The notes beneath the pieces are model-generated. The model was not told the origin of the DNA and did no database searches. It saw only the letters and a program-made list of their open reading frames with translations. Position numbers and translations under genes: made by a program. DNA of 64,000 nucleotides from a virus. Its lineage: Duplodnaviria > Caudoviricetes. The DNA lies in IMG/VR virus record IMGVR_UViG_3300030376_005300, positions 1 to 64,000 of that record, one strand, 5' to 3'. Shown here piece by piece: positions 1 through 64,000 of the stretch; within the stretch, counting starts at the first letter, position 1; each line of letters opens with the position of its first letter.

Positions 1-2
1 AA

Positions 3-305
3 TACCACGACTTCCGTGTCCGTGTCTTTGACTGGCGGATGCACAGCGATGGTATCGGAGGCTTCAACGCACCTGTTATCTTCCAAATCATCATGCACCC
101 GGCTCAACAGAACACCACAGTCATCACCGTGTTGTGCAACAGCGAGTCCTACGGACAGGATGACCGATGGGACAACACCGACTCGTTCAATGAACTGGAC
201 TTGTACATGGCGATGGTTGAACAGATGGGCCTGCGCTACATCAGAGCCACCACCCAGATTTATACCCGTGGCAAAGCAACCATCACACCTCCGAAGGAGG
301 ACTGA
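3..305 (+). CDS. hypothetical protein, 5'-truncated by window edge
   Basis: Frame open from position 3; ends in ...PPKED* at a GGAGG-containing junction like neighbouring genes. Confidence 0.65.
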   Translation, partial: YHDFRVRVFDWRMHSDGIGGFNAPVIFQIIMHPAQQNTTVITVLCNSESYGQDDRWDNTDSFNELDLYMAMVEQMGLRYIRATTQIYTRGKATITPPKED

Positions 306-338
306 ACATGAGCGGAACCAAACCGACTGACTGAGGAC

Positions 339-370
339 TTCCCCTTATAACCAAACAACAAAGGAAATGG
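339..370 (+). promoter_or_regulatory. early promoter motif, diverged copy 1
   Basis: TTCCCCTTATAACCAAACAACAAAGGAAATGG aligns without gaps to the AAGTCCTTATAAACTGACAATAAAGGAAATGG consensus; TATA-like TTATAA; intergenic. Confidence 0.65.
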
Positions 371-384
371 CTGGAGGAATAACA

Positions 385-810
385 ATGACCAACGAAAACA
401 AGCAAAGCAACTACGAAGGAACAAGGAACAACGCCGAATGGTATCAGCAAGGCCCACTTGTCCACAAAGAAGTGGGCAACAGGTCATACGAAGTGTGGTC
501 TAACGGAACCTTCCATTGCCACTCATCCGATGGTGAGGGTTGGAAGTCGGGCGACGACGCTACTGCTTGGCTTGTTGAACGAGGAATCACCAACGACCAG
601 CAACTCAACGACATCGTGTTCGGTGAGAAGGACGGCTGGCGATACGCCAACAACAAGTGGTTTGAACTCATCGTGTTTGAGTTTGTTGATGTTGATGGAA
701 TCCGCCACATGACTGAATTGTACGAAGGCGATGTCGCATTTGAGTATGACGAAGAGACATTCAACACTTGGATTGACGAAGCAATCGCACAAGACAAAGA
801 GGAGGAATGA
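385..810 (+). CDS. acidic hypothetical protein
   Basis: GGAGG RBS then ATG 385; ends in EEE* junction. Confidence 0.8.
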   Translation: MTNENKQSNYEGTRNNAEWYQQGPLVHKEVGNRSYEVWSNGTFHCHSSDGEGWKSGDDATAWLVERGITNDQQLNDIVFGEKDGWRYANNKWFELIVFEFVDVDGIRHMTELYEGDVAFEYDEETFNTWIDEAIAQDKEEE

Positions 811-812
811 AT

Positions 813-1064
813 ATGAACAACGAAAACGAACAAGAAGAATGCGAACACGAATGGAATGTCTACGAGGTAGATGACCAAGACGACGACAAAGGTAGAGCAA
901 ACGAAGTGCGTTTGTTCCTTAGCCTGATATGTGTGAAGTGTGGTGCCGCCGCAAGGTCGGACGCCATACTTGACTACCACGACAACATCAAATCAATTGA
1001 CCTGTCCTACTGCTGGAAAGACGAGGACGACGAAGAGACACAGCACTACCGAAAGGAGGAATGA
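813..1064 (+). CDS. small Zn-binding protein (CxH...CxxC)
   Basis: CEHEW and CVKC motifs; coupled junction. Confidence 0.75.
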   Translation: MNNENEQEECEHEWNVYEVDDQDDDKGRANEVRLFLSLICVKCGAAARSDAILDYHDNIKSIDLSYCWKDEDDEETQHYRKEE

Positions 1065-1067
1065 AAC

Positions 1068-1205
1068 ATGAGAACAATGAGAACAGTAAGCAGAACATAC
1101 CAAGGCCGACCCATGCGGGAGGTTGCACGCATCAGCCTCAGCAAGAGGCATCGCCGTCACCGACTGGCGCACCCGAACGACTTGACAATGCGGAGGGATG
1201 AATGA
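1068..1205 (+). CDS. small Arg-rich hypothetical protein (45 aa, not in ORF track)
   Basis: GGAGGAATGAAACATG junction; stop overlaps next ATG (ATGA). Confidence 0.55.
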   Translation: MRTMRTVSRTYQGRPMREVARISLSKRHRRHRLAHPNDLTMRRDE

Positions 1206-1423
1206 TGGGAGGATGGGGACCAAAGACACCGGCACAGTACGAAGAGCAAGCCGAGAGGAATGCCAAGTGGCTCGCTGAGAAACCTTGGCGTAAGAAGGTG
1301 GCTGAACTTGAGGCTCGCATCGTCAAGCAAGACCGCATCATCAACCTACTCAAGAAGCATCTCAAGAAGCAAGGTGAGTCCGACCTCATCCTTGACTTGG
1401 TAGCAGAACTACTGGAGGAATAA
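1202..1423 (+). CDS. small coiled-coil hypothetical protein
   Basis: ORF track; ATGA overlap; ends in EE* junction. Confidence 0.75.
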   Translation: MMGGWGPKTPAQYEEQAERNAKWLAEKPWRKKVAELEARIVKQDRIINLLKKHLKKQGESDLILDLVAELLEE

Positions 1424-1425
1424 AC

Positions 1426-2010
1426 ATGGTAAACGAAATACAAACAAACGAAGCACGAATTGACGAAGCACTGGACACCATCACAATGTCCAAAGATGGA
1501 TGGGTACACATCAACCTGTTCAACATCCAACGACGGTACAGGACTGACGACTACATCATGGTATCCTTGCCGGAAACCATCGCCGAGGCCGTGATGCAAC
1601 TACGCAAGATGGACATCCGAGGAGAGCGATTGACTCGCTTCATTGAACTGTTTGAGCCAACGATATACGCTGACTACAATCGCTACGATAACAGAGACGC
1701 TGACGACACGCTCTACTGGGACTGGTACGATGAGTCCGATAACAACGGCACTCACCCTGACACACTCAATCAGTTCTACGATTTCTGTACCGCATTCAAG
1801 ATGGTGAACCTCATGGGTGTGAGCCCCGCTTACTACGGCGTCATGCTTGAGTTCGTGAACGGCAACCGAGACTTCCTCATTGACGACGAGTCCGATGACA
1901 AGCGATACCTCGGCAAGTTCACCAAGGTGACCTTTGACAACGAGCGATACTTTTCACTTGAGAAGGCACGGGAGATTTTCCCTGCTGGCTACAACCAACC
2001 AAAGGACTGA
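1426..2010 (+). CDS. hypothetical protein
   Basis: RBS junction; typical codon usage. Confidence 0.8.
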   Translation: MVNEIQTNEARIDEALDTITMSKDGWVHINLFNIQRRYRTDDYIMVSLPETIAEAVMQLRKMDIRGERLTRFIELFEPTIYADYNRYDNRDADDTLYWDWYDESDNNGTHPDTLNQFYDFCTAFKMVNLMGVSPAYYGVMLEFVNGNRDFLIDDESDDKRYLGKFTKVTFDNERYFSLEKAREIFPAGYNQPKD

Positions 2011-2025
2011 CGAGGAGGAATGAAC

Positions 2026-2208
2026 ATGGACATTGTACTGCCCGACGACCTTTACGATTTGATTCGTGAAGCACTGTTTCCCGAATGGAACAAGCACGAA
2101 CTCTCACGCCCTATCCTTGAACCCGATGGTGGCATCAGCGTTGACAACGGTGACCAAATGATGCTCGTCCTTTACCCACTTTCACACTACAAAATACTGG
2201 AGGAATGA
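2026..2208 (+). CDS. small hypothetical protein
   Basis: GAGGAGGAATGAACATG junction. Confidence 0.7.
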   Translation: MDIVLPDDLYDLIREALFPEWNKHELSRPILEPDGGISVDNGDQMMLVLYPLSHYKILEE

Positions 2209-2210
2209 AC

Positions 2211-2795
2211 ATGACTGACACAGACATTGAACAACTGCACCCATCACTGGGCAAGAAGAACGACGACACACCACGGGTCTATGTGGCCTGCCTTGGATGC
2301 TACAACGCAGGACGATACCACGGCAAGTGGATGGACGCTGACGAACTGGAGTCCGAGTGGTTGCATGGCGACCTTCGTGAAGATGGCTCGTACCCGATGA
2401 CTCGGTGCAAGAAAATGCACCATGAGGAGTGGGCCATCCACGACAGCGAGTACATTGATTGTAGCGAGCACCCCGACATCCCCAAACTCATCACAGTCAT
2501 GCAACTCTTTGAAGAACACGGCGAAGGTTTCCGTGAGTGGTACAATTACTGCGGTGACCAATACGACGACCCCGAAGAAGCATGGCAAGACCGATACCAA
2601 GGCGAGTACGATTCCGAGAAAGCCTTCGCTGAGGAATGGGCTGAGATGTGCGGGTACCTTGATGACATCACTGACGGACGGGGTCGCAAAATCCACAACC
2701 CACTGATTCGCTACATTGACTTTGAGTGGTACTGGAACGCAGACCTGCGCCACCACTTCACATTCAGCAACGGCCATGTGTGGTCGGACTACTGA
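2211..2795 (+). CDS. ardA: antirestriction protein ArdA
   Basis: PRVYVACLGCYNAGRYHGKW, EEWAIHDSE, YQGEYDSEKAFAEE, RYIDFEW and NGHVW match ArdA family signatures; very acidic. Confidence 0.9.
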   Translation: MTDTDIEQLHPSLGKKNDDTPRVYVACLGCYNAGRYHGKWMDADELESEWLHGDLREDGSYPMTRCKKMHHEEWAIHDSEYIDCSEHPDIPKLITVMQLFEEHGEGFREWYNYCGDQYDDPEEAWQDRYQGEYDSEKAFAEEWAEMCGYLDDITDGRGRKIHNPLIRYIDFEWYWNADLRHHFTFSNGHVWSDY

Positions 2796-2807
2796 GGAGG
2801 AATAAAC

Positions 2808-3218
2808 ATGGACAAAGAACACAGACACACAGAACTAACACAAGCAGACACATTGAACCGACTGACTTACCTTAGACAAGTACACGAGGACAGAGACGAA
2901 CCGCTCTATGGGATGACGGCTGTAAAGATAACGCTGTTCTCACACGGCGACCTTCCACCTGTCGTCATCAGTATGACGAAAGCAAAGGAACTCATCCGTG
3001 AAACTTGGCAAAGAATGCCTCGTGAAGCAGAACGCATGGTTGAAAGTGGACAATTCGTTTCCGCCATCCCCACGATGGAACTATATCTCACCGAGTTCGG
3101 TACGCTGTGGTTGTCGGCACACATTCAACGAGAGGCTGGCCCCGAACTGCAAGCGAAGTGGGATGCTATCCAAGCAACCCGAGAGAAACAATTTCCCGAA
3201 CACTACGAGGAGGAATAA
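2808..3218 (+). CDS. hypothetical protein
   Basis: junction RBS; EEE* tail. Confidence 0.8.
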   Translation: MDKEHRHTELTQADTLNRLTYLRQVHEDRDEPLYGMTAVKITLFSHGDLPPVVISMTKAKELIRETWQRMPREAERMVESGQFVSAIPTMELYLTEFGTLWLSAHIQREAGPELQAKWDAIQATREKQFPEHYEEE

Positions 3219-3220
3219 AC

Positions 3221-3472
3221 ATGGAACGAAACGAAAACACAGAATGGTACATTGACCATGTACTCACCTACGGTACTGACCGCACAGACAACTTGCCAGC
3301 AGGTGAGTACCTTGACTGGTGGGCATACAGCCACGGCATCCCCGACGAACTGGTTGCACTTGGCTTCCCTGAAGACGAACAAGAATGGACTGAGGACGAT
3401 TGGGACAGGCTGGAAATAGGCATCCGGTGGGCAACCGAATACATCAACAAAATAATGGAGGTGGGCGCATGA
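3221..3472 (+). CDS. acidic, Trp-rich hypothetical protein
   Basis: Start after GAGGAGGAATAAAC. Confidence 0.75.
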   Translation: MERNENTEWYIDHVLTYGTDRTDNLPAGEYLDWWAYSHGIPDELVALGFPEDEQEWTEDDWDRLEIGIRWATEYINKIMEVGA

Positions 3473-3588
3473 GTTTCACGACACCCGGTGCTTGCCCCGA
3501 ATGCGATATGCCTTGTGTCTTCACCCTACGCTGGGATGCTTACGGTGACACTTGGACAGTCAACTGTACCTTTTGCAAGGAGGAATGA
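3469..3588 (+). CDS. micro Zn-ribbon protein (CPEC...CTFC)
   Basis: ATGA overlap, GAGGTG RBS, two CxxC motifs. Confidence 0.65.
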   Translation: MSFTTPGACPECDMPCVFTLRWDAYGDTWTVNCTFCKEE

Positions 3589-3591
3589 AAC

Positions 3592-4212
3592 ATGATTAGA
3601 AAATGGATTGAAAAGAAAATTGAAGCACGAGTGAACGAATACCTTGCCGCCTTGGAGGTGGACGAGGAAGCGATTGCAGAACATGTGGAGGTGGACCTTG
3701 AACTGGTCGCCGGACACATTGAAGCGTCGGACTTGGTTGACTACATTGATGTAGACAACGCCATTGACAGCGCACTGGACTACGACCGTGTGGCAGATTA
3801 TGTGGACATGAACAACCTTGCTGACCACATCTGCAAGTACGACCTCGCCGACTACATTGACAAGAGCGACATCGCTGACAACCTTGACATGAGCGACATC
3901 GCTTCACACTTGGAAGTAGACGCACAGGATGTTGCCGAGCACATTGAACTGCAAGACCTTGCGAACTGGGTGGCTGACGAGGACGAACTCATCAGCACAC
4001 TGATTGACAACACCGACCTCGTGAGGTTGGTGGGCGAAGAGATTCAAGACAAGGTGGCTGACGCTATCACTGACACCATGCACTACATGGTGAGCGAGAA
4101 CAAGACTAAGGTCAATGCTGTCATTGAGGCACTGACCTTACTTGAGGACGCATTCTCCGGCGCAGTCACTCAACTACGCTGGGCACTTGAGAAGAAGGAG
4201 GAGAGCGAATGA
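3592..4212 (+). CDS. hyper-acidic protein with ~9-aa tandem repeats (candidate DNA mimic)
   Basis: Repeats such as LADHICKYD, LADYIDKSD, IADNLDMSD, VAEHIELQD. Confidence 0.8.
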   Translation: MIRKWIEKKIEARVNEYLAALEVDEEAIAEHVEVDLELVAGHIEASDLVDYIDVDNAIDSALDYDRVADYVDMNNLADHICKYDLADYIDKSDIADNLDMSDIASHLEVDAQDVAEHIELQDLANWVADEDELISTLIDNTDLVRLVGEEIQDKVADAITDTMHYMVSENKTKVNAVIEALTLLEDAFSGAVTQLRWALEKKEESE

Positions 4213-4424
4213 TTGGACCGACAGCATACGAGATATGGTTTCAAACGAAGCACGACCTGATGAAGGAATACGCAGTGAAGCACAAAGGCATGCGATACAT
4301 CTACTGCTACGACTGGGAGATACTATCTATGTTTGACAGCACCTTGGGTTTCAAGAACTGGTGCTTCGCTGACATGATGGACAACGGCGGCGAGTACGCT
4401 GACAGAAAGGAAGTGGTTGAATGA
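4209..4424 (+). CDS. small hypothetical protein
   Basis: ATGA-coupled ORF. Confidence 0.7.
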   Translation: MIGPTAYEIWFQTKHDLMKEYAVKHKGMRYIYCYDWEILSMFDSTLGFKNWCFADMMDNGGEYADRKEVVE

Positions 4425-4633
4425 CTGACACACACCCGTACTACACGGGCAAACTGACACACACGAGCAGAGAACTGGACCACTGCCCCGCATGTCGGAG
4501 CGAAGACATTTCCTACAGGGATGGTTTCTGTGATGGTATCATCCATGTTGTTTGCAATGACTGCAATGCAAGATGGGACGAAGCGTGGACTTACGCTGGC
4601 ATAGTAATGATTGAAGGTAAGGTGAAAGTATGA
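4421..4633 (+). CDS. small Zn-ribbon protein
   Basis: CPAC...CNDC...W motif. Confidence 0.75.
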   Translation: MTDTHPYYTGKLTHTSRELDHCPACRSEDISYRDGFCDGIIHVVCNDCNARWDEAWTYAGIVMIEGKVKV

Positions 4634-4815
4634 GTCCTCAAGAAATACTGGAAGACCGAGTTGAACAGTTGGAAACGCATTGGGATTTCGTGCGCGGCTG
4701 GTTGAAAACGATGTGTTGCAAGGACAACACCGTTTCCACCAAATACACTATCCCTGTTTACGCTAAGGTATTGAAACTGATGGACGACTTGGAGCCACGA
4801 GGTGAAGAAGAATGA
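4630..4815 (+). CDS. small protein sharing the THW.F.R.WL...PRGEEE module with 8431-8751
   Basis: Direct protein comparison. Confidence 0.7.
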   Translation: MSPQEILEDRVEQLETHWDFVRGWLKTMCCKDNTVSTKYTIPVYAKVLKLMDDLEPRGEEE

Positions 4816-5249
4816 AAGCCTACCCCCGTGGAGATTACAGCAGTACGCTTGACATTTCAAACCACATCTTCGTGGAACAAGAACTCCTCAAGCGTCACGA
4901 CTCAAAGGGCTGGCGCATAGTTTGGGAAGACCAGTGCGACTGGATTCAAGCCGACGAAGGAACGGAGGCAGAGAAGTTCATACTGCAAATGCAGAAAGCC
5001 GAACAGGACTATCCGGTACTCAACGAACGACATTACTCAGACCTGCAATATGGGGAGATGCTCAAGGCCATAAAGCGCAAAGCAGAGCAGTCAGGTACTA
5101 TCGTCATTTCCTACGACGACGCCCACGACTGCCTACTTGATAGTGGGATTGACATTGAGGAGTGCCCACCACGCTACACTGTGCTATGCAGTGATGAGGT
5201 GTTCAGGGATACGATTGAAAGTGTGTTCCCAAACTGGAAAGACTACTGA
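4812..5249 (+). CDS. hypothetical protein
   Basis: Coupled ORF; DYPVLNE..YS motif. Confidence 0.75.
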   Translation: MKAYPRGDYSSTLDISNHIFVEQELLKRHDSKGWRIVWEDQCDWIQADEGTEAEKFILQMQKAEQDYPVLNERHYSDLQYGEMLKAIKRKAEQSGTIVISYDDAHDCLLDSGIDIEECPPRYTVLCSDEVFRDTIESVFPNWKDY

Positions 5250-5253
5250 GAGG

Positions 5254-5285
5254 AAGTCCTTATCAACTGACAATAAAGAAAATGG
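5254..5285 (+). promoter_or_regulatory. early promoter motif copy 2
   Basis: AAGTCCTTATCAACTGACAATAAAGAAAATGG, intergenic. Confidence 0.8.
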
Positions 5286-5295
5286 AGGAAGCAAA

Positions 5296-5556
5296 ATGAC
5301 AAACAGAATTGAGAGAGGAACAGAACAGTACCCAACGCTGACACAACTACGAGACGGTATGTACCATACACAGGTGTTGTACAACGGATTCTACCGGAAT
5401 GTGGAAATCATTCGTCATGTGAGTGGCAGGTGGGTACTGAACATCTGCAAATTACTCGCACGAGAGTACGAGTTCCGGCACTTCAACATGAAGTCGCCAG
5501 CACATGCTATTCACTATATGATTGAAAACTACGAAACGAAACTTGAGGAGGAATGA
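5296..5556 (+). CDS. hypothetical protein
   Basis: GGAGG then ATG 5296 downstream of promoter; EEE* tail. Confidence 0.75.
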   Translation: MTNRIERGTEQYPTLTQLRDGMYHTQVLYNGFYRNVEIIRHVSGRWVLNICKLLAREYEFRHFNMKSPAHAIHYMIENYETKLEEE

Positions 5557-5559
5557 AAC

Positions 5560-5838
5560 ATGAAAGTAACAATTGAAAAAGGAACGAAATACGACGAACT
5601 GACAGATGAACAGGGTGTGGTGATTGACGGCATCCGGGACATGATTAACCGAATGCAGGAGATGATTGACATCTTGGAAGAAGCCATTGGCTACAACGAC
5701 CCAAGGCTTAGCGACTTTATTCCATCACTACCAGCGGGCTACTTCTATAACCCCACAGTGGACATAAAGAAGTTCTATGCATTGAAGAAACGGGTTGAGA
5801 ACATGACCGATTCTTACGACAAGGTGGTGTCGTATTGA
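5560..5838 (+). CDS. hypothetical protein
   Basis: junction RBS. Confidence 0.75.
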   Translation: MKVTIEKGTKYDELTDEQGVVIDGIRDMINRMQEMIDILEEAIGYNDPRLSDFIPSLPAGYFYNPTVDIKKFYALKKRVENMTDSYDKVVSY

Positions 5839-6128
5839 TTGACAGATTACCTGCCATCAAACTGACACCCGAACAAGCACGGCACTTCGCTGTCAGTGAG
5901 CGAGCATGGGGCCGTCACGGCTGGTCGCAGACGCACGATGGTATGCTTGAGACGATGTTCCAAAAGCCCGAAGCCATTTTCCCAGCCACCTTTTGGTCCA
6001 TGACCATTGACCCAAAGGGAGTCGGCGCACTTTCAATGTACGACGCTCGCAAAAACGAGTGGGTCACCAAAGAGATATTCGCACCAGTTGACCCCGAAGC
6101 AATACTGATGTGGGACGAGGAGGAATGA
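5835..6128 (+). CDS. hypothetical protein (TTG start)
   Basis: TTGA overlap; EEE* tail. Confidence 0.7.
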   Translation: MIDRLPAIKLTPEQARHFAVSERAWGRHGWSQTHDGMLETMFQKPEAIFPATFWSMTIDPKGVGALSMYDARKNEWVTKEIFAPVDPEAILMWDEEE

Positions 6129-6130
6129 AC

Positions 6131-7489
6131 ATGAAGACAAATGAACAAAGAAAACAACAGATGGATAATTGGGTAGCAGTAGGCTTCGCCAAAGAGCGTG
6201 ACGAACTAACACGGAAGGTGTTCAAGCAGAGCATCGGTACGAATGGCGTTCACCGATGGAGGCCAAGTCCCGGCCTATTGCTAACAGCCATGGAAATGGC
6301 CATCCTTGATACGATGTACGACGCTGGCGAAGGTGCCGAGTTCAAGCCCAAGGACTTGGTGAACGACCACACTCGCATGGCGTACATGATTGACAAAGAC
6401 TGGGCACTGTATTTCGTTGCTGACCGCAAGCAAGAATCCTGCGGGCATGATGAGCGAGACTGTTTCGTCTACCAAATCTACGAGCACTACAAAGATGAAG
6501 ACTGTTACAGCGGTTGGAACCGCCGAGTCATCAAGGAATGGTACACCGATGAAGACGATTGCCCCACCCTTGAAGAGTTTGAAAAACTCGCCGAAGAGCA
6601 GTACGAGAAAGAAAAGAACTACAGGGACAAGCGTGACAGTCGCTTGATTTACAGTCATCACAGTTGCCACAACATTGACACCTACAAAGGCGAGTGCGCT
6701 TGGGACGACAGAAAGTGCAAGCATCACCACAGCGTTCTACTCGCACCAGCCTTGGTTCGTCTTGTTGACAAAGATACGAAGGCTGAGAAGCAGTACCTTC
6801 GCAAATCAAAGTGGGGTCGTAGCGAGTACGCTAACCAATTTGACTACCGCTTTTTGGACGAAGAAGACCATGAAGCCCTCCTCTGTGATGTCAACGACAG
6901 CGATGTACTTGCCCACATTCGTGCAACCATTCCCAAGATGAAGACCGAGGCACGGGACTGGCTCTATTCCACGACACAAGTATGGGACATTGAAACCAAG
7001 TCGTACATGACAGAGGGTATGCGAGGCGTCTACCGACTGGGCTGGTGGGGCATAGATAGCCGTGTCCGTGAAACGGAAATCATCACCGCAGAGTACAACG
7101 AACTCAACGGAACCGAAGTCAACGGTTGGGTGTTCAAGAAACAAAATGACGCTCATGGTTTTTGGGGAGCGGACATCAAATTGTGGAAAGTCGCATCACT
7201 CTACAATCGCCGAAACCAATTCGCCATGGACTTCTTGTACAAAGCCGAAGCCGAGACTGCGGCTCAGCAAATGAACTCAATGCCACGATTGACCCACTCG
7301 TACGACGCCGAGGGTGCGCCGAGCAACATCGTGAGAGTTGAGGAGAGTACGAAAGAACTTCACTTGCACAACAATTTAGTTTCACTCTGTGAGAAGTACA
7401 CACCGCACGAATACTTCGTGGCCTGTCACAACGGCGAGGTCGCCAATGAATCCAACAAGGTTTGCCAACACGAGGAGGAAGACGAATGA
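6131..7489 (+). CDS. hypothetical protein with Cys/His clusters
   Basis: Long ORF; start after GAGGAGGAATGAAC. Confidence 0.85.
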   Translation: MKTNEQRKQQMDNWVAVGFAKERDELTRKVFKQSIGTNGVHRWRPSPGLLLTAMEMAILDTMYDAGEGAEFKPKDLVNDHTRMAYMIDKDWALYFVADRKQESCGHDERDCFVYQIYEHYKDEDCYSGWNRRVIKEWYTDEDDCPTLEEFEKLAEEQYEKEKNYRDKRDSRLIYSHHSCHNIDTYKGECAWDDRKCKHHHSVLLAPALVRLVDKDTKAEKQYLRKSKWGRSEYANQFDYRFLDEEDHEALLCDVNDSDVLAHIRATIPKMKTEARDWLYSTTQVWDIETKSYMTEGMRGVYRLGWWGIDSRVRETEIITAEYNELNGTEVNGWVFKKQNDAHGFWGADIKLWKVASLYNRRNQFAMDFLYKAEAETAAQQMNSMPRLTHSYDAEGAPSNIVRVEESTKELHLHNNLVSLCEKYTPHEYFVACHNGEVANESNKVCQHEEEDE

Positions 7490-7908
7490 CCATGAGCGAA
7501 GAAACAATTGAACTGCGCTACATCAGCGACTACGAAGACCCCGAAACGGGAAAGCGTGAGCGAAACAAGCAAGGCGTGAGTCTTGTCTCAAGGGAAGTCT
7601 ATCTTCAATTCCTTCACGAAACCGAATGGGAACCTTGCGAGTGTAATGTGCAAGGTTGCTTGTCATGTTTCCTTGATGAGAAAGACCTGTGGGCTGATGG
7701 CTACGGTATCACATGCACCCAACTTTGGTTCGGTGTTGACCCTGCGACGGGCAAACAATGGAACCCCGAAGCCGTCCTTGCAGAACGCAGGAGTAAAGAC
7801 CCCGATTGCCAGTGGTGCTACGAGCGCATCATTGGCGACGAAGGTCAAGTGTGGGAAGGGGCCAACTACCACTTCTATTGCTTGAAGGACATGGGGGTAG
7901 GACAATGA
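7486..7908 (+). CDS. Cys-rich hypothetical protein
   Basis: CECNVQGCLSC and CQWC...HFYC. Confidence 0.75.
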   Translation: MTMSEETIELRYISDYEDPETGKRERNKQGVSLVSREVYLQFLHETEWEPCECNVQGCLSCFLDEKDLWADGYGITCTQLWFGVDPATGKQWNPEAVLAERRSKDPDCQWCYERIIGDEGQVWEGANYHFYCLKDMGVGQ

Positions 7909-8141
7909 CCATGAGCGACCATCAAGACAGCGAGCACTTTGCTTACGACAAGACATGGGAAGAGATTGAAACCATGCTGGACAGGGCGGAGCGCAAACAG
8001 AACTCACACTATTCTTCCATGTTGGACGGGCCGAAGAAGAAACGCATGTACCACATGAGGAACTACAAAGCATTGGAGGGCGTGGTCAAGGCTCTTCGTT
8101 GGGTGCTTGGAGATAAAGACATTGACCATCCACTGGAGTGA
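7905..8141 (+). CDS. small helical hypothetical protein
   Basis: ATGA-coupled; ALRWVLG motif. Confidence 0.7.
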   Translation: MTMSDHQDSEHFAYDKTWEEIETMLDRAERKQNSHYSSMLDGPKKKRMYHMRNYKALEGVVKALRWVLGDKDIDHPLE

Positions 8142-8146
8142 GAAAA

Positions 8147-8434
8147 ATGATTGACACAGACAAATACAAAGGACATACACCCGGCCCTTGGTGGATTGAG
8201 AATGGCTTTATCATGGGTAATGACCCCGAAGATTCTGTTCTTGTTTCCGAAACACTTGAGATTTTGGAAGGTAACGAAGCGGATGCACAACTCGCAACAG
8301 ACGCACCACTACTCCTCGCAGAAGTCAAGCAGTTGCGTGAAGCGATTGCTGACATTGTTAATGGGATAGGGCAAGTTGCTTCCGATGCCTTTTCACATAT
8401 GGTCATTGAGGAATTACGGAAGGTGATTGAATGA
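8147..8434 (+). CDS. MIDTDKY-family protein, paralog 1
   Basis: MIDTDKYKGHTPGPW...TDAPLLLAEVKQLRE. Confidence 0.8.
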   Translation: MIDTDKYKGHTPGPWWIENGFIMGNDPEDSVLVSETLEILEGNEADAQLATDAPLLLAEVKQLREAIADIVNGIGQVASDAFSHMVIEELRKVIE

Positions 8435-8751
8435 TTGACACAGACAAATACGAAGGACACATACAGGGTGAATGGCGAGATACCATACATGAGGGAGCAA
8501 AGGCTCATCACATAAATGCCGAAGATGTAAAAATCTGTACGGTGTTTCCAAATGAAGCAACGGCAAACTTAGTGACAGACGCACCACTTCTCTTAGCAGA
8601 AGTCAGGCGCTTGCGTGAAAGCGACGAACGGTGGCAGACTCATTGGGAGTTCATACGTGACTGGCTCGCCAATGTTGGCGATGGACACATCAGCGGCAAC
8701 GATGTGTCATCAGTAATGGACGCACTACGACCACGAGGTGAAGAAGAGTAA
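8431..8751 (+). CDS. MIDTDKY-family protein, paralog 2
   Basis: MIDTDKYEGHIQGEW...TDAPLLLAEVRRLRE. Confidence 0.8.
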   Translation: MIDTDKYEGHIQGEWRDTIHEGAKAHHINAEDVKICTVFPNEATANLVTDAPLLLAEVRRLRESDERWQTHWEFIRDWLANVGDGHISGNDVSSVMDALRPRGEEE

Positions 8752-8781
8752 GTCCTTTTAAACTGACAATAAAGATAATGG
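8750..8781 (+). promoter_or_regulatory. early promoter motif copy 3
   Basis: AAGTCCTTTTAAACTGACAATAAAGATAATGG. Confidence 0.8.
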
Positions 8782-8791
8782 AGGAAGCAAA

Positions 8792-9190
8792 ATGAACTTT
8801 GACAACTACAAAGAACAAGCCAAAGAATTGGCGCAACGAGCGAAGGTGCTTGAGTCAACGATGATGACTTACAAGGCACTGGAATACTGTACACTGAACG
8901 GGCATGACTTCAACATGCACCTGACACCCGACAACCACATTGATGGACTGTGCGCTAACTGCGCTATCAGAATCACTGCGACGGATATTACACTCAAGTT
9001 TGACGAGGCGAATACGGAAGGCTTCGGAGAACTGGCGGGCAAGACGATTGAGGAAATCCCAATCACCCCACCACCAAAAACCAGCGAGACGGCTGACAAA
9101 CCTACACTTCCACTGGAGCAAACCAACCAAAGCGATGGGACATACCGAGTAGATGTCTCTGAAATACTCGGACAAAAAGGAGAGGAATAA
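8792..9190 (+). CDS. hypothetical protein (C..GH...CANC)
   Basis: ORF after promoter and RBS. Confidence 0.8.
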   Translation: MNFDNYKEQAKELAQRAKVLESTMMTYKALEYCTLNGHDFNMHLTPDNHIDGLCANCAIRITATDITLKFDEANTEGFGELAGKTIEEIPITPPPKTSETADKPTLPLEQTNQSDGTYRVDVSEILGQKGEE

Positions 9191-9192
9191 AC

Positions 9193-9555
9193 ATGATACC
9201 AATGCGAATGATAAACGACATGGCGAAGAGACTGGCGATGGGTGGCGAAGTGCCGTTCACTTTCATCGGAAAGACAGGTGGGCTACAAGCGACCTTGAAC
9301 GACGATGGTATGGTGACATCCTATCAAAAGTGGGGTGGTGGCACGACATCTGCAATCCTGTGCGGTGAGCCGCAGACTGTCAAGCAAACGGCCCTTGAGA
9401 TTTTTGTGACCTTTGCCGCCGAAACATCGGAGCGGCCCGACGCATGGAAGTACGAGAAACTTCGCCAAGAGATGCACAACTACATGGAGACACCCGAGGC
9501 CAAGCGGATTTGGCCTACCTACATCCGAGAGAACTACTTCAACGAGGAGGAATGA
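9193..9555 (+). CDS. hypothetical protein
   Basis: junction RBS; EEE* tail. Confidence 0.8.
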   Translation: MIPMRMINDMAKRLAMGGEVPFTFIGKTGGLQATLNDDGMVTSYQKWGGGTTSAILCGEPQTVKQTALEIFVTFAAETSERPDAWKYEKLRQEMHNYMETPEAKRIWPTYIRENYFNEEE

Positions 9556-9558
9556 AGC

Positions 9559-9726
9559 ATGAAAGGAACAATGATTGCACTACGGAAAGCACAGAAAGAA
9601 GTTAAGCAGTTGCGTGAACAGAACCAACGCTACCTTGACTACTTGATACAAGTGGCCGATGAGTACACTGATGCCGATGGTATCACATACGAGATTTACT
9701 GTAAGTTTGGGGGCGACGAAGAATGA
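9559..9726 (+). CDS. small protein with EVKQLRE module (55 aa, not in track)
   Basis: junction RBS; GAAGTTAAGCAGTTGCGTGAA shared with MIDTDKY paralogs. Confidence 0.65.
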   Translation: MKGTMIALRKAQKEVKQLREQNQRYLDYLIQVADEYTDADGITYEIYCKFGGDEE

Positions 9727-9791
9727 CACAACTGAAAATACGAATAGAGACAGACGAATACATCTACGAAGAATACTTGGAGGCATGAAGA

Positions 9792-9956
9792 ATGACTTGC
9801 GAACACGAGTATGAATTGAAACGAGGGGATGCTTACCTCTACGAATCCTGTAAGCCGAATGATACGGTCAATGTGACCATCACATGTGTTCACTGCGGCC
9901 ATCAAAAAACAATGACGCTTGGCGTAAATGATGATTATGTGGGAGAGTGGGATTGA
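9792..9956 (+). CDS. small Zn-binding protein (CEH...CVHC; 54 aa, not in track)
   Basis: Same CxH...CxxC pattern as 813-1064. Confidence 0.6.
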   Translation: MTCEHEYELKRGDAYLYESCKPNDTVNVTITCVHCGHQKTMTLGVNDDYVGEWD

Positions 9957-9982
9957 ATGAATAAAGAACGGTTGTTGAGCGA

Positions 9983-12082
9983 ATGACGGAAACCATCGGC
10001 ACAGAAGTCTACAAGGACGGCTTCGGCGAACGCATCGGTCTCAAGTATCGCTACGACCCTGAAACCAACGAGGTACTCAAGAGCGCACTTGGCTTTCCCA
10101 AGTTCAAGTGGGACGCCGAGAAGAAGTTTTGGAGCATCCAAAGTTTCAAGGATGTCGTCAAGGAAGCGTGCGAAATACTTGATGAGATGGGTAAGTACGA
10201 CACCACGGTGATTCGTACCTACGCCGATGCCTTCTCCGAAAACCAGCGAAACAGTTCAGACTGCTGGACGCAGACGAAACGCACACGACTCTACCTGCAC
10301 TGGCCCTACATCGCTGACGCCATCAAGCGAGACAATGTACGCCTCGCCGTACGAAGCATCAGTGGACGCAAGTTCCACGCAGAACAAAAGTGCTGGTCCA
10401 TCCCGACCAGCCAAGCCATCACACTCTACGGTCTACTGGAAGACCTTTACCCGCCACTGGCGGAAGCCATCATGCAAGACGAAGGCGTGAAGGAGAATGT
10501 TCAGGAAAGCGTTCAGCGTGTTGAAATCAGCGGTGCCTCCGAACTCAACGAAAGCAAACTGGCTGAGATTGACAGCGCCCTCGCTGGCAAGTTCCCCGAA
10601 GGCCTCGGCCTCTACCCGTTCCAAAAGGTAGCGGTAGCCTTCGCAGAGATGAGCAACGGTCGCTGTCTCATTGGTGATGAGATGGGCATCGGTAAGACCA
10701 TCTCGGCCATCGGGTATGCGGCACTGCATCCCGAAGCACGACCGGCCATCGTGGTCTGCCCTGCGAATGTCAAGTTCAACTGGAAGAAGGAACTCAACAA
10801 GTGGTTGCCCTCTGAGCGGGTGCATGTCATCAACGCCGGTAACAAGAAAATGACAGCGGGCGAAGTCAAGGAACTGGCATCGGTCATGGGCTTCACAGCC
10901 AAAACGAAAGCAGAAGCGGTGGACTTCTTGACGGATAACAATGTTGATTTAAAAGCGGGCTTGCCCGAATCTGAGTTCATCATCATCAACTACGACTTGA
11001 TGGCGAAAATGCAAGATGAACTCATTGGGATTGCCCCACGCCTCGTCATCCTTGACGAGAGCCACTACATCAAGAACGCAGGGAGCAAGAACAAGCCGGT
11101 TCAGCGTACGATGGCCACGCTCAATGTGTGCAACTACACTTCAAAGGTACTCGCTCTATCAGGTACAGCCATCAGCAGTCGTCCGAAGGAGTTCTTCAAC
11201 ACATTGAACCTCATGCGACCTGACCAGTTCTCGTCCTTTTGGGACTTCGCTCAGCGATACTGCGACCCGTGGCATGACGGCTTCGGATGGAACTTTGAGG
11301 GAGCCAGTCACACAAAGGAACTCAACGAGCGGACCCGTGACCTCTGCATCCGCAGACTCAAGAGCGAGGTACTCCCCGAGTTACCACCCAAGACTCGCAC
11401 CTTCTTCCCTATTCAACTCAGCAAGAAAGACCGCAGTCCCTATGACTTCGCACAAGAAGAATGGGACAGGAAAATTGACGACTACTATCAAAACGGACAG
11501 CCGATGCCACCGGGTACCATGCTCAACATGATTTCTGACCTGCGCCACATCTGCGGGCAAATCAAAGTGGACTACGCCGCTGACTGGATTACACAGTACC
11601 GTGAGCAAACAGGGAAGCCCATCGTGGTCTTCACACATCACCGGGATGTTCTCAAGCGGCTCGCTGAGAAGTTCAAGGATGCACGCACCATCAACGGCGA
11701 CACGCCATCCAAGACTCGTCAGCAAATCGTTGACGACTTTCAAGCAGGGCACATCCCTGTGCTTATCTGTAACACCGTGGCGGCGAAGGAAGGCATCACG
11801 CTGACCAAAGCCGACACCGTTCTTTTCATTGAGCGTGAGTGGACACCCACTGACGAGGAACAGGCAGAGGACCGTGTGTACCGCATCGGTCAGGAGAGTC
11901 AGCATGTACATGCTGTGTACCTCTCCTGTGCTGGTACGATTGACGAACACTTTGACCGTGTGGTTGAGGACAAGCGGTCCGTTGTCAAAGCAGTGCTGGA
12001 TGGCGGGAATGTAGAACAGCGTAAAGGCTTGGTCAGTGAACTGGTCAAGCGATTGAAACAAGAGAGAGGTTGGAAGATATGA
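9983..12082 (+). CDS. SNF2-family ATPase with two N-terminal HARP-like domains (SMARCAL1-like annealing helicase)
   Basis: DEMGIGKT, DESH, LSGT and QAEDRVYRIGQ; HARP-like KWDAEKKFWSI and KFHAEQKCWSIP. Confidence 0.92.
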   Translation: MTETIGTEVYKDGFGERIGLKYRYDPETNEVLKSALGFPKFKWDAEKKFWSIQSFKDVVKEACEILDEMGKYDTTVIRTYADAFSENQRNSSDCWTQTKRTRLYLHWPYIADAIKRDNVRLAVRSISGRKFHAEQKCWSIPTSQAITLYGLLEDLYPPLAEAIMQDEGVKENVQESVQRVEISGASELNESKLAEIDSALAGKFPEGLGLYPFQKVAVAFAEMSNGRCLIGDEMGIGKTISAIGYAALHPEARPAIVVCPANVKFNWKKELNKWLPSERVHVINAGNKKMTAGEVKELASVMGFTAKTKAEAVDFLTDNNVDLKAGLPESEFIIINYDLMAKMQDELIGIAPRLVILDESHYIKNAGSKNKPVQRTMATLNVCNYTSKVLALSGTAISSRPKEFFNTLNLMRPDQFSSFWDFAQRYCDPWHDGFGWNFEGASHTKELNERTRDLCIRRLKSEVLPELPPKTRTFFPIQLSKKDRSPYDFAQEEWDRKIDDYYQNGQPMPPGTMLNMISDLRHICGQIKVDYAADWITQYREQTGKPIVVFTHHRDVLKRLAEKFKDARTINGDTPSKTRQQIVDDFQAGHIPVLICNTVAAKEGITLTKADTVLFIEREWTPTDEEQAEDRVYRIGQESQHVHAVYLSCAGTIDEHFDRVVEDKRSVVKAVLDGGNVEQRKGLVSELVKRLKQERGWKI

Positions 12083-12234
12083 TAACAGAAAAAGAACATG
12101 CGGCGATAAAGTACATACTGGACCAAATCTATCCGTCGCAAATGCTTGAAGAGTTGAACAGTGTGGGGGAGTATTCCTACACGATTGAAGAAGTCTATCG
12201 GTGCGTTGCTATGATTCGCAACATGTGTAATTGA
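12079..12234 (+). CDS. small hypothetical protein (51 aa)
   Basis: ATGA overlap with helicase stop. Confidence 0.5.
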   Translation: MITEKEHAAIKYILDQIYPSQMLEELNSVGEYSYTIEEVYRCVAMIRNMCN

Positions 12235-12247
12235 CGGAGGCTGAAGA

Positions 12248-12670
12248 ATGAGCGGAATGGGGATAGTCAAAGAATGCGAGGTCTGTGGTACTACATTCAC
12301 AACAAGAACGAACACGACAGCAGTGTACGAACGAAAGTGTGACGCTTGCTACAGCGAAAAGCGCACCAGCGAAAGCGTTCAGAAACTGAACCGCCAAGTG
12401 CAGAACAACATGATGTCGCTGGAGTCTCGTACCAAAGCGATGGAAAAGAAGTTCGGCAACATTGAACTCGTCATTGAGGTGGCGGCGAAGGACATCGTAA
12501 CTGATGCCATCACTAAAGCCTTAGAAGAAATCAAAGCCTCCACCTTGGAAGAAGCCAAGCAAATCATTGAGGCTCATGTGAAAGAGCAGACCGAGAAGTG
12601 GCAGATGCAACTACTCAAGATGAACAATCGCATTCGTACATTGACAAAGGAGTTGGGATTGGATGATTGA
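12248..12670 (+). CDS. Zn-finger plus coiled-coil protein
   Basis: CEVC...CDAC followed by heptad-rich region. Confidence 0.8.
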   Translation: MSGMGIVKECEVCGTTFTTRTNTTAVYERKCDACYSEKRTSESVQKLNRQVQNNMMSLESRTKAMEKKFGNIELVIEVAAKDIVTDAITKALEEIKASTLEEAKQIIEAHVKEQTEKWQMQLLKMNNRIRTLTKELGLDD

Positions 12671-12992
12671 CACAGACAAATACGAAGGACACAGAGAAGG
12701 GCCGTGGGAATACAATACCGATGATGATGGTTGGACACTTGCGGCTATCCGTGAACGGGACAACCCTGACCGAGATGAATTTATTGTATTGATGAGGAAG
12801 CCAAACGGCGACCCTAACCTCACATTGAACCCTGACCTCAAACTCTTAGCAGACGCACCACTTCTCCTTGAAGAAGTCAAGAAGTTGCGTGAAGAGAATC
12901 ACAATCGTTGGGTTGTGATTGGAGAGTTGAGGCGACAAGTTGAGGAATTGAAAGCAGACCTCAAGGACTGGATGGATGGTGAAGAAGCATGA
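12663..12992 (+). CDS. MIDTDKY-family protein, paralog 3
   Basis: MIDTDKYEGHREGPW...ADAPLLLEEVKKLRE. Confidence 0.8.
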   Translation: MIDTDKYEGHREGPWEYNTDDDGWTLAAIRERDNPDRDEFIVLMRKPNGDPNLTLNPDLKLLADAPLLLEEVKKLREENHNRWVVIGELRRQVEELKADLKDWMDGEEA

Positions 12993-13264
12993 TTGAGAGC
13001 CTTGAATATACGAATCCAAAGACCGCACCAGTACCACACACGATGTCCCTTACTGCGACTCATTCCCCATTACCTCCGCACATCAAACCAAAGGTTGGGC
13101 ATAAATACTTCCAAGGTATTTACTGGCGGTACAATGCAAATCAAAGGCTTGGGCCTGTTCTTTTTGAGTATGAGGATAAAGACATGAAGAAAGTCATGTT
13201 CGTGATGACCCGTGAAGCGGTTGATTACATGTTTGACACTTATGACATGTTGCCTGTAATTTGA
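12989..13264 (+). CDS. hypothetical protein
   Basis: ATGA-coupled ORF, AT-richer codons. Confidence 0.65.
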   Translation: MIESLEYTNPKTAPVPHTMSLTATHSPLPPHIKPKVGHKYFQGIYWRYNANQRLGPVLFEYEDKDMKKVMFVMTREAVDYMFDTYDMLPVI

Positions 13265-13285
13265 TGAAACGGATGGTGAAGAAGA

Positions 13286-13621
13286 ATGATTGACAAAATT
13301 GACTGGATGGAAACCTTTGTGCTGGGCGAGTCGTATCAGACTGCCTACGCAATTCTGATGAAAATAGATGAGTTGGTCCGTGGCTACAGTGCGGCGGACG
13401 GACAGCCCCCTTCGTGGGACTCACTCATCAAACGACAGGAGGCCTTCTCAAGAGATGTCGGTCACCTTGTCCTGCGTGCCGTGTACACCAACCTTGATGT
13501 CAGCACGATGGACGGCTCTCGCCCGAGTGGCACCTTCCCCAAAGGCAAAGGGCACCCCGGATTCGGGCACCTTCTCTACGGACTTCCAAAGATGCCGCCT
13601 GTCATGGATTCAGAGGAGTGA
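13286..13621 (+). CDS. hypothetical protein
   Basis: GGTGA RBS; converges on and overlaps the kinase gene by 20 bp. Confidence 0.7.
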   Translation: MIDKIDWMETFVLGESYQTAYAILMKIDELVRGYSAADGQPPSWDSLIKRQEAFSRDVGHLVLRAVYTNLDVSTMDGSRPSGTFPKGKGHPGFGHLLYGLPKMPPVMDSEE

Positions 13622-14426
13622 GGATGTTTTGCAGGTTCTGTTGCTCACCGTGTACAATAGCGTCAAGCATTTGCTCAGCAAGTGCGGGGTCGTTGTACTG
13701 GTCAAGGCCAGCGTACAGAGGCTGAGCAAACTCTCTCAATTCAGGGAGGTCTTGCTGAAAGCGACTGGCCTCTCGCATGAACTCGGGCGTGTAGAACGGC
13801 CTCCTTCGGGGGTAGTCAAACATGGGGTCAATCACCTTAACAGCACCAGCGGTACTGATTTCGGGTATGTCAACGCCGCCCTGCATCAGTGCCCAGTTCT
13901 CAGGCTTGGTGTCGCCGATGCCGAGCGCACCTGCAAGGGGGTACATCTCTCTCACTCGGTCACGCAATTCAACATGCGGACCCAACTCTTTCCAATTGAC
14001 ATCGGATTCAATCGGCGTACCCAATTCTTGGGTGTAGGTCACCGGCATGACATTGTGCCTGCCACCTGTCCCGTAGAAACTGAAAGGTGCCATGTAATCC
14101 TCGCTGTACGATAGCGAGGTCCCCTCTTCATTCAGGCGAGGGTGCATAGTGAAGAGTGGTAGTTGTGATTCAGGAATAGGTAAAGCATGCAACTGCTCTC
14201 CCACGAACATCTCAGGGTACATCTCTGCAAGTTGGCTCAGCACCATGGTGTCAGCCAACTTCTCACCCGTACCGTACTTGGTCGTATGACCGAGGCCGGA
14301 GTCTTCCGGCGGTGCATAAGCGGCACGGTAACTACCAATGCCCAACTGCTCATCCAAACGACGAGGGACGAACGGTGGCATGGACGCCTTCAACAGCATC
14401 CAAGCCATCTCAAGCGCCCTGCTCAT
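13602..14426 (-). CDS. protein kinase-like (ePK/atypical kinase fold) protein
   Basis: Gly-loop LGIGSYRAAY, beta3 Lys (TTK), catalytic loop GDTKPEN, Mg-binding KVIDP; GGTGAG RBS before ATG 14426. Confidence 0.75.
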   Translation of the reverse strand: MSRALEMAWMLLKASMPPFVPRRLDEQLGIGSYRAAYAPPEDSGLGHTTKYGTGEKLADTMVLSQLAEMYPEMFVGEQLHALPIPESQLPLFTMHPRLNEEGTSLSYSEDYMAPFSFYGTGGRHNVMPVTYTQELGTPIESDVNWKELGPHVELRDRVREMYPLAGALGIGDTKPENWALMQGGVDIPEISTAGAVKVIDPMFDYPRRRPFYTPEFMREASRFQQDLPELREFAQPLYAGLDQYNDPALAEQMLDAIVHGEQQNLQNILTPLNP

Positions 14427-14475
14427 ACTCACCGCACGCAGTAGCGTGTAATATCACTTTCCGAGGACTGGAGTC

Positions 14476-14507
14476 AAGTCCTTATAAACTGACAATAAAG
14501 GAAATGG
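14476..14507 (+). promoter_or_regulatory. early promoter motif copy 4 (consensus)
   Basis: AAGTCCTTATAAACTGACAATAAAGGAAATGG, identical to copy 5. Confidence 0.85.
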
Positions 14508-14559
14508 CTGGTTCTCGGAAACCACAAAAACAAATAGGAAACAACAGGAGGAACAAAAC

Positions 14560-16068
14560 ATGGAAGACATTGTATTGATAGCAAAAGTAACGCAAAGCAC
14601 ACCGAACATGGTGGAAGTAGAATACCCATCGGTTGCGGGGGTGAACTCTATTCGCCTACCCCGTACTATGATTGCGAGGTTTGAACGCATCTCCGGCGAC
14701 CGAGTTGCCGTACTGGTACGAACCGACGACAGCGACCGTGGTCAAGCCGTGTACCGAAACATCGGCGTGGACTACAAGCCACTGCACATCACTGACGAAC
14801 ACATGCAGATTGTCTCTGCCCTTGAATACGGCGAGCCAATCCCTGCCGACACGGTAGAAGAAGCAAACGACAACGCACCGTTGTGGACACAGCCCTCGGC
14901 ACAGCCATTGGTCACCGTCGTGAATCAAGACGGGACGGAGGAGTTCCACATGGCGGAGGAAGCCTTTGACAACATGCTGTTCTCAGGTGGTCGCAAGAAG
15001 TTGGAAAGCATCAACTGGGACTTTGACCCAGTTCGCAAGCCAGCCTTCGTCATGCACGAAAAGGCCGAAGCCGGTTCAACCGTGGCTCGTGTCAATGACA
15101 ACGCTGGTAAGCCTGTGGCCTACCACATCTTCAACCCGACCTATGCTAACAACGCTCGGCCTGCCGGTGCTTACCTTGGTACATTCAGTTCATCGTACTA
15201 CCCCATGCCCTACCGAAAGGGCTTCGGCCCTGTCCTTGACATGGCGGCGGAGAAAGGCTGGCCTGCTCAGGTGATTGCTTGGGACGAAGGCAAGCGAGCC
15301 GCCTGCTTCGTGGATGTCACTTCCAATGTTGACTGGGAAAAAGCCTCCTCAAAACTGGGACAGCGATGGCAAACCCGTGGCTTCACGGGTGAAGGCGACT
15401 ACCGTGTCGGCATCGCCATCTACAACAGTTTGGACGGCTCCTCATCCTTCAAGGTGCAAGCCGTTGCTGAGCGCCTCGTTTGTGCCAACGGCATGGTCAT
15501 AGGCCAGTCAGCGAACCTCATCAAACTCAAGCACACCGTTGGTACGCTGGGCAACTTTGACTTTGACAAAATGGCCAGCAAAATCATGGATGTCATTGAA
15601 GCGGCGGCACAGGAAATCATCGTGGCTGAGACCATGCGTGATGTCAAGGTTGACAGGAGCACCTTTGAGAAACTCATGACAATCTGTGAGCGCAAGGGAC
15701 TCATCACCAAGCCTGTCATCAAGCGGGACGACACCGGGAATGTCTCTGCCATCACCCGTGGCCACATGTGGCGACTCCTTGGACAAGGATGGACGAACCA
15801 CCAAGAACCATGGGTCGCTGTGGACAAAGAAGACACTGGCTCCCTGTACCATGTGTACAACATCCTGACCGGTGCCATCACCCACAAGCCAACTTGGACG
15901 GACGGTGAGACGACCCTCAAGGGTAGCACCCTCAATTTCAGCACCTTGACCGAGCGACTCGGCAAGGTCCACACTGTGCTTGGCGACATCACCAAGAAGG
16001 CAGTCAACGGCAAGTCCATTGACGACCAACTCGCCGATGTCCCCATGTTCAGCGCAATCCTACATTGA
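14560..16068 (+). CDS. DUF932-like domain protein
   Basis: IYNSLDGSSSF...ERLVCANGM signature; GSLYHVYN.LT. Confidence 0.8.
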   Translation: MEDIVLIAKVTQSTPNMVEVEYPSVAGVNSIRLPRTMIARFERISGDRVAVLVRTDDSDRGQAVYRNIGVDYKPLHITDEHMQIVSALEYGEPIPADTVEEANDNAPLWTQPSAQPLVTVVNQDGTEEFHMAEEAFDNMLFSGGRKKLESINWDFDPVRKPAFVMHEKAEAGSTVARVNDNAGKPVAYHIFNPTYANNARPAGAYLGTFSSSYYPMPYRKGFGPVLDMAAEKGWPAQVIAWDEGKRAACFVDVTSNVDWEKASSKLGQRWQTRGFTGEGDYRVGIAIYNSLDGSSSFKVQAVAERLVCANGMVIGQSANLIKLKHTVGTLGNFDFDKMASKIMDVIEAAAQEIIVAETMRDVKVDRSTFEKLMTICERKGLITKPVIKRDDTGNVSAITRGHMWRLLGQGWTNHQEPWVAVDKEDTGSLYHVYNILTGAITHKPTWTDGETTLKGSTLNFSTLTERLGKVHTVLGDITKKAVNGKSIDDQLADVPMFSAILH

Positions 16069-16079
16069 GGTGAGAAAAC

Positions 16080-16184
16080 ATGCCAACAAGAAACCAACGA
16101 AGCGCAGGACTGAGCCGATACCGAGCGAAGTTCAAAGCACGAGAAGCCGAGCGAAAGAAAGACCTACGAGGTGAAGAGGAATGA
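16080..16184 (+). CDS. micro basic protein (34 aa)
   Basis: GAGGTGA RBS; RGEEE* tail; ATGA overlap. Confidence 0.55.
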   Translation: MPTRNQRSAGLSRYRAKFKAREAERKKDLRGEEE

Positions 16185-16891
16185 CCGAGACACCCGAAGA
16201 CAACGCATTGACAATACTTGAGCGACTGCGAGAAGGAGGCCTGTGGCAACCCGCTGGCCTTGGCTTGTCGTATGTCCGTACCGGCGAGAAATCCATCAGC
16301 CTGATTACTCAGGAAAACAATCCTACCTCAGCACAAGCGAGGATTCGCATGCGCCTTTTGATTGAAGGCGTTGGTTGGCAGGTGGACGAAAGCGAAGCGC
16401 AACTCAAGGATGTGCAACACCTCTCCCCTCAACAGCAACACATGCAAGAGATGATGATGCGACAGGAAATGGCACAGAATTGGAAGTGCAACTGCGGCAC
16501 ACCACTCTCGGCTTTCCCATTGGAGGAAGCCCGCTGGAACTTTGACGGGCAGGAAGAGATGATTCTCCCTACCGGAGAGAAGGAACTCGTTGAGCAGTGG
16601 TCAGTCATCACGCAGTGCCCTGTTTGTGAGACGATAGTGCCCCTTGAGCCGTACGACTACGGCTTGCTGGCTGGCGACGATGCCATGACGACCTACTCGT
16701 TTGTTCACGAAGAACGCAAGTACACACTGACGGCACTGACCCGTCCTGAAATCATTGAACGAGTGGACAGTTCAAGTAGTCCTGACCTTTTCACTTTGGG
16801 CACTTTCTACATCGGACACATGCTCCCCCCTCATGTTCGGGGAGCGGTCGTAGACATTGATGCAGAATGGATAGGGGATGAAGAAGAATGA
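16181..16891 (+). CDS. Zn-ribbon-containing hypothetical protein
   Basis: CNCG...CPVC. Confidence 0.8.
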   Translation: MTETPEDNALTILERLREGGLWQPAGLGLSYVRTGEKSISLITQENNPTSAQARIRMRLLIEGVGWQVDESEAQLKDVQHLSPQQQHMQEMMMRQEMAQNWKCNCGTPLSAFPLEEARWNFDGQEEMILPTGEKELVEQWSVITQCPVCETIVPLEPYDYGLLAGDDAMTTYSFVHEERKYTLTALTRPEIIERVDSSSSPDLFTLGTFYIGHMLPPHVRGAVVDIDAEWIGDEEE

Positions 16892-17208
16892 ATGTTGAAC
16901 TTGTCAAAGTAGGCGGCATCATTGCACGAGTCCTCATGGTTGACGACCTCACGCCTTACACGGCTTGCGAGAATTGCGGCAAGCCCAATTACAATCACCC
17001 CGACCTCGCCAAAGAGGACGCTGACTGGTGCATGACATGTAACGACATGGAGCACCGAAGCGAGATGACACCTGAGCAGTTCTTTGAATGGACTATCAAT
17101 CAGACCATCAACGGGAAAATTACCATGATTGGTTCACGAGAGGCTAAGCATGGTTGGGAAGAAACGGATGTAAAGTTCGCAAGACAAGAAAAGGAGGAAA
17201 ACGAATGA
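16888..17208 (+). CDS. Zn-finger hypothetical protein
   Basis: CENC...CMTC. Confidence 0.75.
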   Translation: MNVELVKVGGIIARVLMVDDLTPYTACENCGKPNYNHPDLAKEDADWCMTCNDMEHRSEMTPEQFFEWTINQTINGKITMIGSREAKHGWEETDVKFARQEKEENE

Positions 17209-17651
17209 AACTACGAAGAGGAGAAAAAGAAGGAAAGATTGCATTTGCAGTACGAGTGGTCAACACTCATGGTGATTTTATCACCCCGGCAGAAGCGGTT
17301 CAATTGATTGACCGTCGCAATTACAGAGGAATGACCAAAGAGAAGTTGGCCGCACAGTTGTCCATCGCATGGCGGCAGAACAAAGTGGCCAAACAAAAAT
17401 TGGCCAAGCAACCTGTCCGCTATGGCCCTGTCAACCTCCAAGAAGTTGTCAGCGAAACGGTTGAGAAAATCAAGCGAATGGGCAAGCGAGCAACCGTGAA
17501 CGATGTTCCCTACGGCGAACTGCTGGCATTCGCAGGCAAGTCCCGTGACGACATCATGTCCGTCATTGAAGACTTGTTGTACGACACGCCAATGTCGGAA
17601 CTCAAAGAGAGATACCCCGGCTTGTACCAAGCAATCAGCGAATTGGTCTAA
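17205..17651 (+). CDS. basic hypothetical protein (possible winged HTH)
   Basis: GGAGG RBS, ATGA overlap; fold guess is weak. Confidence 0.7.
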   Translation: MKLRRGEKEGKIAFAVRVVNTHGDFITPAEAVQLIDRRNYRGMTKEKLAAQLSIAWRQNKVAKQKLAKQPVRYGPVNLQEVVSETVEKIKRMGKRATVNDVPYGELLAFAGKSRDDIMSVIEDLLYDTPMSELKERYPGLYQAISELV

Positions 17652-17657
17652 GGAGGA

Positions 17658-17855
17658 ATGCAAGTGAAGGTTTGGATTCTATACGACTACGGCGTAGGTC
17701 ATTCTCGCCGTATATCTTACCGGGAATTGTCGCACAAGGAAATAGTGACGATGATTAACGAGTATCGTAGCCCCAGCGATAACCCCACAATCCGCTTCTT
17801 CTTACACGAGGAGGATGCAAAACACGCTCTCGCCATGTTGGAGGTGGAGGGATGA
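17658..17855 (+). CDS. small hypothetical protein
   Basis: GGAGG RBS. Confidence 0.65.
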   Translation: MQVKVWILYDYGVGHSRRISYRELSHKEIVTMINEYRSPSDNPTIRFFLHEEDAKHALAMLEVEG

Positions 17856-18361
17856 ACATTTTCGTACTTGACAACGACCCCGTGAAAGCGGCCCAGTGCA
17901 TTGACGACCAGCGAGTGAACAAGATGATAATTGAGTCCGGCCAAATGATGCGAGCGGCTCTCGGTCGTCACGGCATGACCGAAGGCGATTGTCGGCAGTT
18001 CGGTATCCTCACCAAGAGCGGTACACCTTGGCGTATCACGCACAAGAACCATCCCTGTACACTGTGGGCTGGCGAGTCACGCATGAACTTCATGTGGTTG
18101 GCGACCCATGCTCTCGCACTGTGCCGGGAGTTTGAGCAACGCTACCTCAAAGAACATGCTTGTCGGAAACCCATCATGCACATGATTGAGTACATGGAGC
18201 AGTACATCCCCGAAGGAGACTACACCCCATTCGCTCAAGCGATGCCCGTGGAGTACAAGCACAACAACGCAGTGACGGCCTACCGTCGTTACTACCAAAG
18301 CAAAGACAACATCCGGTACAGGAAGACAGATGTACCCACATGGTGGGGGGTGACGGCTTGA
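17852..18361 (+). CDS. pyrimidine-dimer DNA glycosylase / T4 endonuclease V-like family protein
   Basis: MNIFVLDNDP..AAQ, KMIIESGQM, THKNHPC..WA, AYRRYY. Confidence 0.8.
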   Translation: MNIFVLDNDPVKAAQCIDDQRVNKMIIESGQMMRAALGRHGMTEGDCRQFGILTKSGTPWRITHKNHPCTLWAGESRMNFMWLATHALALCREFEQRYLKEHACRKPIMHMIEYMEQYIPEGDYTPFAQAMPVEYKHNNAVTAYRRYYQSKDNIRYRKTDVPTWWGVTA

Positions 18362-18900
18362 GCCTACACGAGAACTTCGGCAGTGGCAACGCTGATGCCA
18401 ACCCCGACCTCAAGCCCAACGACATGGTGATGACCCCACAGCACATCGCCAAGCAGATGATTGATTTTTACAAATCCAAAATCACTTTTGCCAGTGTAAT
18501 ACTTGACCCGTGCCGTGGTGATGGTGCATTCTACGACCAATACCCCGACTACTGTAGGAAGGACTGGTGCGAAATCACCGAGGGCCGTGACTTCTTTGAC
18601 TGGCCCTACAAGGTGGACTGGATTATCACCAACCCACCGTACAGCATTTTCCCTCAGTTCTTGGAGAAGTGCTTTGAGGTGGCTGACAATGTGGCCCTGC
18701 TGATACCGCTTGCGAAGTTGGTGTCAAGCCTCAAGCGAATAAATATGGTCATGGACTACGGAGGTATTGTGTCAATGCGAGTCATTGGAGCGAGCAAGTG
18801 CGGGTTCCCCTTCGGGTTCCCTGCCGCCGCCATCCACATGCAACGAGGCTACGAGGGCTACACGCTGATTGAGATGTGGCCAACAGACGAGGAGGAATGA
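18358..18900 (+). CDS. DNA amino-methyltransferase (m6A/m4C), orphan
   Basis: Motif I LDPCRGDGAF and motif IV IITNPPY; TTG start overlapping upstream TGA, GGGGTGA RBS. Confidence 0.85.
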   Translation: MSLHENFGSGNADANPDLKPNDMVMTPQHIAKQMIDFYKSKITFASVILDPCRGDGAFYDQYPDYCRKDWCEITEGRDFFDWPYKVDWIITNPPYSIFPQFLEKCFEVADNVALLIPLAKLVSSLKRINMVMDYGGIVSMRVIGASKCGFPFGFPAAAIHMQRGYEGYTLIEMWPTDEEE

Positions 18901-18902
18901 AC

Positions 18903-19331
18903 ATGAGTGAAGAGTACATACCCGAAAAGAAAGACTTGGGAAGGCACGCCTTAAGACTGAGCCTTGAACAGCGCAAAGACTTGTTCTTTGATATTGTGAG
19001 GGATAGGTTGGATGGAGGATGGGACTTGTCCTTTGTGGAATACGCTCCCGACTATGCCTCCACTTACAACTACGAACCTGTACGAGAGTTCTCTATCACT
19101 GGAGAATGGTACGACCAATTCAATTCAACCGATGAAATGTTTGATGCGTTTTGTGAGTTGATGGAAGACGGTGAGTTCCCACACAAGTATGGCAACTGGG
19201 ACAAAGAGATTTGTGACACAATCAACGAACACATGATTGCCAACTACATTTGGGACGAGTGCCGACACGACGACCGGGAATACAGATTGTTATTGTGGAA
19301 TCAAATTGAATCTATGCGAGAGGAGGAATGA
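18903..19331 (+). CDS. acidic hypothetical protein
   Basis: junction RBS; EEE* tail. Confidence 0.75.
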   Translation: MSEEYIPEKKDLGRHALRLSLEQRKDLFFDIVRDRLDGGWDLSFVEYAPDYASTYNYEPVREFSITGEWYDQFNSTDEMFDAFCELMEDGEFPHKYGNWDKEICDTINEHMIANYIWDECRHDDREYRLLLWNQIESMREEE

Positions 19332-19333
19332 AC

Positions 19334-19480
19334 ATGGGACAAATGAACGATGGAAGCGAATGCCTACTGTGCGAACTGTGGCAAGACCTTGACAGCACTG
19401 ACGACTTAGACAAGTGCTGTAAGGAATGCCGGAGCGAGATTGAATGGATGCTCACACGACGAAGGGCAGGTGATGAATGA
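19334..19480 (+). CDS. micro Zn-finger protein (48 aa)
   Basis: CLLC...CKEC; junction RBS. Confidence 0.6.
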   Translation: MGQMNDGSECLLCELWQDLDSTDDLDKCCKECRSEIEWMLTRRRAGDE

Positions 19481-19830
19481 TGTTTTGGCGAAAGAAAGAA
19501 CAAGAAGTGTTCTCACCATGTAAAAGAACAGTCATGTGGTTGTGGGACAAAGGAGCGTATGATTGGGACAAGTTCGTGGACATCATCACAAATCAGTTCG
19601 GTGGTGAGTTGTGCCCCGAATGTGAAACCCACTGGGTCTTTGAAGGGCAGTGGAGTCATTCTGTTGCTGATGAGGACATGCACAAGGTGTATCAACGAAT
19701 CGCAAACGGAGACAAGCACAAGTATCTCACTGATGGTTTAACCTACGAGTCTTGCGAAGAGTGTGCGGTTGACTGGGAGAATGACCATGTGGAGCATCAA
19801 AGTGGGCACGAGGTGGTAAGCGATGACTGA
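19477..19830 (+). CDS. Zn-finger hypothetical protein
   Basis: CPEC...CEEC. Confidence 0.75.
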   Translation: MMFWRKKEQEVFSPCKRTVMWLWDKGAYDWDKFVDIITNQFGGELCPECETHWVFEGQWSHSVADEDMHKVYQRIANGDKHKYLTDGLTYESCEECAVDWENDHVEHQSGHEVVSDD

Positions 19831-20002
19831 TTACGAAGAAACAATAAATCACGAAATGCTTTCAATGATGATGGATTTAGAATCCATCATGAACTATTTT
19901 GCTGGTCTGTGGCAAGAGGGAATCATAACACCCGACGAGTATCAAATCTTCCGAGAGAACTTTGAAAATGCTCACAATGTTATTCGGAGGCAATTGAAAT
20001 GA
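19823..20002 (+). CDS. small hypothetical protein (59 aa)
   Basis: GAGGTG RBS; fills the gap; ATGA overlap. Confidence 0.6.
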   Translation: MTDYEETINHEMLSMMMDLESIMNYFAGLWQEGIITPDEYQIFRENFENAHNVIRRQLK

Positions 20003-20196
20003 CCGAAGTACTTGACGCTTTGATGAAAGACGAGTGCCACATCATGCTCCTCGTGCGACAAAGCGACGGCGATGATGTGTGGAAAGACTACGGTTCAATC
20101 CTACGAGTTCGGCGTGACATCTACGACGGACTCCTTGAGTGGGCGAACGATGACCGAGGTCCACCCGGATGGTGGGAGGCGAAGAAGAATGTCTAA
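19999..20196 (+). CDS. small hypothetical protein
   Basis: Coupled ORF. Confidence 0.65.
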   Translation: MTEVLDALMKDECHIMLLVRQSDGDDVWKDYGSILRVRRDIYDGLLEWANDDRGPPGWWEAKKNV

Positions 20197-20470
20197 CCGT
20201 GGCTTTGACCAAGAGATTCGCTGGCGTGTGCCAGCCACCACGATACGGTGGCGTGGCAAGGCCGAAGCGGTCATGAGCGTGGCTGACCCCAAGGGCGATG
20301 CCGAGCCCAAAATTGACATTCGCATCCGACGCACCGTTGAACATCCCAAAGGCGAAGGCTTCACGAGAGAGGGTTTGAGGCTGAGTCTTGAGGACGCCGA
20401 TTCACTGGCGAAAGCAATCCAGCATACCCTTCAAAAACTGAGGGAAACAGATGGGAAGACAGAGGATTGA
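20189..20470 (+). CDS. PC4/p15-like ssDNA-binding protein
   Basis: IDIR...FTREGLRLS.E...L pattern of the PC4 fold. Confidence 0.65.
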   Translation: MSNRGFDQEIRWRVPATTIRWRGKAEAVMSVADPKGDAEPKIDIRIRRTVEHPKGEGFTREGLRLSLEDADSLAKAIQHTLQKLRETDGKTED

Positions 20471-20759
20471 TGGGTTGCTGAAAACTCAAGCCCAGCAAAG
20501 CGTTTTCAATTCCTTGGACAAGAGTACCTATCACTTATCGCTGGACATTCGGAAGCAAGTGACCGAAATGTATCATTCAATGTACAGGGCTCGCTACCGC
20601 CGGAGTAGTAAGTTCCAGCGCAACTACAGTTACCTGACCATTGACAGGACGCTCGCAAAGAGTCAAGGGTGGAAGTGTACGAGCCGAGCGCACATAATAC
20701 AAACCCAGCCTTTTTTGACGCAAATGAGAGATGCATGGGTCTACACGGAGGAAGAATAA
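20451..20759 (+). CDS. basic hypothetical protein
   Basis: ORF with EEE* tail, TAATG overlap. Confidence 0.7.
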   Translation: MGRQRIDGLLKTQAQQSVFNSLDKSTYHLSLDIRKQVTEMYHSMYRARYRRSSKFQRNYSYLTIDRTLAKSQGWKCTSRAHIIQTQPFLTQMRDAWVYTEEE

Positions 20760-22219
20760 TGCTACTCGCTGAGGCGGCAAACATCGCAGAAGGCCTGCGT
20801 AACTTCTATCGCTTCTACATGACGGACGCCGAAGAGCGTTCCAAGTATTTCAGGCGAATCGTTGACTTGATTCGCCAAGGTGTGAACAACTCCATTGACG
20901 ATAGTTCTCAGTTGATTGACATGTACTACCCTGAGTATTCCAAGTACCAGCGGCAGTTCGTTTCATTCCATGAACTACGAGAGGACATCTGCAAGAAGTT
21001 GTCCATCTCTCCACTGGTGTGGGACGAATCAATGGCAGGCAAGCCAGTCGTCCCCCTGCTGGCATTGGAGTCAGCAGAGTACGGCGGTCAAGGATTGACC
21101 GTCAAGCAGGCACTCAACCTCATGGCGAGAATCAAGGACGAAGGCTTCTTCCAAATTGCCAGCAAAATGAATGAGAAAGAAGCACTGCTGTTTTGGGGCA
21201 GGGCAACAGACGAACGCCCTCCCATGCCAGTCAACCGTTTCTTGCAGGCTGTCTCGTACGCTACTGACCGTGGCGCACAGAGCCTGCAATCCATCAATGT
21301 CATGCTCCAAACCATGTCGCCCGCTGAAATCATTCAGCGCCTGTACGGCGACACACAAGACATGGAGGTACGGACCATGCAACCGGGCCAGCCTTTCCTT
21401 GGCCCCATCTACAAGGCGTGGGATAAAATGACTACGCCGGAGGATGTGTACGCTGAGGTAATCACAGGAGAACGGCGATACTTGCACATCACGGAGTTCC
21501 CGAAAGGTACATTCAAAGGTGTTCTCTACAACCGGCACAAGCAAGTGTTCGGCAAAATGTCAGAGTCCATGCTCCCCTACACAGAGGCAGAGGCTGTCTT
21601 TGAAGTGGAGATGGACGGCAGTATTGTCACGAACATGACCGATGTGTACGCACTCGGCAACGACTGGGACATCTACAAACAGGACTACAAAGACAGAGCC
21701 GCTTTGCTGGGAAACCTCAGCCTCAAGGCTCCTGTCAAAGCAGGTAAGTTTGTACCTACTAACACAGATTTCAACTATTTACTTGAGACGCTGGAAGATA
21801 GCGAACGACTGCGCCTATTGTCCACTGGCCCTATCCGCCTTGGAAATGTAGGTGGCTGGGTCATTCTCAAGGACGCTTTTCACATTCGTCTGCTTGTCAC
21901 TGCGGTACGCCGTGATGAAGCGTTTGAAACTCATGTCCGCCTTTCCACCATGGATGGGTACGAAACCTATGAAGTTGGACAGTTGCAGTTAAGTGTAGAG
22001 GTTGCTCAGCATGTGCGTCAGCGCCTCGCCCATCAAGGCGTACTTGCCGGACAGGATTGGATTCCTGTTGACGAGTATGCCATGGTCGTCGTCGTTGAAC
22101 TCAGTGAGTTTTCACTGAGCGACCTGACATTGGAGAAAGCGGACATCCGCTATCTTGATGATGGGTTGGGATACAGCGATGTATCTCAGTTGACTGACCT
22201 CATAGAAATGAGTGCCTGA
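20759..22219 (+). CDS. ATP-dependent DNA ligase homologue, apparently catalytically degenerate
   Basis: PGQPF..P, motif I region AEVITGERRYLH (vs ExKxDGxRxQxH), YNR, VFEVE, TDVY, YKDRAALL, GWVILK; ligase-like length and domain order. Confidence 0.65.
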   Translation: MLLAEAANIAEGLRNFYRFYMTDAEERSKYFRRIVDLIRQGVNNSIDDSSQLIDMYYPEYSKYQRQFVSFHELREDICKKLSISPLVWDESMAGKPVVPLLALESAEYGGQGLTVKQALNLMARIKDEGFFQIASKMNEKEALLFWGRATDERPPMPVNRFLQAVSYATDRGAQSLQSINVMLQTMSPAEIIQRLYGDTQDMEVRTMQPGQPFLGPIYKAWDKMTTPEDVYAEVITGERRYLHITEFPKGTFKGVLYNRHKQVFGKMSESMLPYTEAEAVFEVEMDGSIVTNMTDVYALGNDWDIYKQDYKDRAALLGNLSLKAPVKAGKFVPTNTDFNYLLETLEDSERLRLLSTGPIRLGNVGGWVILKDAFHIRLLVTAVRRDEAFETHVRLSTMDGYETYEVGQLQLSVEVAQHVRQRLAHQGVLAGQDWIPVDEYAMVVVVELSEFSLSDLTLEKADIRYLDDGLGYSDVSQLTDLIEMSA

Positions 22220-22223
22220 CATG

Positions 22224-22255
22224 AAGTCCTTATAAACTGACAATAAAGGAAATGG
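22224..22255 (+). promoter_or_regulatory. early/middle promoter motif copy 5
   Basis: AAGTCCTTATAAACTGACAATAAAGGAAATGG directly before RFC. Confidence 0.85.
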
Positions 22256-23193
22256 AGCGATTCCGAATGAACCTGAGAGAGCAATACCGACCATCCACTT
22301 TGGATGATTTGACGGGGTGCGATGAGTTCCTTAAGTCTGCAAAGACTTGGGACATCAAGACCTGCCCTGCTAACATCCTTTTGGTTGGACCTCCCGGTGT
22401 TGGCAAGACCAGTGCGGCCTACGCACTGGCTAAGGATTTACTTGGCGACTACTTTGACCCTATGAACTTCCGTGTTACCAATGCCAGCGATGACAGAGGC
22501 ATTGACGCTGTGCGAGAACTCAAGCAAATCAGCAAGCGCAAGGGGCTTGGAGTGGCTCGTCGCATTGAGTTCATGGACGAGTTTGAAAGCACGACAGCAC
22601 CTGCCCAAAAGGCCCTCCGTCAAATCATGGAGGAGAGCCACGGTACCACTGTGTTCATTCTCACGGCCAACGACATCACTCCGATTCACAGCGCCATCCG
22701 TGACCGATGCCTGACTTTCTTCTTCAAACCCATAGACCATGAGAACACGGGTCGCTTGGAGTTCATCATTGACCAAGAAAGCCTACCACAAGAGTGGAAG
22801 GAATACCTACCACACCTTATCAAATCTACAGGCGGCTCGCTGAGAAAGGCGATTGACACTTTGGAAAGCATTCCACGAGAGCCCACTGCTCTCGCAGAGA
22901 GCATCCGCCGAGACACTTCGTATCTTAACAAGGCCGCTCTCAATCTCATGGGGAGTGATTTCCCCAAGGTGACTGCATACCTGACCCAAGCACTGGAGTC
23001 GGGTCAGACACGCTTCGGTGTCCTGCGAGGACTCCGCTACCGTGCCAAACCGCTCATGGAGAGCGAGGACGATTGGCACAATTTCATGCTCACATACGGC
23101 GAGTTCGCTGTCTTGTCCACACAGTGGCCTGACGATGACTTGTCGTTTGTGGAATACTTTGTAGCAAAGTTGAAAAAAAATAAGGAGAGATGA
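22252..23193 (+). CDS. rfcS: replication factor C (clamp loader) small subunit (alternative start 22267)
   Basis: EQYRP.TLDD, GPPGVGKT, NASDDRG, MDE, IRDRC (SRC-like), GSLRKAI. Confidence 0.92.
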   Translation: MERFRMNLREQYRPSTLDDLTGCDEFLKSAKTWDIKTCPANILLVGPPGVGKTSAAYALAKDLLGDYFDPMNFRVTNASDDRGIDAVRELKQISKRKGLGVARRIEFMDEFESTTAPAQKALRQIMEESHGTTVFILTANDITPIHSAIRDRCLTFFFKPIDHENTGRLEFIIDQESLPQEWKEYLPHLIKSTGGSLRKAIDTLESIPREPTALAESIRRDTSYLNKAALNLMGSDFPKVTAYLTQALESGQTRFGVLRGLRYRAKPLMESEDDWHNFMLTYGEFAVLSTQWPDDDLSFVEYFVAKLKKNKER

Positions 23194-24434
23194 AGATGGA
23201 AGAAAAGAAGAATTACCCTGATGATGTGTTGGAGAAACTCAACGGATACGCCGAGAAGTTTGGAATCAAAGTCGGTGAAGCGGCGAACAAGTTTCACGAG
23301 TGGTTGAAAGTAGAGTTCATGGTTGAAGACCCATTCAGTGAAGACCCGTTCTACCTCAGCCAATGGTGTGAACAATTTGTTGTTGAAACCCGAAACGCTA
23401 CCGCCGGTCGCCAGCGTGAAACCGTGACTTACATCGGCATGTTTGTCGGCACCGAAGACGAACCACGGGACAACCGAAAGAACATGTACGACAAAGCGAT
23501 GAACATGTTCCGAAACAACCGAGACAAGGCCATCAACGACGGCCTCATCGGTGTCCTCACTGCCAAGGAAGGTAAGTGGTGCATCAACGGTAACGCAACC
23601 GATGAGCGAGTTAATGGGAGCGACCTACCTTGGTTTGGTTTTGAGTACAATGACATGATTCTCTGCCTCCTCACTAACCGTGACGGAAAGGTGAAGCCGG
23701 TCATGCCGAACAGTTTCAGCAAAGCCGCTTACTTCTTGGGCTCACGGGAAGGCGGAAGCGACATTCAGATGTGGCGTGTCAACCTTCAAGGGAAAGCCAT
23801 GGAGGCCAACTACACTCAATGGACTGCGACTCGCATCCATGTTATTGAGCCTACCAAGGCTGGTGCTGACACACTCTACACCAACAACAACTTCCACGAG
23901 ACCGTGGAGTACACAGACACTTGGCTCCCCGAGAACTTGCGTCAAGCGTTCAGCGCAGAGCGTCTGCTTGTCAACGGTAAGATGCACAACGAGTATGTAC
24001 CGTTGGACGAATTGCTTGAGGCTCACCCTGAGCGCAAGATTACGACCAAGAACGGTATGACACTCAATCCCATCATCATCACGAGAGGACTTGTGACTTA
24101 TCTCAACCGAGACCCGATGGATAGCGAGTACGACCCTACAGGGCGCTCTTACCGTCTACAAATCTACGGCCAAGGTGTAGACCCTGTGACTGTTTGGGTT
24201 TCCGGTAGCATGCACGACCGAGACAATGTGTTTCACTACACGGATGTCAACGGGAATGTCCGCCCTTACAATGAGAAGACCAGCGTGATTGTCGTGGGTC
24301 GCCTCAAGTTGCGCCCGTATCAAAACGAAATGCAACCGTCCATGTCTGCTCTTGGTATCTTTATTCCTCCACGAACTGCTCGTCCAGCGGGTGGCGTGGG
24401 AGACACAAGTTTGAATCAATTCCGAGGTGAATGA
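23190..24434 (+). CDS. putative RPA-like OB-fold ssDNA-binding protein
   Basis: Position in replication module, beta-rich C-terminal OB-like segment, C-terminal PIP-like DTSLNQF. Confidence 0.55.
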   Translation: MKMEEKKNYPDDVLEKLNGYAEKFGIKVGEAANKFHEWLKVEFMVEDPFSEDPFYLSQWCEQFVVETRNATAGRQRETVTYIGMFVGTEDEPRDNRKNMYDKAMNMFRNNRDKAINDGLIGVLTAKEGKWCINGNATDERVNGSDLPWFGFEYNDMILCLLTNRDGKVKPVMPNSFSKAAYFLGSREGGSDIQMWRVNLQGKAMEANYTQWTATRIHVIEPTKAGADTLYTNNNFHETVEYTDTWLPENLRQAFSAERLLVNGKMHNEYVPLDELLEAHPERKITTKNGMTLNPIIITRGLVTYLNRDPMDSEYDPTGRSYRLQIYGQGVDPVTVWVSGSMHDRDNVFHYTDVNGNVRPYNEKTSVIVVGRLKLRPYQNEMQPSMSALGIFIPPRTARPAGGVGDTSLNQFRGE

Positions 24435-25477
24435 ATATGAGTTGGGAAGCATTAGCAGAAAACAATGAAGCGAGCAATAAGAAACCAGTGAAGGCGGAGA
24501 CGCTCGCTGAGATTCAAGAACAGCAAACGGTGCCCGTCCAAGCGGCGCAAGAGCCGACTACTGTGAAGACAGAAATGGCGTCCTCTTCCGAGTTCATCAG
24601 CAAGTTCCCTACCATTGCATCCGAGATGAAGTCTCAAGCGAACCCTCCTGCGATTGCACCGAGTTCTACCTTCCTTGCCTTTGTAGGGCACGAAGGTAAC
24701 GGTAAGACGGGGCTCGCCATGGACGCACATGTTCACAAGCACCCTGACGGTCTCGCAATCGTACTTGACCATGACAACGGCGGCTTGTCTTGCAAACAGG
24801 CACACTATGGAGACAGTCGGGATTTCCGTATCTTTTCCCCATGGGTCATGCAACAGGAAGACAGGACGGCTTACAACTACTTGGCGTCTTACAACCGTGC
24901 CATGGACATTGGTAAGTTCGCTGTTGAGTATGCAGAGCGACAAGCAGAACCGGGATACGAAGGGCAACTACTCAAGACATTCATTGTCACTGGTGTAGAC
25001 CAGTACGATGAAATGTGCATCAATTGCATGAAAATCTACGACCTTGACATGAAGGCCACTGATGCTGTTGAAGCAAGCCATGCCAAACTCAATCAGGAGA
25101 TTGGTTGGAACTGGAGCATCCGCTCTACTCGTTTCAAGCAACTGACGGCTATCTGTCAGAAACTCAACCGTCTCGGTGTAGATGTCTACTGGGAGACCCA
25201 TCTCAAGCCCGATGACGGGCTACTGAGCCATGAAGGATTCAAAATTGTGTGGGAGAAGAGTGCTAACAAAGACCTCTTCCAAATTGTGTGGGTCAAATCA
25301 AAGCCTGTCCGTAACAACGACGGTGCCCTGACTGGCGAAACACGCTACACTGCCGAGTTCTACAAGAGCAAGACCAACCCGAACCTACTCAACCAAGAGC
25401 GACTGTACTTCGTCACCAAGAAAGGAGAAGACGCACAGTGGTACGGACTACCTGAACTACGGGACGGTGTTATTTGA
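24431..25477 (+). CDS. RecA/RadA-superfamily (AAA_24/Sak4-like) P-loop ATPase
   Basis: Walker A GHEGNGKT, LDHDNG, divergent Walker B FIVTGVD, ETH. Confidence 0.75.
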   Translation: MNMSWEALAENNEASNKKPVKAETLAEIQEQQTVPVQAAQEPTTVKTEMASSSEFISKFPTIASEMKSQANPPAIAPSSTFLAFVGHEGNGKTGLAMDAHVHKHPDGLAIVLDHDNGGLSCKQAHYGDSRDFRIFSPWVMQQEDRTAYNYLASYNRAMDIGKFAVEYAERQAEPGYEGQLLKTFIVTGVDQYDEMCINCMKIYDLDMKATDAVEASHAKLNQEIGWNWSIRSTRFKQLTAICQKLNRLGVDVYWETHLKPDDGLLSHEGFKIVWEKSANKDLFQIVWVKSKPVRNNDGALTGETRYTAEFYKSKTNPNLLNQERLYFVTKKGEDAQWYGLPELRDGVI

Positions 25478-25487
25478 GCAAGAATGA

Positions 25488-25593
25488 CTACTCAAGGGGT
25501 TTTGTCAGTAAAAACGGGAAGTTCACACTTTGACATAGTGGTTTTGGTGCTGGGTGTTTCTTTCACCATGACCCGTTTTCCCCGCCCGAGTAG
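25488..25593 (+). other. candidate structured RNA/DNA element in intergenic region
   Basis: Nested pairs CTACTC/GAGTAG, GGGG/CCCC, AAAACGGG/CCCGTTTT plus two inner hairpins. Confidence 0.45.
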
Positions 25594-25603
25594 AGGTGAT
25601 AAC

Positions 25604-26365
25604 ATGACAGCATTCAGTATTTCACGAGACAACTTAAACTCTTTTCTGAGTTCGTTTGGTAAGGACTTGATGGACATTGCCATCACGGTAAACCGGGATT
25701 CGGTACATGCGGCGGTCGCTAAGAGCACTCACTACATTTCACGACAGGTGGAGTGCAGTGACACTACTCCCGGCAACCTGTACATCTCCGACATTCCGAA
25801 GGTCAAAGCGTACCTGTCTACCAGCAAAATCCCTGACTTGTCGTTCACGCAGTCGGGCAAGACTGGTACACTTCACATCCGATGCGGCAACACGAGCCTG
25901 CAAATCCCTACGACTTCTTACATTGAATCACAGAAAAAGGTCGGACTGATGAGCAAGACCATTGACAATGCACGAGACAGTATGTGGCGCACATGGTTCA
26001 ACCTTCCGTTGACCCACCACGCAAGAGTTTCAGCAGACTCGCTGAAACCCGCCACCGGCTTCAAGAAAGTGCTGGGCGACAAGTTCGCATGCAAGACCGA
26101 GTTTGACATTGACGATGAATCGCTGATTATCCGTGGCGGGTCTACTAACACGGGTAAAATGTTTGTGAAGGCAGACCTAAGCCATGTAGAGTCAAGCGGA
26201 GTATCTGTCAGGTCAGCCTTTGACAAGTGGCTCCCTGAACTCCTCACCAACCTACCAGCCGGTGAGTTTGAATTGCACACTGGTGACGAGACCGTTCTCA
26301 TTCTTGAGCAGGCTACGAGCAACTTCCTGATGGTTGTCATTGACCAAGAGTACGAGGAGGACTGA
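25604..26365 (+). CDS. putative PCNA-like sliding clamp
   Basis: 253 aa with two-repeat alpha/beta pattern, between RFC and PolB; GAGGTGA RBS. Confidence 0.6.
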   Translation: MTAFSISRDNLNSFLSSFGKDLMDIAITVNRDSVHAAVAKSTHYISRQVECSDTTPGNLYISDIPKVKAYLSTSKIPDLSFTQSGKTGTLHIRCGNTSLQIPTTSYIESQKKVGLMSKTIDNARDSMWRTWFNLPLTHHARVSADSLKPATGFKKVLGDKFACKTEFDIDDESLIIRGGSTNTGKMFVKADLSHVESSGVSVRSAFDKWLPELLTNLPAGEFELHTGDETVLILEQATSNFLMVVIDQEYEED

Positions 26366-26367
26366 CT

Positions 26368-26553
26368 GTGAATTACACATACATCAATAGGGACAGGCGG
26401 GATACCTGCTGGTACTGTGGTGGTCGCCTCATTTGGGGCACCGACCACGATGCAGAGGACCTCGGCTACGATGCCCCCGGTATCGTTACGCACCTTCATT
26501 GTTCACGATGCAATGCTCATGTAGAGTATGTTAAACTGGAGGAAGAAGAGTGA
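26368..26553 (+). CDS. small Zn-ribbon protein
   Basis: CWYCGG.LIW...CSRC. Confidence 0.75.
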   Translation: MNYTYINRDRRDTCWYCGGRLIWGTDHDAEDLGYDAPGIVTHLHCSRCNAHVEYVKLEEEE

Positions 26554-28898
26554 TAATTGACACCTTTCGCCCTGACCCGGAAGGGTCGGACCACATCTAC
26601 AAGAGGTGGCGTGATGCGGAAGGTAACCTCATTGAAGAAACCGTCACAGACTTCCGACCCTACTTTTGGATTTCTGCGGACACACCACGAGGGTATGTTG
26701 AGCGTGTCCTTGGTAAGTTCCCCGGTGCATCCGTTGACTGGGATGACACAGCCATAGGGCTGAGAACCGAAGAACCCTTAGTCAAGGTCTACGCCTACCG
26801 ACAGGGAGACATTCGTGATTTGTCTCGTCGCTTTGCAAAGACATGGGAGGCTGACCTCAGTCTACAGGACCGATACCTCATTGACGAAGTAAAGGTCATG
26901 CCTCAGTGGAAACCACGAGTGTGGCACTTTGACCTTGAATGGGACACCAAGACTCACGAGACCACGGTCATGGCTGTCATTGACAACTACAATAACCGAC
27001 ATGTTTCGTTCTGTTGGAAGAAGCACAATCCCAACGGACTGTATGACCATGACCATCTCATTGAAGAAAAGACGACAGAGTACGAGTACAAGGGTGAGCA
27101 GATACCTCTGACTTACGAACGCCACCTGTACGGCTCAGAGCAAGAGATGCACGATGCTTTTCTTGCGTACTTGGACGAATGCAACCCTGACATTTTCGTG
27201 GCCCACGCTATCATGTGGGCTGACCTACCTCACCTTACAAAGCGACTCAAGAACTTCCGGCGGCTCAGTCCGCTCGGTAGAGTCCTGCGACCCAGCAAAG
27301 GCTCGTACGACTATGTGGACCAACCTATCATCGGACGCCTCTGCTTTGACACAGCATCGCCGATGCGAAGCGGTAGCGGCTTTGAGCGTGTGTGGAAAGA
27401 CAGCGGTAAGCCTCAGTTGAAGAATCTCAAACTGGACACCATTGCACGAATGTGCAACTACGGTGGTAAGTTGGACATGGATGTATTCACTGGGTGGACA
27501 GAACGCTTTGATGAGTATGTGGACTACTGTATGGTGGACACCTTCCTCTTGAAGCACATAGACGAGGACAACCATGTGCTGAACTTCTTCCTCTCACTAC
27601 AGGAGTTCTGTGGCGTGAGTTTCCGTTCATGTCACAATGTCACTCGGTTTGCACGGGGCCTACTCCAACGCAGGACGGAGTGGAAAGCACCGTCTAAATC
27701 CATGCAAGAAAAGCAAGAGTACGAAGGTGCATTCATTCCACCACCACGCCCCGGCAGGTACGAGGGCGTAGCCTGCGTTGACTACAAGGGTCTCTATCCA
27801 TCGCTTATTCTATCTCACAACTTGTCATGGGAGACGCAAGTCCCCAAGGACATGGCCGACCAAGAAAATGTCAGGCAACTACCTGACGGTACTTGTTGGC
27901 TTCAAGGCGTTCCCGCTTTGCTACCAAGCATGGTCACTGAACTGTTTGAAGTCAGAGACGATTACAAGAAGCGGATGCGAGAAGCCTCCACCGAGTCTGA
28001 GAGAAACGGATGGAACACCTTGCAACTCGCTGTCAAGCGTGTCATGGCGTCACTATACGGTGCAACCGCCAGCGGCTACTGGGGCTGGTGCGACTTTGAC
28101 ATCGCCTCGGCCATCACTGCTTGTGGGCGTGAAGCAATCAAAGGCCTCATGGAAGAATCCGAAGCGGCTGGATACAGCGCACTGTACGGTCACACGGACT
28201 CTGCGTTCGTGCAGGTTCCGTTTGAGGAGGCACCCGCTCTCGCCAAGCATCTCACCGATACCATTCAACGCAAGCACGAAGCGAGCCACCTGTTTGTGGA
28301 GTTTGAAGCCTACATGCCCTACTGGATTGTAGGCGGCAAGAACCTCTACTACGGTATCTGCTCGTTCCCACCGGAGGACGAAGGTAAAGTCAAAAGCGCA
28401 CGATGGGGCAAAATCAGCACGCTCGCTCCCATTTCAAAGAACCTTGAGAACGATGTCCTAACAGCCATCTGTACAGGTGCTTCCGAGGAAGAGGCCATCC
28501 AGTTGGTCAGGCCACTCGCTAAGCGCATCAAGCGAGGCGATGTAGCGCCCTCTGACATCTCTACCACTACAAGGTTGCAAAAGCGACTTGATGACTACGC
28601 TGACGGAGCAGGCGGCGCTGTCAAAGCGGCCCGGTACTACAACGAATATGTAGCCAAGAAAAACCACTATGGCGAAGGAGATAGCGTGAACTGGGTTTAT
28701 GTCAACCGTGTGCCCGAAGGGTTGCCTTCTATAGATGTTGTAGCCTACGAAAATGCCAGCGAACTGGCTGATTTTACACTCAATTATGACCTGATGGTAG
28801 ACAAACTCATCAAGGCTAAACTCAAGCCGATTTTCAAGGCACTGAACTGGGACTTGGAAAGAGCAAGCGGGGCGGCTATGCCCAAACAATACTGGTGA
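26550..28898 (+). CDS. polB: family B DNA polymerase
   Basis: ExoI FDLE, ExoIII YCMVD, motif A DYKGLYPS, motif B KRVMASLYG, motif C YGHTDS, KNLY. Confidence 0.95.
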   Translation: MIIDTFRPDPEGSDHIYKRWRDAEGNLIEETVTDFRPYFWISADTPRGYVERVLGKFPGASVDWDDTAIGLRTEEPLVKVYAYRQGDIRDLSRRFAKTWEADLSLQDRYLIDEVKVMPQWKPRVWHFDLEWDTKTHETTVMAVIDNYNNRHVSFCWKKHNPNGLYDHDHLIEEKTTEYEYKGEQIPLTYERHLYGSEQEMHDAFLAYLDECNPDIFVAHAIMWADLPHLTKRLKNFRRLSPLGRVLRPSKGSYDYVDQPIIGRLCFDTASPMRSGSGFERVWKDSGKPQLKNLKLDTIARMCNYGGKLDMDVFTGWTERFDEYVDYCMVDTFLLKHIDEDNHVLNFFLSLQEFCGVSFRSCHNVTRFARGLLQRRTEWKAPSKSMQEKQEYEGAFIPPPRPGRYEGVACVDYKGLYPSLILSHNLSWETQVPKDMADQENVRQLPDGTCWLQGVPALLPSMVTELFEVRDDYKKRMREASTESERNGWNTLQLAVKRVMASLYGATASGYWGWCDFDIASAITACGREAIKGLMEESEAAGYSALYGHTDSAFVQVPFEEAPALAKHLTDTIQRKHEASHLFVEFEAYMPYWIVGGKNLYYGICSFPPEDEGKVKSARWGKISTLAPISKNLENDVLTAICTGASEEEAIQLVRPLAKRIKRGDVAPSDISTTTRLQKRLDDYADGAGGAVKAARYYNEYVAKKNHYGEGDSVNWVYVNRVPEGLPSIDVVAYENASELADFTLNYDLMVDKLIKAKLKPIFKALNWDLERASGAAMPKQYW

Positions 28899-28902
28899 TA
28901 AA

Positions 28903-29106
28903 ATGGATGGATTTAGATGCACTGCTGTAATTAAGTCAGGGAAGAATAAAGGTCAACGGTGCCCCCATGTGGCGCATGTAGGTTACACCCCAATGGTCTG
29001 TTTAAAGCACACAAGAAATAGTACATACCAACCTGCAATTTGGTTAGCATATAGGGATGGCGATATAGACCTCAAGGAAGCAATAAGGAGAACTAAAAAT
29101 GAGTAG
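28903..29106 (+). CDS. small CCCH Zn-finger protein
   Basis: RCTAVIKSG.NKGQRC...CLKH; AT-rich codons. Confidence 0.65.
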   Translation: MDGFRCTAVIKSGKNKGQRCPHVAHVGYTPMVCLKHTRNSTYQPAIWLAYRDGDIDLKEAIRRTKNE

Positions 29107-29287
29107 AATAGAAGACGAAGTATGCAAGAAAATTGCACAACGAGCGGCGGTCGGCCTAAGTAAGTATGGAGTGACCATGGAGACAGCCCCGTTGTCTTGC
29201 CTTGAGTGGCTCATCCATGCACAGGAAGAGGCCATGGACTTGGCCGTGTACTTGCAGAAGTTGATTGAGTTGGAGGAGAGCGAATGA
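29099..29287 (+). CDS. MazG-like all-alpha nucleotide pyrophosphohydrolase-like small protein
   Basis: R..VG..KYG.T...WL.HAQEEAMDLAVY (EExxD). Confidence 0.65.
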   Translation: MSRIEDEVCKKIAQRAAVGLSKYGVTMETAPLSCLEWLIHAQEEAMDLAVYLQKLIELEESE

Positions 29288-29460
29288 GCAAGTGGATGTT
29301 TTGGAGGAAGGTCAAAGAGACCCCGACGAATAAACGCACTTGGTGGCGTCTCAAATCCACTTGCCCCACTTGTGGTAGAGCAGATGAAATACGCACTCGT
29401 CAAGCGAAACTGTTTGAGTTTGCAGAGATGGAACAGAAAACACTGGAGGTGTACGCATGA
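29284..29460 (+). CDS. small protein with CPTC and PIP-like QAKLFEF (58 aa, not in track)
   Basis: ATGA overlaps at both ends; GGAGG RBS. Confidence 0.6.
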   Translation: MSKWMFWRKVKETPTNKRTWWRLKSTCPTCGRADEIRTRQAKLFEFAEMEQKTLEVYA

Positions 29461-30458
29461 GTGACAGAGACTGGTCGGCATATGCCAAATCAACTTACCA
29501 ATGGAAGCCGGGACACGATAAGCACCTGCGAATGACCAAAACCAGCCTAACAAGCGACTTTGACTACTGCCCGAAGCAGTACGAGTACAAGCGCATTCAC
29601 CGCCTCCCTGAGCCGTCAAGTGACGCCATGATGAAGGGGAACAATGTACACGAAGCCATTGAGGTATTCTACGACAATGTACCACCTGTCCTTGACGAAC
29701 TACATACTCTGATGCAGAGGAATAAAACTGAGGAGGCTTTACAACTGGCTCTCAGTGTCATACCTGAACAAGAGTATGTGCTCGGAGAAGGGCCGTCTAT
29801 TGAACAAAGGATTCGCTGGGACTTACAGAGACTACTCGCTGGTGGAAAAGAGAACTACCTCCCTATCATCAATGAACTGGAGGTCCACGCATTCGTTGAA
29901 GAAGAGTTTGAGTTCAACGGCGAAGTGCACACGATTCCCATTCATTTTGCTGGGAGTATTGACCGAGGTTATGCGACAGATGAGGGTACCTATGCTCTTA
30001 TGGAGTTGAAGACTGGGAAGTGGGTCCAAACCAAGAATCGCCAAGACGAATGGAAAGACTCCAAGTTCAAATTGGAATCTATGCGTCAAGAGATGGCGTT
30101 CTACAAGTATCTGTTACAAGTTGCTGACCACCCCTACCAAGATGTTTCACATTGGGGTTGGGTGTATCCGTCGGGTAATACTGCGAAGTTGGACCCGCTG
30201 AACAAGTACGGGTATGAACAGCGCGGCATAAACAAAATCACTTACGAGCCAGCGACCGGTAGAACTTGGACGACATTTAGAAAGCGTGTAGAGCGCCTTA
30301 AGACTGCACTGTTGACGGCTTACCTCGCTGAAGACTTCCCAACCAAACCAAGTACAGGGAAGTGCGCTTGGTGTAACTTCAAACCTATCTGTCCAAGTTG
30401 GGAAGGCAGTGATAATCCACAGGAATACCTTGACAACTACAAGGAGGGTAACGAATGA
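29457..30458 (+). CDS. Cas4/RecB-like PD-(D/E)xK exonuclease with Fe-S cysteines
   Basis: YCPKQY, GSIDR, ELKTG, QEMAFY, CAWCNFKPIC. Confidence 0.88.
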   Translation: MSDRDWSAYAKSTYQWKPGHDKHLRMTKTSLTSDFDYCPKQYEYKRIHRLPEPSSDAMMKGNNVHEAIEVFYDNVPPVLDELHTLMQRNKTEEALQLALSVIPEQEYVLGEGPSIEQRIRWDLQRLLAGGKENYLPIINELEVHAFVEEEFEFNGEVHTIPIHFAGSIDRGYATDEGTYALMELKTGKWVQTKNRQDEWKDSKFKLESMRQEMAFYKYLLQVADHPYQDVSHWGWVYPSGNTAKLDPLNKYGYEQRGINKITYEPATGRTWTTFRKRVERLKTALLTAYLAEDFPTKPSTGKCAWCNFKPICPSWEGSDNPQEYLDNYKEGNE

Positions 30459-30727
30459 AAGTTATGCGAATAGAAACCACGAAGCGTAAAATACAGAAGT
30501 CACTGGAAGCGACAACAGGGAGACCTGTTCAAGTTTCTTTCTCACATTTGGGCAAGGACAAAGACTACAGCGTTGCTATCCAAACGACGCTGTACGAGTT
30601 TGACGGCGAACCCGCCGGTCCCAAGGGAACCATGTACCTTACTTTGAACCGCAGGCTGTTGCAGAACAAGACGATGCTCCAAAACACTGTCATGGAAATT
30701 CAAAATCTGTACCGTAAGAGTGATTGA
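30455..30727 (+). CDS. small protein with PIP-like QTTLYEF
   Basis: Coupled ORF. Confidence 0.7.
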   Translation: MKVMRIETTKRKIQKSLEATTGRPVQVSFSHLGKDKDYSVAIQTTLYEFDGEPAGPKGTMYLTLNRRLLQNKTMLQNTVMEIQNLYRKSD

Positions 30728-30728
30728 A

Positions 30729-31841
30729 ATGCAGTTGGTGTTTGATTTTCCACGAGAGGTGATGGAACTCAGCCCTGAGAGGGGCAGAGGCTATCGTAAA
30801 ATCGTGCGAAGCAACACTGACTTAGAACGCTACTGGGAAGGGAAAAACGGAGTGTCCAATGCCTACATGACGGTGTATGGATACCGGGCTACCCTCCCAC
30901 CGTTCAACAAGCGTGTGAACTTAGAAACGCCTATCATTCGTCATTTCGTCATGGATTTTGACCCCAAAGATTTCCGAAAGAACAAAGGTAACAATGTTGA
31001 CCCTGCCGCTCCTTTGTTACAAACCAAGAAACTACACAATTTCCTCTTAGAAAGAGACATCACTCACAGTGTGTGGTACAGTGGAGGCGGTTTTCATGTG
31101 TGGGTAGGGCTGGACAAAGCCTACATTCCCAGCAGTGGAGACAGCCTGTCTGACATCAAGGAAGCAGGAATGAAACTCGTTAGTGATTGGATTCATGCTA
31201 TGGACCTGTACTGCTCTGACCCCGCTGTACCGTTTGATACCAGCGGTATGATTCGTATTCCGAACTCGTACAACTCCAAGCGAGGACTTTGGTCCATACC
31301 CCTGAGCACCGGAGACCTTGACGCTGGTTTGCATTACATCATGGAGAAGGCGCTTGACCCCGGAATAGGCATGATTCCGTACGGTGGTCAAGGGCTCAAG
31401 TTAGAGGTCGTAAAAGGCAAAAGCCGGGGTAAGGTGTTCAACCCGAACACGAAACCGATTGACCTACCTACCATCTCCATGGATGGGGTAATTATTCTCC
31501 CTTGCCTCAATCAAGCGGCGTGTCGTGTAGGGAGCAATCCCAGTCACGATGAACGGGTACAACTCGTCAAGTACCTATCAAAACGCCTGAGAAATTTCAT
31601 TCCGGTTGAGCGCATTGACCGAGACAAGTTGGAAGAACACACTGAATCTATTGTGAAGTTCATTACATCACTTGAATGGGCCGACTTTAACGAAGGCACC
31701 ACCCGATACCAAGTGGGCACTATCGTCGGCACAGAGTACCCACAGACATGTTCTATGCTTTACAAGAAAGGTATGTGCCTCGGCAAGTGCCGATACTGGG
31801 ACAAGACCGGTGCGATTGATTTCAAGGGGGAAGAGGAATGA
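30729..31841 (+). CDS. priS: archaeo-eukaryotic primase, PriS fused to PriL-CTD (Fe-S)
   Basis: MDFD, YSGGGFH, D...MIRIPNSYN; then LPCL...H.ER...TCS.L...GMCLGKC. Confidence 0.88.
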   Translation: MQLVFDFPREVMELSPERGRGYRKIVRSNTDLERYWEGKNGVSNAYMTVYGYRATLPPFNKRVNLETPIIRHFVMDFDPKDFRKNKGNNVDPAAPLLQTKKLHNFLLERDITHSVWYSGGGFHVWVGLDKAYIPSSGDSLSDIKEAGMKLVSDWIHAMDLYCSDPAVPFDTSGMIRIPNSYNSKRGLWSIPLSTGDLDAGLHYIMEKALDPGIGMIPYGGQGLKLEVVKGKSRGKVFNPNTKPIDLPTISMDGVIILPCLNQAACRVGSNPSHDERVQLVKYLSKRLRNFIPVERIDRDKLEEHTESIVKFITSLEWADFNEGTTRYQVGTIVGTEYPQTCSMLYKKGMCLGKCRYWDKTGAIDFKGEEE

Positions 31842-32065
31842 AGCACAGGCTGAACACGCACTGTGCCATCTGTGACGCCGTGGTCGGAAACAAGGCTAAG
31901 GTGAGCAAGAGAGGTGAAGTTCACTGCGTTAGTTGTCGCAGAAACACGGCTCCTGACGAGTACCGTTGCCAAGGTATTACAAAGAAGAACGAAAGATGCA
32001 AACATTGGGCTCGTGAAGAAAGCGATTACTGCGTTCGTCACCGAAACTATGAGGTGACTGAATGA
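31838..32065 (+). CDS. double Zn-finger small protein
   Basis: CAIC...CVSC and CQG.TK..ERC...YC.RH. Confidence 0.75.
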   Translation: MKHRLNTHCAICDAVVGNKAKVSKRGEVHCVSCRRNTAPDEYRCQGITKKNERCKHWAREESDYCVRHRNYEVTE

Positions 32066-32793
32066 AAATGACCCAGCCGTTACTCATTGACAGTAACGAG
32101 CGTGGGCCACTGCATGACGCCGTGGTTAGAGCCGCTGAAAGAGAGGGGTTTCCTGTCAAAAAGGAACACTTGCAAGGCATGGGCGACTACAAGGCTGGGA
32201 ATGCCAGCATAGAGTGTAAGAGTCTTTCCGACCTCATCCAATCCACCTTCAAAGGTCACCTACAGCGTCAAATTGAGAACCTTGATGCCAACTGCGAGCG
32301 AGTCGTGTTAGTTGTTCACGGCGACATTGCCAAATATGTCGCTATGAGCCGAAAACAAGGCCGAACGGTTAGTTATGCAAAGACACTTGACCTGATGTTG
32401 GGTATTTTTGCCCGATTGACGGCTGATTTTGACTGCCACATCTATAGAGCGAAAGACTACGCCGAAGCAGGTATGTTTATCGCTAAGTTACACAGCAAGA
32501 TGCACAAATCTGCGAGTAGGCACGGTGCGAGAGCCGTCACAAGAACGAGTACCAATGATGTGCGAGCCGACATGCTCGTTACAGTACCCGGTATAGGGCC
32601 TGAAATGGTAGCGAAACTATTGGAAGCCTGTGGGTCAATTGAAGAAATGCTGTACCCGGAGTCGTTAAAGGCGGTACGAGGCATGGGTCCAAAGTTGCGC
32701 CAGCGACTGCTGGATGTCTTAACATCCGAAGAGCCCGTACGAGTCCAAAAAACATACAACAGAGGAGAGAGAAATGGAGCACAAAGCAAGTAA
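32062..32793 (+). CDS. ERCC4/XPF (Hef-like) nuclease with HhH motifs
   Basis: IDSNE, GDY, IECKSLSDL, VPGIGP, VRGMGP. Confidence 0.9.
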   Translation: MKMTQPLLIDSNERGPLHDAVVRAAEREGFPVKKEHLQGMGDYKAGNASIECKSLSDLIQSTFKGHLQRQIENLDANCERVVLVVHGDIAKYVAMSRKQGRTVSYAKTLDLMLGIFARLTADFDCHIYRAKDYAEAGMFIAKLHSKMHKSASRHGARAVTRTSTNDVRADMLVTVPGIGPEMVAKLLEACGSIEEMLYPESLKAVRGMGPKLRQRLLDVLTSEEPVRVQKTYNRGERNGAQSK

Positions 32794-34195
32794 GTACGAA
32801 TGCGTAAGGAAGTTTCCAATCTTGAAGGGTTACCTTGAACACTTCAAAGAAGTCAGCAAGAACAACGAAATCCCCGGACTGATTTCGTTTTTCTACATTT
32901 TGGGACAAGCGGCCATACCGTATGTACGGGTGCCTGTAGGTGGTAGTAACCTTGACCCGAGGGTGAACATGTTTTGGATTCAAGACACCCGAACGGGTAA
33001 ATCGGCGGCATATCAAATCATAGAGAAGGTACTCAATGGCTCTGACCTAAACACTGCTGATTACAACAGTGGTAACGATGCCGCCCTCATAGGGACATTA
33101 GTCCCTGACCCTGATTTTGAAGGCAATCCAAGAGATGCTCCCCAAGTGACAAGGCCGGGGCTTCTTGCGGGTCGTAAGGGTTTGAACTTTGACGAGGGTA
33201 GCGTTGTTCTCAAAACAGGACAGTATAACGAAAGTACGACCCTGTTCTTGCAATCTGCCTTGAACTCAGCAGGAACTGGGCGTAACATATTGACAAAGCA
33301 CATGGCAAGGGATACATTCACCATCAAGTCGGAAGTGTCTCTTTGGATTACCACTTACCCACCAAAGGGCATCAAAGAACATGTACTGGACAAAGGTATT
33401 TTCCAGCGAGTCCTCACATATTGGAGACACTGGACGCTTGAAATGAAGCAGGCTATCAATCATGAACTGGCAGAGTCAGTTTACAGTGAGCCTAAATTTG
33501 AGGTGCCGTTTGAAGAAGTGACTGGTTTCTTCAAAGATGTGCAAAAGCAACTCAAACGCAGAGTGCTGGAACTCAGTGACATCGCCCCCCTTGAGTGGGA
33601 TGAAATGAATGGAGACGACCAAGAAACTGTCGTCATGAGCCTTATGCGGCGAATGTTTAGGCCGGACGAGGCTTACATCCCTGCTCTCATGTCTGCTATT
33701 GACGAGTATTACAGTATCGTTGAAGTCATGAGTCCTGACAAACAGGGTATCTGCTCATCATTTATCATGGGACTACAGAACTACACGAACATTCTCGCTC
33801 ATCATTTCGCTATGATTGAAGGTACTTGGGTCGTTAGAGGGGACCACATAGACATGGCCAAAGAGATTCTCTTTGACCTCTATCAAAATCTTATTCAGTG
33901 GCTTGAGTCCGAAGTCAACATTGGTGCAGGTGCATCTGAGAAGAACAAGATGCAAGGCTACTGGAAAGAGGCTTACAAGCAAGCGGAACTCTTTGACTTT
34001 GATGACCACCGTGGTCACGGCTGGGTAAAGAAGAAGGAACTGATGAACAATTTCGGAAGGTTAGCCAACTACAACAGTCATGCTTCTGTTAATCAGAAGT
34101 ACAATACATATGGTACAGAAATGTTCAGCGACACAAGAGAAGGCGTCCGTGTCTTTGTCCGCCTCAACGATAACTATAGGAAAGGTGGCAAATGA
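32774..34195 (+). CDS. divergent MCM-like AAA+ replicative helicase
   Basis: QDTRTGKS (Walker A), AALIG...PGLL, NFDEG (Walker B), FQR Arg-finger, C-terminal wH-like region. Confidence 0.7.
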   Translation: MEHKASKYECVRKFPILKGYLEHFKEVSKNNEIPGLISFFYILGQAAIPYVRVPVGGSNLDPRVNMFWIQDTRTGKSAAYQIIEKVLNGSDLNTADYNSGNDAALIGTLVPDPDFEGNPRDAPQVTRPGLLAGRKGLNFDEGSVVLKTGQYNESTTLFLQSALNSAGTGRNILTKHMARDTFTIKSEVSLWITTYPPKGIKEHVLDKGIFQRVLTYWRHWTLEMKQAINHELAESVYSEPKFEVPFEEVTGFFKDVQKQLKRRVLELSDIAPLEWDEMNGDDQETVVMSLMRRMFRPDEAYIPALMSAIDEYYSIVEVMSPDKQGICSSFIMGLQNYTNILAHHFAMIEGTWVVRGDHIDMAKEILFDLYQNLIQWLESEVNIGAGASEKNKMQGYWKEAYKQAELFDFDDHRGHGWVKKKELMNNFGRLANYNSHASVNQKYNTYGTEMFSDTREGVRVFVRLNDNYRKGGK

Positions 34196-34344
34196 TGCAG
34201 GAACCATTTTGGCATACCGAATGTATGATATGTGATACCAAACTCGGTGACGCTATCGGAGGCTACATAATCGGCACCCACCTGAATAAGATGCTGGGAC
34301 TGTGCGACGGATGCAAGCATACAATGGAGGCGTTTATCAAATGA
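34192..34344 (+). CDS. micro Zn-finger protein (50 aa)
   Basis: CMIC...CDGC; ATGA overlaps on both sides. Confidence 0.6.
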   Translation: MMQEPFWHTECMICDTKLGDAIGGYIIGTHLNKMLGLCDGCKHTMEAFIK

Positions 34345-34949
34345 AGAGAATGTTGGCGCTTGATATTGAAACTGCAAACTTTTCCCACGAAATAGGAGGA
34401 TGGGGCTCCAGCCACTTGTTTGAACCGACAGTTGTTGCCACTTGGGACGGCGAAAAGGGCACTGTCTATGCAGACGAAAAGGTGTCCAAATATCTCCCTG
34501 AAGGTACCGATGTCAAACCACTTCATCCGAAGACCATCGGAGAAGACTTGGCCAAGCATGTGTCCGAAGGCGGCATGGTCCTTGGTCACAATTTGAAACA
34601 ATTTGACCTTCCAATCATCCGTGATGCACTGGACTGCTGGACAGCCGGTGACATCATGGCCAAGTCAGAAGAACAGGTGTTTGACACATCTGCTCTACTG
34701 AAATCCATTGTCGGACACGCTGTGCCGTTGTCCGACGCTTGTCATCACACCCTCAACAAAGGGAAATTGATGAACAGCCATGATGCGCCAATTGAATGGC
34801 GCAAAGGCAACTACGACAAAGTGGCAGAATACTGCCTCAAAGACGCTCAACTGGTTTACGAACTGTGGGAACACGGCATGAATGAAGGCTTCGTGAAAGC
34901 ACGATGTCGTCATAGTGGCGATGTGAAAGAGTACGAAGTAGACTGGTGA
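34341..34949 (+). CDS. DEDD / RNase H-like 3'-5' exonuclease
   Basis: LDIET, GHN..QFD, YCLKD. Confidence 0.85.
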   Translation: MKRMLALDIETANFSHEIGGWGSSHLFEPTVVATWDGEKGTVYADEKVSKYLPEGTDVKPLHPKTIGEDLAKHVSEGGMVLGHNLKQFDLPIIRDALDCWTAGDIMAKSEEQVFDTSALLKSIVGHAVPLSDACHHTLNKGKLMNSHDAPIEWRKGNYDKVAEYCLKDAQLVYELWEHGMNEGFVKARCRHSGDVKEYEVDW

Positions 34950-34961
34950 GGAGAGAGAGAT

Positions 34962-36461
34962 ATGAACGAAAACGAGAGCAATACAAGCGCAGTCGTCCAC
35001 AACATCCGGGCGGCAAAGAGAGCAGTCAGTACGGTCAAGACAACACTTGGCCCTATGGGCATGGACAAGATGATGGTTGACGGTGGCGGAAATGTCATCG
35101 TCACCAACGACGGGGCTACCATCCTACAAGAACTGGACATTAGCCACCCTGCGGCAAGGATGCTGGTTGAAGCGGCCAACACGCAAGAAAGCATGTGTTA
35201 CGACGGTACGACCAGCACGGTCGTGCTCGCAGGTGAATTACTTGGCAACAGTGAACTGCTGTTCAGCAAAGGACTGCACGCCAACATCATCTGCCGTGGC
35301 TACCGGAAGGCATCCAACTGGGCAGTTGACTACATCAAGAGTGAATTGACGCTGGACGCCGAAGAATTTCTCAGCGATATTGCTCGCACTTCAATTACGG
35401 GTAAATCGTTAGAATCCAGCATTTCTCATGTGAGCAATCTCTGCGTGGATGCCGTCAAAACAGCCGGTGGCGACTACGACCGCATTCGTGTCCTGTGTCA
35501 ACCCGGTGGTGGACTGGACGATTCGTCTTGTTTCTCCGGCGTGGTTCTACACAAGGAGTTCATGCTCCCCGCCATGCCACTCAAGCCCAACGGTAAGGCT
35601 CTACTCATCAATACGGGCCTCAGCGACATGAAGGGTGAAGAGAACATCCAACTCAGCCTGTCATCAGCCAACGAGTACCAGCAATACAAACGGCAATCGG
35701 GTCGCACTCAATGGGTGGACTGTGCAAATGCCATCATCAGCCTCTTGCCTGACGGCGGTGTAGTGTTCTGCCGTGACACGGTGCACGAAGTCGTGGCCGC
35801 TACGCTTGCGAAGGCCGGTATTGCGCTGGTACACCGCATTCCCGAGAGCGATATGACAGCCCTGTCTAAACTGCTGGGCACTTCAATCTCGCACAGCACG
35901 GACGACCTTATGGAACCTGTTGACTGTGATGCCGAGTGCAAACAAATCGGCGACATGAAGTACACTGTGGTCAAGGGCGAAGGCGAAGTCACCACGCTCA
36001 TCTTGCGCGGCGCTACCATGCAAACACTTGATGAGACTGAGCGTGGATTTGAGGATGCTCTCGGAGTCGTATGCCTTGCCTACAACACTAAGCGAATGGT
36101 TGCCGGTGGAGGCTCTGCCTACATCGGTGCGGCACTCTACCTACGCTCCAAGGCCGCTACGGTGGACGGTCGTGAACAGATGGCCATTGAAGCATTCGCT
36201 GACGCACTGGAGTCAATCCCTGCGACCATCGCAGAGAACGCAGGTCATGACCCACTGGACAGTATCCTGACACTCAGGAACGAGCACAAGAGCGGGCACA
36301 AGGACTACGGCCCTGACATTGACAACGGTGGTGCCTGTAGCATGACCGAGCGCAATGTGTACGAACCGTTTGACTTGGTGCGACAGGCTATCCTGTCAGC
36401 CAGCGAAGTGACCGTCAGCATCCTACGCATTGACGACATCATCGGCAAGCGCACTGAGTGA
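34962..36461 (+). CDS. ths: group II chaperonin (thermosome) subunit
   Basis: KTTLGPMGMDKM, TNDGATIL, YDGTTS, DETER..EDAL, VAGGG, IAENAG.D, ILRIDD. Confidence 0.95.
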   Translation: MNENESNTSAVVHNIRAAKRAVSTVKTTLGPMGMDKMMVDGGGNVIVTNDGATILQELDISHPAARMLVEAANTQESMCYDGTTSTVVLAGELLGNSELLFSKGLHANIICRGYRKASNWAVDYIKSELTLDAEEFLSDIARTSITGKSLESSISHVSNLCVDAVKTAGGDYDRIRVLCQPGGGLDDSSCFSGVVLHKEFMLPAMPLKPNGKALLINTGLSDMKGEENIQLSLSSANEYQQYKRQSGRTQWVDCANAIISLLPDGGVVFCRDTVHEVVAATLAKAGIALVHRIPESDMTALSKLLGTSISHSTDDLMEPVDCDAECKQIGDMKYTVVKGEGEVTTLILRGATMQTLDETERGFEDALGVVCLAYNTKRMVAGGGSAYIGAALYLRSKAATVDGREQMAIEAFADALESIPATIAENAGHDPLDSILTLRNEHKSGHKDYGPDIDNGGACSMTERNVYEPFDLVRQAILSASEVTVSILRIDDIIGKRTE

Positions 36462-36844
36462 TGCACATGGAAGAAATTTCACAAGAAGAGTTTTCGGCGT
36501 GGCAACAATTTTACGAAGACTCTCAGTTGAAAGTCAGCAGTAAAGCAGAAAAAATGCTTAAAGATTATTACGAACAACGGAAAAAGGATAAAGATAAGCA
36601 TTTGAAAGAGTTTTGGACAGGTACTGCCATACCAGCAGATTCGTACATAACGACGACCATGTTGGTCAATCTACTGGAAAGTCGCATATACACCTGCATA
36701 GAGGCCGGTTTTCCGGCTTGGCGGTTTGAAGAATTGGCTCTGTTCCTGACTTTCATTCCGGGAAGTAAGGTGTTTTCCGAAAACAAAAAGATGACACTTG
36801 CCGAATACTTCGGGTTGGAAGCATTCATCAGCGAAGAGGAATAG
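36461..36844 (+). CDS. hypothetical protein, AT-rich
   Basis: Open ORF with EEE* tail; codon style differs from neighbours. Confidence 0.65.
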   Translation: MHMEEISQEEFSAWQQFYEDSQLKVSSKAEKMLKDYYEQRKKDKDKHLKEFWTGTAIPADSYITTTMLVNLLESRIYTCIEAGFPAWRFEELALFLTFIPGSKVFSENKKMTLAEYFGLEAFISEEE

Positions 36845-36850
36845 GCTCAA

Positions 36851-36924
36851 GGGCGTATAGTGTAGTTTGGATAACACTTCGGCCTTCTAAGCCGAAACCG
36901 GGGGTTCAAATCCTCCTACGCCCG
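36851..36924 (+). tRNA. tRNA-Arg(UCU), no intron, CCA not encoded
   Basis: Acceptor GGGCGTA/TACGCCC, D-stem GTGT/ACAC, anticodon arm TCGGC-CTTCTAA-GCCGA, T-arm GGGGG-TTCAAAT-CCTCC. Confidence 0.95.
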
Positions 36925-37170
36925 CTCACTTCTTTTCAACAAATACCGAGAAAGCCGACCGCCAGTTTGTTTCGCTACAGGTTTAGCCTTGCGCTTGCGT
37001 TCACCCTTGAAGCCGAGTTGGCCGTGGAAGCGCAGGTAGTTGCAGAACGAACACTGGTGGATGACTACCTTCTCGCCGCTGATGTAACTGCCAGCGATGC
37101 AGAGAGGCAGAGCGATACGGTTGCAGTTCTCGCACTTTTGCTTGAACAGGTCTACGAATTGACTCATCAA
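36916..37170 (-). CDS. small Zn-ribbon basic protein
   Basis: CENC...CSFC; last gene of the - strand operon. Confidence 0.75.
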   Translation of the reverse strand: MMSQFVDLFKQKCENCNRIALPLCIAGSYISGEKVVIHQCSFCNYLRFHGQLGFKGERKRKAKPVAKQTGGRLSRYLLKRSERA

Positions 37171-38360
37171 CTCACCGCGTGCAGGTCTACCTTGTGCCAG
37201 TTCGCACCATCGTAGATGAACTTGGCATACTGGTTAATGGCAACATCCACATTGATTTTGGTACTGGTACTGTGCCCACCACTCGTTGAATCAAAGTGAA
37301 GCGTATGAGAGCCTGCTTTGTGATAGACTTCAACAACATGACCAGCGCCAAACGCACCGGTCGGGTTGATGGTACGGTTGTTGTCAGTGGTCACAATCCA
37401 CACATTGGCTTGGTCAAAGGTGAAGGTGACATTCCCACTTGTCGTGACAGTCTCAAGGCGGTTTGGACCGAGGACATAGGTGTTAGTCACAGGTGTAGTG
37501 TTGAGATTTCTCGGCACTGACGCATAAATGGCACCATGCTTGGCACCTGCTACATCTTCCCTGTGCGTTTGCCAAATAGCACCGAATGTACTTCCGCTAA
37601 GGTCGCCGTCTTCCGGGCTGGCGAAAAAGCCGTCTACACTGGTCAGTGCATTTGAAGTGGCAACATCGCCAACAGAGCCCTTGGTCATGGGCGTCAAATA
37701 CAATGGAGACGAACGAATGTAAGTTCGCCGGTCATGAATAGTTGGCGTTGTGCTGAGAGACGCAGTGACACTACCTGCTCCACCAGTCATAGCGTAGCGT
37801 AGCACACCGATGACGGTATGCTGGTGATTGGCATCCGTATTACCAGTGATGCTTGTACTTGAAAGAAAACGGTTGGGAATTAGAGGCGTACCGCTACTGG
37901 GTGCGGCTGGCGTTCCCATTTCGTACATCAAGTGAGCCTCGGGTGTACTTCTGCCAACGAGATAGACAACGACAAAGACATCGCTGTTGCTACCGGGGAC
38001 GCTCGGCAAATCGCCGCTGTGGTTTGCTCCACTCCCCGTCGTGCCCACGATAAACGACTCGCTTGCACCCGGTCCTCCTGCAAACTTGTAGAGTACACCG
38101 TCAAGTGTACAGAATCCTCCGTAGACCTTGATTTCACCTTGGGATGAACCAATCTCAATGAAACCGGGCGTGTTGGAAACGATGCTGTTTCTCAGCGAAT
38201 CGCCTCTTGCTCCGTCACCTAACCTCATAATACCGTTGCCGTGAAGGCCTTCGTAGAGGTTCGTCAGGCTGGGACTCGTAAGGCCGTCGCCATCTCTCAA
38301 TCCTTGGGCATTGGTGCCCATTGCACTTGCGCTTGTGTGTCCTGCTTTTGGGTTCGTCAT
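37167..38360 (-). CDS. putative tail fibre/structural protein
   Basis: G/S/T-rich; C-terminal beta-rich domain ending FIYDGANW; tail operon position. Confidence 0.65.
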   Translation of the reverse strand: MTNPKAGHTSASAMGTNAQGLRDGDGLTSPSLTNLYEGLHGNGIMRLGDGARGDSLRNSIVSNTPGFIEIGSSQGEIKVYGGFCTLDGVLYKFAGGPGASESFIVGTTGSGANHSGDLPSVPGSNSDVFVVVYLVGRSTPEAHLMYEMGTPAAPSSGTPLIPNRFLSSTSITGNTDANHQHTVIGVLRYAMTGGAGSVTASLSTTPTIHDRRTYIRSSPLYLTPMTKGSVGDVATSNALTSVDGFFASPEDGDLSGSTFGAIWQTHREDVAGAKHGAIYASVPRNLNTTPVTNTYVLGPNRLETVTTSGNVTFTFDQANVWIVTTDNNRTINPTGAFGAGHVVEVYHKAGSHTLHFDSTSGGHSTSTKINVDVAINQYAKFIYDGANWHKVDLHAVS

Positions 38361-38713
38361 ACTGTCACCTCAATAATGGCTGAAAATTGGAGTTCGTTGT
38401 TGCTTGTTTTTTGCACCGAGTTGTAAGTGTAGCGCATAAAGTCGGTAGTGTCGGTAGAATCGCTGGGACTCTTGTACCTGATAACGACTTCCCTCAAAGG
38501 GCGGGTAAATGAAGTGTCTAAAGCCAGTTTCGCTTCTACGATAAGCGTGCTGTCATCAATGACTCTCACAGTGGGCGTCACCACTACGGCAGGACTACCG
38601 ATGCCTCCGTCCTCTTGCGTGGCTACTGTACCGTCAAAGCCGAAAACGACCTCGTTGATTCGTGCTTTTAGCGTGTCAATCAAAAATCTCGTCCCTTCGT
38701 TCAATAGCGGCAT
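38357..38713 (-). CDS. putative baseplate/tail-fibre attachment protein
   Basis: FGFDGT.AT..D and LREV pattern; position. Confidence 0.55.
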   Translation of the reverse strand: MPLLNEGTRFLIDTLKARINEVVFGFDGTVATQEDGGIGSPAVVVTPTVRVIDDSTLIVEAKLALDTSFTRPLREVVIRYKSPSDSTDTTDFMRYTYNSVQKTSNNELQFSAIIEVTV

Positions 38714-38714
38714 A

Positions 38715-40373
38715 TCATCCTCTCCTATTCCCTAAGAAATAACTGTGTACAGCACCAATTTTCAGGTGATTGTTGAGTGCTTCGGCTGAGTCAGACAGCA
38801 AAAAGAGTTCGTCGTTGTTGGCTACTTTGTGCACGCTGGCCGATTTGATGACAACAGTAGTGGCCCCAACGGAAGCGAGGTGAATATGTCCCAGTTTGTT
38901 TCCATTGGCGGTATAGACGGCTTGGTTGTCAGTGGCAAAAGCGGAAGACGCCGAGGTACCGTCTACGGTGAATGAAGTTGTCCCAATAGCATAGCCACCG
39001 CCGTTGTTGATGAGCACACCTGTACCTTGTAACTGTTGAGAGCCGTTGATAGTGTTCCGACGAGTCAATCCGATGGTGTAGCCCACGCCACGATTCATGT
39101 CCTCGCGCTCAGACAATTGCCAACTGACTCGTACCTTGAAGCCAAACGAAGTAGAGAACTCCTCTACGGCAAACTGCCTGTTACGCTCTTCGCTGGCGTC
39201 AGTGTTGCCGCTGACATCAATTTCTTGGAAGCGTTGCAATACATCTTCCAGCGTCACATCTACTGAGTTTACATGCAGTTCGCTGGTTTTGTCGTTGAGA
39301 TTGATGCGACTGCCGAGGACGATGTAACGCTCATTGTCTGTTCTCGTTTGATACGACACCATGTCGCCGGGGTGCATGTGGCTGGCGGCAGTGACATCCA
39401 CCAGTCTGCGACTGCCCGTGGCGTTCTTCGCCATCTTGAGCATACGCCTTCCTATCGTCTTAGCACTCGCCTTGGTCACTGCCGTAGGTGCGTGGATGCC
39501 ACCCGGTACCTCGTTAATACCGTTCTGCTGTCTGCCAAAGTCGTCAACTTGCACGGCGTTGTTTTGGTTGTTCGCTCTTGCTTTACCACGCACAACGACA
39601 CGGTTTGGTGTATTCTCACTTATCTCTGTTATAGAACCACCAAGAACTCTGTTCTCACCTACGAAGTGTTCACGCTCAATGTGATTCTGAGGGAAATAGC
39701 ACACATTTCCAAAGCGGTCGGATTTGGGACTGTAGCCGTCATGCTTGGACAGATAACGCAGTGCTGTGTACGCTTCTACGCCTAAGAAGTCTTGAGCCAA
39801 GAAAGTCAGGCTGGGCGTGCGAGCCCGCACACCGTTGATGCTACTGGTGTTCGCTTTGGCGACACGGTGAGCCAAATCAGAAGTCCGCAAGCCTACGCCA
39901 ACTTTCTGAGCAAAATGGATGGTTTTGTCGGTGAAGCCGATGGACTTGAGATTGCGACCCTTGAGGTTCTCCAGCCTGAACCGTGTACCTTTGGTAGCGT
40001 CTTGGATTTGCGATACGACGAGGGCTTGGTCGTTGTTCTCAGCGCCCACCACGAGCGCAGGTAGCGTGCTGGCAGTCGTCACCTTGTCCCCGTCAAGGAA
40101 CAACGCCCCTTCGTAGCGAACACTGTCCGATGGGTTGTGAAGCAAACGAATGGTATCTTCCTCTTCAATCAACTTGTAACGCTTCTCCGTGGTCGGCATA
40201 AAGTCCGATTGCGTAGGAGCGTTGACGACAAAGCCAGCGGCAGTCTTGGTGTACTCACCGTGTCGCACAGCGTTGTCAACGAACCGTGGTTTGCGGATAA
40301 CCTTCATGACGGAATCCTGAGCGGCATCAAAACGACCCGTTGAGAGATTCTTGCCCAATGCCATGTTGCTCAC
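38715..40373 (-). CDS. putative tail-tip/baseplate hub protein
   Basis: ALRYLS...DRFGNVCY, NRVVVRG, MHPGDMV...YIV hub-like pattern. Confidence 0.6.
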   Translation of the reverse strand: MSNMALGKNLSTGRFDAAQDSVMKVIRKPRFVDNAVRHGEYTKTAAGFVVNAPTQSDFMPTTEKRYKLIEEEDTIRLLHNPSDSVRYEGALFLDGDKVTTASTLPALVVGAENNDQALVVSQIQDATKGTRFRLENLKGRNLKSIGFTDKTIHFAQKVGVGLRTSDLAHRVAKANTSSINGVRARTPSLTFLAQDFLGVEAYTALRYLSKHDGYSPKSDRFGNVCYFPQNHIEREHFVGENRVLGGSITEISENTPNRVVVRGKARANNQNNAVQVDDFGRQQNGINEVPGGIHAPTAVTKASAKTIGRRMLKMAKNATGSRRLVDVTAASHMHPGDMVSYQTRTDNERYIVLGSRINLNDKTSELHVNSVDVTLEDVLQRFQEIDVSGNTDASEERNRQFAVEEFSTSFGFKVRVSWQLSEREDMNRGVGYTIGLTRRNTINGSQQLQGTGVLINNGGGYAIGTTSFTVDGTSASSAFATDNQAVYTANGNKLGHIHLASVGATTVVIKSASVHKVANNDELFLLSDSAEALNNHLKIGAVHSYFLGNRRG

Positions 40374-43300
40374 TCTCCGCTATGGTCTCCGGTGTTATAA
40401 CTTGCATCACCCTTGCTACCCTTTGGGTGCAGGGTCTGACTGAATCTCGGCTGAACTTCATAGTCCCCTTCCTCGTCGTCCGTAGAGCGACGGCTGGCGT
40501 CAGAACGGAAGTGTTCCAGCGTGTTCTCTGACATGACCATACGGGCCACTGGAGAGCGCACATCGGCCTTGTCGTAGCCACTGACCTCAACGCCCTGAAT
40601 CTTCGGCCCTTGGCTGTCAGGGACGGTCGTACTGCTCGTCGGGACCACGCTGTACACTGGGGCGTACGGAGGACTGCTGGGCGTACCTGTACGGGCCGAA
40701 GGTACATCGCTCGTGAACATGCCGTACTTTCCGCCGGAAGTAGCCCTGTAGAAGTTTGAGCCAGTCTGCGGACCACCTGTGTTGAGGAACGCTCGGAACA
40801 TTTGACTGTGCTTGTGGTCAAGACCGTGAGCAGGTCGGTAAACGAATTGAATTGTACTGTCGGCGTAGTTGATGTTTTCAAGCGCGGGGTCATGGTTGGC
40901 GTCTTGATATGGGTTGGACGAAGAAGACGCTCCTGCCTTGCCCCATCCTTTGACATCAAGGACACCAGCGTGCTTGCTCCATTCCATGATGTAAGTGCCA
41001 CCGAGTGCCCACATAGCGTGAGCGTTGGAGTGCTTGACCACGCCCGTCACAGGCTTGTCTGACCAGTTGAGAGCGGTCATGTCCAAATCCTTGAGCGTGC
41101 GACTACCAACATCGTACGCACCTCGGATGTTGGTGCGCTGTCCCACTTCCTTGTCGGTGTGAAGACTGTGAGCCTCTGTAGACATGACAACATACTCACG
41201 AGACACGCCGTCGTTAAGTTCAGCCAGTGTGTCCACATCCAGTCCGATACGAACATCGTTGCGAGACACGGGTTCTGCTCCTCTGTCGTCAGCGTTGACC
41301 GTTTCGGTCGCTTCGCCAACATGTGCAGATGACTTGAGCAGACCGTCGTCTGCGTTGAGGTCAACACGGTCACTGATACCGCGCTCAACCTCACCATCTT
41401 GCAGAGCAAGATTACTAGGTCTGACGAGCCCTTGTCCAAGGATTGGTTCGGCGGTGCTGTGACTGAGGACGAGGCCAGTAGCGTCGTGCTTTTCGCTGAC
41501 GGCCATGAGTAGACTTTCGTTGAACACTGTCGGCCAGCGTACACCGCGACCATCACCACGGTCACCAACTCTGAGGGCGCTCGCTGGGTTGAACCAGTCC
41601 ACTTTGCTCATATTGGATGCGTTGTTGTTGTCGCTGTTGGTGTTCCCGCTGTAGCGGTCGGTACCGTCTCCGCCAAACAAATCATGAGCGGCAGGGCGAT
41701 GCGTGACATTCGTATCGGCATAAGCGTCTTCGGGGTCCCAAGAAGGTCGCAGGCCGAATCCACGCACAGGGAAACGCCTGACATCTTCGCCACGGGTATT
41801 GCCCCACCAGTCAACCATGTAGTGGCGATGAGCCTTGGCTAACTCTTCTACACCTTGTCCAGCCTCGTCATTAGGGTACATGCGCGTCGTCGTAGACGCA
41901 TTTCTCAGTGTCCGTACAGGGCACCCGAACGGACCCGTCATACGACGACCGTCGCTGTAGCGCACTTGCCTGCCAATTTGGTCTTGCCCGAGGAGGCTGG
42001 AAACCTGTGTGATGCGTTCTAAAATGCCGATGTTCATAGCGACAATATCTTCATCGCTTTCTCCTGAATCGCTTCCGACATAATCCCATCCGTTTGTCTT
42101 GGAGTCGTGTTGGATAAGAGGTCCGTGATAGTAGCCAAGCATAGCATTGCTGTTGGCCACTTCAAGCCAGCCACGGACATATGGTGACCAGCGCGGACGG
42201 TTGTACAGTTGGCGCACGCCCATACGGTACCCGAAGCACCGGTTTCTGTCGTTGGGCAAAGACAGCGTAGCGACCCCTGTAGAATCCTGATAAGTCTCGC
42301 AGTCCATGCCAAAGGTATCACTGCCCCACCCAATCAGTGAGTGACCATAGGACTCCAGTCGGCTAACAGCACCGCCACCATGGCTACCCCCTCCCCAAAA
42401 GCCGAAGAAGTTGTATTTGTTTGAACCAAGTGTACCTCCTTGGTGACTGAGTGTGCCCGCACCGTCAAGTAAAGCATCTATTTCAGCGGCTGTGTATACT
42501 TTACCAGTATCACTCGCTTCGGCAACATACTCTGCTACTCGGACTTGGTTGATGTCTTTGTCAGTGTGTATGCTACAGGCGTACAATTTGGTTCCGTCCG
42601 AGTTCCAATCAAAGCCTGCAATTGAAGCATTGACAGTGCTTCCCCCGTCTATTCGTTGTCCGAGGACGGTTCCGATATTGACACTTGACACAAATGACTT
42701 AGTAGTCATATCAAAAGGAGTAGACAACGCAAACTCGGCTAACTTAGGACTGGAGCCAGCGTAATAGGAAATGAAAACCTTTGTACCGCCGGGTTTGAAT
42801 CGTATGCATGTCATTTGCTCTATTGTATCTCCATCGTCATCGGATACCGCCAACGACACCGTACTTGTTGAAATGGAAGAAGTGATGTCGTAATTTGTAC
42901 TAAGGGTGCTCACCTTTACATCAGCGCCAGCACTCGTCACTATGTACATCACGCTACCGTCATCGTTGAACGCTATTCCTTGAGTAGCACCAAAGGAAAC
43001 GATGTTCAGTGTAGTGGTTGCCGAAACAGAAGTAATGTCAAAAGGTGTAGAAAGAGTCTTCCTTTGTAAATAAGGAGAAGCCTGTCCTACGATATACACA
43101 GAATTGCCACCGTCACCGAAGCAATTTCCTCTTGGACTTTGGTTGTTGACTGAAAGTTCATCCGGCGTTGCTGTAAAATCGGGCAAAGAATTTTGGTCAA
43201 AGGTATAAGCCTTTAATTTCTCACCACTTCCGGGTTCTGTCGTAAGTATCATCTTGGTCGGAGAAATCATCAATTCAACCAATGGGTCGGTTCCAGCACT

Positions 43301-46300
43301 GGTCACAGCGTTACTGCTGAGTTCCGAAAGAGTGTACGAGTTGTCTACGGCAGGGGCTATCCACTCCATTCCCAACGCAAACGGTCCTTTGCTGGCAACA
43401 TAATTGAAATCGTGATAGTGAACTGTTTCAAAATGCTCAGGCACATGGTTGTACGGTTTTTGATTGACAGGTGCATCGGCCACACCCGTGTTAGCGTAAA
43501 ACCCTCTGCTATTGTCGTCGCTGTACCAAGTGAACGGACGACCGAGATTAGGATGCCACATGCAAAGGAACGCGTCAGCCGCCTGTAAGGAGTTCGTATC
43601 GCGACTTCCGTTCGCTAACTGTGGTAAGTTCCTTGTCATTGCACTACTTTCAGAACTCAAAAACAGTGAATCAGCATCGTCGTTATCATAAGGCGTAGTG
43701 AGCCGTAGGATAGTTCCTGCGCCTAAGTTGGCCCAAAACTCAGCAGTACCTGACACTCCCGAGAAGGTGTCACTCTCACCAAGCGTAGCGTGAGCAAGCG
43801 TCCCTGTACGGTTGGTGTAAGTAGCCGTGTAGCGTATACCGTTTTTGAAGTACACCAAGTTTTCACCGTAGTAGGGTTGCACAGGGAACAAGGCGTTGTC
43901 GTCAACGACGATGGTATTGGAATCGTTGTCACTGATAACGATGCAGTTTGGATTAAGGCTCCGTACTCGCTTATGTGGTTCGTAAATGTCAAGGAAACTT
44001 GTAGGGTAGCCAGCGAGTGTCAATTGTGCTCCGACAGAACCGTAGTTGGCTCTGCACAGTTGGTAATAGTTGTCAGGCTTGTGCCACTCAAGGTGCTTGA
44101 ACTTGTCAGCACTGGAAGAGGTAGCACCATCTTTGTGCAATATACCCCACCAAGGTATAGTCAATGTTCGGCCCGGAGTTGACGACTCAAACATACCGGG
44201 GCGATATGGCAGACTTCGCCGTGTAAGCGAAGGACTTGTACTTTCTTGTACACCCAGTGGATTGTACAAAGCGAGCGGTGCCAAGTTGGTAAACTGACTA
44301 CCAGCATCCGGCTCAATATCCAAAATGACTTCGTTGAGTATGACTTCGCATCCTCGTACATCGGCCATCATGGCCTCTGCAAGAATGAGAGCATAAGCCC
44401 CTCTCGTACTCATGTCCTTTTCAATGGCAATTACAGTGTTGACTTGTTGACCGGTAAGTTCTGTGACTTTAGTTCCACCTTCGCTTGGTGCTTTATTTTC
44501 AGTGCTGTGATTAAGATGGAAACCTTGTAGTTGTTGCTTGAACACATTCGGCTGAATGATAATTTGATATGCACCTACTTCAAGAGGGTCGGGGAAATGA
44601 TTGTTCAAGGTATAAGTGTTAGCCGCTTCAAGGACAAGCGTGTGACCTCCTTGCGAGTTGATGGTACCTGCGTTTGAACCTGCACTGGCGGCTATACCGT
44701 AACCCTCGTACTTTACCTTGGTCTCTGTCAGCAGTGTAAATCCTCCGCCGTGAATGTCGCTGGGACCAAACGGTGCTGATGGAGTAGAGAACCAAATAAG
44801 CGGACCTCTGCCATATCCGTTATTTTGCAATGTAGAGGTGGTAGATGTTCTCGTACCCTCCAACGGACCAATAAGCCCTGTGTCAACGGACTTATGATTG
44901 GAACTCTGACAAGCGGTGTTGAGGTCGTACAGTCGCTGGTAAGCAGGGTGAGCGTAGTGTCCGGGCATCAACGCCATGGTAGCGTTGACATGGTGATGTC
45001 CCATTCTTGGTATAGGCATTGGCGTCATTTTTGGTTTGGTCAGGTTGGTGTAGGCTGTGGATGTTGCCGCCATGGCACCAGTGTTCGCAGGTAAATTGCT
45101 GTAAAGCGTGAACCAATCAATGGATTTCATGTCAGGACTGGCACCGCTGTACTCTGCGTGGTCTCGTAAGCGCCTTGCCGCAAACAGCCTTGTTGAACCT
45201 GCGGGCATGTAGTACGATGGGACAACCTTGAGTCCAGTCTTTCCAGTCACGAATGACACAAAGTCGGGACTGTAGACGACACCTGTGAACTTGTTTGTAC
45301 CTATTCCTGTGTACGAAGCGATAACACCTTTATCGGTCGCCGGGTCGTAGACGCGTAAGAAATAACGACCTCCACTTTGTTCGTTTGAATCTGTCCAAGT
45401 AGCGGCTTCGGGCGTAGACCCGACTGTAATTTCAGTACCACTGTAACTGGTGTAGTTCAGTTCGTCAACATCGTACCGATGCGTCATAGACACGCCCATG
45501 CGAGTGACATGGAAGAAGAGACTTCGGTCGTGTGGCTCATAGGCAGAGTCAAGAGGAGCGTTATCGGTATGGTCAGCCCACCCCTCAGATGTAGACGCTG
45601 GGAACTTCAAACGACTGTGACTGGTATCAGACGAAATGTCGGACGCGTCTTGACTGAGATGCTCCCATCCGTTGTTCTCCCATGTTGGAAACAGTCTCGG
45701 TCCCGGCTGTAAGTTGCCGAACATTGACTGGAGTTGAGCACTCGCTTGAGCAGGGTGTTGCAAGCCTCCGCTACCTACAGTTTCGTTTTGATAAGCCTGC
45801 AAGCGGTCAAACCCTGACCTGACTACGATGTTGCCGGGAATTTCATCAGGATTAGGCAAGCGGATTTTGAGGTTTGGATTTACACCTGCACCTGCGAGAG
45901 CAGGAGCGAGGCCTTCAATGTCACGGTCACTGATATGTCGGAAGTCCATAATCACTGTTCCGAGCGGGCTACCACCCTCCAATCGGTGTTCTTGTCCAGT
46001 GTCGTCAATGACGCTGACGCTTTGAAATTGAATGTGTTCATTGGGAATCAACAGAGCGTTTCTAATTTCAAGCGGGTGCTGTTCTGCTAATTGAGGATGC
46101 GCCAACTCCTGTGCCTGAATGATAGGGAACATGGCGGCGTTGGTTGTCTCAAACGAAAACCGGTTGTTGCCAAGGATTTTTTCTCCAACTAATTTGTATT
46201 CACTGTTGTCCTTGCGCTTCGTCCACGGTATCATTCCGAGTCCACGAGCGTTGACAGCGGGCATGGTCACACTGCCGCCGTCCATGCGTTTCCACACGAC

Positions 46301-49300
46301 ATGCTCCGGCAAGAAATTACGAGCCGCACTGCGCTCGTTGTAGTAGTTGTACAGACCTTTGTAGGGCGTTGCGGCGATGTCCAAGTAGTCGTATTGGTCA
46401 CTAATTCCTATACATTCAACACCGTATGTACCCCTGTCCTCGTGGAAAGCCGAGTTCTTCACAACAGACTCGTCCCAAAACAAATCACCGGTTGGATAAT
46501 TACAAGCGTTTGCTCGTACCATGTCACCGCTTTGGATGGTGCGATGAAGTTGCGCGTCAGTAGGGGCACTGCCGACAGCAGGGTAGTCACTGCTGGTCGT
46601 AGGTAATGAAAAACCAGTGTGAACTTGCGCTTCTACATGCGGACCAGCAGTAGCCGTACCGACATACCGGTCTTTATTGTGTACCTTCCCAGTATCCCAA
46701 GCCACTGTACCAGCGTGTTCAATGTTACCCGTCTGCCCAACATGCAACCAGTCTCCCATACCACTTACACCATTTTTGTCAGCCTTCGCAATCAACGGTA
46801 GTTCGCTTTCATGAGTGATGGCTACGAGGTGACGACTGGCAAGACCGTCTACACAGTAGTCTTCGTAGAACGAAACAACAGCACTCTCTCCTGTGAGTTT
46901 ACTGGCGGGACTTGAGCCGCCAACGCAAGTCTCTGCGGCTCCGTAAGGGTTGAAACCTAAGAACGGATGCCACGCTCCTAAACCAGCAGGGTGTAAGTTG
47001 GCACCGATGTCATTGGTAGCCTCGTACGAGTTGAGATAAGAATATGCTTCACCATGCCAACCGACAGCGCCGACCGGCTTAGTTCTATCAACTGCATCTT
47101 GGAATCCACCAAAGTGAACCTGAGTCATGTGGTCTCTTCCCGTTCCCGACGCCGCGTTATTGAAACGATGAGTGCCAGCCTTGGCCCAAACATACGCTTT
47201 GAAACTTGTATCAGGAGTGATTGCACTGCGCGTTTGAGGATTCACAATGTTGGTGTTAGAAGTGATGGCGTTCTTTGCGAGCGTAAATGTGGTGTTTGGT
47301 GCCGATATACTCTGTGAAATGTAAGGTGCGAAGCCAGCGTTAGCACCGTCGCTGACTCTTAACCAGCCATAATCAGGGAGCGTTGTTGCTGTACTGGTGA
47401 CTCTCAAAGAAGCAGGTGTCCCGCTGTTTTCGGCTGTGTACTGGTTTACCTCTAACTCTACCCAACCGTAGCGGTCTTGCTTGTGAGCGTTCTGCATGCT
47501 GGGCATAAAGGTACCACCTATTGCCTTCAATGGGTCTTTACCGGGGAAGGTATTGATAGCGCCGCTGAGGACTGCGCCCAGTTCTTCGGCGTTCTGACAT
47601 CTTGTAGCATCTACGACGACAACATTATCATCCAAGATTTGGTTGTCGGGTGAGCCTCCGTAATAAGTGAGGTAAGCCTTAGCGAGAAGACCAGCAGGGC
47701 GGAAAGCACTTGTGTTGTGCTTCGCACCGCTACCAGTTGACAAGAACGCACTCGCCGCATGGTTCTTGGGGTTCTTCCGTACATGGTCGTCAAGGAAGTG
47801 ACCGCCGGGATGGTACCCTCCGTCCATGTGCCAAACGACAGAAGACTTCCTTGTAGTCGCATGACTCCCACTCCCAACAGCGTTTCCGCTAATGTCGTCA
47901 AAGACATGACTGAACGGGTGATAGTTTTTCGGAAGGCCAGTTATGGCACCTGCTGTACCTTCGTAGAAAAAGGCCATGGATTTAGTTTGCGAGTATGTGC
48001 GAGAACTGGAAGCGTTGACATTTGGGAAACCCTTTGTCGGTTGCCAATTCATAACATAGTTGAAGCCTTGAACATTGTTCTTTTGGAAGAAAGTAGTCAT
48101 AGGTAAATACGCTAACGCTCCGCCTCTGTTGAAACCACTGTGCTCTGTAGTGTCCCCGTTGGCCAATTGATTTGGCAAAAATGAATCTTTGGCAGTGTTC
48201 CCTCCAAGGTAAATTGGTACAGCACTGTAACCGTTACCAGCAGTGACTATGTTTGCACCTTGCGGTTCGGTCGTTGCTGTATTATGCGGAAAGGCCTGCC
48301 CCGGTCCGAAAATCATGTAAGTAGTCGCATCGCCTGTACTACCGTCATGCCTGTAACGAGCATGGGCATGGGCGAAACGCAAGATGACAGGGCTCGGGAC
48401 ATTAGCATGAACAGAATTACTACCATCGGTGTAATCCAAGCCTGTCACCTTGCTGTTAGCACCTTTGGTCATATCAAACGGTAGTATGGCATCTTGATTG
48501 AAAAACGGAGGATGGTTTTGTCCTTTGTGCTGGTCAAGGTACACTGTTCCGGGGAACATGGCCATCATGGCATTGGTATCAAGCAGTGCGAATGACCCAG
48601 CGATTTCTCCTACATTTTGGAAACCAGCAGAGCCAGTGGGTCCATTGGCGTAAGGATGTGTGTAGAAATCAGAATAATCGTTCTGTGTACCGTCATTGAT
48701 GTCCGTTACCACGCCGCTAAAACCGCCACCGAAATAGAGTGGGACATAATGGTCAGGACTGTCTCGTCCGCCTCGGAAATACAGGAATGGGCTGGAGTTT
48801 TTACTACCGGCTATTCTTACACCATCTATTTGAGAAAAGTCGCGATAAGTAGAGTTCCGCTTCCAAAGTATGTCTCCGCCTGCTGGGTTAGGGAACGCTA
48901 CAGGATTGGTGCTCTTACTTTCAATCGTGACTACTTCTTCGGGGTCGGCTACACCTGCCTTGCTCCTCACTCTTGCCCAAGCGTTACTGCTGTGCCAAAC
49001 AATAAACGGCTCGCCCCAACTGTTAGCAGTATCAGACGCAGGCTTACCAAGCAACGCCCACGATTCGTTTGTGGCTACACTGATGTCAGGGTCAGAGAAG
49101 GAGTGTACTTCAACACAAGGAGAGTCCACTCGTGGAATGATGTGGTCACCTGCAATGTCGGTGAAATTCTCCCCTCTCAGATTTTTCTGCCAGTCAATGA
49201 TGTCTACTGTGTTATTCTGACTATCAACAAGTACAGGGGTCGCTGTATTTGCATTGGTCCCTCTGTATTTTGTACTAATATGCAAGACTGTCTTTGGTAT

Positions 49301-52300
49301 GTAACCGATGTCCAGCCTCACTCCATCATCCTTGTCGCCGTCTGCTAAGCCTTGCAAATGCGTTCCGCTGTCTACTGCTTCTGTAGAAACACCATCTAAC
49401 AGCCCGAAGTCTTTTGCCACATTTGCTTCAAATAGACGACTGAGTGGTACTTTAGCGTCGGCCCGTACCTTGATGCGTATAGCCGTTGGACTCACTCCCC
49501 ATTCTCCTAATGTACGACCGTCAGGTGCGAACATATCAGTGCAGTCAAATGAAGTTGCGTCAATGTTGTCTTGCGTACTATCTTCCGTATTGATAGCGTG
49601 AGCCACTGCCGCCGCAATCACTTCATCAGTCAAAAGACTGGTAAAGTTGATTCTTGGACTCATAAACCAATCACCGTTACTGTGGCTGGAAGAGCCCCCT
49701 ATAACTCCAAAGAACTTGTGAGTGCCGCTGTAATTGTTATGCGTTCTGCTGGTATAGTAAAATGTCAACCCTTGGTGGTCACTACCGCCCGTGCCGTGCT
49801 TTGACAGTTGGAACATTCCGCTCTTTGGTAAACCAAGGTAGCCAAGGATGTCAGGGTGAGACTGCATCACGGCAGGTGCACTGGTGTCGTATGGTGCGTC
49901 CAGCGTCATCGTCATGGTGCCACTGGACAGTGATGTAGCGACTTTGACCCCAACGATTGGAGACGGGTAGGTGTTCCAAAGGTTTCCTTTGAACTTCTTG
50001 GCACTGCCTCCAGTCTTTTCGCCGCAAACTTCACCTGTTCCGACAATGTGCCGACCTATGGTGAATCCACCTTGACCTACATCTCGGTCGTCAAAGTGAA
50101 CGATGACCTCTTCGTCCAGTGTTGGAGGCAGATAGGTGTTTTCGCCTGAAAAGGACTTGCCAAATTGCTTGTACAGTAGGCGAATGGTGTGGTTGTTTCC
50201 TCGGTGGTCTTCAAATCTTAACCCGTACAATGGGCGATTGCCGATGTTCTCCGCTAACATGTCTGCTTTCGGAATGTATCCGTCATCGCTACTTTCTGTC
50301 GTTAAAGTCATGAGGTCAGCGGCATTGGACGCGTTGCCGTACCTCGTGGCGTTGGCCGTACCGTCGTTGGTGTAACCCCACTTACTCAAATCAGGCGACC
50401 AACCGGGTATGCCAGCCATGGTCATTCCGCCAAAGTTGATTCTTGACTTGGCTTTCGTACCCACTCTTAATCCATCAACGAGAACAGAAGCAGGGCTTTT
50501 GGTTTCAAACGACTCATTGAGAAGCGTATTGCTGATTCTTCCCGAAGCAAGTTCTCTGTTAGCGAAGGACATATTTCCGTTACTGTCAACCGTATCAGCG
50601 CCAAAGTTGATGTTGTTCGTGACTTCATCGTCTACATTTTCAGGCGGCAGATACTCCTTAAGTGTCGTGATAGGAGCAAATGGTCTACCGAATCTGTTGA
50701 TAGGCATAGGGGCAGGGTGCATGTTTTCACCACTGATTTCGTCAGGCTGACACCAGTAGTTTCGGAATCGCCCACCATGCCCGATAAGGTACTGTGGTCG
50801 GTATGGCATTTGCGCCCGACTGGCGTCAAGCCAAGCGCAGAAATTGCGACCGCTTGCTCCGGGGATTGTGGAATGTATAATGATTGAATATCCAGCACTG
50901 GTGCCCTCTACGACTCTACCTAAGTGAGCGCGAACATACCCCATGTGAGTGCCTCGGTCATGACTGGCAAAGGCTTTCTTCACTTCCCAAAACGGAGCAG
51001 GGTCATGAGTTGAGGCAGTGGCGGCAAAGTCAGCCTTTTGATGGACAGTTGCAGGGTCAAAGTTATCGTTCTTACCAAGAAACTGGTCATTAGGTCGCCG
51101 AGCATGGGTTTTGCCGTTCTTAGCACCTGCTTGGTTGATGAGGCGGACAACTTCTCTTGCCGCCGATTCAATGTTATCTACTCCTTCTCGGATGGCCACT
51201 TCTCCTAAATCAACAGTGAGGCGACGAACAAAGTCCATCTTTGTCCAATGGTCAAGATTCTTCATTCTCGCATCATCAAGAGCAAGAGTGCTATTGCGTA
51301 TACCTTTCATAGCCAAAAAGGCCGGAATGATACGAGTACCGTCGGGCGTGTCAAAGAAAGTAGAACGCTCTCGTGTAGATGCTTCAATCTCTTGATGCTT
51401 AATGAGAGCATCTCTGCCAATCGCTACAGCGTGATTTGTTCTCGTTGAATAACCATCAGTTGCAGTATTATCAACACCGCCAACATGGTGCTTACTTATT
51501 CCACCTGCCACGCTCTGATTGTGACTGGAACTGTGAGCGTAAGCCGATTCAATGAAATCGGATTTAACAGTAGTGTTGAGGTTTTTGTTTTGACTTAGGA
51601 AACCAGCGGCGACATCCAGCGGAGAGCCGCTATCAGTGCTGTTGTCTATGACTCCTGTTTTCAAACCGGATTGATTTCCAATCGTAGCGGCGGCAGGGCT
51701 GGATTGGACTTGCATGTGGATGTCTTGAAAAGCAATGAACTCACGGTCGTTTTCTACATCGTACAACAGCACTCGCACAAAGCCTTCGGTGCACTGGTAA
51801 GGGTCAAGATAAGCAACGACAGGTGGTGTTTCATCCAAACCAAGAGTGTCATAATTGACCTCAACTGTTTTGTTAATGTGCTGAACAAGATTCTGTGCCG
51901 TTTCAATACAACTGTCACCGATGAGAAAGTTTTCCATTGGAATACTGTCTCTTGGACTGGCGTTAAAACTACCAACTCCACCGTTGAAACCTTTCCATAC
52001 CTCCGCTTCGTTGAGCGTACCCCGACTTTTGCAGAACATCCCTTCAATTGCGTGAGGGTTGGTGTAGTGCATGTTCATCCACACCGTGTCACCTTGCCGT
52101 AGCCCTCCAACACAGAAGGGATGAGCCCACGCTCTGTTGAGGAATGTTTCTTTGACTTTCGGGAAGGTGCCGGAAGCAGTGGCGTGCAAGTCTTCAATGT
52201 AGACTTCATCGCCTACGGATGGAGTGAAGCCCGAATCTGAACTGGATATGGTGAGTGTGTTACTTGTTCGCCCGGTGTAAAAACCTCTGAATACCGTGCC

Positions 52301-55300
52301 ACTTGCATTTCGCCACGCCACCCTGAACTTGTAATCGCTATCAGGGCTGTCTTTTGGAAAGAGACTGGCATCGTCCAGTGTGATAGATGTGGCAGGACTA
52401 CCAGTTACTGAGACAACCTTGGCTCTTGGTCGTTTGGATTTGATTTTCGGCAAGTGAGGGTTGTTCCTTGGACCTGCGCGCAGTTCAATTGCACTGACAT
52501 ACTGCTTTAGTCCGTAATCTGTGTTGCCGCCTTGTGTCATAACATTTGAACGGTCAAAGTAGAATGAACGGCGATTTTCGTAACCTGCACTGATAAGACT
52601 TGGGTTGTCAGCGATACCGCTGTAGTTCATGTCTTGGTAGCCGGATGTTGGAAGAATGAATGCGCCGACTTTGAGGTCTCGGAAGAAATTTTCACTTGTG
52701 ATGAAATCATCACCGGCCGAGCCCGCAACTGTAAGGAAGTTGTTCGTGGTGTCTCGTGCGGAATAGATAATCCACTCTCCGCTGGCTAAAAATGCTCGCC
52801 GGTACCTTGCACTGCCACCAAGTCCTGCGACTGAAACAGGAGGCGCTGAGGGTATAGGGAATAGACTTGCATCTTCAACATAAATCTTATGACCGCTGGT
52901 AGTGTAAGGCTGAGTAACCTTTGTCCCGCTACGGTGAGTATCGTTTTGAATAGCATAAGAGAAAGGACCGAAAATCTCAGGGTCTTGTGGAGACACTGAC
53001 GATACTCTTCTACCAACAGGACTTGGAGCCCAAGAATGAGCGGTATGAGTAGCGTCAATGTGTATTTTCATAGCGTTGTCCGGGCCAACCAAATCGTTGA
53101 AAAATTGGTCATGGAATAATGGGATTTCAACAAGAGCGCGTGTGCTGGCATATTGCGTACCTAACTGATAGTCGTGCTGTACCGTGTCCAGTGTTTGGAA
53201 CAAGCGGTCGTTGATGGTCGTACCGTCGTTGCACATCGTTTCTTGACTGAACTTGTCGTCTACATGTAGAACTCTACCTGCCGTAATGCCAGTGGCAGTA
53301 ATCCAAGCCGCCAGTGAGTCTGCCTCGGTACCGTCTGCAAGTACAAACTTACCCGTACCCTCGTGACCAGTGCCGGATGCAAAAGTAAAGGTATCACCTG
53401 TTTTGCTGGTGTATTCAGCCTTAGCAAACTTGATGCTTTCACCTTCGTTGCTGACAACCTCAAGGTATACCGTACCGACCTTTGGAAAGCAGTATGTACC
53501 CCACGATTGCAAATCGGTTGCTCTATTGTTTAGCGGACTAACAACTACAGTGGTACTTGTCGTACTATCCACTCGTGTTTGGCAGTCGTGACGAGTATTC
53601 CAAGCCAAACGAGCAAGGGGACTCGGGTCATAAGTCTCTTTGGTGTTAATTGCACCTTGTCCGACGCCACCAAGCGTCATAGTGACAACAGGTGCACCGG
53701 GCATGATTTCTTTGACAATATGACTGTCAGGTGCGGCGGAACCCTTGATGTAGACACTGGACGAAGCGAGGTCGCTGGATATACCATGTGCCGTTAAGAC
53801 AGAGTTCCCATCGGTACCGTCTGCAAACGACAGCACTCTACCTTTAGCGACAAGGCTCTCAATTGATATGAAATTGGCTCTGTCCGAACTGTCAGACATT
53901 TTGCTGAGAATGTTCAAGCGGTTTCGGTCGCTTGGCTGAACGACAAGAGAGGTTATACCACTCACAGAAGTATGCTCAATGATGTCAAAGTACTCGTTGA
54001 CACAGGTACTTTGATTTGTCGTACCGAGCCCAAAGACCTGTGGCTGATTAAACAGTTCGTCATTGTCAACGACGGCGGCGGTAGTTCCTCCTCCCACTGT
54101 GACGCTGGTCGTCGTGACTGCTGTGATAGCACCGAGGTCCGTACCATCTGCTTTGTAGAGGCGGTCTCCTGCTTCAAAGAAAGTAGTGGCATCCGCTCCG
54201 TCCACTGTCATAGCACCAGTGGTACTGGCGGCATAGCCTGAACCATTGTTGACAAGTATTCCAGTTCTTGGCCTGTTACCGTTGAAGGCAAGTTGGGTTG
54301 TAGCACCCGCTAATTCTTCAACATCGGCCACCTCGCTCTTGTTACTCCTGACAAGTACTCTATGAAACACAGATTTGCGAGTGGACAGTTCGCTGGTTGC
54401 AAGAGCGATGGCTTGTGGAGTCGTAGAGGTCGGGTCAGTAGAAGTAAGTGGTAAGTAGTTTTCAGGACACAGGTCAAGGTTCAGCAACTTTTCTGCAACT
54501 AAGCCCTCTGCATTATCGCCTTCCAAATCACCATCGGATAAGCCGAGCATGCTCGGAGTTTCAAAGTCAATGACACCGCCGGGAGAAAAGACGGTGAGTG
54601 GGTTAATCGCCATAGAGTCGTGAATCAAATCAAGAATAGAGTAGGACCCTGTGAGAATTGTACTGACGCTGGGCAATGACTTTTCAACCAATAGTTTAGG
54701 AGACAAGTCTACTTTCTGTACAATGGCTCCAGTCGTGGCGGCGGTTGCAAACGCTGATGCAACAGCGGCAGAAAAGGTAAGCGTCTTGGCACTGTAGTTG
54801 ATGGTTGCGAACACTTGACTATTGGTCGTGGCAGAAGTGTTTCCAATGCGTATATCCATACCCAGTATCGTTTGCCCGTCATGACCGAACGACTTGATGC
54901 TTTGAAGTGTAAGCACTTTGTTACTACCACTGATATTTCCGGTCAAGCGACTTGTGGCACCGACTGAAAATTCAGTACCTTCGTAATCAAGGGCGTTGTA
55001 ATGAAGTTGTACAAACGGAGCATAGCCGTATGCTGAAAGTGCAGGTAGTGAAAGAGTGGCTATGCGACTTTCTGTGGAAGGAATAGCGTGACGAGTGTTG
55101 CTGGTCTCTTCATGAGAAGGTACTGATTTGAGAAGGAATGGCACAGGATTGAAGCCTTCTCCACCAATGGCCAATAACTCACGCTTGGAATCGGCAATGT
55201 CAGACATACCGTTCTCAACCAAAGAAGAGACTACACTGGATGATGTGACACTTTGCACTTTGATGGGTGAGTGTATATCATAACTGGAGATGATGCTGTT

Positions 55301-56839
55301 GATGGGTACAGTGGAGCGAATCTCGGAAAACTGCGAAGGGAACACTGCCGTAATGATGTCACTGCTCATGTCCAACTTTTTGTCAACGCTATGTTGACTG
55401 GTAGGAGGGAGCAGGCCCATAAACGAATGACTGGTGACATGGTTGAGCGCGTGGCGACCACAATGTCCAGCAAGTAAGTCGGAACCCATGTTGGTCGTGC
55501 TGGCAGAGAACTTGTTGTACTCGTGGCTGTCAACGGCCATACTCTGCGAAAAAACAACCCCGTGATTTTCATAATCACTCTCGTCAATGCAGACCTGCCC
55601 CTGTCGCTGAGAAAATTGCGTACCACTTCCATACGGTTGGAACTCATTTCCTTTACCTGTGTCAACGATACAATCACCTGTGATGATGACGAAGCGCCCT
55701 GCATCGTGAGCCATTAACGCTCCTCGGCGTCCAGTGGAAGCGTTGGCTTCAAAGTCAAGGTGAATGGACTCAACGACGATAGTGCCCGCACTTGCGTCAA
55801 CGGACATCAGTCTCATGCGTTCGGGTGCCTTGTTTGTCGGCTTACCTGTCGTTTGACTGAAACCCAGCGGATTGACAAGGATGTTATATGGCACTTTGGG
55901 AATCGTTGCTGTACTGGTAGACGACACAGCGTGTACCGTAACAGAGTATGCTCCGGCACTCCACGGGCTCGTTGTGAAGTCAGCCGAGGTCAAACCACTC
56001 TGTCCTGTCAATTCGTCAACAAGTGCTTGCGCCGCCGTTGCACCTATGTTGATAGTAGAACTGACACCAGTTGACGCTGATATGGACGGTGTAGTGGTGA
56101 TGAGGCTGATGGGTTCAATAGGTTCTTCAAATCGCCAAAGACCAAGCGTGTTGTCGCTTTTGACAGGAGCATACTGTTGGTAGCCTGATGGTAGTGCTCC
56201 TTTTGACCAGTGAATTGATTCAAGTGTACCTCGGAAGTCGCCACCTCTGCCGCCCAAGTAAATGTGATTTTGTTGAGTGACAAGTTCGTGAGGCTCTTCT
56301 AAAGTCTGAGAGACAGCCAAATCTCCGTTGACAAAGAGACTAATGACGCGTCGGTCAAACATGACTGTCACATTGAGTAGTTCACGATGGCCTGAGTTGA
56401 AGGCAGTGACATCGTCTTTACCTGCATCAGTCGCTAAGTAACTGTCGTGGACTTCATTGACTGCGGGGTACAACACGCCGTCCCAGTAGGCAACCCTTCC
56501 GTTGGCTTTGGTCACCGGTTTTGCTGTAGACAAAGAGTAGACTGCTTCTCTACCACTGGCAGGGTTTTGCAGACGCACTTCAAAGGTCGCAGGAGCAGGA
56601 CTGCTGGGACTGCCGACCGTCAAGCGCATGACATTCTCTTGCTCAAAAACAACACCGCCACAGTCGGGAATGAACCATGTCTCCAGCGTAAACGCATTGA
56701 GTGCCGCTGGCAACGCTTGCCTGCCTTCGTCTTGAATGCCGTGAATTTTTTTGCTGTTCACAGGAACGAGAACGCTATCACTGATACCGTTGAACTTGAG
56801 TCCAAATCCGGGTTCAGTTAGTAGACTCATATCAGACAC
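40370..56839 (-). CDS. giant (5,489 aa) virion protein with N-terminal LamG/ConA-like domain and an internal beta-propeller-like insert
   Basis: Uninterrupted 16.5-kb ORF; GLKFNG...FTLETW...LFVNG...GLWRFEE LamG signature; LSTxFD/DGTK repeats. Confidence 0.85.
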   Translation of the reverse strand: MSDMSLLTEPGFGLKFNGISDSVLVPVNSKKIHGIQDEGRQALPAALNAFTLETWFIPDCGGVVFEQENVMRLTVGSPSSPAPATFEVRLQNPASGREAVYSLSTAKPVTKANGRVAYWDGVLYPAVNEVHDSYLATDAGKDDVTAFNSGHRELLNVTVMFDRRVISLFVNGDLAVSQTLEEPHELVTQQNHIYLGGRGGDFRGTLESIHWSKGALPSGYQQYAPVKSDNTLGLWRFEEPIEPISLITTTPSISASTGVSSTINIGATAAQALVDELTGQSGLTSADFTTSPWSAGAYSVTVHAVSSTSTATIPKVPYNILVNPLGFSQTTGKPTNKAPERMRLMSVDASAGTIVVESIHLDFEANASTGRRGALMAHDAGRFVIITGDCIVDTGKGNEFQPYGSGTQFSQRQGQVCIDESDYENHGVVFSQSMAVDSHEYNKFSASTTNMGSDLLAGHCGRHALNHVTSHSFMGLLPPTSQHSVDKKLDMSSDIITAVFPSQFSEIRSTVPINSIISSYDIHSPIKVQSVTSSSVVSSLVENGMSDIADSKRELLAIGGEGFNPVPFLLKSVPSHEETSNTRHAIPSTESRIATLSLPALSAYGYAPFVQLHYNALDYEGTEFSVGATSRLTGNISGSNKVLTLQSIKSFGHDGQTILGMDIRIGNTSATTNSQVFATINYSAKTLTFSAAVASAFATAATTGAIVQKVDLSPKLLVEKSLPSVSTILTGSYSILDLIHDSMAINPLTVFSPGGVIDFETPSMLGLSDGDLEGDNAEGLVAEKLLNLDLCPENYLPLTSTDPTSTTPQAIALATSELSTRKSVFHRVLVRSNKSEVADVEELAGATTQLAFNGNRPRTGILVNNGSGYAASTTGAMTVDGADATTFFEAGDRLYKADGTDLGAITAVTTTSVTVGGGTTAAVVDNDELFNQPQVFGLGTTNQSTCVNEYFDIIEHTSVSGITSLVVQPSDRNRLNILSKMSDSSDRANFISIESLVAKGRVLSFADGTDGNSVLTAHGISSDLASSSVYIKGSAAPDSHIVKEIMPGAPVVTMTLGGVGQGAINTKETYDPSPLARLAWNTRHDCQTRVDSTTSTTVVVSPLNNRATDLQSWGTYCFPKVGTVYLEVVSNEGESIKFAKAEYTSKTGDTFTFASGTGHEGTGKFVLADGTEADSLAAWITATGITAGRVLHVDDKFSQETMCNDGTTINDRLFQTLDTVQHDYQLGTQYASTRALVEIPLFHDQFFNDLVGPDNAMKIHIDATHTAHSWAPSPVGRRVSSVSPQDPEIFGPFSYAIQNDTHRSGTKVTQPYTTSGHKIYVEDASLFPIPSAPPVSVAGLGGSARYRRAFLASGEWIIYSARDTTNNFLTVAGSAGDDFITSENFFRDLKVGAFILPTSGYQDMNYSGIADNPSLISAGYENRRSFYFDRSNVMTQGGNTDYGLKQYVSAIELRAGPRNNPHLPKIKSKRPRAKVVSVTGSPATSITLDDASLFPKDSPDSDYKFRVAWRNASGTVFRGFYTGRTSNTLTISSSDSGFTPSVGDEVYIEDLHATASGTFPKVKETFLNRAWAHPFCVGGLRQGDTVWMNMHYTNPHAIEGMFCKSRGTLNEAEVWKGFNGGVGSFNASPRDSIPMENFLIGDSCIETAQNLVQHINKTVEVNYDTLGLDETPPVVAYLDPYQCTEGFVRVLLYDVENDREFIAFQDIHMQVQSSPAAATIGNQSGLKTGVIDNSTDSGSPLDVAAGFLSQNKNLNTTVKSDFIESAYAHSSSHNQSVAGGISKHHVGGVDNTATDGYSTRTNHAVAIGRDALIKHQEIEASTRERSTFFDTPDGTRIIPAFLAMKGIRNSTLALDDARMKNLDHWTKMDFVRRLTVDLGEVAIREGVDNIESAAREVVRLINQAGAKNGKTHARRPNDQFLGKNDNFDPATVHQKADFAATASTHDPAPFWEVKKAFASHDRGTHMGYVRAHLGRVVEGTSAGYSIIIHSTIPGASGRNFCAWLDASRAQMPYRPQYLIGHGGRFRNYWCQPDEISGENMHPAPMPINRFGRPFAPITTLKEYLPPENVDDEVTNNINFGADTVDSNGNMSFANRELASGRISNTLLNESFETKSPASVLVDGLRVGTKAKSRINFGGMTMAGIPGWSPDLSKWGYTNDGTANATRYGNASNAADLMTLTTESSDDGYIPKADMLAENIGNRPLYGLRFEDHRGNNHTIRLLYKQFGKSFSGENTYLPPTLDEEVIVHFDDRDVGQGGFTIGRHIVGTGEVCGEKTGGSAKKFKGNLWNTYPSPIVGVKVATSLSSGTMTMTLDAPYDTSAPAVMQSHPDILGYLGLPKSGMFQLSKHGTGGSDHQGLTFYYTSRTHNNYSGTHKFFGVIGGSSSHSNGDWFMSPRINFTSLLTDEVIAAAVAHAINTEDSTQDNIDATSFDCTDMFAPDGRTLGEWGVSPTAIRIKVRADAKVPLSRLFEANVAKDFGLLDGVSTEAVDSGTHLQGLADGDKDDGVRLDIGYIPKTVLHISTKYRGTNANTATPVLVDSQNNTVDIIDWQKNLRGENFTDIAGDHIIPRVDSPCVEVHSFSDPDISVATNESWALLGKPASDTANSWGEPFIVWHSSNAWARVRSKAGVADPEEVVTIESKSTNPVAFPNPAGGDILWKRNSTYRDFSQIDGVRIAGSKNSSPFLYFRGGRDSPDHYVPLYFGGGFSGVVTDINDGTQNDYSDFYTHPYANGPTGSAGFQNVGEIAGSFALLDTNAMMAMFPGTVYLDQHKGQNHPPFFNQDAILPFDMTKGANSKVTGLDYTDGSNSVHANVPSPVILRFAHAHARYRHDGSTGDATTYMIFGPGQAFPHNTATTEPQGANIVTAGNGYSAVPIYLGGNTAKDSFLPNQLANGDTTEHSGFNRGGALAYLPMTTFFQKNNVQGFNYVMNWQPTKGFPNVNASSSRTYSQTKSMAFFYEGTAGAITGLPKNYHPFSHVFDDISGNAVGSGSHATTRKSSVVWHMDGGYHPGGHFLDDHVRKNPKNHAASAFLSTGSGAKHNTSAFRPAGLLAKAYLTYYGGSPDNQILDDNVVVVDATRCQNAEELGAVLSGAINTFPGKDPLKAIGGTFMPSMQNAHKQDRYGWVELEVNQYTAENSGTPASLRVTSTATTLPDYGWLRVSDGANAGFAPYISQSISAPNTTFTLAKNAITSNTNIVNPQTRSAITPDTSFKAYVWAKAGTHRFNNAASGTGRDHMTQVHFGGFQDAVDRTKPVGAVGWHGEAYSYLNSYEATNDIGANLHPAGLGAWHPFLGFNPYGAAETCVGGSSPASKLTGESAVVSFYEDYCVDGLASRHLVAITHESELPLIAKADKNGVSGMGDWLHVGQTGNIEHAGTVAWDTGKVHNKDRYVGTATAGPHVEAQVHTGFSLPTTSSDYPAVGSAPTDAQLHRTIQSGDMVRANACNYPTGDLFWDESVVKNSAFHEDRGTYGVECIGISDQYDYLDIAATPYKGLYNYYNERSAARNFLPEHVVWKRMDGGSVTMPAVNARGLGMIPWTKRKDNSEYKLVGEKILGNNRFSFETTNAAMFPIIQAQELAHPQLAEQHPLEIRNALLIPNEHIQFQSVSVIDDTGQEHRLEGGSPLGTVIMDFRHISDRDIEGLAPALAGAGVNPNLKIRLPNPDEIPGNIVVRSGFDRLQAYQNETVGSGGLQHPAQASAQLQSMFGNLQPGPRLFPTWENNGWEHLSQDASDISSDTSHSRLKFPASTSEGWADHTDNAPLDSAYEPHDRSLFFHVTRMGVSMTHRYDVDELNYTSYSGTEITVGSTPEAATWTDSNEQSGGRYFLRVYDPATDKGVIASYTGIGTNKFTGVVYSPDFVSFVTGKTGLKVVPSYYMPAGSTRLFAARRLRDHAEYSGASPDMKSIDWFTLYSNLPANTGAMAATSTAYTNLTKPKMTPMPIPRMGHHHVNATMALMPGHYAHPAYQRLYDLNTACQSSNHKSVDTGLIGPLEGTRTSTTSTLQNNGYGRGPLIWFSTPSAPFGPSDIHGGGFTLLTETKVKYEGYGIAASAGSNAGTINSQGGHTLVLEAANTYTLNNHFPDPLEVGAYQIIIQPNVFKQQLQGFHLNHSTENKAPSEGGTKVTELTGQQVNTVIAIEKDMSTRGAYALILAEAMMADVRGCEVILNEVILDIEPDAGSQFTNLAPLALYNPLGVQESTSPSLTRRSLPYRPGMFESSTPGRTLTIPWWGILHKDGATSSSADKFKHLEWHKPDNYYQLCRANYGSVGAQLTLAGYPTSFLDIYEPHKRVRSLNPNCIVISDNDSNTIVVDDNALFPVQPYYGENLVYFKNGIRYTATYTNRTGTLAHATLGESDTFSGVSGTAEFWANLGAGTILRLTTPYDNDDADSLFLSSESSAMTRNLPQLANGSRDTNSLQAADAFLCMWHPNLGRPFTWYSDDNSRGFYANTGVADAPVNQKPYNHVPEHFETVHYHDFNYVASKGPFALGMEWIAPAVDNSYTLSELSSNAVTSAGTDPLVELMISPTKMILTTEPGSGEKLKAYTFDQNSLPDFTATPDELSVNNQSPRGNCFGDGGNSVYIVGQASPYLQRKTLSTPFDITSVSATTTLNIVSFGATQGIAFNDDGSVMYIVTSAGADVKVSTLSTNYDITSSISTSTVSLAVSDDDGDTIEQMTCIRFKPGGTKVFISYYAGSSPKLAEFALSTPFDMTTKSFVSSVNIGTVLGQRIDGGSTVNASIAGFDWNSDGTKLYACSIHTDKDINQVRVAEYVAEASDTGKVYTAAEIDALLDGAGTLSHQGGTLGSNKYNFFGFWGGGSHGGGAVSRLESYGHSLIGWGSDTFGMDCETYQDSTGVATLSLPNDRNRCFGYRMGVRQLYNRPRWSPYVRGWLEVANSNAMLGYYHGPLIQHDSKTNGWDYVGSDSGESDEDIVAMNIGILERITQVSSLLGQDQIGRQVRYSDGRRMTGPFGCPVRTLRNASTTTRMYPNDEAGQGVEELAKAHRHYMVDWWGNTRGEDVRRFPVRGFGLRPSWDPEDAYADTNVTHRPAAHDLFGGDGTDRYSGNTNSDNNNASNMSKVDWFNPASALRVGDRGDGRGVRWPTVFNESLLMAVSEKHDATGLVLSHSTAEPILGQGLVRPSNLALQDGEVERGISDRVDLNADDGLLKSSAHVGEATETVNADDRGAEPVSRNDVRIGLDVDTLAELNDGVSREYVVMSTEAHSLHTDKEVGQRTNIRGAYDVGSRTLKDLDMTALNWSDKPVTGVVKHSNAHAMWALGGTYIMEWSKHAGVLDVKGWGKAGASSSSNPYQDANHDPALENINYADSTIQFVYRPAHGLDHKHSQMFRAFLNTGGPQTGSNFYRATSGGKYGMFTSDVPSARTGTPSSPPYAPVYSVVPTSSTTVPDSQGPKIQGVEVSGYDKADVRSPVARMVMSENTLEHFRSDASRRSTDDEEGDYEVQPRFSQTLHPKGSKGDASYNTGDHSGE

Positions 56840-58868
56840 CTATTACAAAGTCCGTTGCGACGAGCAACAGAGTGAATGCGTAGTAGTTGTTCCCAGCATC
56901 ATATCGCACATGAAGTTTTTCCGGCATAATACGGATACCACCGTCGTTGCCATGCGCTGGTGTATTAAGCGTAACGAATAAGTCTTCTACAGCGTTGGTC
57001 AAGAAACCGACAAGAGACTGCACAGTCTCAGGTACAACTGCGTCTATTACTTGGTCAAAGAAACCCTCTTTTGTGGACTCGTCTGTATTGCCACCGGCAT
57101 CGCTTGACAAAATCATCTGCCTCATCAATTCCGAAGCCGAACGAGTATTGCTTGCCGAACCCTTTTCGGATGTCGGAATGTCGCCAAAGGTTAAGAAAAA
57201 GTTCCTCGCTGTTCCTGACACACCTGAACTGGTGATGAGACTGTCGTAGGGAATCTGAATGCCTCGGAACATGTCAATATCCTTATGTGAATTGGAAACC
57301 AACCCAACCAAGTCTTGTACTTTATCACCGGCTGACTTATTTGCACTGTTGCTTTTTGTACCGCCGCCCTGAAACACTTGCGGAGAGAAATTTTTACGAA
57401 TACCTGTAGACAACACTTGAGGGTGGGTAATGTCCCTATTCGGTTTGTGAATCTGCTGTATAACCACGATGGACTGGTGCCTTGATACTGTAAACGCATC
57501 TGCCAGTGTTTTGCCTGTTGTGCTAACATTTGATTTGCTGATATTCCCTGAAATCTCCAAAGCGTCTTCAAAGAGTTCGGCCATGATAACGGCAGGGTTT
57601 TTACCAGCAGTTGTCGCTATACCCTTGATAGGAATGTCAATTACAGCGTCGTAGTAGTAGGCATCTCCAACAGGGGCAGTCAAGTTGGTATGGTTGATTG
57701 CGCGAGAGATTCTCCCCGCTACATGTACGATAGATATGCTGTCACTCCCTCCAAGAAGAGAGGGAGTCTTGTTGGCATTGAATCGGAAACGAATACCGAG
57801 GTCGCAGTTGCCTTTTCCTACCATGACATCCGATTGACACAGTGAACCTTTAGAATTACGAGATGGTGATTCAAGCCAGTATGAAGGGACGAGTTTGATA
57901 AATTCGTTGTGCAGTGCCGCTTCTACACCGCTGTAACTTTGGTTGATACTCAGCGTATCGCCGTTTTGGACATTGGCTTCAATGTTCCCTGTGAACTCAA
58001 TGTACCACTGTGCTTCACTTCCTTGACTTACGCTGGAGTCGTCGTACAGACCTGTAACAAATCCGACAAACTGGTTTCTGTCGTTGAAGCATCTTGGTGT
58101 GACATAAAGTTCATCGTTGGCAGTGATAGCAGAAGTCAACGCTACTTTGAATGTTACAGTAGCGTCAGCCAATGCTGAGACTTCTCCTAAAAAAGTACCA
58201 TCGTTCTTGACCACTCTGTCTCCTATGTTTAACAGAGCGGCGGCTCCAAGTTCGTCCGGGTTGGTTGATATAGCGATAGCAGAGCCTGCTACTGACAGCG
58301 TGGTACTGACCGCCAAAGCACCTGTCGCTCCTATACTGTGCCCACCTGTAAATTTCAACTGAGTTTGAATTTTAGGTGCAAGGTTGGTAGAAGACGGCCA
58401 ACCTTTGATACGCCAATGACCCGAAGCACTGGTTCCGCTGATGATGTTTGTTGAACCAATGGTAAATTGCTGATTTGTTGTAAAAGTAGGGAACTGTTTG
58501 GTACGATTACCAGTAGCGTACGAATAACTGGTCAAGTGAAGTGCGGCAAAACTTGTCGGCTTGAATGAACTAAAGGGTTCGCTGGGCAACATGCTACCGA
58601 AATTGATGAGTGTACGGAGTGGTAGAGAGCCGTCCGCAATGGTACTGCCTCCTTGCTGTACATCAACTCCCTCGTCACCAATGATAATACCGTTCATCTC
58701 AAGCATCACTCTCGGCGTGTTCGTATCAATAGCGAACCGCTTAAGGATGTTATTTGGAGTTGGGAAATGTGAAGCGTTTCTGTCAACGGTAATGTCAATA
58801 CTTTGAGCAAGTAAGTCCATTTGCAGTTCGTTCTGCAAGCCGCCCAAGAGTCTGATTGGAGTTGCCAT
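56832..58868 (-). CDS. distal tail (Dit)-like protein B with inserted domains
   Basis: Paralog of 58878-61421 at both termini; lies after the TMP position. Confidence 0.6.
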   Translation of the reverse strand: MATPIRLLGGLQNELQMDLLAQSIDITVDRNASHFPTPNNILKRFAIDTNTPRVMLEMNGIIIGDEGVDVQQGGSTIADGSLPLRTLINFGSMLPSEPFSSFKPTSFAALHLTSYSYATGNRTKQFPTFTTNQQFTIGSTNIISGTSASGHWRIKGWPSSTNLAPKIQTQLKFTGGHSIGATGALAVSTTLSVAGSAIAISTNPDELGAAALLNIGDRVVKNDGTFLGEVSALADATVTFKVALTSAITANDELYVTPRCFNDRNQFVGFVTGLYDDSSVSQGSEAQWYIEFTGNIEANVQNGDTLSINQSYSGVEAALHNEFIKLVPSYWLESPSRNSKGSLCQSDVMVGKGNCDLGIRFRFNANKTPSLLGGSDSISIVHVAGRISRAINHTNLTAPVGDAYYYDAVIDIPIKGIATTAGKNPAVIMAELFEDALEISGNISKSNVSTTGKTLADAFTVSRHQSIVVIQQIHKPNRDITHPQVLSTGIRKNFSPQVFQGGGTKSNSANKSAGDKVQDLVGLVSNSHKDIDMFRGIQIPYDSLITSSGVSGTARNFFLTFGDIPTSEKGSASNTRSASELMRQMILSSDAGGNTDESTKEGFFDQVIDAVVPETVQSLVGFLTNAVEDLFVTLNTPAHGNDGGIRIMPEKLHVRYDAGNNYYAFTLLLVATDFVIGV

Positions 58869-58877
58869 GTTTTCACC

Positions 58878-61421
58878 TCACAGTATAATGTCAGCGGCTT
58901 CAAACCTCAAACTGAACTCATATGCCTTCATCTCGGCTTCTCTACTTACACTAAAGTCTGTCACCAATCCACTGATGCCGTTTTTACGATGACCCTCTGC
59001 ACTGTGCGAAAACAACCTTGAAGCGTGAATTTCGTTGATACTGGACAGTTTGCCGCCAGTTGAACCTTCGGTTGTTAAGAAGAAATTACGCTGAGCCACA
59101 TGCGAATCCAACACATTCTTGCCTTTGGTGACATGGCTAAGGTATGGAATCTGAATGCCCCTGATGTAATCGCCCGTGTGGTCTACTGGCTTAATTTGAT
59201 TCTCCAAGAAGTCAACGCCCATGCTGAGGATTTTTGTGGCGAAGTTGAGGTCAGGATTGCCAGCGTAGTTGTTGCTGTTGGCAAGAATACCCAGCAAATC
59301 CTGCGCTTTGTCTCCGCCACTCTTCACGCGCTTTCCACTACGACCGCCTGAGAAACCTTGCGTGACAGGCATTTGTCCCACACCAAGCGTAGTGTTGATG
59401 GTGTCCGACAAGGCTCCCAGTGACGATGCGTACTGCTGGGTAATGGTCAAACGACAATCGCGGTCGTGTGCTGACTTTGCAATAGCGACCGAGAACGCCT
59501 TGTCTATAGTAGTGTTACCCAATGCGTCCACGACCTTGCCCAAATCAATGTACGAAGCAGTCAATGCTTTGGAAACTAACGAGGTGATGTATTCGTCGGT
59601 TCTCGTAAATGTGTTACCGTCCCTCGCCGAACCATCTTGGTGTGTTGGAAACTCCGGTCCGACTGCTTTTTCAGGAGAAGCAAAGTCGCTGAAGGTGTCA
59701 GCGTTTTTGATGGGTAGAATGATGACAGGCGAACCTGTGCGTCCAATCAGTCCGGGGTTAGAATAATTGATGGGAGCAATGTAGATTTTGTCACCTGCTT
59801 GCAATGTCACGCCTGTGCTGTGCGGGTTGATGGTCAAAGCATCAGCCGTGACGCTGACAACTGAGCCGAAAAAAATGTCATCATTGGAGTCGGTGACGAA
59901 ACTTGAATCGCGCAAAAATGCTACACGATTCAGTCGCTCACTTTCTGTAGGCTCAAACCACTGATTCGGCTGTCCACCAGTGACTGTCAGCGTGTTGCCC
60001 GATACGCCTCCCGACGCAATCACCATACTGGTGTCTCTCTGCTTGTTAAAGAATCCATGCGGCTCGTTCTTGCTGGCGACCATATGCTTGTCAAAAGCCA
60101 AACGAACATGCTTGCTGTTATGACTGTACTGTGCTGTACCTGCATATTCGTGGCCCGCAGGTAGATTGATACCGTACTTGTAGGAGAGATAACCCTCTAC
60201 ATTTTCACGCTCGGAAGTTGTAAGGACACGATTGTAAATAAGAATCTCGTAGATGTCGCCTTGGAAAAAGTTGCTGTTCATTACGCCTATTTTGAAGTTA
60301 GTTGCTGTGTTGGGTACATAATCCACGCCGCTGGTTTTGCTGACCTTTTCATCACCGTTGATGAAGAGTTTTGCTGTGTCTGCCTGAGCGTTAGCATCTG
60401 TATCGTCCATCGTGTAGGTGAGTATGAGAGCGTCTGTGTTTTTAACAGAGTTGGCCGCACTCGTTATAATGTCGTCTGTACTTGCTTCTCTCCAAATAGC
60501 AGAAGCGTCCTTGTTAGAAGCATCGTAAATGAGAGCATAACCAGCGGCATCACCTCCTCCAGTCGTCCCTTCTATAGAACTAAAAATAGGATGGTCTCCT
60601 CCGATTGCACTGTGCTTGGCAACCGTAAACACAGTGAACTCTTCTGTGTTGAGGAAAGCAGAAAAAGCAACTTCCATAAATTCGTCTGAGCCGTTGAAGC
60701 GGACATACGGATGACCATTGACACCTTCTGTACGGTATCTTGGTTGCTTGGAACTATCAGGTTGAGAAGCAATTCTACCATTACCACTACTGTCTACCCA
60801 TGAAGGGATAGATGTACCCGAAGCGTGGGTCAATGCGTCTGCTTTGAGCCACAACTGTAGACCACTGGAAACCGGATTGAGGAGGGCACCGCTCTCTTCT
60901 ATCCAGTATGCTATAGGAAAATCAATGTACTTTTCATTCCAGTATTGTAGAATGCGGTTGCCGAGGTCGTTAATGTCTATCACCGTACCGCCGAGCGAGC
61001 CGCCCATGCCGCCTGAAAACGAACCACTGTTGCCGGTTGTACCGCCCAACCCAGTTGTACCTCCAAGGAGTGCACCTGTTGAGACTTGAGTGTTAAAACC
61101 CGAAGTTACAGGTCCGCTCGGACCGCCGCCCCCTGCACTGGGTCGGCCCCAAGTGACCATTTGCTGAGGTTGATAGAAATCAAGTATAGCAGTGGCTTGG
61201 GCTGTCACCTCTTGTCCACCATCGTCGGCCAACACGCCTTGTATTTCAATCTGTACAGACGACTGGTTAAGGTCAATTCCCATGCGCTTAGCATCCATGA
61301 GGGGCATAGCGAAGTTTGACTGTACTCGTTCTACCACGATGTCTACGCTGGTCGCATCAAGGGAGATGGTATCGCCGTTCTCTTGTACGAGACGGACAGG
61401 TAACCTCTCCCCTTCATCCAC
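58878..61421 (-). CDS. distal tail (Dit)-like protein A with inserted LamG domain
   Basis: LQLWLKAD...WVDSSGNG...GDIYEILIYNRVL...EGYLSYKYGI insert; termini shared with the paralog. Confidence 0.65.
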   Translation of the reverse strand: MDEGERLPVRLVQENGDTISLDATSVDIVVERVQSNFAMPLMDAKRMGIDLNQSSVQIEIQGVLADDGGQEVTAQATAILDFYQPQQMVTWGRPSAGGGGPSGPVTSGFNTQVSTGALLGGTTGLGGTTGNSGSFSGGMGGSLGGTVIDINDLGNRILQYWNEKYIDFPIAYWIEESGALLNPVSSGLQLWLKADALTHASGTSIPSWVDSSGNGRIASQPDSSKQPRYRTEGVNGHPYVRFNGSDEFMEVAFSAFLNTEEFTVFTVAKHSAIGGDHPIFSSIEGTTGGGDAAGYALIYDASNKDASAIWREASTDDIITSAANSVKNTDALILTYTMDDTDANAQADTAKLFINGDEKVSKTSGVDYVPNTATNFKIGVMNSNFFQGDIYEILIYNRVLTTSERENVEGYLSYKYGINLPAGHEYAGTAQYSHNSKHVRLAFDKHMVASKNEPHGFFNKQRDTSMVIASGGVSGNTLTVTGGQPNQWFEPTESERLNRVAFLRDSSFVTDSNDDIFFGSVVSVTADALTINPHSTGVTLQAGDKIYIAPINYSNPGLIGRTGSPVIILPIKNADTFSDFASPEKAVGPEFPTHQDGSARDGNTFTRTDEYITSLVSKALTASYIDLGKVVDALGNTTIDKAFSVAIAKSAHDRDCRLTITQQYASSLGALSDTINTTLGVGQMPVTQGFSGGRSGKRVKSGGDKAQDLLGILANSNNYAGNPDLNFATKILSMGVDFLENQIKPVDHTGDYIRGIQIPYLSHVTKGKNVLDSHVAQRNFFLTTEGSTGGKLSSINEIHASRLFSHSAEGHRKNGISGLVTDFSVSREAEMKAYEFSLRFEAADIIL

Positions 61422-61423
61422 AC

Positions 61424-61843
61424 TCAGCCACTCCTGTTGAATCCACTCTGCGTAAGCGAGCCGCCCATTTTACTTCGCAACTCCTTGGTCACCATAGTGC
61501 TGATTTCCTTAGCAAGTTTTTGTTTGTCAGTCTTGTCTGTGACGCCACTGACATCAATCCTGAGATTAACCGTTACATTGCTGGACTGGCTTCCTCCGCC
61601 CCCACCTGCGAGTTGACCTTGTTGGGCTGGCCCCTCCATCATCTGTTGGAACGGCTGAGACTTTTCCATGTTCTTAAGCGAGGCAGTGAGGTCAGTGCTG
61701 TTCACCTTGGTCATTTCCATGGACTTGCTGAACTTGTCCATTTGAGCCTGCAAGGCTTTCATGTTCTCACCTGCTTCTTTGCTGTACTTCTTGAATTTCT
61801 CCATCGCTTCTACAGAGCGGGGGTCAATGTCGCCGTCAATCAT
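61424..61843 (-). CDS. very short tape-measure-like protein (139 aa)
   Basis: TMP position after TAC; helical N-terminus; GGGGG..NVTVNLRIDVSG...LAKEI TMP-like C-terminus. Confidence 0.5.
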   Translation of the reverse strand: MIDGDIDPRSVEAMEKFKKYSKEAGENMKALQAQMDKFSKSMEMTKVNSTDLTASLKNMEKSQPFQQMMEGPAQQGQLAGGGGGSQSSNVTVNLRIDVSGVTDKTDKQKLAKEISTMVTKELRSKMGGSLTQSGFNRSG

Positions 61844-62100
61844 TCCGAGCCCTCCAGTGGAGGCACATGGTCATAGCCCAAATACACTGCGTCTTTGGGC
61901 ACCTCTTCTTCACTCTGCATGGCCTGTGCCCAGTACAGAAGTTGTTTCGCATCATCAATTGACAAACCCCTAACCTCCCGTAAATTCATCCCGTAGTGCG
62001 TCATCAAAAGGTACTCCATCCCTTCTCGTTGGTAGCGAAGTCGGTCGTTGACACCTCGGTTATGGAGGTATCGTTTGATGTTGCCGACTTCGCCTCCCGA
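61840..62100 (-). CDS. tail assembly chaperone, -1 frameshift extension (gpT-like)
   Basis: -1 frame overlapping the TAC; entered at GGTTTTT; predicted fusion of 175 aa. Confidence 0.7.
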   Translation of the reverse strand, partial: SGGEVGNIKRYLHNRGVNDRLRYQREGMEYLLMTHYGMNLREVRGLSIDDAKQLLYWAQAMQSEEEVPKDAVYLGYDHVPPLEGSE

Positions 62101-62366
62101 AAAACCAACCATTCCATGACCTGAGAAGGCTCAGGGAGAAGGTCAGCCAGTGCTTTTCCTTCTTCGGGAGTCAGAGACTCAACCTCTATAGAAGGGTTAT
62201 AGCGAAGCCAGTTGTAAAATGCGTAACGCCAGTAGTTGGAAAAATCCATGTCACCGCTTGCAAACAGCGGTGCAATTGCTTGAACATCAAAGAATGTCAG
62301 CCGTTTGGCTGAAACTTGCACGGGGTTTCCGTTGATGTTAATTTTATTCGTCTTCTCCTCCAACAT
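62004..62366 (-). CDS. tail assembly chaperone (gpG-like)
   Basis: 120 aa, downstream of tail tube, carries the frameshift site. Confidence 0.7.
   Translation of the reverse strand: MLEEKTNKININGNPVQVSAKRLTFFDVQAIAPLFASGDMDFSNYWRYAFYNWLRYNPSIEVESLTPEEGKALADLLPEPSQVMEWLVFREAKSATSNDTSITEVSTTDFATNEKGWSTF
62035..62106 (-). promoter_or_regulatory. -1 programmed ribosomal frameshift signal
   Basis: G GTT TTT slippery site (62106-62100), 6-nt spacer, then 10-bp stem GCGAAGTCGG/CCGACTTCGC with inner 8-bp hairpin. Confidence 0.8.
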
Positions 62367-62562
62367 ACTTACTCACTCGTGTCGCTGAGTCTGCCGAATC
62401 GGGAGACTCGTCCTCTTGCTGGTGAGCGAATGGATTATCACTGGCTCTTCCTGCTTCGGGATTGAAGAGGTACTCTCCGCCCTCTTCTTCTTCATCATTG
62501 ACGGTAACCGTACCGTCAAATGATTGGAATGGATTCAGGGACTTGATTATTCTTAGCGGCAA
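62344..62562 (-). CDS. small acidic hypothetical protein
   Basis: ORF between tube and TAC with GGGGG RBS. Confidence 0.55.
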   Translation of the reverse strand: MPLRIIKSLNPFQSFDGTVTVNDEEEEGGEYLFNPEAGRASDNPFAHQQEDESPDSADSATRVSKYVGGEDE

Positions 62563-62574
62563 TCCGGTCCCCCC

Positions 62575-63999
62575 TCAACAATGGTAATCGGTGTCAATAC
62601 TTATCACTTTCACATTCTGTGGCTTGAGTTTCATAGTGGTGAACAGCAAACCTTTGTCGTCGGGCATGGGTATTGGAAGTTCGGTGATGTAGTAATCGTC
62701 AATGATAACGCGAAGAGAAGGAGCAGTGCCACTGGCGGCTATCGGTTTAGTGAAGTGAAGCATGATGGTTCCTCCAGTGGCTCCGACAGTGCCGCCTCGT
62801 TCTACATGCGACCTGAGTTCATGGAAGAGATTTGCATCCTCCAATGCAAGTACAATCTCCATTTCAAACTCTTCACGGCCTTCTCGGATGATGCTGGCGT
62901 TTCTCGTGCCGCCGTAAGGAACTTGCTTCAGGCTTAGGTTGGACGCGTTGACAGACTCGGGGACCGGGTTACCTTGGATGGTATGAAACAGTTCTACGCC
63001 TGTCTTGCCTCTAAGTTCAAAGGCACTAACGAAAGCCAAGTTTTGGTCAAAGGCCGATACAGTACCGTTGTAAAACATAAATGGCTTCTCTGAGTTCTCT
63101 GCTATACCGCTGGCCTTTCTGCCTTTCTTCGTGTCGGCTGTATTTTGAAACATACGATGAGCCGTATAGCGGTCGCCAGCATTGCTGGATTCAAGGCGAC
63201 CTGTGTCAGTGTAGCAAGCAAGTGCATTGAAAATGCAACGATACTTGAGTTCAGCATCCACCGTAGATGACATTTCCCACTCAACGACTTTGCACCCCTT
63301 GAACACTCTCGTCAACTGCTTGCTATCGTTAGCAGAACCCGGCGAGACGGTAGACTCACCTGTGGCGTTAAATGAGCCAATGTCTCTCGTTCTGACACTG
63401 TGCTCTATGCAAAAACTGGGAATGGTTTCGGCAGAAAACAAGAGGCGCTTGACATGATTGTTGATGGTCCTTGATGTGTTGGCATGTGGGCTGTTACTGG
63501 CATTGTCTGCATATTTGCGAAGTTCAATGGTGTCATCTGTCGTGTGAGGGAATTGCCAACCGTCGTCTACATACACCCTGTACACATAACGATGAGTACC
63601 TGAGCCCAAATCGCTAAGGTATTCAATGGCAGAAATACGGCGGCATTCACTGGACTCGGACCATTCAAAGTGCACAGCATCGCTGGCAAGGCCCGACCCC
63701 GAGGATTCAGCAGGAAAGTATTTGTTTGTGTCTTTGTTTGGTGTTTTGTAAGTCGTTGTTGGAATCAAAGTTGTGTCCTCTATGAGTAGGTAATCACCTA
63801 CTGCGGCATCGGTACCTGAACCAAAGCGAACACTGCCGCTCTGACTACTTGTCACATCAATGTAACCTTGCCCCGGTTCAATATCGGACCGAATAATAGC
63901 ATCACTGGAAAGCCCCGTGTAAGGCTTTGACCCACAATTGTCTTTGCTAACCGTCTCTCTACCGAGGCTGTAGTACAACCACTTGGCACTGTGCATAGG
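62575..63999 (-). CDS. major tail (tube) protein, 5'-truncated by window edge
   Basis: PSFCIE, RVFKGCKV..W, PFMFYNG, EGREEF tube-protein pattern; frame open to the window end. Confidence 0.65.
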   Translation of the reverse strand, partial: PMHSAKWLYYSLGRETVSKDNCGSKPYTGLSSDAIIRSDIEPGQGYIDVTSSQSGSVRFGSGTDAAVGDYLLIEDTTLIPTTTYKTPNKDTNKYFPAESSGSGLASDAVHFEWSESSECRRISAIEYLSDLGSGTHRYVYRVYVDDGWQFPHTTDDTIELRKYADNASNSPHANTSRTINNHVKRLLFSAETIPSFCIEHSVRTRDIGSFNATGESTVSPGSANDSKQLTRVFKGCKVVEWEMSSTVDAELKYRCIFNALACYTDTGRLESSNAGDRYTAHRMFQNTADTKKGRKASGIAENSEKPFMFYNGTVSAFDQNLAFVSAFELRGKTGVELFHTIQGNPVPESVNASNLSLKQVPYGGTRNASIIREGREEFEMEIVLALEDANLFHELRSHVERGGTVGATGGTIMLHFTKPIAASGTAPSLRVIIDDYYITELPIPMPDDKGLLFTTMKLKPQNVKVISIDTDYHC

Positions 64000-64000
64000 C

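Follow-up and report, generated by a model that had tools for sequence, protein, structure and literature searches.

Two phage systems are the nearest described counterparts of the locus analysed here. The first is gp0.7 of bacteriophage T7, a Ser/Thr kinase (PF27024) that, like the candidate kinase of our locus, is small and virus-encoded. The second is found in phage T4, where various internal proteins reach the scaffolding core by means of a capsid-targeting sequence (CTS; PMC3012670). A third point of reference is provided by atypical minimal bacterial kinases of the protein-kinase-like (PKL) superfamily, namely HipA/HipT, CtkA, CotH and MavQ, with which our protein has a structural likeness and no sequence-profile match.

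Few viruses of the surface ocean are as abundant as the magroviruses, and because their hosts are uncultured, the ways in which they take over the cell are almost wholly obscure. The magroviruses of Marine Group II archaea were described by Philosof et al. (PMC5434244); neither that account nor a second magrovirus paper mentions a kinase, and a literature search for a kinase encoded by an archaeal virus found none.

The virus record considered here is linear, 100,986 bp long and rated 98% complete, and the window, by which we mean the whole stretch of DNA that was analysed, is its left 64 kb. Plus-strand genes of the window specify a DNA polymerase of family B, an RFC-like clamp loader, a chaperonin (34962-36461), an SNF2 helicase and a DUF932 protein. 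Tail and head genes, including those for the terminase, portal, head-maturation protease and MCP, occupy the minus strand in the remainder of the genome. One uninterrupted reading frame of 5489 aa, at positions 40370-56839 (minus strand) of the window, lies inside the tail/structural arm. The closest DNA polymerases are those of haloarchaeal tailed viruses (~25% identity), and the size and linearity of the genome, its gene set, the SNF2 gene and the marine sources of its homologues all fit the magroviruses of Philosof et al.

A lone minus-strand gene among plus-strand genes

The gene under study lies on the minus strand at 13602-14426 (ATG at 14426, stop codon at 13602-13604) and encodes a protein of 274 aa. 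It appears in the list of open reading frames as 13602..14432 (minus strand), with a GTG start that raises all residue numbers by two relative to those used here; since homologues begin MSxAFExAW, the ATG at 14426 is the supported start. By codon usage the open reading frame scored +0.286 per codon, like the real genes of this genome, against -0.083 for the plus-strand frame that overlaps it, and every other minus-strand frame of at least 80 aa between 1 and 36.8 kb scored below its overlapping plus-strand gene. On these scores it is the only credible minus-strand gene in the first 36.8 kb, as the initial annotation had supposed for the first 36 kb.

We found 22 close relatives of the protein, at 46-91% identity, in marine metagenomes, and an exhaustive search added further family members at ~29-37% identity. 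Searches of 50,697 phage records by tblastn and megablast gave no match to the gene. Most likely the family is confined to one clade of tailed, magrovirus-like viruses that infect marine archaea. Two other proteins met in the searches deserve mention. P0031, a 1270-aa ankyrin-repeat protein from the search of representatives, was rejected as a homologue because its match was a spurious one to repeats. P0032, a metagenomic protein of 177 aa, follows the kinase-like N-lobe to about residue 115 and then continues into an unrelated C-terminus with a weak match to a transglutaminase core (E 0.0016), for which a chimeric origin or an error of assembly may account.

The setting of the gene is conserved along with the gene itself. 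Wherever flanking DNA of a relative was available, down to 29% identity, no gene but the kinase-like one lay on the opposite strand. In the window, its 3' end overlaps by 20 bp (13602-13621) that of a convergent gene of ~110 aa (13286-13621, plus strand), and the same arrangement is present in L001-L007 and in the P0026 contigs, where the ~110-aa proteins are homologous (motif FPKxxGxPGxxH), the 3' overlap measures 20-60 bp and the ~110-aa gene follows the SNF2-family helicase gene. The latter, identified by Pfam and PHROG matches and present in relatives, is the conserved landmark on the upstream side of the module (9983-12082, plus strand). On its other side, in the closer relatives, the kinase-like gene faces with its 5' end a divergent gene of the DUF932 family (14560-16068, plus strand; Pfam PF06067, E 3e-11; a neighbour in L001-L004). 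Transcription of the convergent plus-strand operon across the overlapping 3' end would probably keep the kinase-like gene off for as long as that operon is active.

A homologue of the ~110-aa protein, 72% identical, is also encoded in two cellular contigs from archaea, one of 129 kb (L011:8001-8438) and one of 981 kb (L012:8001-8438). Alba, ParA/Mrp and a RIO-type kinase are encoded there too, and no other gene of the virus lies nearby, which suggests that the ~110-aa gene has been exchanged between host and virus.

A predicted protein-kinase-like fold with a conserved active site

The initial annotation had assigned a kinase fold to the protein from its motifs. Modelling with AlphaFold2 gave a pLDDT of 69 from 22 sequences and of 79 from 29 sequences (pTM 0.78, five models in agreement); residues 1-45, in the N-lobe, were uncertain in both models. 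When either model was searched against structural representatives, the resulting list consisted almost wholly of protein-kinase-like folds. The best matches included HipA, CotH, CtkA and HipT, with the lipid kinases MavQ and PI4K also among the top, and lower down stood actin-fragmin kinase, RIO2, PI4KII, AceK, macrolide/aminoglycoside phosphotransferases and many eukaryotic kinases. Kinases likewise dominated the Foldseek lists against PDB and BFVD, at weak E-values: the best, to AceK, was 9e-4 (model 1), and no match reached 1e-3 with model 2. The nearest neighbours by protein language model were the Phage_T7_kinase, Kinase-PolyVal and YrbL clusters, all of them kinase-like, with scores of 0.92-0.94.

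In searches with sequence profiles, no curated family was matched. Neither the protein nor its family members matched a kinase family in Pfam at E-values up to 10, nor was there a kinase family match in NCBIfam, PHROGs or PADLOC, and family profiles run against PDB sequences gave non-significant matches only (dextransucrase, E 0.33; YtaA, E 0.5).

The model has the bilobal architecture of the PKL superfamily, with an N-lobe sheet carrying αC and a helical C-lobe, and the residues expected of an active site fall in their proper places. We assessed conservation in an alignment of 29 sequences that reaches down to 29% identity. D172, N177 and D200 are invariant in it, and conservation reaches at least 90% at G29, G31, R34, T49, K50, K174 and W178, and likewise at P201. 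The candidate glycine-rich loop, L28-GIGSYRAAY37 (14316-14345, minus strand, as are the coordinates that follow), contains the conserved G29, G31 and R34 and is modelled at low confidence; the third glycine of the GxGxxG pattern is replaced by Arg. K50 (14277-14279), the candidate β3 ATP-binding lysine, sits in model strand 47-52. The candidate catalytic loop, D172-T-K-P-E-N177 (13896-13913), comes after helix 148-167, as it does in kinases, so that the catalytic Asp and Asn of the superfamily, five residues apart after αE, are matched by D172 and N177. In K197-V-I-D200-P201 (13824-13838), which directly follows strand 196-198, D200 would be the metal-binding Asp found after β8 (the equivalent of DFG). 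No conserved αC glutamate was evident in distant family members. Between the N-terminus and the fold lies a Pro-rich linker, SMPPFVPR (residues 15-22, 14361-14384), which is near-invariant in close homologues and has low pLDDT. The kinase motifs listed in the initial annotation are thus all present, in the order given there, and they coincide with the best-conserved columns of the alignment.

Together, the models and the alignment support membership of the PKL superfamily at the level of fold. The protein is best explained as the founding member of a family of putative protein-kinase-like phosphotransferases of ~270 aa that is an orphan by sequence. With K50, D172-x-K-x-x-N177 and D200 in canonical order, the enzyme is most likely active, and we are reasonably confident in the broader reading of the gene as encoding a real, conserved, tag-bearing PKL-fold enzyme with probable activity.

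A divergent transcription unit with a candidate promoter of its own

The spacer between the kinase-like gene and its divergent neighbour is 133 bp long. As the initial annotation had noted, the gene is divergent from copy 4 of a promoter-like repeat (TCCTTATAAACTGACAATAAAGGAAATGG, 14471-14521, plus strand), one of five copies in the left arm, all on the plus strand, with the core TCCTTATAAAC...GGAAATGG. On the minus strand, the same spacer contains a TATA-like box, GGAAAGTGATATTAC (14448-14462), which is centred ~26 nt upstream of the ATG and may serve as the promoter. The box is conserved in the window, in L001-L003 and in L004-L005; in a genome-wide search that allowed up to 3 mismatches it was unique, with no second copy. 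Archaeal promoters have their TATA box at such a spacing from the transcription start, and because the centre of the TATA-like core is ~26 nt from the ATG, the mRNA is probably leaderless. These features support the view that the gene, antisense to the replication/early arm and divergent from the plus-strand promoter copy, forms a transcription unit of its own, and agree with the earlier proposal that it is not part of the early transcripts. We found no motif in common between its upstream region and those of the other tagged or minus-strand genes (see below); late expression, for which the orientation of the gene speaks, therefore finds no sequence support there.

Between the TATA-like box and the start codon, the palindrome CACGC-AGTA-GCGTG reported earlier is indeed present, as an inverted repeat of the form CACGC-N4-GCGTG (14435-14448). 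Inverted repeats of different sequence occupy the same place in L002, L004 and L006, making 5-7 bp repeats in four lineages (CACGC/GCGTG, CGCAG/CTGCG, TACGCAT/ATGCGTA and ATAGC/GCTAT). As we roughly estimate the chance of a perfect repeat in so short a stretch at ~7% per lineage, its recurrence in four of them points to a function, and the repeat could be an operator or a hairpin.

One element of the initial annotation did not hold up. The GGTGAG taken for a ribosome-binding site (RBS), at 14428-14433, leaves only 1 nt between itself and the ATG, lacks conservation in relatives and is unlike the GGAGG found 6-8 nt upstream of the start of plus-strand genes; it is not credible in that role. Many plus-strand genes between 1 and 32 kb (repeat families D1, D2, D4 and D8) have a very uniform RBS context, GAGGAGGAAT(G/A)AACATG, which the kinase-like gene lacks. 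In small plus-strand genes, unrelated cores are accompanied by two shared stretches of conserved DNA (repeat families D5-D7), one a start block and the other a DAPLLLxEVxxLRE block; in the window the blocks lie at 8273-8341, 8551-8619 and 12825-12893, and at 8141-8184, 8425-8468 and 12657-12700.

A portable tag on otherwise unrelated proteins

The protein begins with a tag, MSRALEMAWMLLKA (14385-14426, minus strand), whose core AWMLLK is encoded at 14388-14405. AlphaFold2 modelled the tag, with low confidence, as an amphipathic helix. It is conserved in all full-length family members as strongly as the catalytic residues are, and within the 64-kb window the AWxLLK motif is unique to the kinase-like gene. 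We scanned the whole genome, together with 30 codon-shuffled genomes, for [AS]-W-x(1-2)-h-h-K within the first 20 residues of open reading frames of at least 60 aa. The pattern occurred in 13 frames of the genome, 12 of them credible (the other is an internal-start artefact), against 0-1 per shuffle in the 30 shuffled genomes. All credible carriers are on the minus strand, which encodes the terminase, portal, protease and MCP; they include the kinase-like gene, two small ones immediately downstream of that for the MCP and eight genes at 92-100.7 kb, upstream of that for the terminase. Apart from one pair of paralogues, the carriers are unrelated to each other beyond the tag, and no known domains were found in the tagged proteins. 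The expectation that the leader would recur on otherwise unrelated proteins was therefore borne out by about 11 others in the same genome, and the leader is kept in relatives: in L014-L016, N-terminal tags persist on several genes even though the tagged 446-aa protein is only 41% identical. Because the codons of the tag vary synonymously, conservation is at the level of the peptide.

Two adjacent small tagged genes (G000 66792-66980 and 67012-67293, minus strand) have identical upstream sequence and the leader MSAF[SN]ESWIFLK in common and diverge completely thereafter, an arrangement that looks like a duplication of an RBS plus tag.

The tag is not confined to N-termini. The 486-aa protein encoded at G000 85970-87430 (minus strand) contains the motif twice internally, as EPMxDAWSSLhK, and the 446-aa protein (G000 95668-97008, minus strand) has the tag at its N-terminus and again at its extreme C-terminus (GEPMNMAWRLLKKP); both the internal and the C-terminal placements are conserved in L014-L016. 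Such copies are more readily understood in a docking motif than in a signal restricted to the N-terminus, and to judge from the sequences the tag is a portable amphipathic docking peptide and not a classical signal peptide. Most likely the first 14 residues would act as a portable tag that docks all of the tagged proteins to one common receptor.

The leading candidate for that receptor, put forward tentatively and at somewhat less than an even chance, is the interior of the procapsid, which would make the tagged proteins virion cargo; in that case the head-maturation protease might possibly clip the tag after its Lys. We regard as about equally likely, and likewise short of even, the alternative that the tagged proteins dock elsewhere, be it on the chaperonin that the virus encodes, on a complex of the host or on a membrane. 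On that view the kinase, made de novo, would act inside the infected cell, and it is to this reading as a whole that our estimate applies. The internal and C-terminal copies of the tag sit more easily with another hub of this kind, as does the tag consensus, h-[ED]-x-A-W-x-h-h-K, in which the residue after Lys varies and is not uniformly small. The AW tag is moreover absent from the MCP, portal and protease, so that the core head proteins are untagged; the virus does encode a chaperonin; and the tagged proteins, of which one (399 aa) has a possible TM segment, are acidic to neutral rather than basic and do not resemble DNA-binding proteins. Loading into the capsid, on the other hand, is favoured by the position of the tagged genes, all of which are on the morphogenesis strand and beside or inside the head module, and by the match to the cargo logic of the T4 CTS, that is, a short leader on unrelated proteins combined with an encoded head protease. 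It is also favoured by h-h-K|A sites near the N-termini of the MCP (SELLK|ADAP) and the protease.

Substrate class and activity

The class of substrate is not readable from the fold alone, as lipid (MavQ, PI4K) and small-molecule (Mph, APH) kinases are among the top structural matches. We nevertheless lean towards proteins as the substrate, since the loop D-T-K-P-E-N is of the Ser/Thr protein-kinase form. A PKL-fold kinase that instead acts on a small molecule, a lipid or a nucleic acid (candidate targets being a nucleotide, a cofactor, a sugar, a membrane lipid or an RNA/DNA end) strikes us as rather unlikely. Its structural neighbours do include MavQ, PI4KII, macrolide/aminoglycoside phosphotransferases, YihE, the Ark1 RNA kinase and the amicoumacin kinase, and neither activation-segment nor substrate-groove motifs could be confirmed. 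However, D-T-K-P-E-N-W copies the signature of Ser/Thr protein kinases down to the Lys two residues after the Asp, and HipA, CotH, CtkA and HipT, together with the T7 kinase and Kinase-PolyVal neighbours, are protein kinases.

The presence of HipA and HipT among the top structural matches also raises the prospect of a growth-arresting toxin kinase, with the ~110-aa neighbour as its regulator or antidote; the neighbour is of HipS-like size and is paired with the kinase-like gene in every relative examined. This we judge to be very unlikely. A HipA/HipT system should match HipA_C and share its operon with a HipB/HipS antitoxin transcribed along with it, but Pfam gave no match to the HipA_C profile and the two genes are convergent, not co-transcribed. 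In addition, the 72%-identical homologue of the ~110-aa protein stands in an archaeal cellular contig without a kinase-like gene of this family nearby; such a lone copy indicates that the ~110-aa protein can function without the kinase and argues against an obligate toxin-antidote pair.

Least probable of all is the reading on which the protein has kept a kinase-like fold without catalysis, whether as a pseudokinase or in a purely structural or adaptor role, for the poorly modelled N-lobe, the Arg in place of the third glycine and the lack of a clearly conserved αC Glu are outweighed by the (near-)invariance, down to 29% identity, of the catalytic Asp and Asn, the metal Asp and the β3 Lys, one or another of which pseudokinases usually lose.

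Discussion

At its most far-reaching, our interpretation would be that a Lys-terminated capsid-loading address (h-E-x-AW-x-h-h-K) packs about a dozen unrelated proteins into the head, to be injected along with the DNA. Among them would be an active Ser/Thr-type protein kinase, encoded antisense in the early arm, that phosphorylates proteins of the Poseidoniales host at entry. Taken as a whole we hold this to be unlikely; if it were true, no delivery system for protein cargo and no protein kinase would have been described for an archaeal virus before. Being conserved and probably active, the kinase offers an expressible enzyme for studying how magroviruses manipulate their hosts, and with this family the kinase-like superfamily gains a branch that is an orphan by sequence. 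The tag, for its part, links the kinase to about ten orphan proteins and provides a handle on whether tailed archaeal viruses deliver cargo as T4 does.

Similarity to T7 gp0.7 is suggestive and concentrated in a few patterns. The two proteins have in common the N-lobe pattern LG-x-G-x-[FY]-x-AAY-x-x-P ... K-x-G and an [IT]-D-P metal site; the candidate Gly-loop aligns with LGNGHFSAAY of gp0.7. The top language-model cluster (score 0.94) carries PF27024 on 11% of its members. Nevertheless, hmmscan did not match PF27024 to the protein, and hhalign gave a probability of 16%, over 40 N-lobe columns only, when the family alignment was compared with a 16-sequence T7-kinase alignment; taking the comparisons with gp0.7 alone and with its family profile together, the range was 10-16%. 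The loop of gp0.7 is D-M-H-S-G-N where ours is D-T-K-P-E-N, and gp0.7 is the product of an early, co-directional gene with no shared leader, whereas our gene is antisense and tagged. As a separate observation, hhalign placed residues 56-62 of gp0.7 (L013), DWWTTLK, opposite MAWMLLK of the tag, just upstream of the Gly-loop; this pairing may be coincidence, or the helix may also have a role in the N-lobe.

Compared with the bacterial PKL kinases, our candidate kinase differs in being encoded by an archaeal virus and in having an N-terminal tag. Its loop, DTKPEN, is as in eukaryote-like kinases and not of the HipA type.

The T4 CTS, as found on the internal proteins IPI-III and Alt, is likewise a short conserved N-terminal peptide on unrelated proteins, and T4 and this virus alike encode a head-maturation protease. 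We compared the tag with the consensus of the T4 CTS and looked in it for a cleavage site of the gp21 type (L/I-x-E); neither was matched, and the tag ends in Lys. The T4 CTS is Glu-terminated and of unrelated sequence, whereas AWxLLK is Lys-terminated, occurs internally and at a C-terminus as well, and belongs to a virus of archaea. The T4 internal proteins are basic, and the tagged proteins here are not. The analogy is thus weakened by the sequence of the tag, its Lys end and the variable residues that follow, the internal and C-terminal copies, the non-basic cargo and the untagged head proteins. If the two are analogous, ours would be an independent tag.

Viral kinases and leader-tagged phage cargo are both of kinds already known, and the locus is not a categorically new system. 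What is new, and in part supported by the evidence above, is a probably active kinase-like enzyme family of archaeal viruses, encoded by a conserved stand-alone antisense unit and bearing a genome-wide tag.

Follow-up and report, generated by a model that had tools for sequence, protein, structure and literature searches.

Magroviruses have been described as tailed viruses of about 100 kb that are linked to the Poseidoniales (PMC5434244), and their archaeal replisome is said to be nearly complete, 'including ATP-dependent DNA ligase' (PMC5434244, PMC12999244). A RadA-like ATPase is among the genes listed for them (Philosof 2017, PMC5434244). Elsewhere, ligase homologues without catalysis have been found in structural functions: the middle domain of vaccinia A20 is an inactive DNA ligase inside the polymerase processivity factor (PMC11142717), and a structural role is documented for catalytically inactive Lig4 (PMC11754673). 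Here, we report a full-length ligase homologue in a magrovirus, hereafter the pseudo-ligase, which is predicted to be catalytically inactive and which we consider, with a probability of about 0.62, to be an exapted, non-catalytic factor of the virus's own replication machinery.

The stretch of DNA analysed (the window, 64,000 nucleotides) is part of a record of 100,986 bp that is 98% complete, and it derives from a magrovirus (order Magrovirales), a virus of Poseidoniales archaea. The window holds archaeal-type genes for SNF2, RFC, PolB, PD-(D/E)XK, primase-like and ERCC4 proteins plus a thermosome, and portal, protease, MCP and terminase genes of tailed viruses were found in the genome. The magrovirus replication module is recognised by its archaeal-type replisome genes in a single block, in a tailed-virus genome of about 100 kb with a link to Poseidoniales. 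The nearest cellular relatives of the viral thermosome, about 40% identical, are from Poseidoniales, and this similarity together with the literature makes that order the putative host. The opening 20 kb of the window contain many small, fast-evolving genes of the kind that is typical of host-takeover functions. The pseudo-ligase, its parts and the replication genes that follow it are these:

20759-22219, plus strand: pseudo-ligase P0001, 486 aa, with DBD, NTase-like and OB domains and a C-terminal helix
20759-21358, plus strand: helical N-terminal domain, residues 1-200, equivalent to the ligase DBD (helices at 3-196 in the model)
21371-21874, plus strand: NTase-like domain, residues 205-372, without catalytic lysines (beta domain at 217-370 in the model)
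21455-21475, plus strand: motif I remnant E233-V-I-T-G-E-R239, located by hhalign
21602-21610, plus strand: motif III remnant E282-V-E284, aligned to E-G-E with the Glu kept
21806-21820, plus strand: motif IV remnant R350-L-R352-L-L, aligned to E-G-x-x-x
21857-21871, plus strand: motif V remnant W367-V-I369-L-K371, located by hhalign and homologue columns
21875-22156, plus strand: OB-fold domain, residues 373-466 (374-467 in the model), from the model, VIA-align and hhalign
22157-22216, plus strand: C-terminal tail and helix G471-x-S-D474-x-x-Q477-L-T-D480-L-I-E, from conservation and hhalign
22252-23193, plus strand: RFC small-subunit-like clamp loader, 32 nt downstream of the pseudo-ligase
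23190-24434, plus strand: conserved 414-aa protein, overlapping the RFC gene by 4 nt, in conserved synteny
24431-25477, plus strand: 348-aa P-loop protein with Walker A G-H-E-G-N-G-K-T in its translation, in conserved synteny
25604-26365, plus strand: PCNA sliding clamp, 253 aa, starting 120 nt inside a longer ORF from 25484
26898-28898, plus strand: family B DNA polymerase (Pfam DNA_pol_B, E 3e-31)

The reading frame is intact, as the original prediction had it. It opens with an ATG at 20759, preceded by the ribosome-binding site GGAGGAAG and overlapping the upstream ORF via TAATG, and closes with a stop at 22217-22219; the start can be considered fixed since the N-terminus MLLAEAA is conserved among homologues. 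The family comprises 58 clusters in the protein database, its relatives were examined down to 18% identity, and the gene was intact in all 48 full-length copies, which were taken from 55 viral loci. The dN/dS ratio was 0.039 against the closest relative and 0.01-0.1 over 93 pairs. By region it amounted to 0.037 for the DBD, 0.056 for the NTase-like domain, 0.027 for the OB domain and 0 for the C-terminal tail, where no non-synonymous change was seen in 10 pairs. All domains are under strong purifying selection, and the pseudo-ligase evolves at the pace of the neighbouring core replication proteins. That the ORF is a decaying pseudogene or a mis-called frame has a negligible probability, the loss of the catalytic motifs being the sole point in favour of it: the intact copies, the number of clusters, the confident predicted fold and the low dN/dS ratios refute decay, which the sequence-based description had likewise argued against.

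Conventional searches did not reveal the nature of the protein. Neither the single sequence nor the family profile matched anything in Pfam, PHROGs or the PDB sequences, PF01068, PF04675 and PF04679 gave no match even at E 10, and no match was returned by tblastn and megablast searches of the phage collection. Sequence homology to bona fide ligases is seen at the profile level only, where hhalign against 24 cellular archaeal ligases gave a full-length alignment of 445 columns (probability 98.1%, E 8.5e-13) and a second profile-profile run against ligases a probability of 95.4% (E 1.8e-8). The AlphaFold2 model (pLDDT 82.7) adopts the three-domain DBD-NTase-OB fold of Lig1-type ligases. Foldseek returned 113 PDB matches at E<=0.001, of which the best 50 were all ATP-dependent DNA ligases, headed by archaeal ligases, Lig1 and LigIV (best E 4e-14, probability 1.0); in a viral structure library the top matches were again DNA ligases, such as that of Halogranum tailed virus 1 (E 5.6e-13). 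VIA-align superposed the model on 3gde with Z 17.1 across 445 residues, the N-terminal domain on the DBDs of LigIV (Z 11.9) and Lig1 (Z 10.0), and the NTase-like domain on that of LigIII (Z 15.1, rmsd 2.9, 162 residues). The ligase-like architecture first noticed by eye is hence confirmed by fold and profile alike, and the pseudo-ligase is a descendant of an archaeal-type ATP-dependent DNA ligase.

Lig1-type ligases (A. fulgidus 3gde, P. furiosus 2cfm, human Lig1) share with the pseudo-ligase the order of DBD, NTase and OB domains and homology over the full profile length. Also retained are the Gly, Arg and His of motif I (G237, R239, H243), the Glu of motif III, the Asp of motif IIIa and the E-R after it, a turn of the 'G-x-G-F' type in the OB domain and the C-terminal helix. 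In contrast to these enzymes, the pseudo-ligase has no Lys that could be adenylated, has lost the Phe of motif IIIa, the Lys of motif IV and the first Lys of motif V, and is without motif VI; compared with the cellular representatives it is also about 100 aa shorter, acidic and below every Pfam ligase threshold.

In motif I, hhalign places E-V-I-T-G-E-R opposite E-Y-K-Y-D-G-x-R with a one-residue deletion and Ile235 in the position of the adenylated Lys, so that no KxDGxR with its nucleophile is left. Over the 48 homologues position 235 is occupied by I (29), M (11), V (6) or L (2) and never by K, and the motif I Lys is absent from 21 distant homologues too; the original prediction of a missing lysine encoded at 21455-21475 thereby extends to the family. 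A shifted nucleophile at position 236 or 237, where Lys occurs in 9 and 5 of the 48 homologues, was dismissed for want of conservation, and no Lys column is conserved over the family. Motif IV, previously reported as unrecognisable, reads R350-L-R-L-L with the Glu replaced by Arg (R350 in 46 of 48, R352 in all 48) and the Lys column deleted, and in motif V the first Lys has given way to V, I or L while the second position holds K, Q or D, leaving neither the EGxxxK nor the LxKxK lysines. The motif III Glu and the aromatic residue of motif IIIa serve in ligases as contacts to ribose and adenine; that aromatic residue has become Thr294 (43/48) or Asn. Motif VI (R-F-P-R) in the OB domain is required for self-adenylylation, and its arginines are lost as well, E-K-A-D-I standing opposite R-F-P-R-F in the hhalign alignment. 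From this family-wide loss of the Lys nucleophile and of other AMP-contacting residues, the pseudo-ligase is predicted to be catalytically inactive.

Other positions are strictly kept. L101-A-x-E104-S105 and E141-A-x-x-F-W146 are family-invariant in the N-terminal domain, E282 and E284 are present in 48/48 homologues, and R239, H243, E282, E284, D295, R313 and R352 remain invariant in the NTase cleft of the close family, so that ligand binding or a residual chemistry of the cleft is conceivable. Few stretches of the family are better conserved than the C-terminal tail, in which G471, D474 and Q477 are invariant down to 18% identity. The tail was considered as a new motif and ruled out, since it is homologous in hhalign to the terminal helix A-T-T-x-x-E-I-x-E-M-Y of ordinary ligases; nor did S-Q-L-T-D-L-I-E recur among the other replication proteins searched.

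The pseudo-ligase heads a conserved replication block. The order pseudo-ligase, RFC, 414-aa protein, 348-aa protein and PCNA is kept in 55 of 55 viral loci, and even in a contig whose homologue is 21% identical by BLAST (18% in the alignment). RFC follows on the same strand in all 55, directly adjoining in about two thirds. The clamp loader matches Pfam AAA and DNA_pol3_delta2 and the PHROG clamp loader (E 5e-36), and the 348-aa P-loop protein is, judging from its sequence, probably the RadA-like ATPase listed for magroviruses. No lead on the 414-aa protein came from Pfam, PHROG or Atlas. The PCNA model (pLDDT 89.2) matches T. kodakarensis PCNA in Foldseek (E 2e-11, TM 0.69), and the true start of this gene is fixed by the homologue alignment, which places it inside the longer ORF.

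A working enzyme occupies the corresponding position in sister magroviruses. In 25 sister loci (within L176-L203) a ligase of 494-524 aa, similar in length to the pseudo-ligase, precedes RFC by 2.4-3.5 kb on the same strand and thus lies ahead of the block from RFC to the ATPase. It is the best profile match of the pseudo-ligase family, with a score of 88.6 (E 1e-10) vs 67.9 for cellular ligases, and itself matches cellular ligases at E 5e-57. Unlike the pseudo-ligase it keeps K-Y-D-G-I-R-A-Q-I-H, and the two never co-occur in the genomes examined, the pseudo-ligase family being found in none of the five genomes that carry the active sister ligase. The distributions of the active ligase and the pseudo-ligase are complementary, in the same slot upstream of RFC. 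In an unrooted RFC tree a single branch (100/100) parts the genomes with active ligase from those with pseudo-ligase, and from this tree and parsimony we infer one loss of catalysis by an ancestral viral ligase, in the pseudo-ligase lineage.

A second, active ligase would bear directly on the original prediction, and none was found elsewhere in the 98%-complete genome. PF09414, PF04679 and PF01653 had no matches in it. In six of six pseudo-ligase genomes examined, no PF01068 match occurs apart from a degenerate domain in a structural protein, and this second ligase-like domain of the genome is likewise devoid of the lysine. A six-frame scan of the genome gave a lone K-x-[DN]-G candidate, K-A-D-G-Y-R, a coincidental match inside the prohead protease (Pfam Peptidase_S78). 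In the putative host order the only ligase is the NAD+-dependent LigA, an ATP-dependent ligase being present in 0 of 101 Poseidoniales genomes, and no homologue of the pseudo-ligase family was detected in these 101 genomes either.

Strong purifying selection makes exaptation the right frame for these observations, and together with the ligase homology and the lost lysine it supports the exaptation that had been proposed from the sequence. Among the roles then suggested, that of a replisome component fits best because of the conserved clamp loader and PCNA block and the slot shared with the active sister ligase, while a decoy or anti-host role gained no support. In the reading that we favour, a ligase homologue would have lost catalysis and been retained as a non-catalytic replisome component. 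What kept it may have been a structural task, one that ligases fulfil as well, of holding DNA, or partners like PCNA, the clamp loader or the polymerase, at the lagging strand; the sealing of nicks would have passed to a different enzyme, for which the NAD+-dependent LigA of the host is the simplest candidate. With a pI of 4.9 and a net charge of -20 (-4.1 charges per 100 aa) the pseudo-ligase exceeds all other DNA-handling replication proteins of the window in acidity, and its OB domain has a net charge of -7 and a single Lys; this acidity makes it a poor fit to a DNA clamp and mildly disfavours nick or end binding. No canonical PIP box was found in a search among the replication proteins. 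In a more specific and tentative proposal, which as a whole we regard as rather unlikely, the pseudo-ligase would be a subunit recognising nicks or 5'-ends that cooperates with PCNA and the one RFC subunit of the virus, marks lagging-strand nicks, directs the loading or retention of clamps there, and passes the nicks on to the bacterial-type NAD+ ligase of the host. The lack of an ATP-dependent ligase in the host order could explain why such a subunit evolved; if true, a dead ligase would have given rise to a novel type of accessory for clamp loading or Okazaki maturation.

A function outside the replisome, in which the protein hides viral nicks or ends from host nucleases or sensors or titrates a host factor, is unlikely. 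A ligase scaffold free of chemistry is plausible as a nick cap, the protein is acidic like many DNA mimics, and the early region of the window is rich in genes of the host-takeover type; however, the gene lies outside that variable region and heads the conserved block in every relative down to 18% identity, it evolves no faster than the core block proteins, its slot is that of a working ligase in sister viruses, and no homologue was detected in the 101 genomes of the host order. Competition with the host ligase, as once suggested, is less obvious too, given that the putative host order relies on an NAD+ ligase of bacterial type. That the protein is still an enzyme, by a non-canonical nucleophile or in a lysine-independent step such as the sealing of pre-adenylated nicks or the removal of AMP from abortive intermediates, appears very unlikely. 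Ligase mutants without the lysine can still seal pre-adenylated nicks, the seven cleft residues named above are invariant in the close family, and the NTase domain (dN/dS 0.056) is selected as strongly as the rest. Lysine-independent sealing, on the other hand, normally requires the lysines of motifs IV and V, and here the motif IV Lys and the first motif V Lys are gone, as are the arginines of motif VI and the Phe that stacks on adenine. In the wider family neither Lys nor His forms an invariant column, and the Pfam ligase models find no match even at E 10.

Rated lower still is a ligand sensor that would regulate replication through the non-covalent binding of a nucleotide, a cap-like structure or a 5'-phosphate end in its cleft. 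Its model would be snurportin, in which a dead capping-enzyme domain binds the m3G cap: the m3G-cap-binding domain of snurportin-1 has the NTase fold, has lost the catalytic Lys and acts by binding only. It matches residues 211-378 strongly (Z 12.8, rmsd 3.9), and conserved arginines (R239, R240, R313, R350, R352) line the former active site. But snurportin-1 is of capping-enzyme origin, serves a different biology and is without DBD and OB domains, whereas the whole chain of the pseudo-ligase matches three-domain DNA ligases, and the base-stacking aromatic residue has been replaced (Thr294).

For the non-catalytic replisome component that we favour, poxvirus A20 with its inactive ligase domain is the nearest precedent; the pseudo-ligase may likewise be no more than a protein scaffold, or may still grip DNA. 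In vaccinia A20 and monkeypox A22 an inactive ligase NTase and OB pair is kept structurally in the viral polymerase holoenzyme, and an NTase and OB fold that is under selection but lacks the catalytic residues is also what is found in the pseudo-ligase. The differences are nonetheless considerable. A20 has only the NTase and OB domains, embedded between other domains, and bridges the polymerase and UDG, whereas the pseudo-ligase is a stand-alone, complete three-domain homologue in an archaeal virus that also encodes PCNA and RFC. The A20/A22-type structure 8wpf_B aligns with the model at Z 7.3, far under true ligases. The two would most simply have been inactivated independently, within a common superfamily.

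Transfer of the annotation 'DNA ligase' on the basis of fold would mislabel the pseudo-ligase. The family provides a clean illustration from nature of how a replication enzyme can become a pseudoenzyme, by a switch for which one event on the clamp-loader tree could account, and offers a useful contrast in that sister viruses have the active counterpart and the host a different, NAD+-dependent ligase. The non-catalytic roles of ligases, so far those of poxvirus A20 and Lig4 scaffolding, may here be tested in a simple archaeal-type system. Few viruses of the surface ocean are more abundant than magroviruses, and in the large pseudo-ligase lineage the only full-length ligase homologue would, as judged from its sequence, be unable to ligate. 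With this homologue predicted to be dead and the second ligase-like domain without its lysine, the statement that magroviruses depend little on their host would therefore not hold for nick sealing.

The 486-aa ORF is a homologue of ATP-dependent DNA ligases without the catalytic lysine, and it heads a conserved run of replication genes:

20759-22219, plus strand: pseudo-ligase, 486 aa; ATG start with GGAGGAAG ahead of it
32 nt 3' of the pseudo-ligase: RFC (clamp loader)
23190-24434, plus strand: 414-aa protein, after RFC with a 4-nt overlap
3' of the 414-aa protein, 4-nt overlap: 348-aa P-loop protein
next after the 348-aa P-loop protein: PCNA (sliding clamp), 253 aa, identified by predicted fold

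The start codon of the pseudo-ligase lies over the stop of the ORF before it (TAATG); its position is fixed by the N-terminus MLLAEAA, which is common to the homologues. The original prediction of a ligase-like architecture proved correct for both fold and profile. From 27 homologues, AlphaFold2 produced a model (pLDDT 82.7) in which a helical domain (residues 1-196) is followed by a beta-rich domain (217-370), then by an OB-like barrel (374-467) and last by a terminal helix. Foldseek gave 113 PDB matches at E<=0.001 (best E 4e-14, probability 1.0), the top 50 listed all being ATP-dependent DNA ligases (archaeal, Lig1, LigIII, LigIV). VIA-align, independent of Foldseek, gave Z 17.1 across 445 residues of A. 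fulgidus ligase and Z 15.1, rmsd 2.9, for the nucleotidyltransferase (NTase) domain of LigIII, and a viral structure library also returned ligases. Thermoplasmatota genomes supplied 24 genuine ATP-dependent ligases, to which the family profile aligned over its full length with a probability of 98.1% and E 8.5e-13 (95.4% and E 1.8e-8 in a second hhalign run). This architecture is invisible to any standard domain search: the pseudo-ligase had no match in Pfam at E 10, none in PHROG or the phage record collection, and none among PDB chains by single sequence or family profile. It is a widespread protein although sequence libraries are blind to it, with 58 clusters of ~484-aa relatives in marine metagenomes (39-98% identity), more distant relatives down to 18% identity and 55 loci on viral contigs.

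In the profile alignment, motif I (E233-V-I-T-G-E-R239, 21455-21475) is matched to E-Y-K-Y-D-G-x-R across a one-residue deletion; Ile235 occupies the position of the adenylated Lys and Thr236 that of the Asp, while G237, R239 and H243 are kept in or near the motif. Motif III is retained (E282-V-E284 on E-G-E), the aromatic position of motif IIIa is Thr294, motif V has Ile369 at its first Lys position and a variable K371 at the second, and the arginines of motif VI are replaced (E-K-A-D-I on R-F-P-R-F). The loss of the motif I Lys and of motif IV, read at first from one sequence, was borne out by the same alignment, in which Arg350 stands at the motif IV Glu and the Lys column is deleted, and by the homologues. 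Among 48 full-length copies on viral contigs the motif I position carries I in 29, M in 11, V in 6 and L in 2, and never K, nor was Lys found there in any of 21 sequences reaching down to 18% identity. These 21 held no conserved Lys column; an alternative lysine in the AMP pocket is excluded by lack of conservation only.

Selection on the gene is strong. Pairwise Nei-Gojobori dN/dS was 0.01-0.15 over 93 pairs of 80-99.8% identity, the window copy and its closest relative giving dN 0.015, dS 0.39 and a ratio of 0.039. Pooled over ten pairs, the ratio was 0.037 in the helical DNA-binding domain, 0.056 in the dead NTase domain and 0.027 in the OB domain, with zero non-synonymous changes in the last 20 residues. 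Such low values indicate a functional protein and not a relic, as originally expected, and the pseudogene is the sole rival reading to be refuted. Across relatives, the pseudo-ligase and its neighbours have diverged at similar rates. Its C-terminal helix, G-x-S-D-x-x-Q-x-x-D-L, is invariant in the family and far more constrained than in ligases, from which it is inherited according to the profile alignment, and it may serve as a contact surface.

The window covers the opening 64 kb of a virus record of 100,986 bp, judged 98% complete. Its plus-strand block encodes an SNF2 helicase, RFC-like clamp loader, PolB, PD-(D/E)XK nuclease, primase-large-subunit-like protein, ERCC4 nuclease, DnaQ-like exonuclease and thermosome subunit, and its minus-strand block tail, capsid, protease, portal and terminase genes. 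The nearest cellular relatives of the thermosome are in Poseidoniales (about 40% identity). In these features the virus matches published magroviruses, clade A in particular, which are described with thermosome and SNF2 (PMC5434244; PMC12999244). The 9.6-kb contig L064 (NZQM01000180.1), binned in a 'Parvibaculum sp.' MAG, encodes a thermosome with 83% identity to the viral protein, where archaeal genomes reach about 40%; the contig most likely belongs to a magrovirus and was wrongly binned with a bacterium. In the structural/tail region, a single 5,486-aa ORF (40370-56830, minus strand) adjoins an 809-aa ORF with a Laminin_G_3 (ConA-like) domain; this region may be the counterpart of the large LamG-like jelly-roll protein that a paper on Poseidoniales viruses mentions (PMC11706807).

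The order pseudo-ligase, RFC, 414-aa protein, 348-aa protein, PCNA was kept in 55/55 related loci and in a contig whose pseudo-ligase homologue is only 21% identical. The gap between pseudo-ligase and RFC is below 50 nt, or an 8-nt overlap (L007), in about two thirds of loci, the window's closest relatives included, and an extra 0.6-1.4 kb lies there in L032-L038, L041-L044, L046, L050-L051, L053 and L055-L056. The model of the 253-aa protein (pLDDT 89.2) matched T. kodakarensis PCNA (E 2e-11, TM 0.69), which identifies it as PCNA. The longest ORF of this gene (25484-26365, plus strand) opens 120 nt upstream of the start common to 16 homologues (M41, 25604), and the 40-residue extension is probably not translated. 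The 414-aa protein, translationally coupled to RFC and the P-loop ATPase and conserved in all relatives, gave no lead in Pfam, PHROG or Atlas; it may be the missing large subunit of the clamp loader, or else an SSB.

The search for a second, active ligase used Pfam models of ATP-dependent ligase and its OB domain, of RNA ligase and of NAD+ ligase. The sole match in the whole genome was sub-threshold and degenerate:

71611-77304 of the genome (L002:7611-13304), minus strand, beyond the window: second ligase-like domain in a 1,897-aa structural-module ORF; PF01068, 23.6 bits, motifs IIIa-V

Five further near-complete relatives gave the same picture. The ORF of about 1,900 aa, found also in L001 and L059-L063, sits between the portal and prohead-protease genes, and its domain probably corresponds to the 'structural-module ligase' in Philosof 2017. 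By hhalign, this domain matched archaeal ligases at 77% and the pseudo-ligase family at 88%. Six genomes read S-[HAVD]-[MF]-P-[EK]-G-[EP]-R, by eye and outside the profile alignment, where K-x-D-G-x-R is expected, with Arg at the motif IV Lys; this domain, too, looks non-catalytic, without a nucleophile.

Searching viral contigs with an archaeal ligase profile yielded 25 loci on other, 90-96-kb magrovirus contigs with a 494-524-aa ligase (K-Y-D-G-I-R-A-Q-I-H intact), on the same strand as RFC and the 348-aa ATPase and 2.4-3.5 kb upstream of them. The pseudo-ligase family was found in 0/5 active-ligase genomes (two 100% complete). Against these viral ligases the family profile scored 88.6 (E 1e-10), above the 67.9 (E 1e-7) that it reached with cellular ligases, and in an unrooted maximum-likelihood tree of RFC with two long branches a single branch (100/100) parts dead-version from active-version genomes. 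In the putative host order Poseidoniales, neither PF01068 nor the pseudo-ligase family was found in 101 sampled genomes (G006-G029 etc.), PF01068 occurring in 56/81 genomes across the phylum; bacterial-type NAD+-dependent LigA (676-743 aa) was present in 5/5 Poseidoniales genomes (loci L144-L146).

Ligases wrap around DNA and dock on PCNA, and even without catalysis they can have a structural role. In vaccinia, the A20 middle domain is an inactive ligase within the polymerase processivity factor (PMC11142717), and end joining is supported by catalytically dead Lig4 (PMC11754673). Docking and these precedents favour a present role, which we infer with a probability of roughly 0.6, as a non-catalytic replisome factor, with sealing left to host LigA. 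Against a DNA clamp stand the protein's acidic character (pI 4.9, net -20) and the lack of a recognisable PIP box. Other readings compete with the replisome factor: an anti-host or decoy function, a remaining chemistry that does not need the lysine, and a snurportin-like ligand sensor. Magrovirus papers list 'ATP-dependent DNA ligase' among encoded functions (PMC5434244; PMC12999244), and our literature search, of incomplete coverage, found no paper on an inactivated ligase in magroviruses or any archaeal virus. As a phenomenon, the reuse of a dead ligase by a viral replisome is already known from poxviruses, the replisome place of the pseudo-ligase being putative.

The simplest history would be that in the ancestral magrovirus replication block a functional ligase of archaeal type preceded the clamp-loader genes, that in one lineage this ligase lost its entire adenylylation apparatus, and that fast divergence was then followed by strong constraint at the same genomic place. 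The compact, fully motif-bearing, archaeal-type ligase of the sister magroviruses (L176-L203), ~80-100 aa shorter than cellular archaeal ligases, provides a natural active control for the pseudo-ligase.
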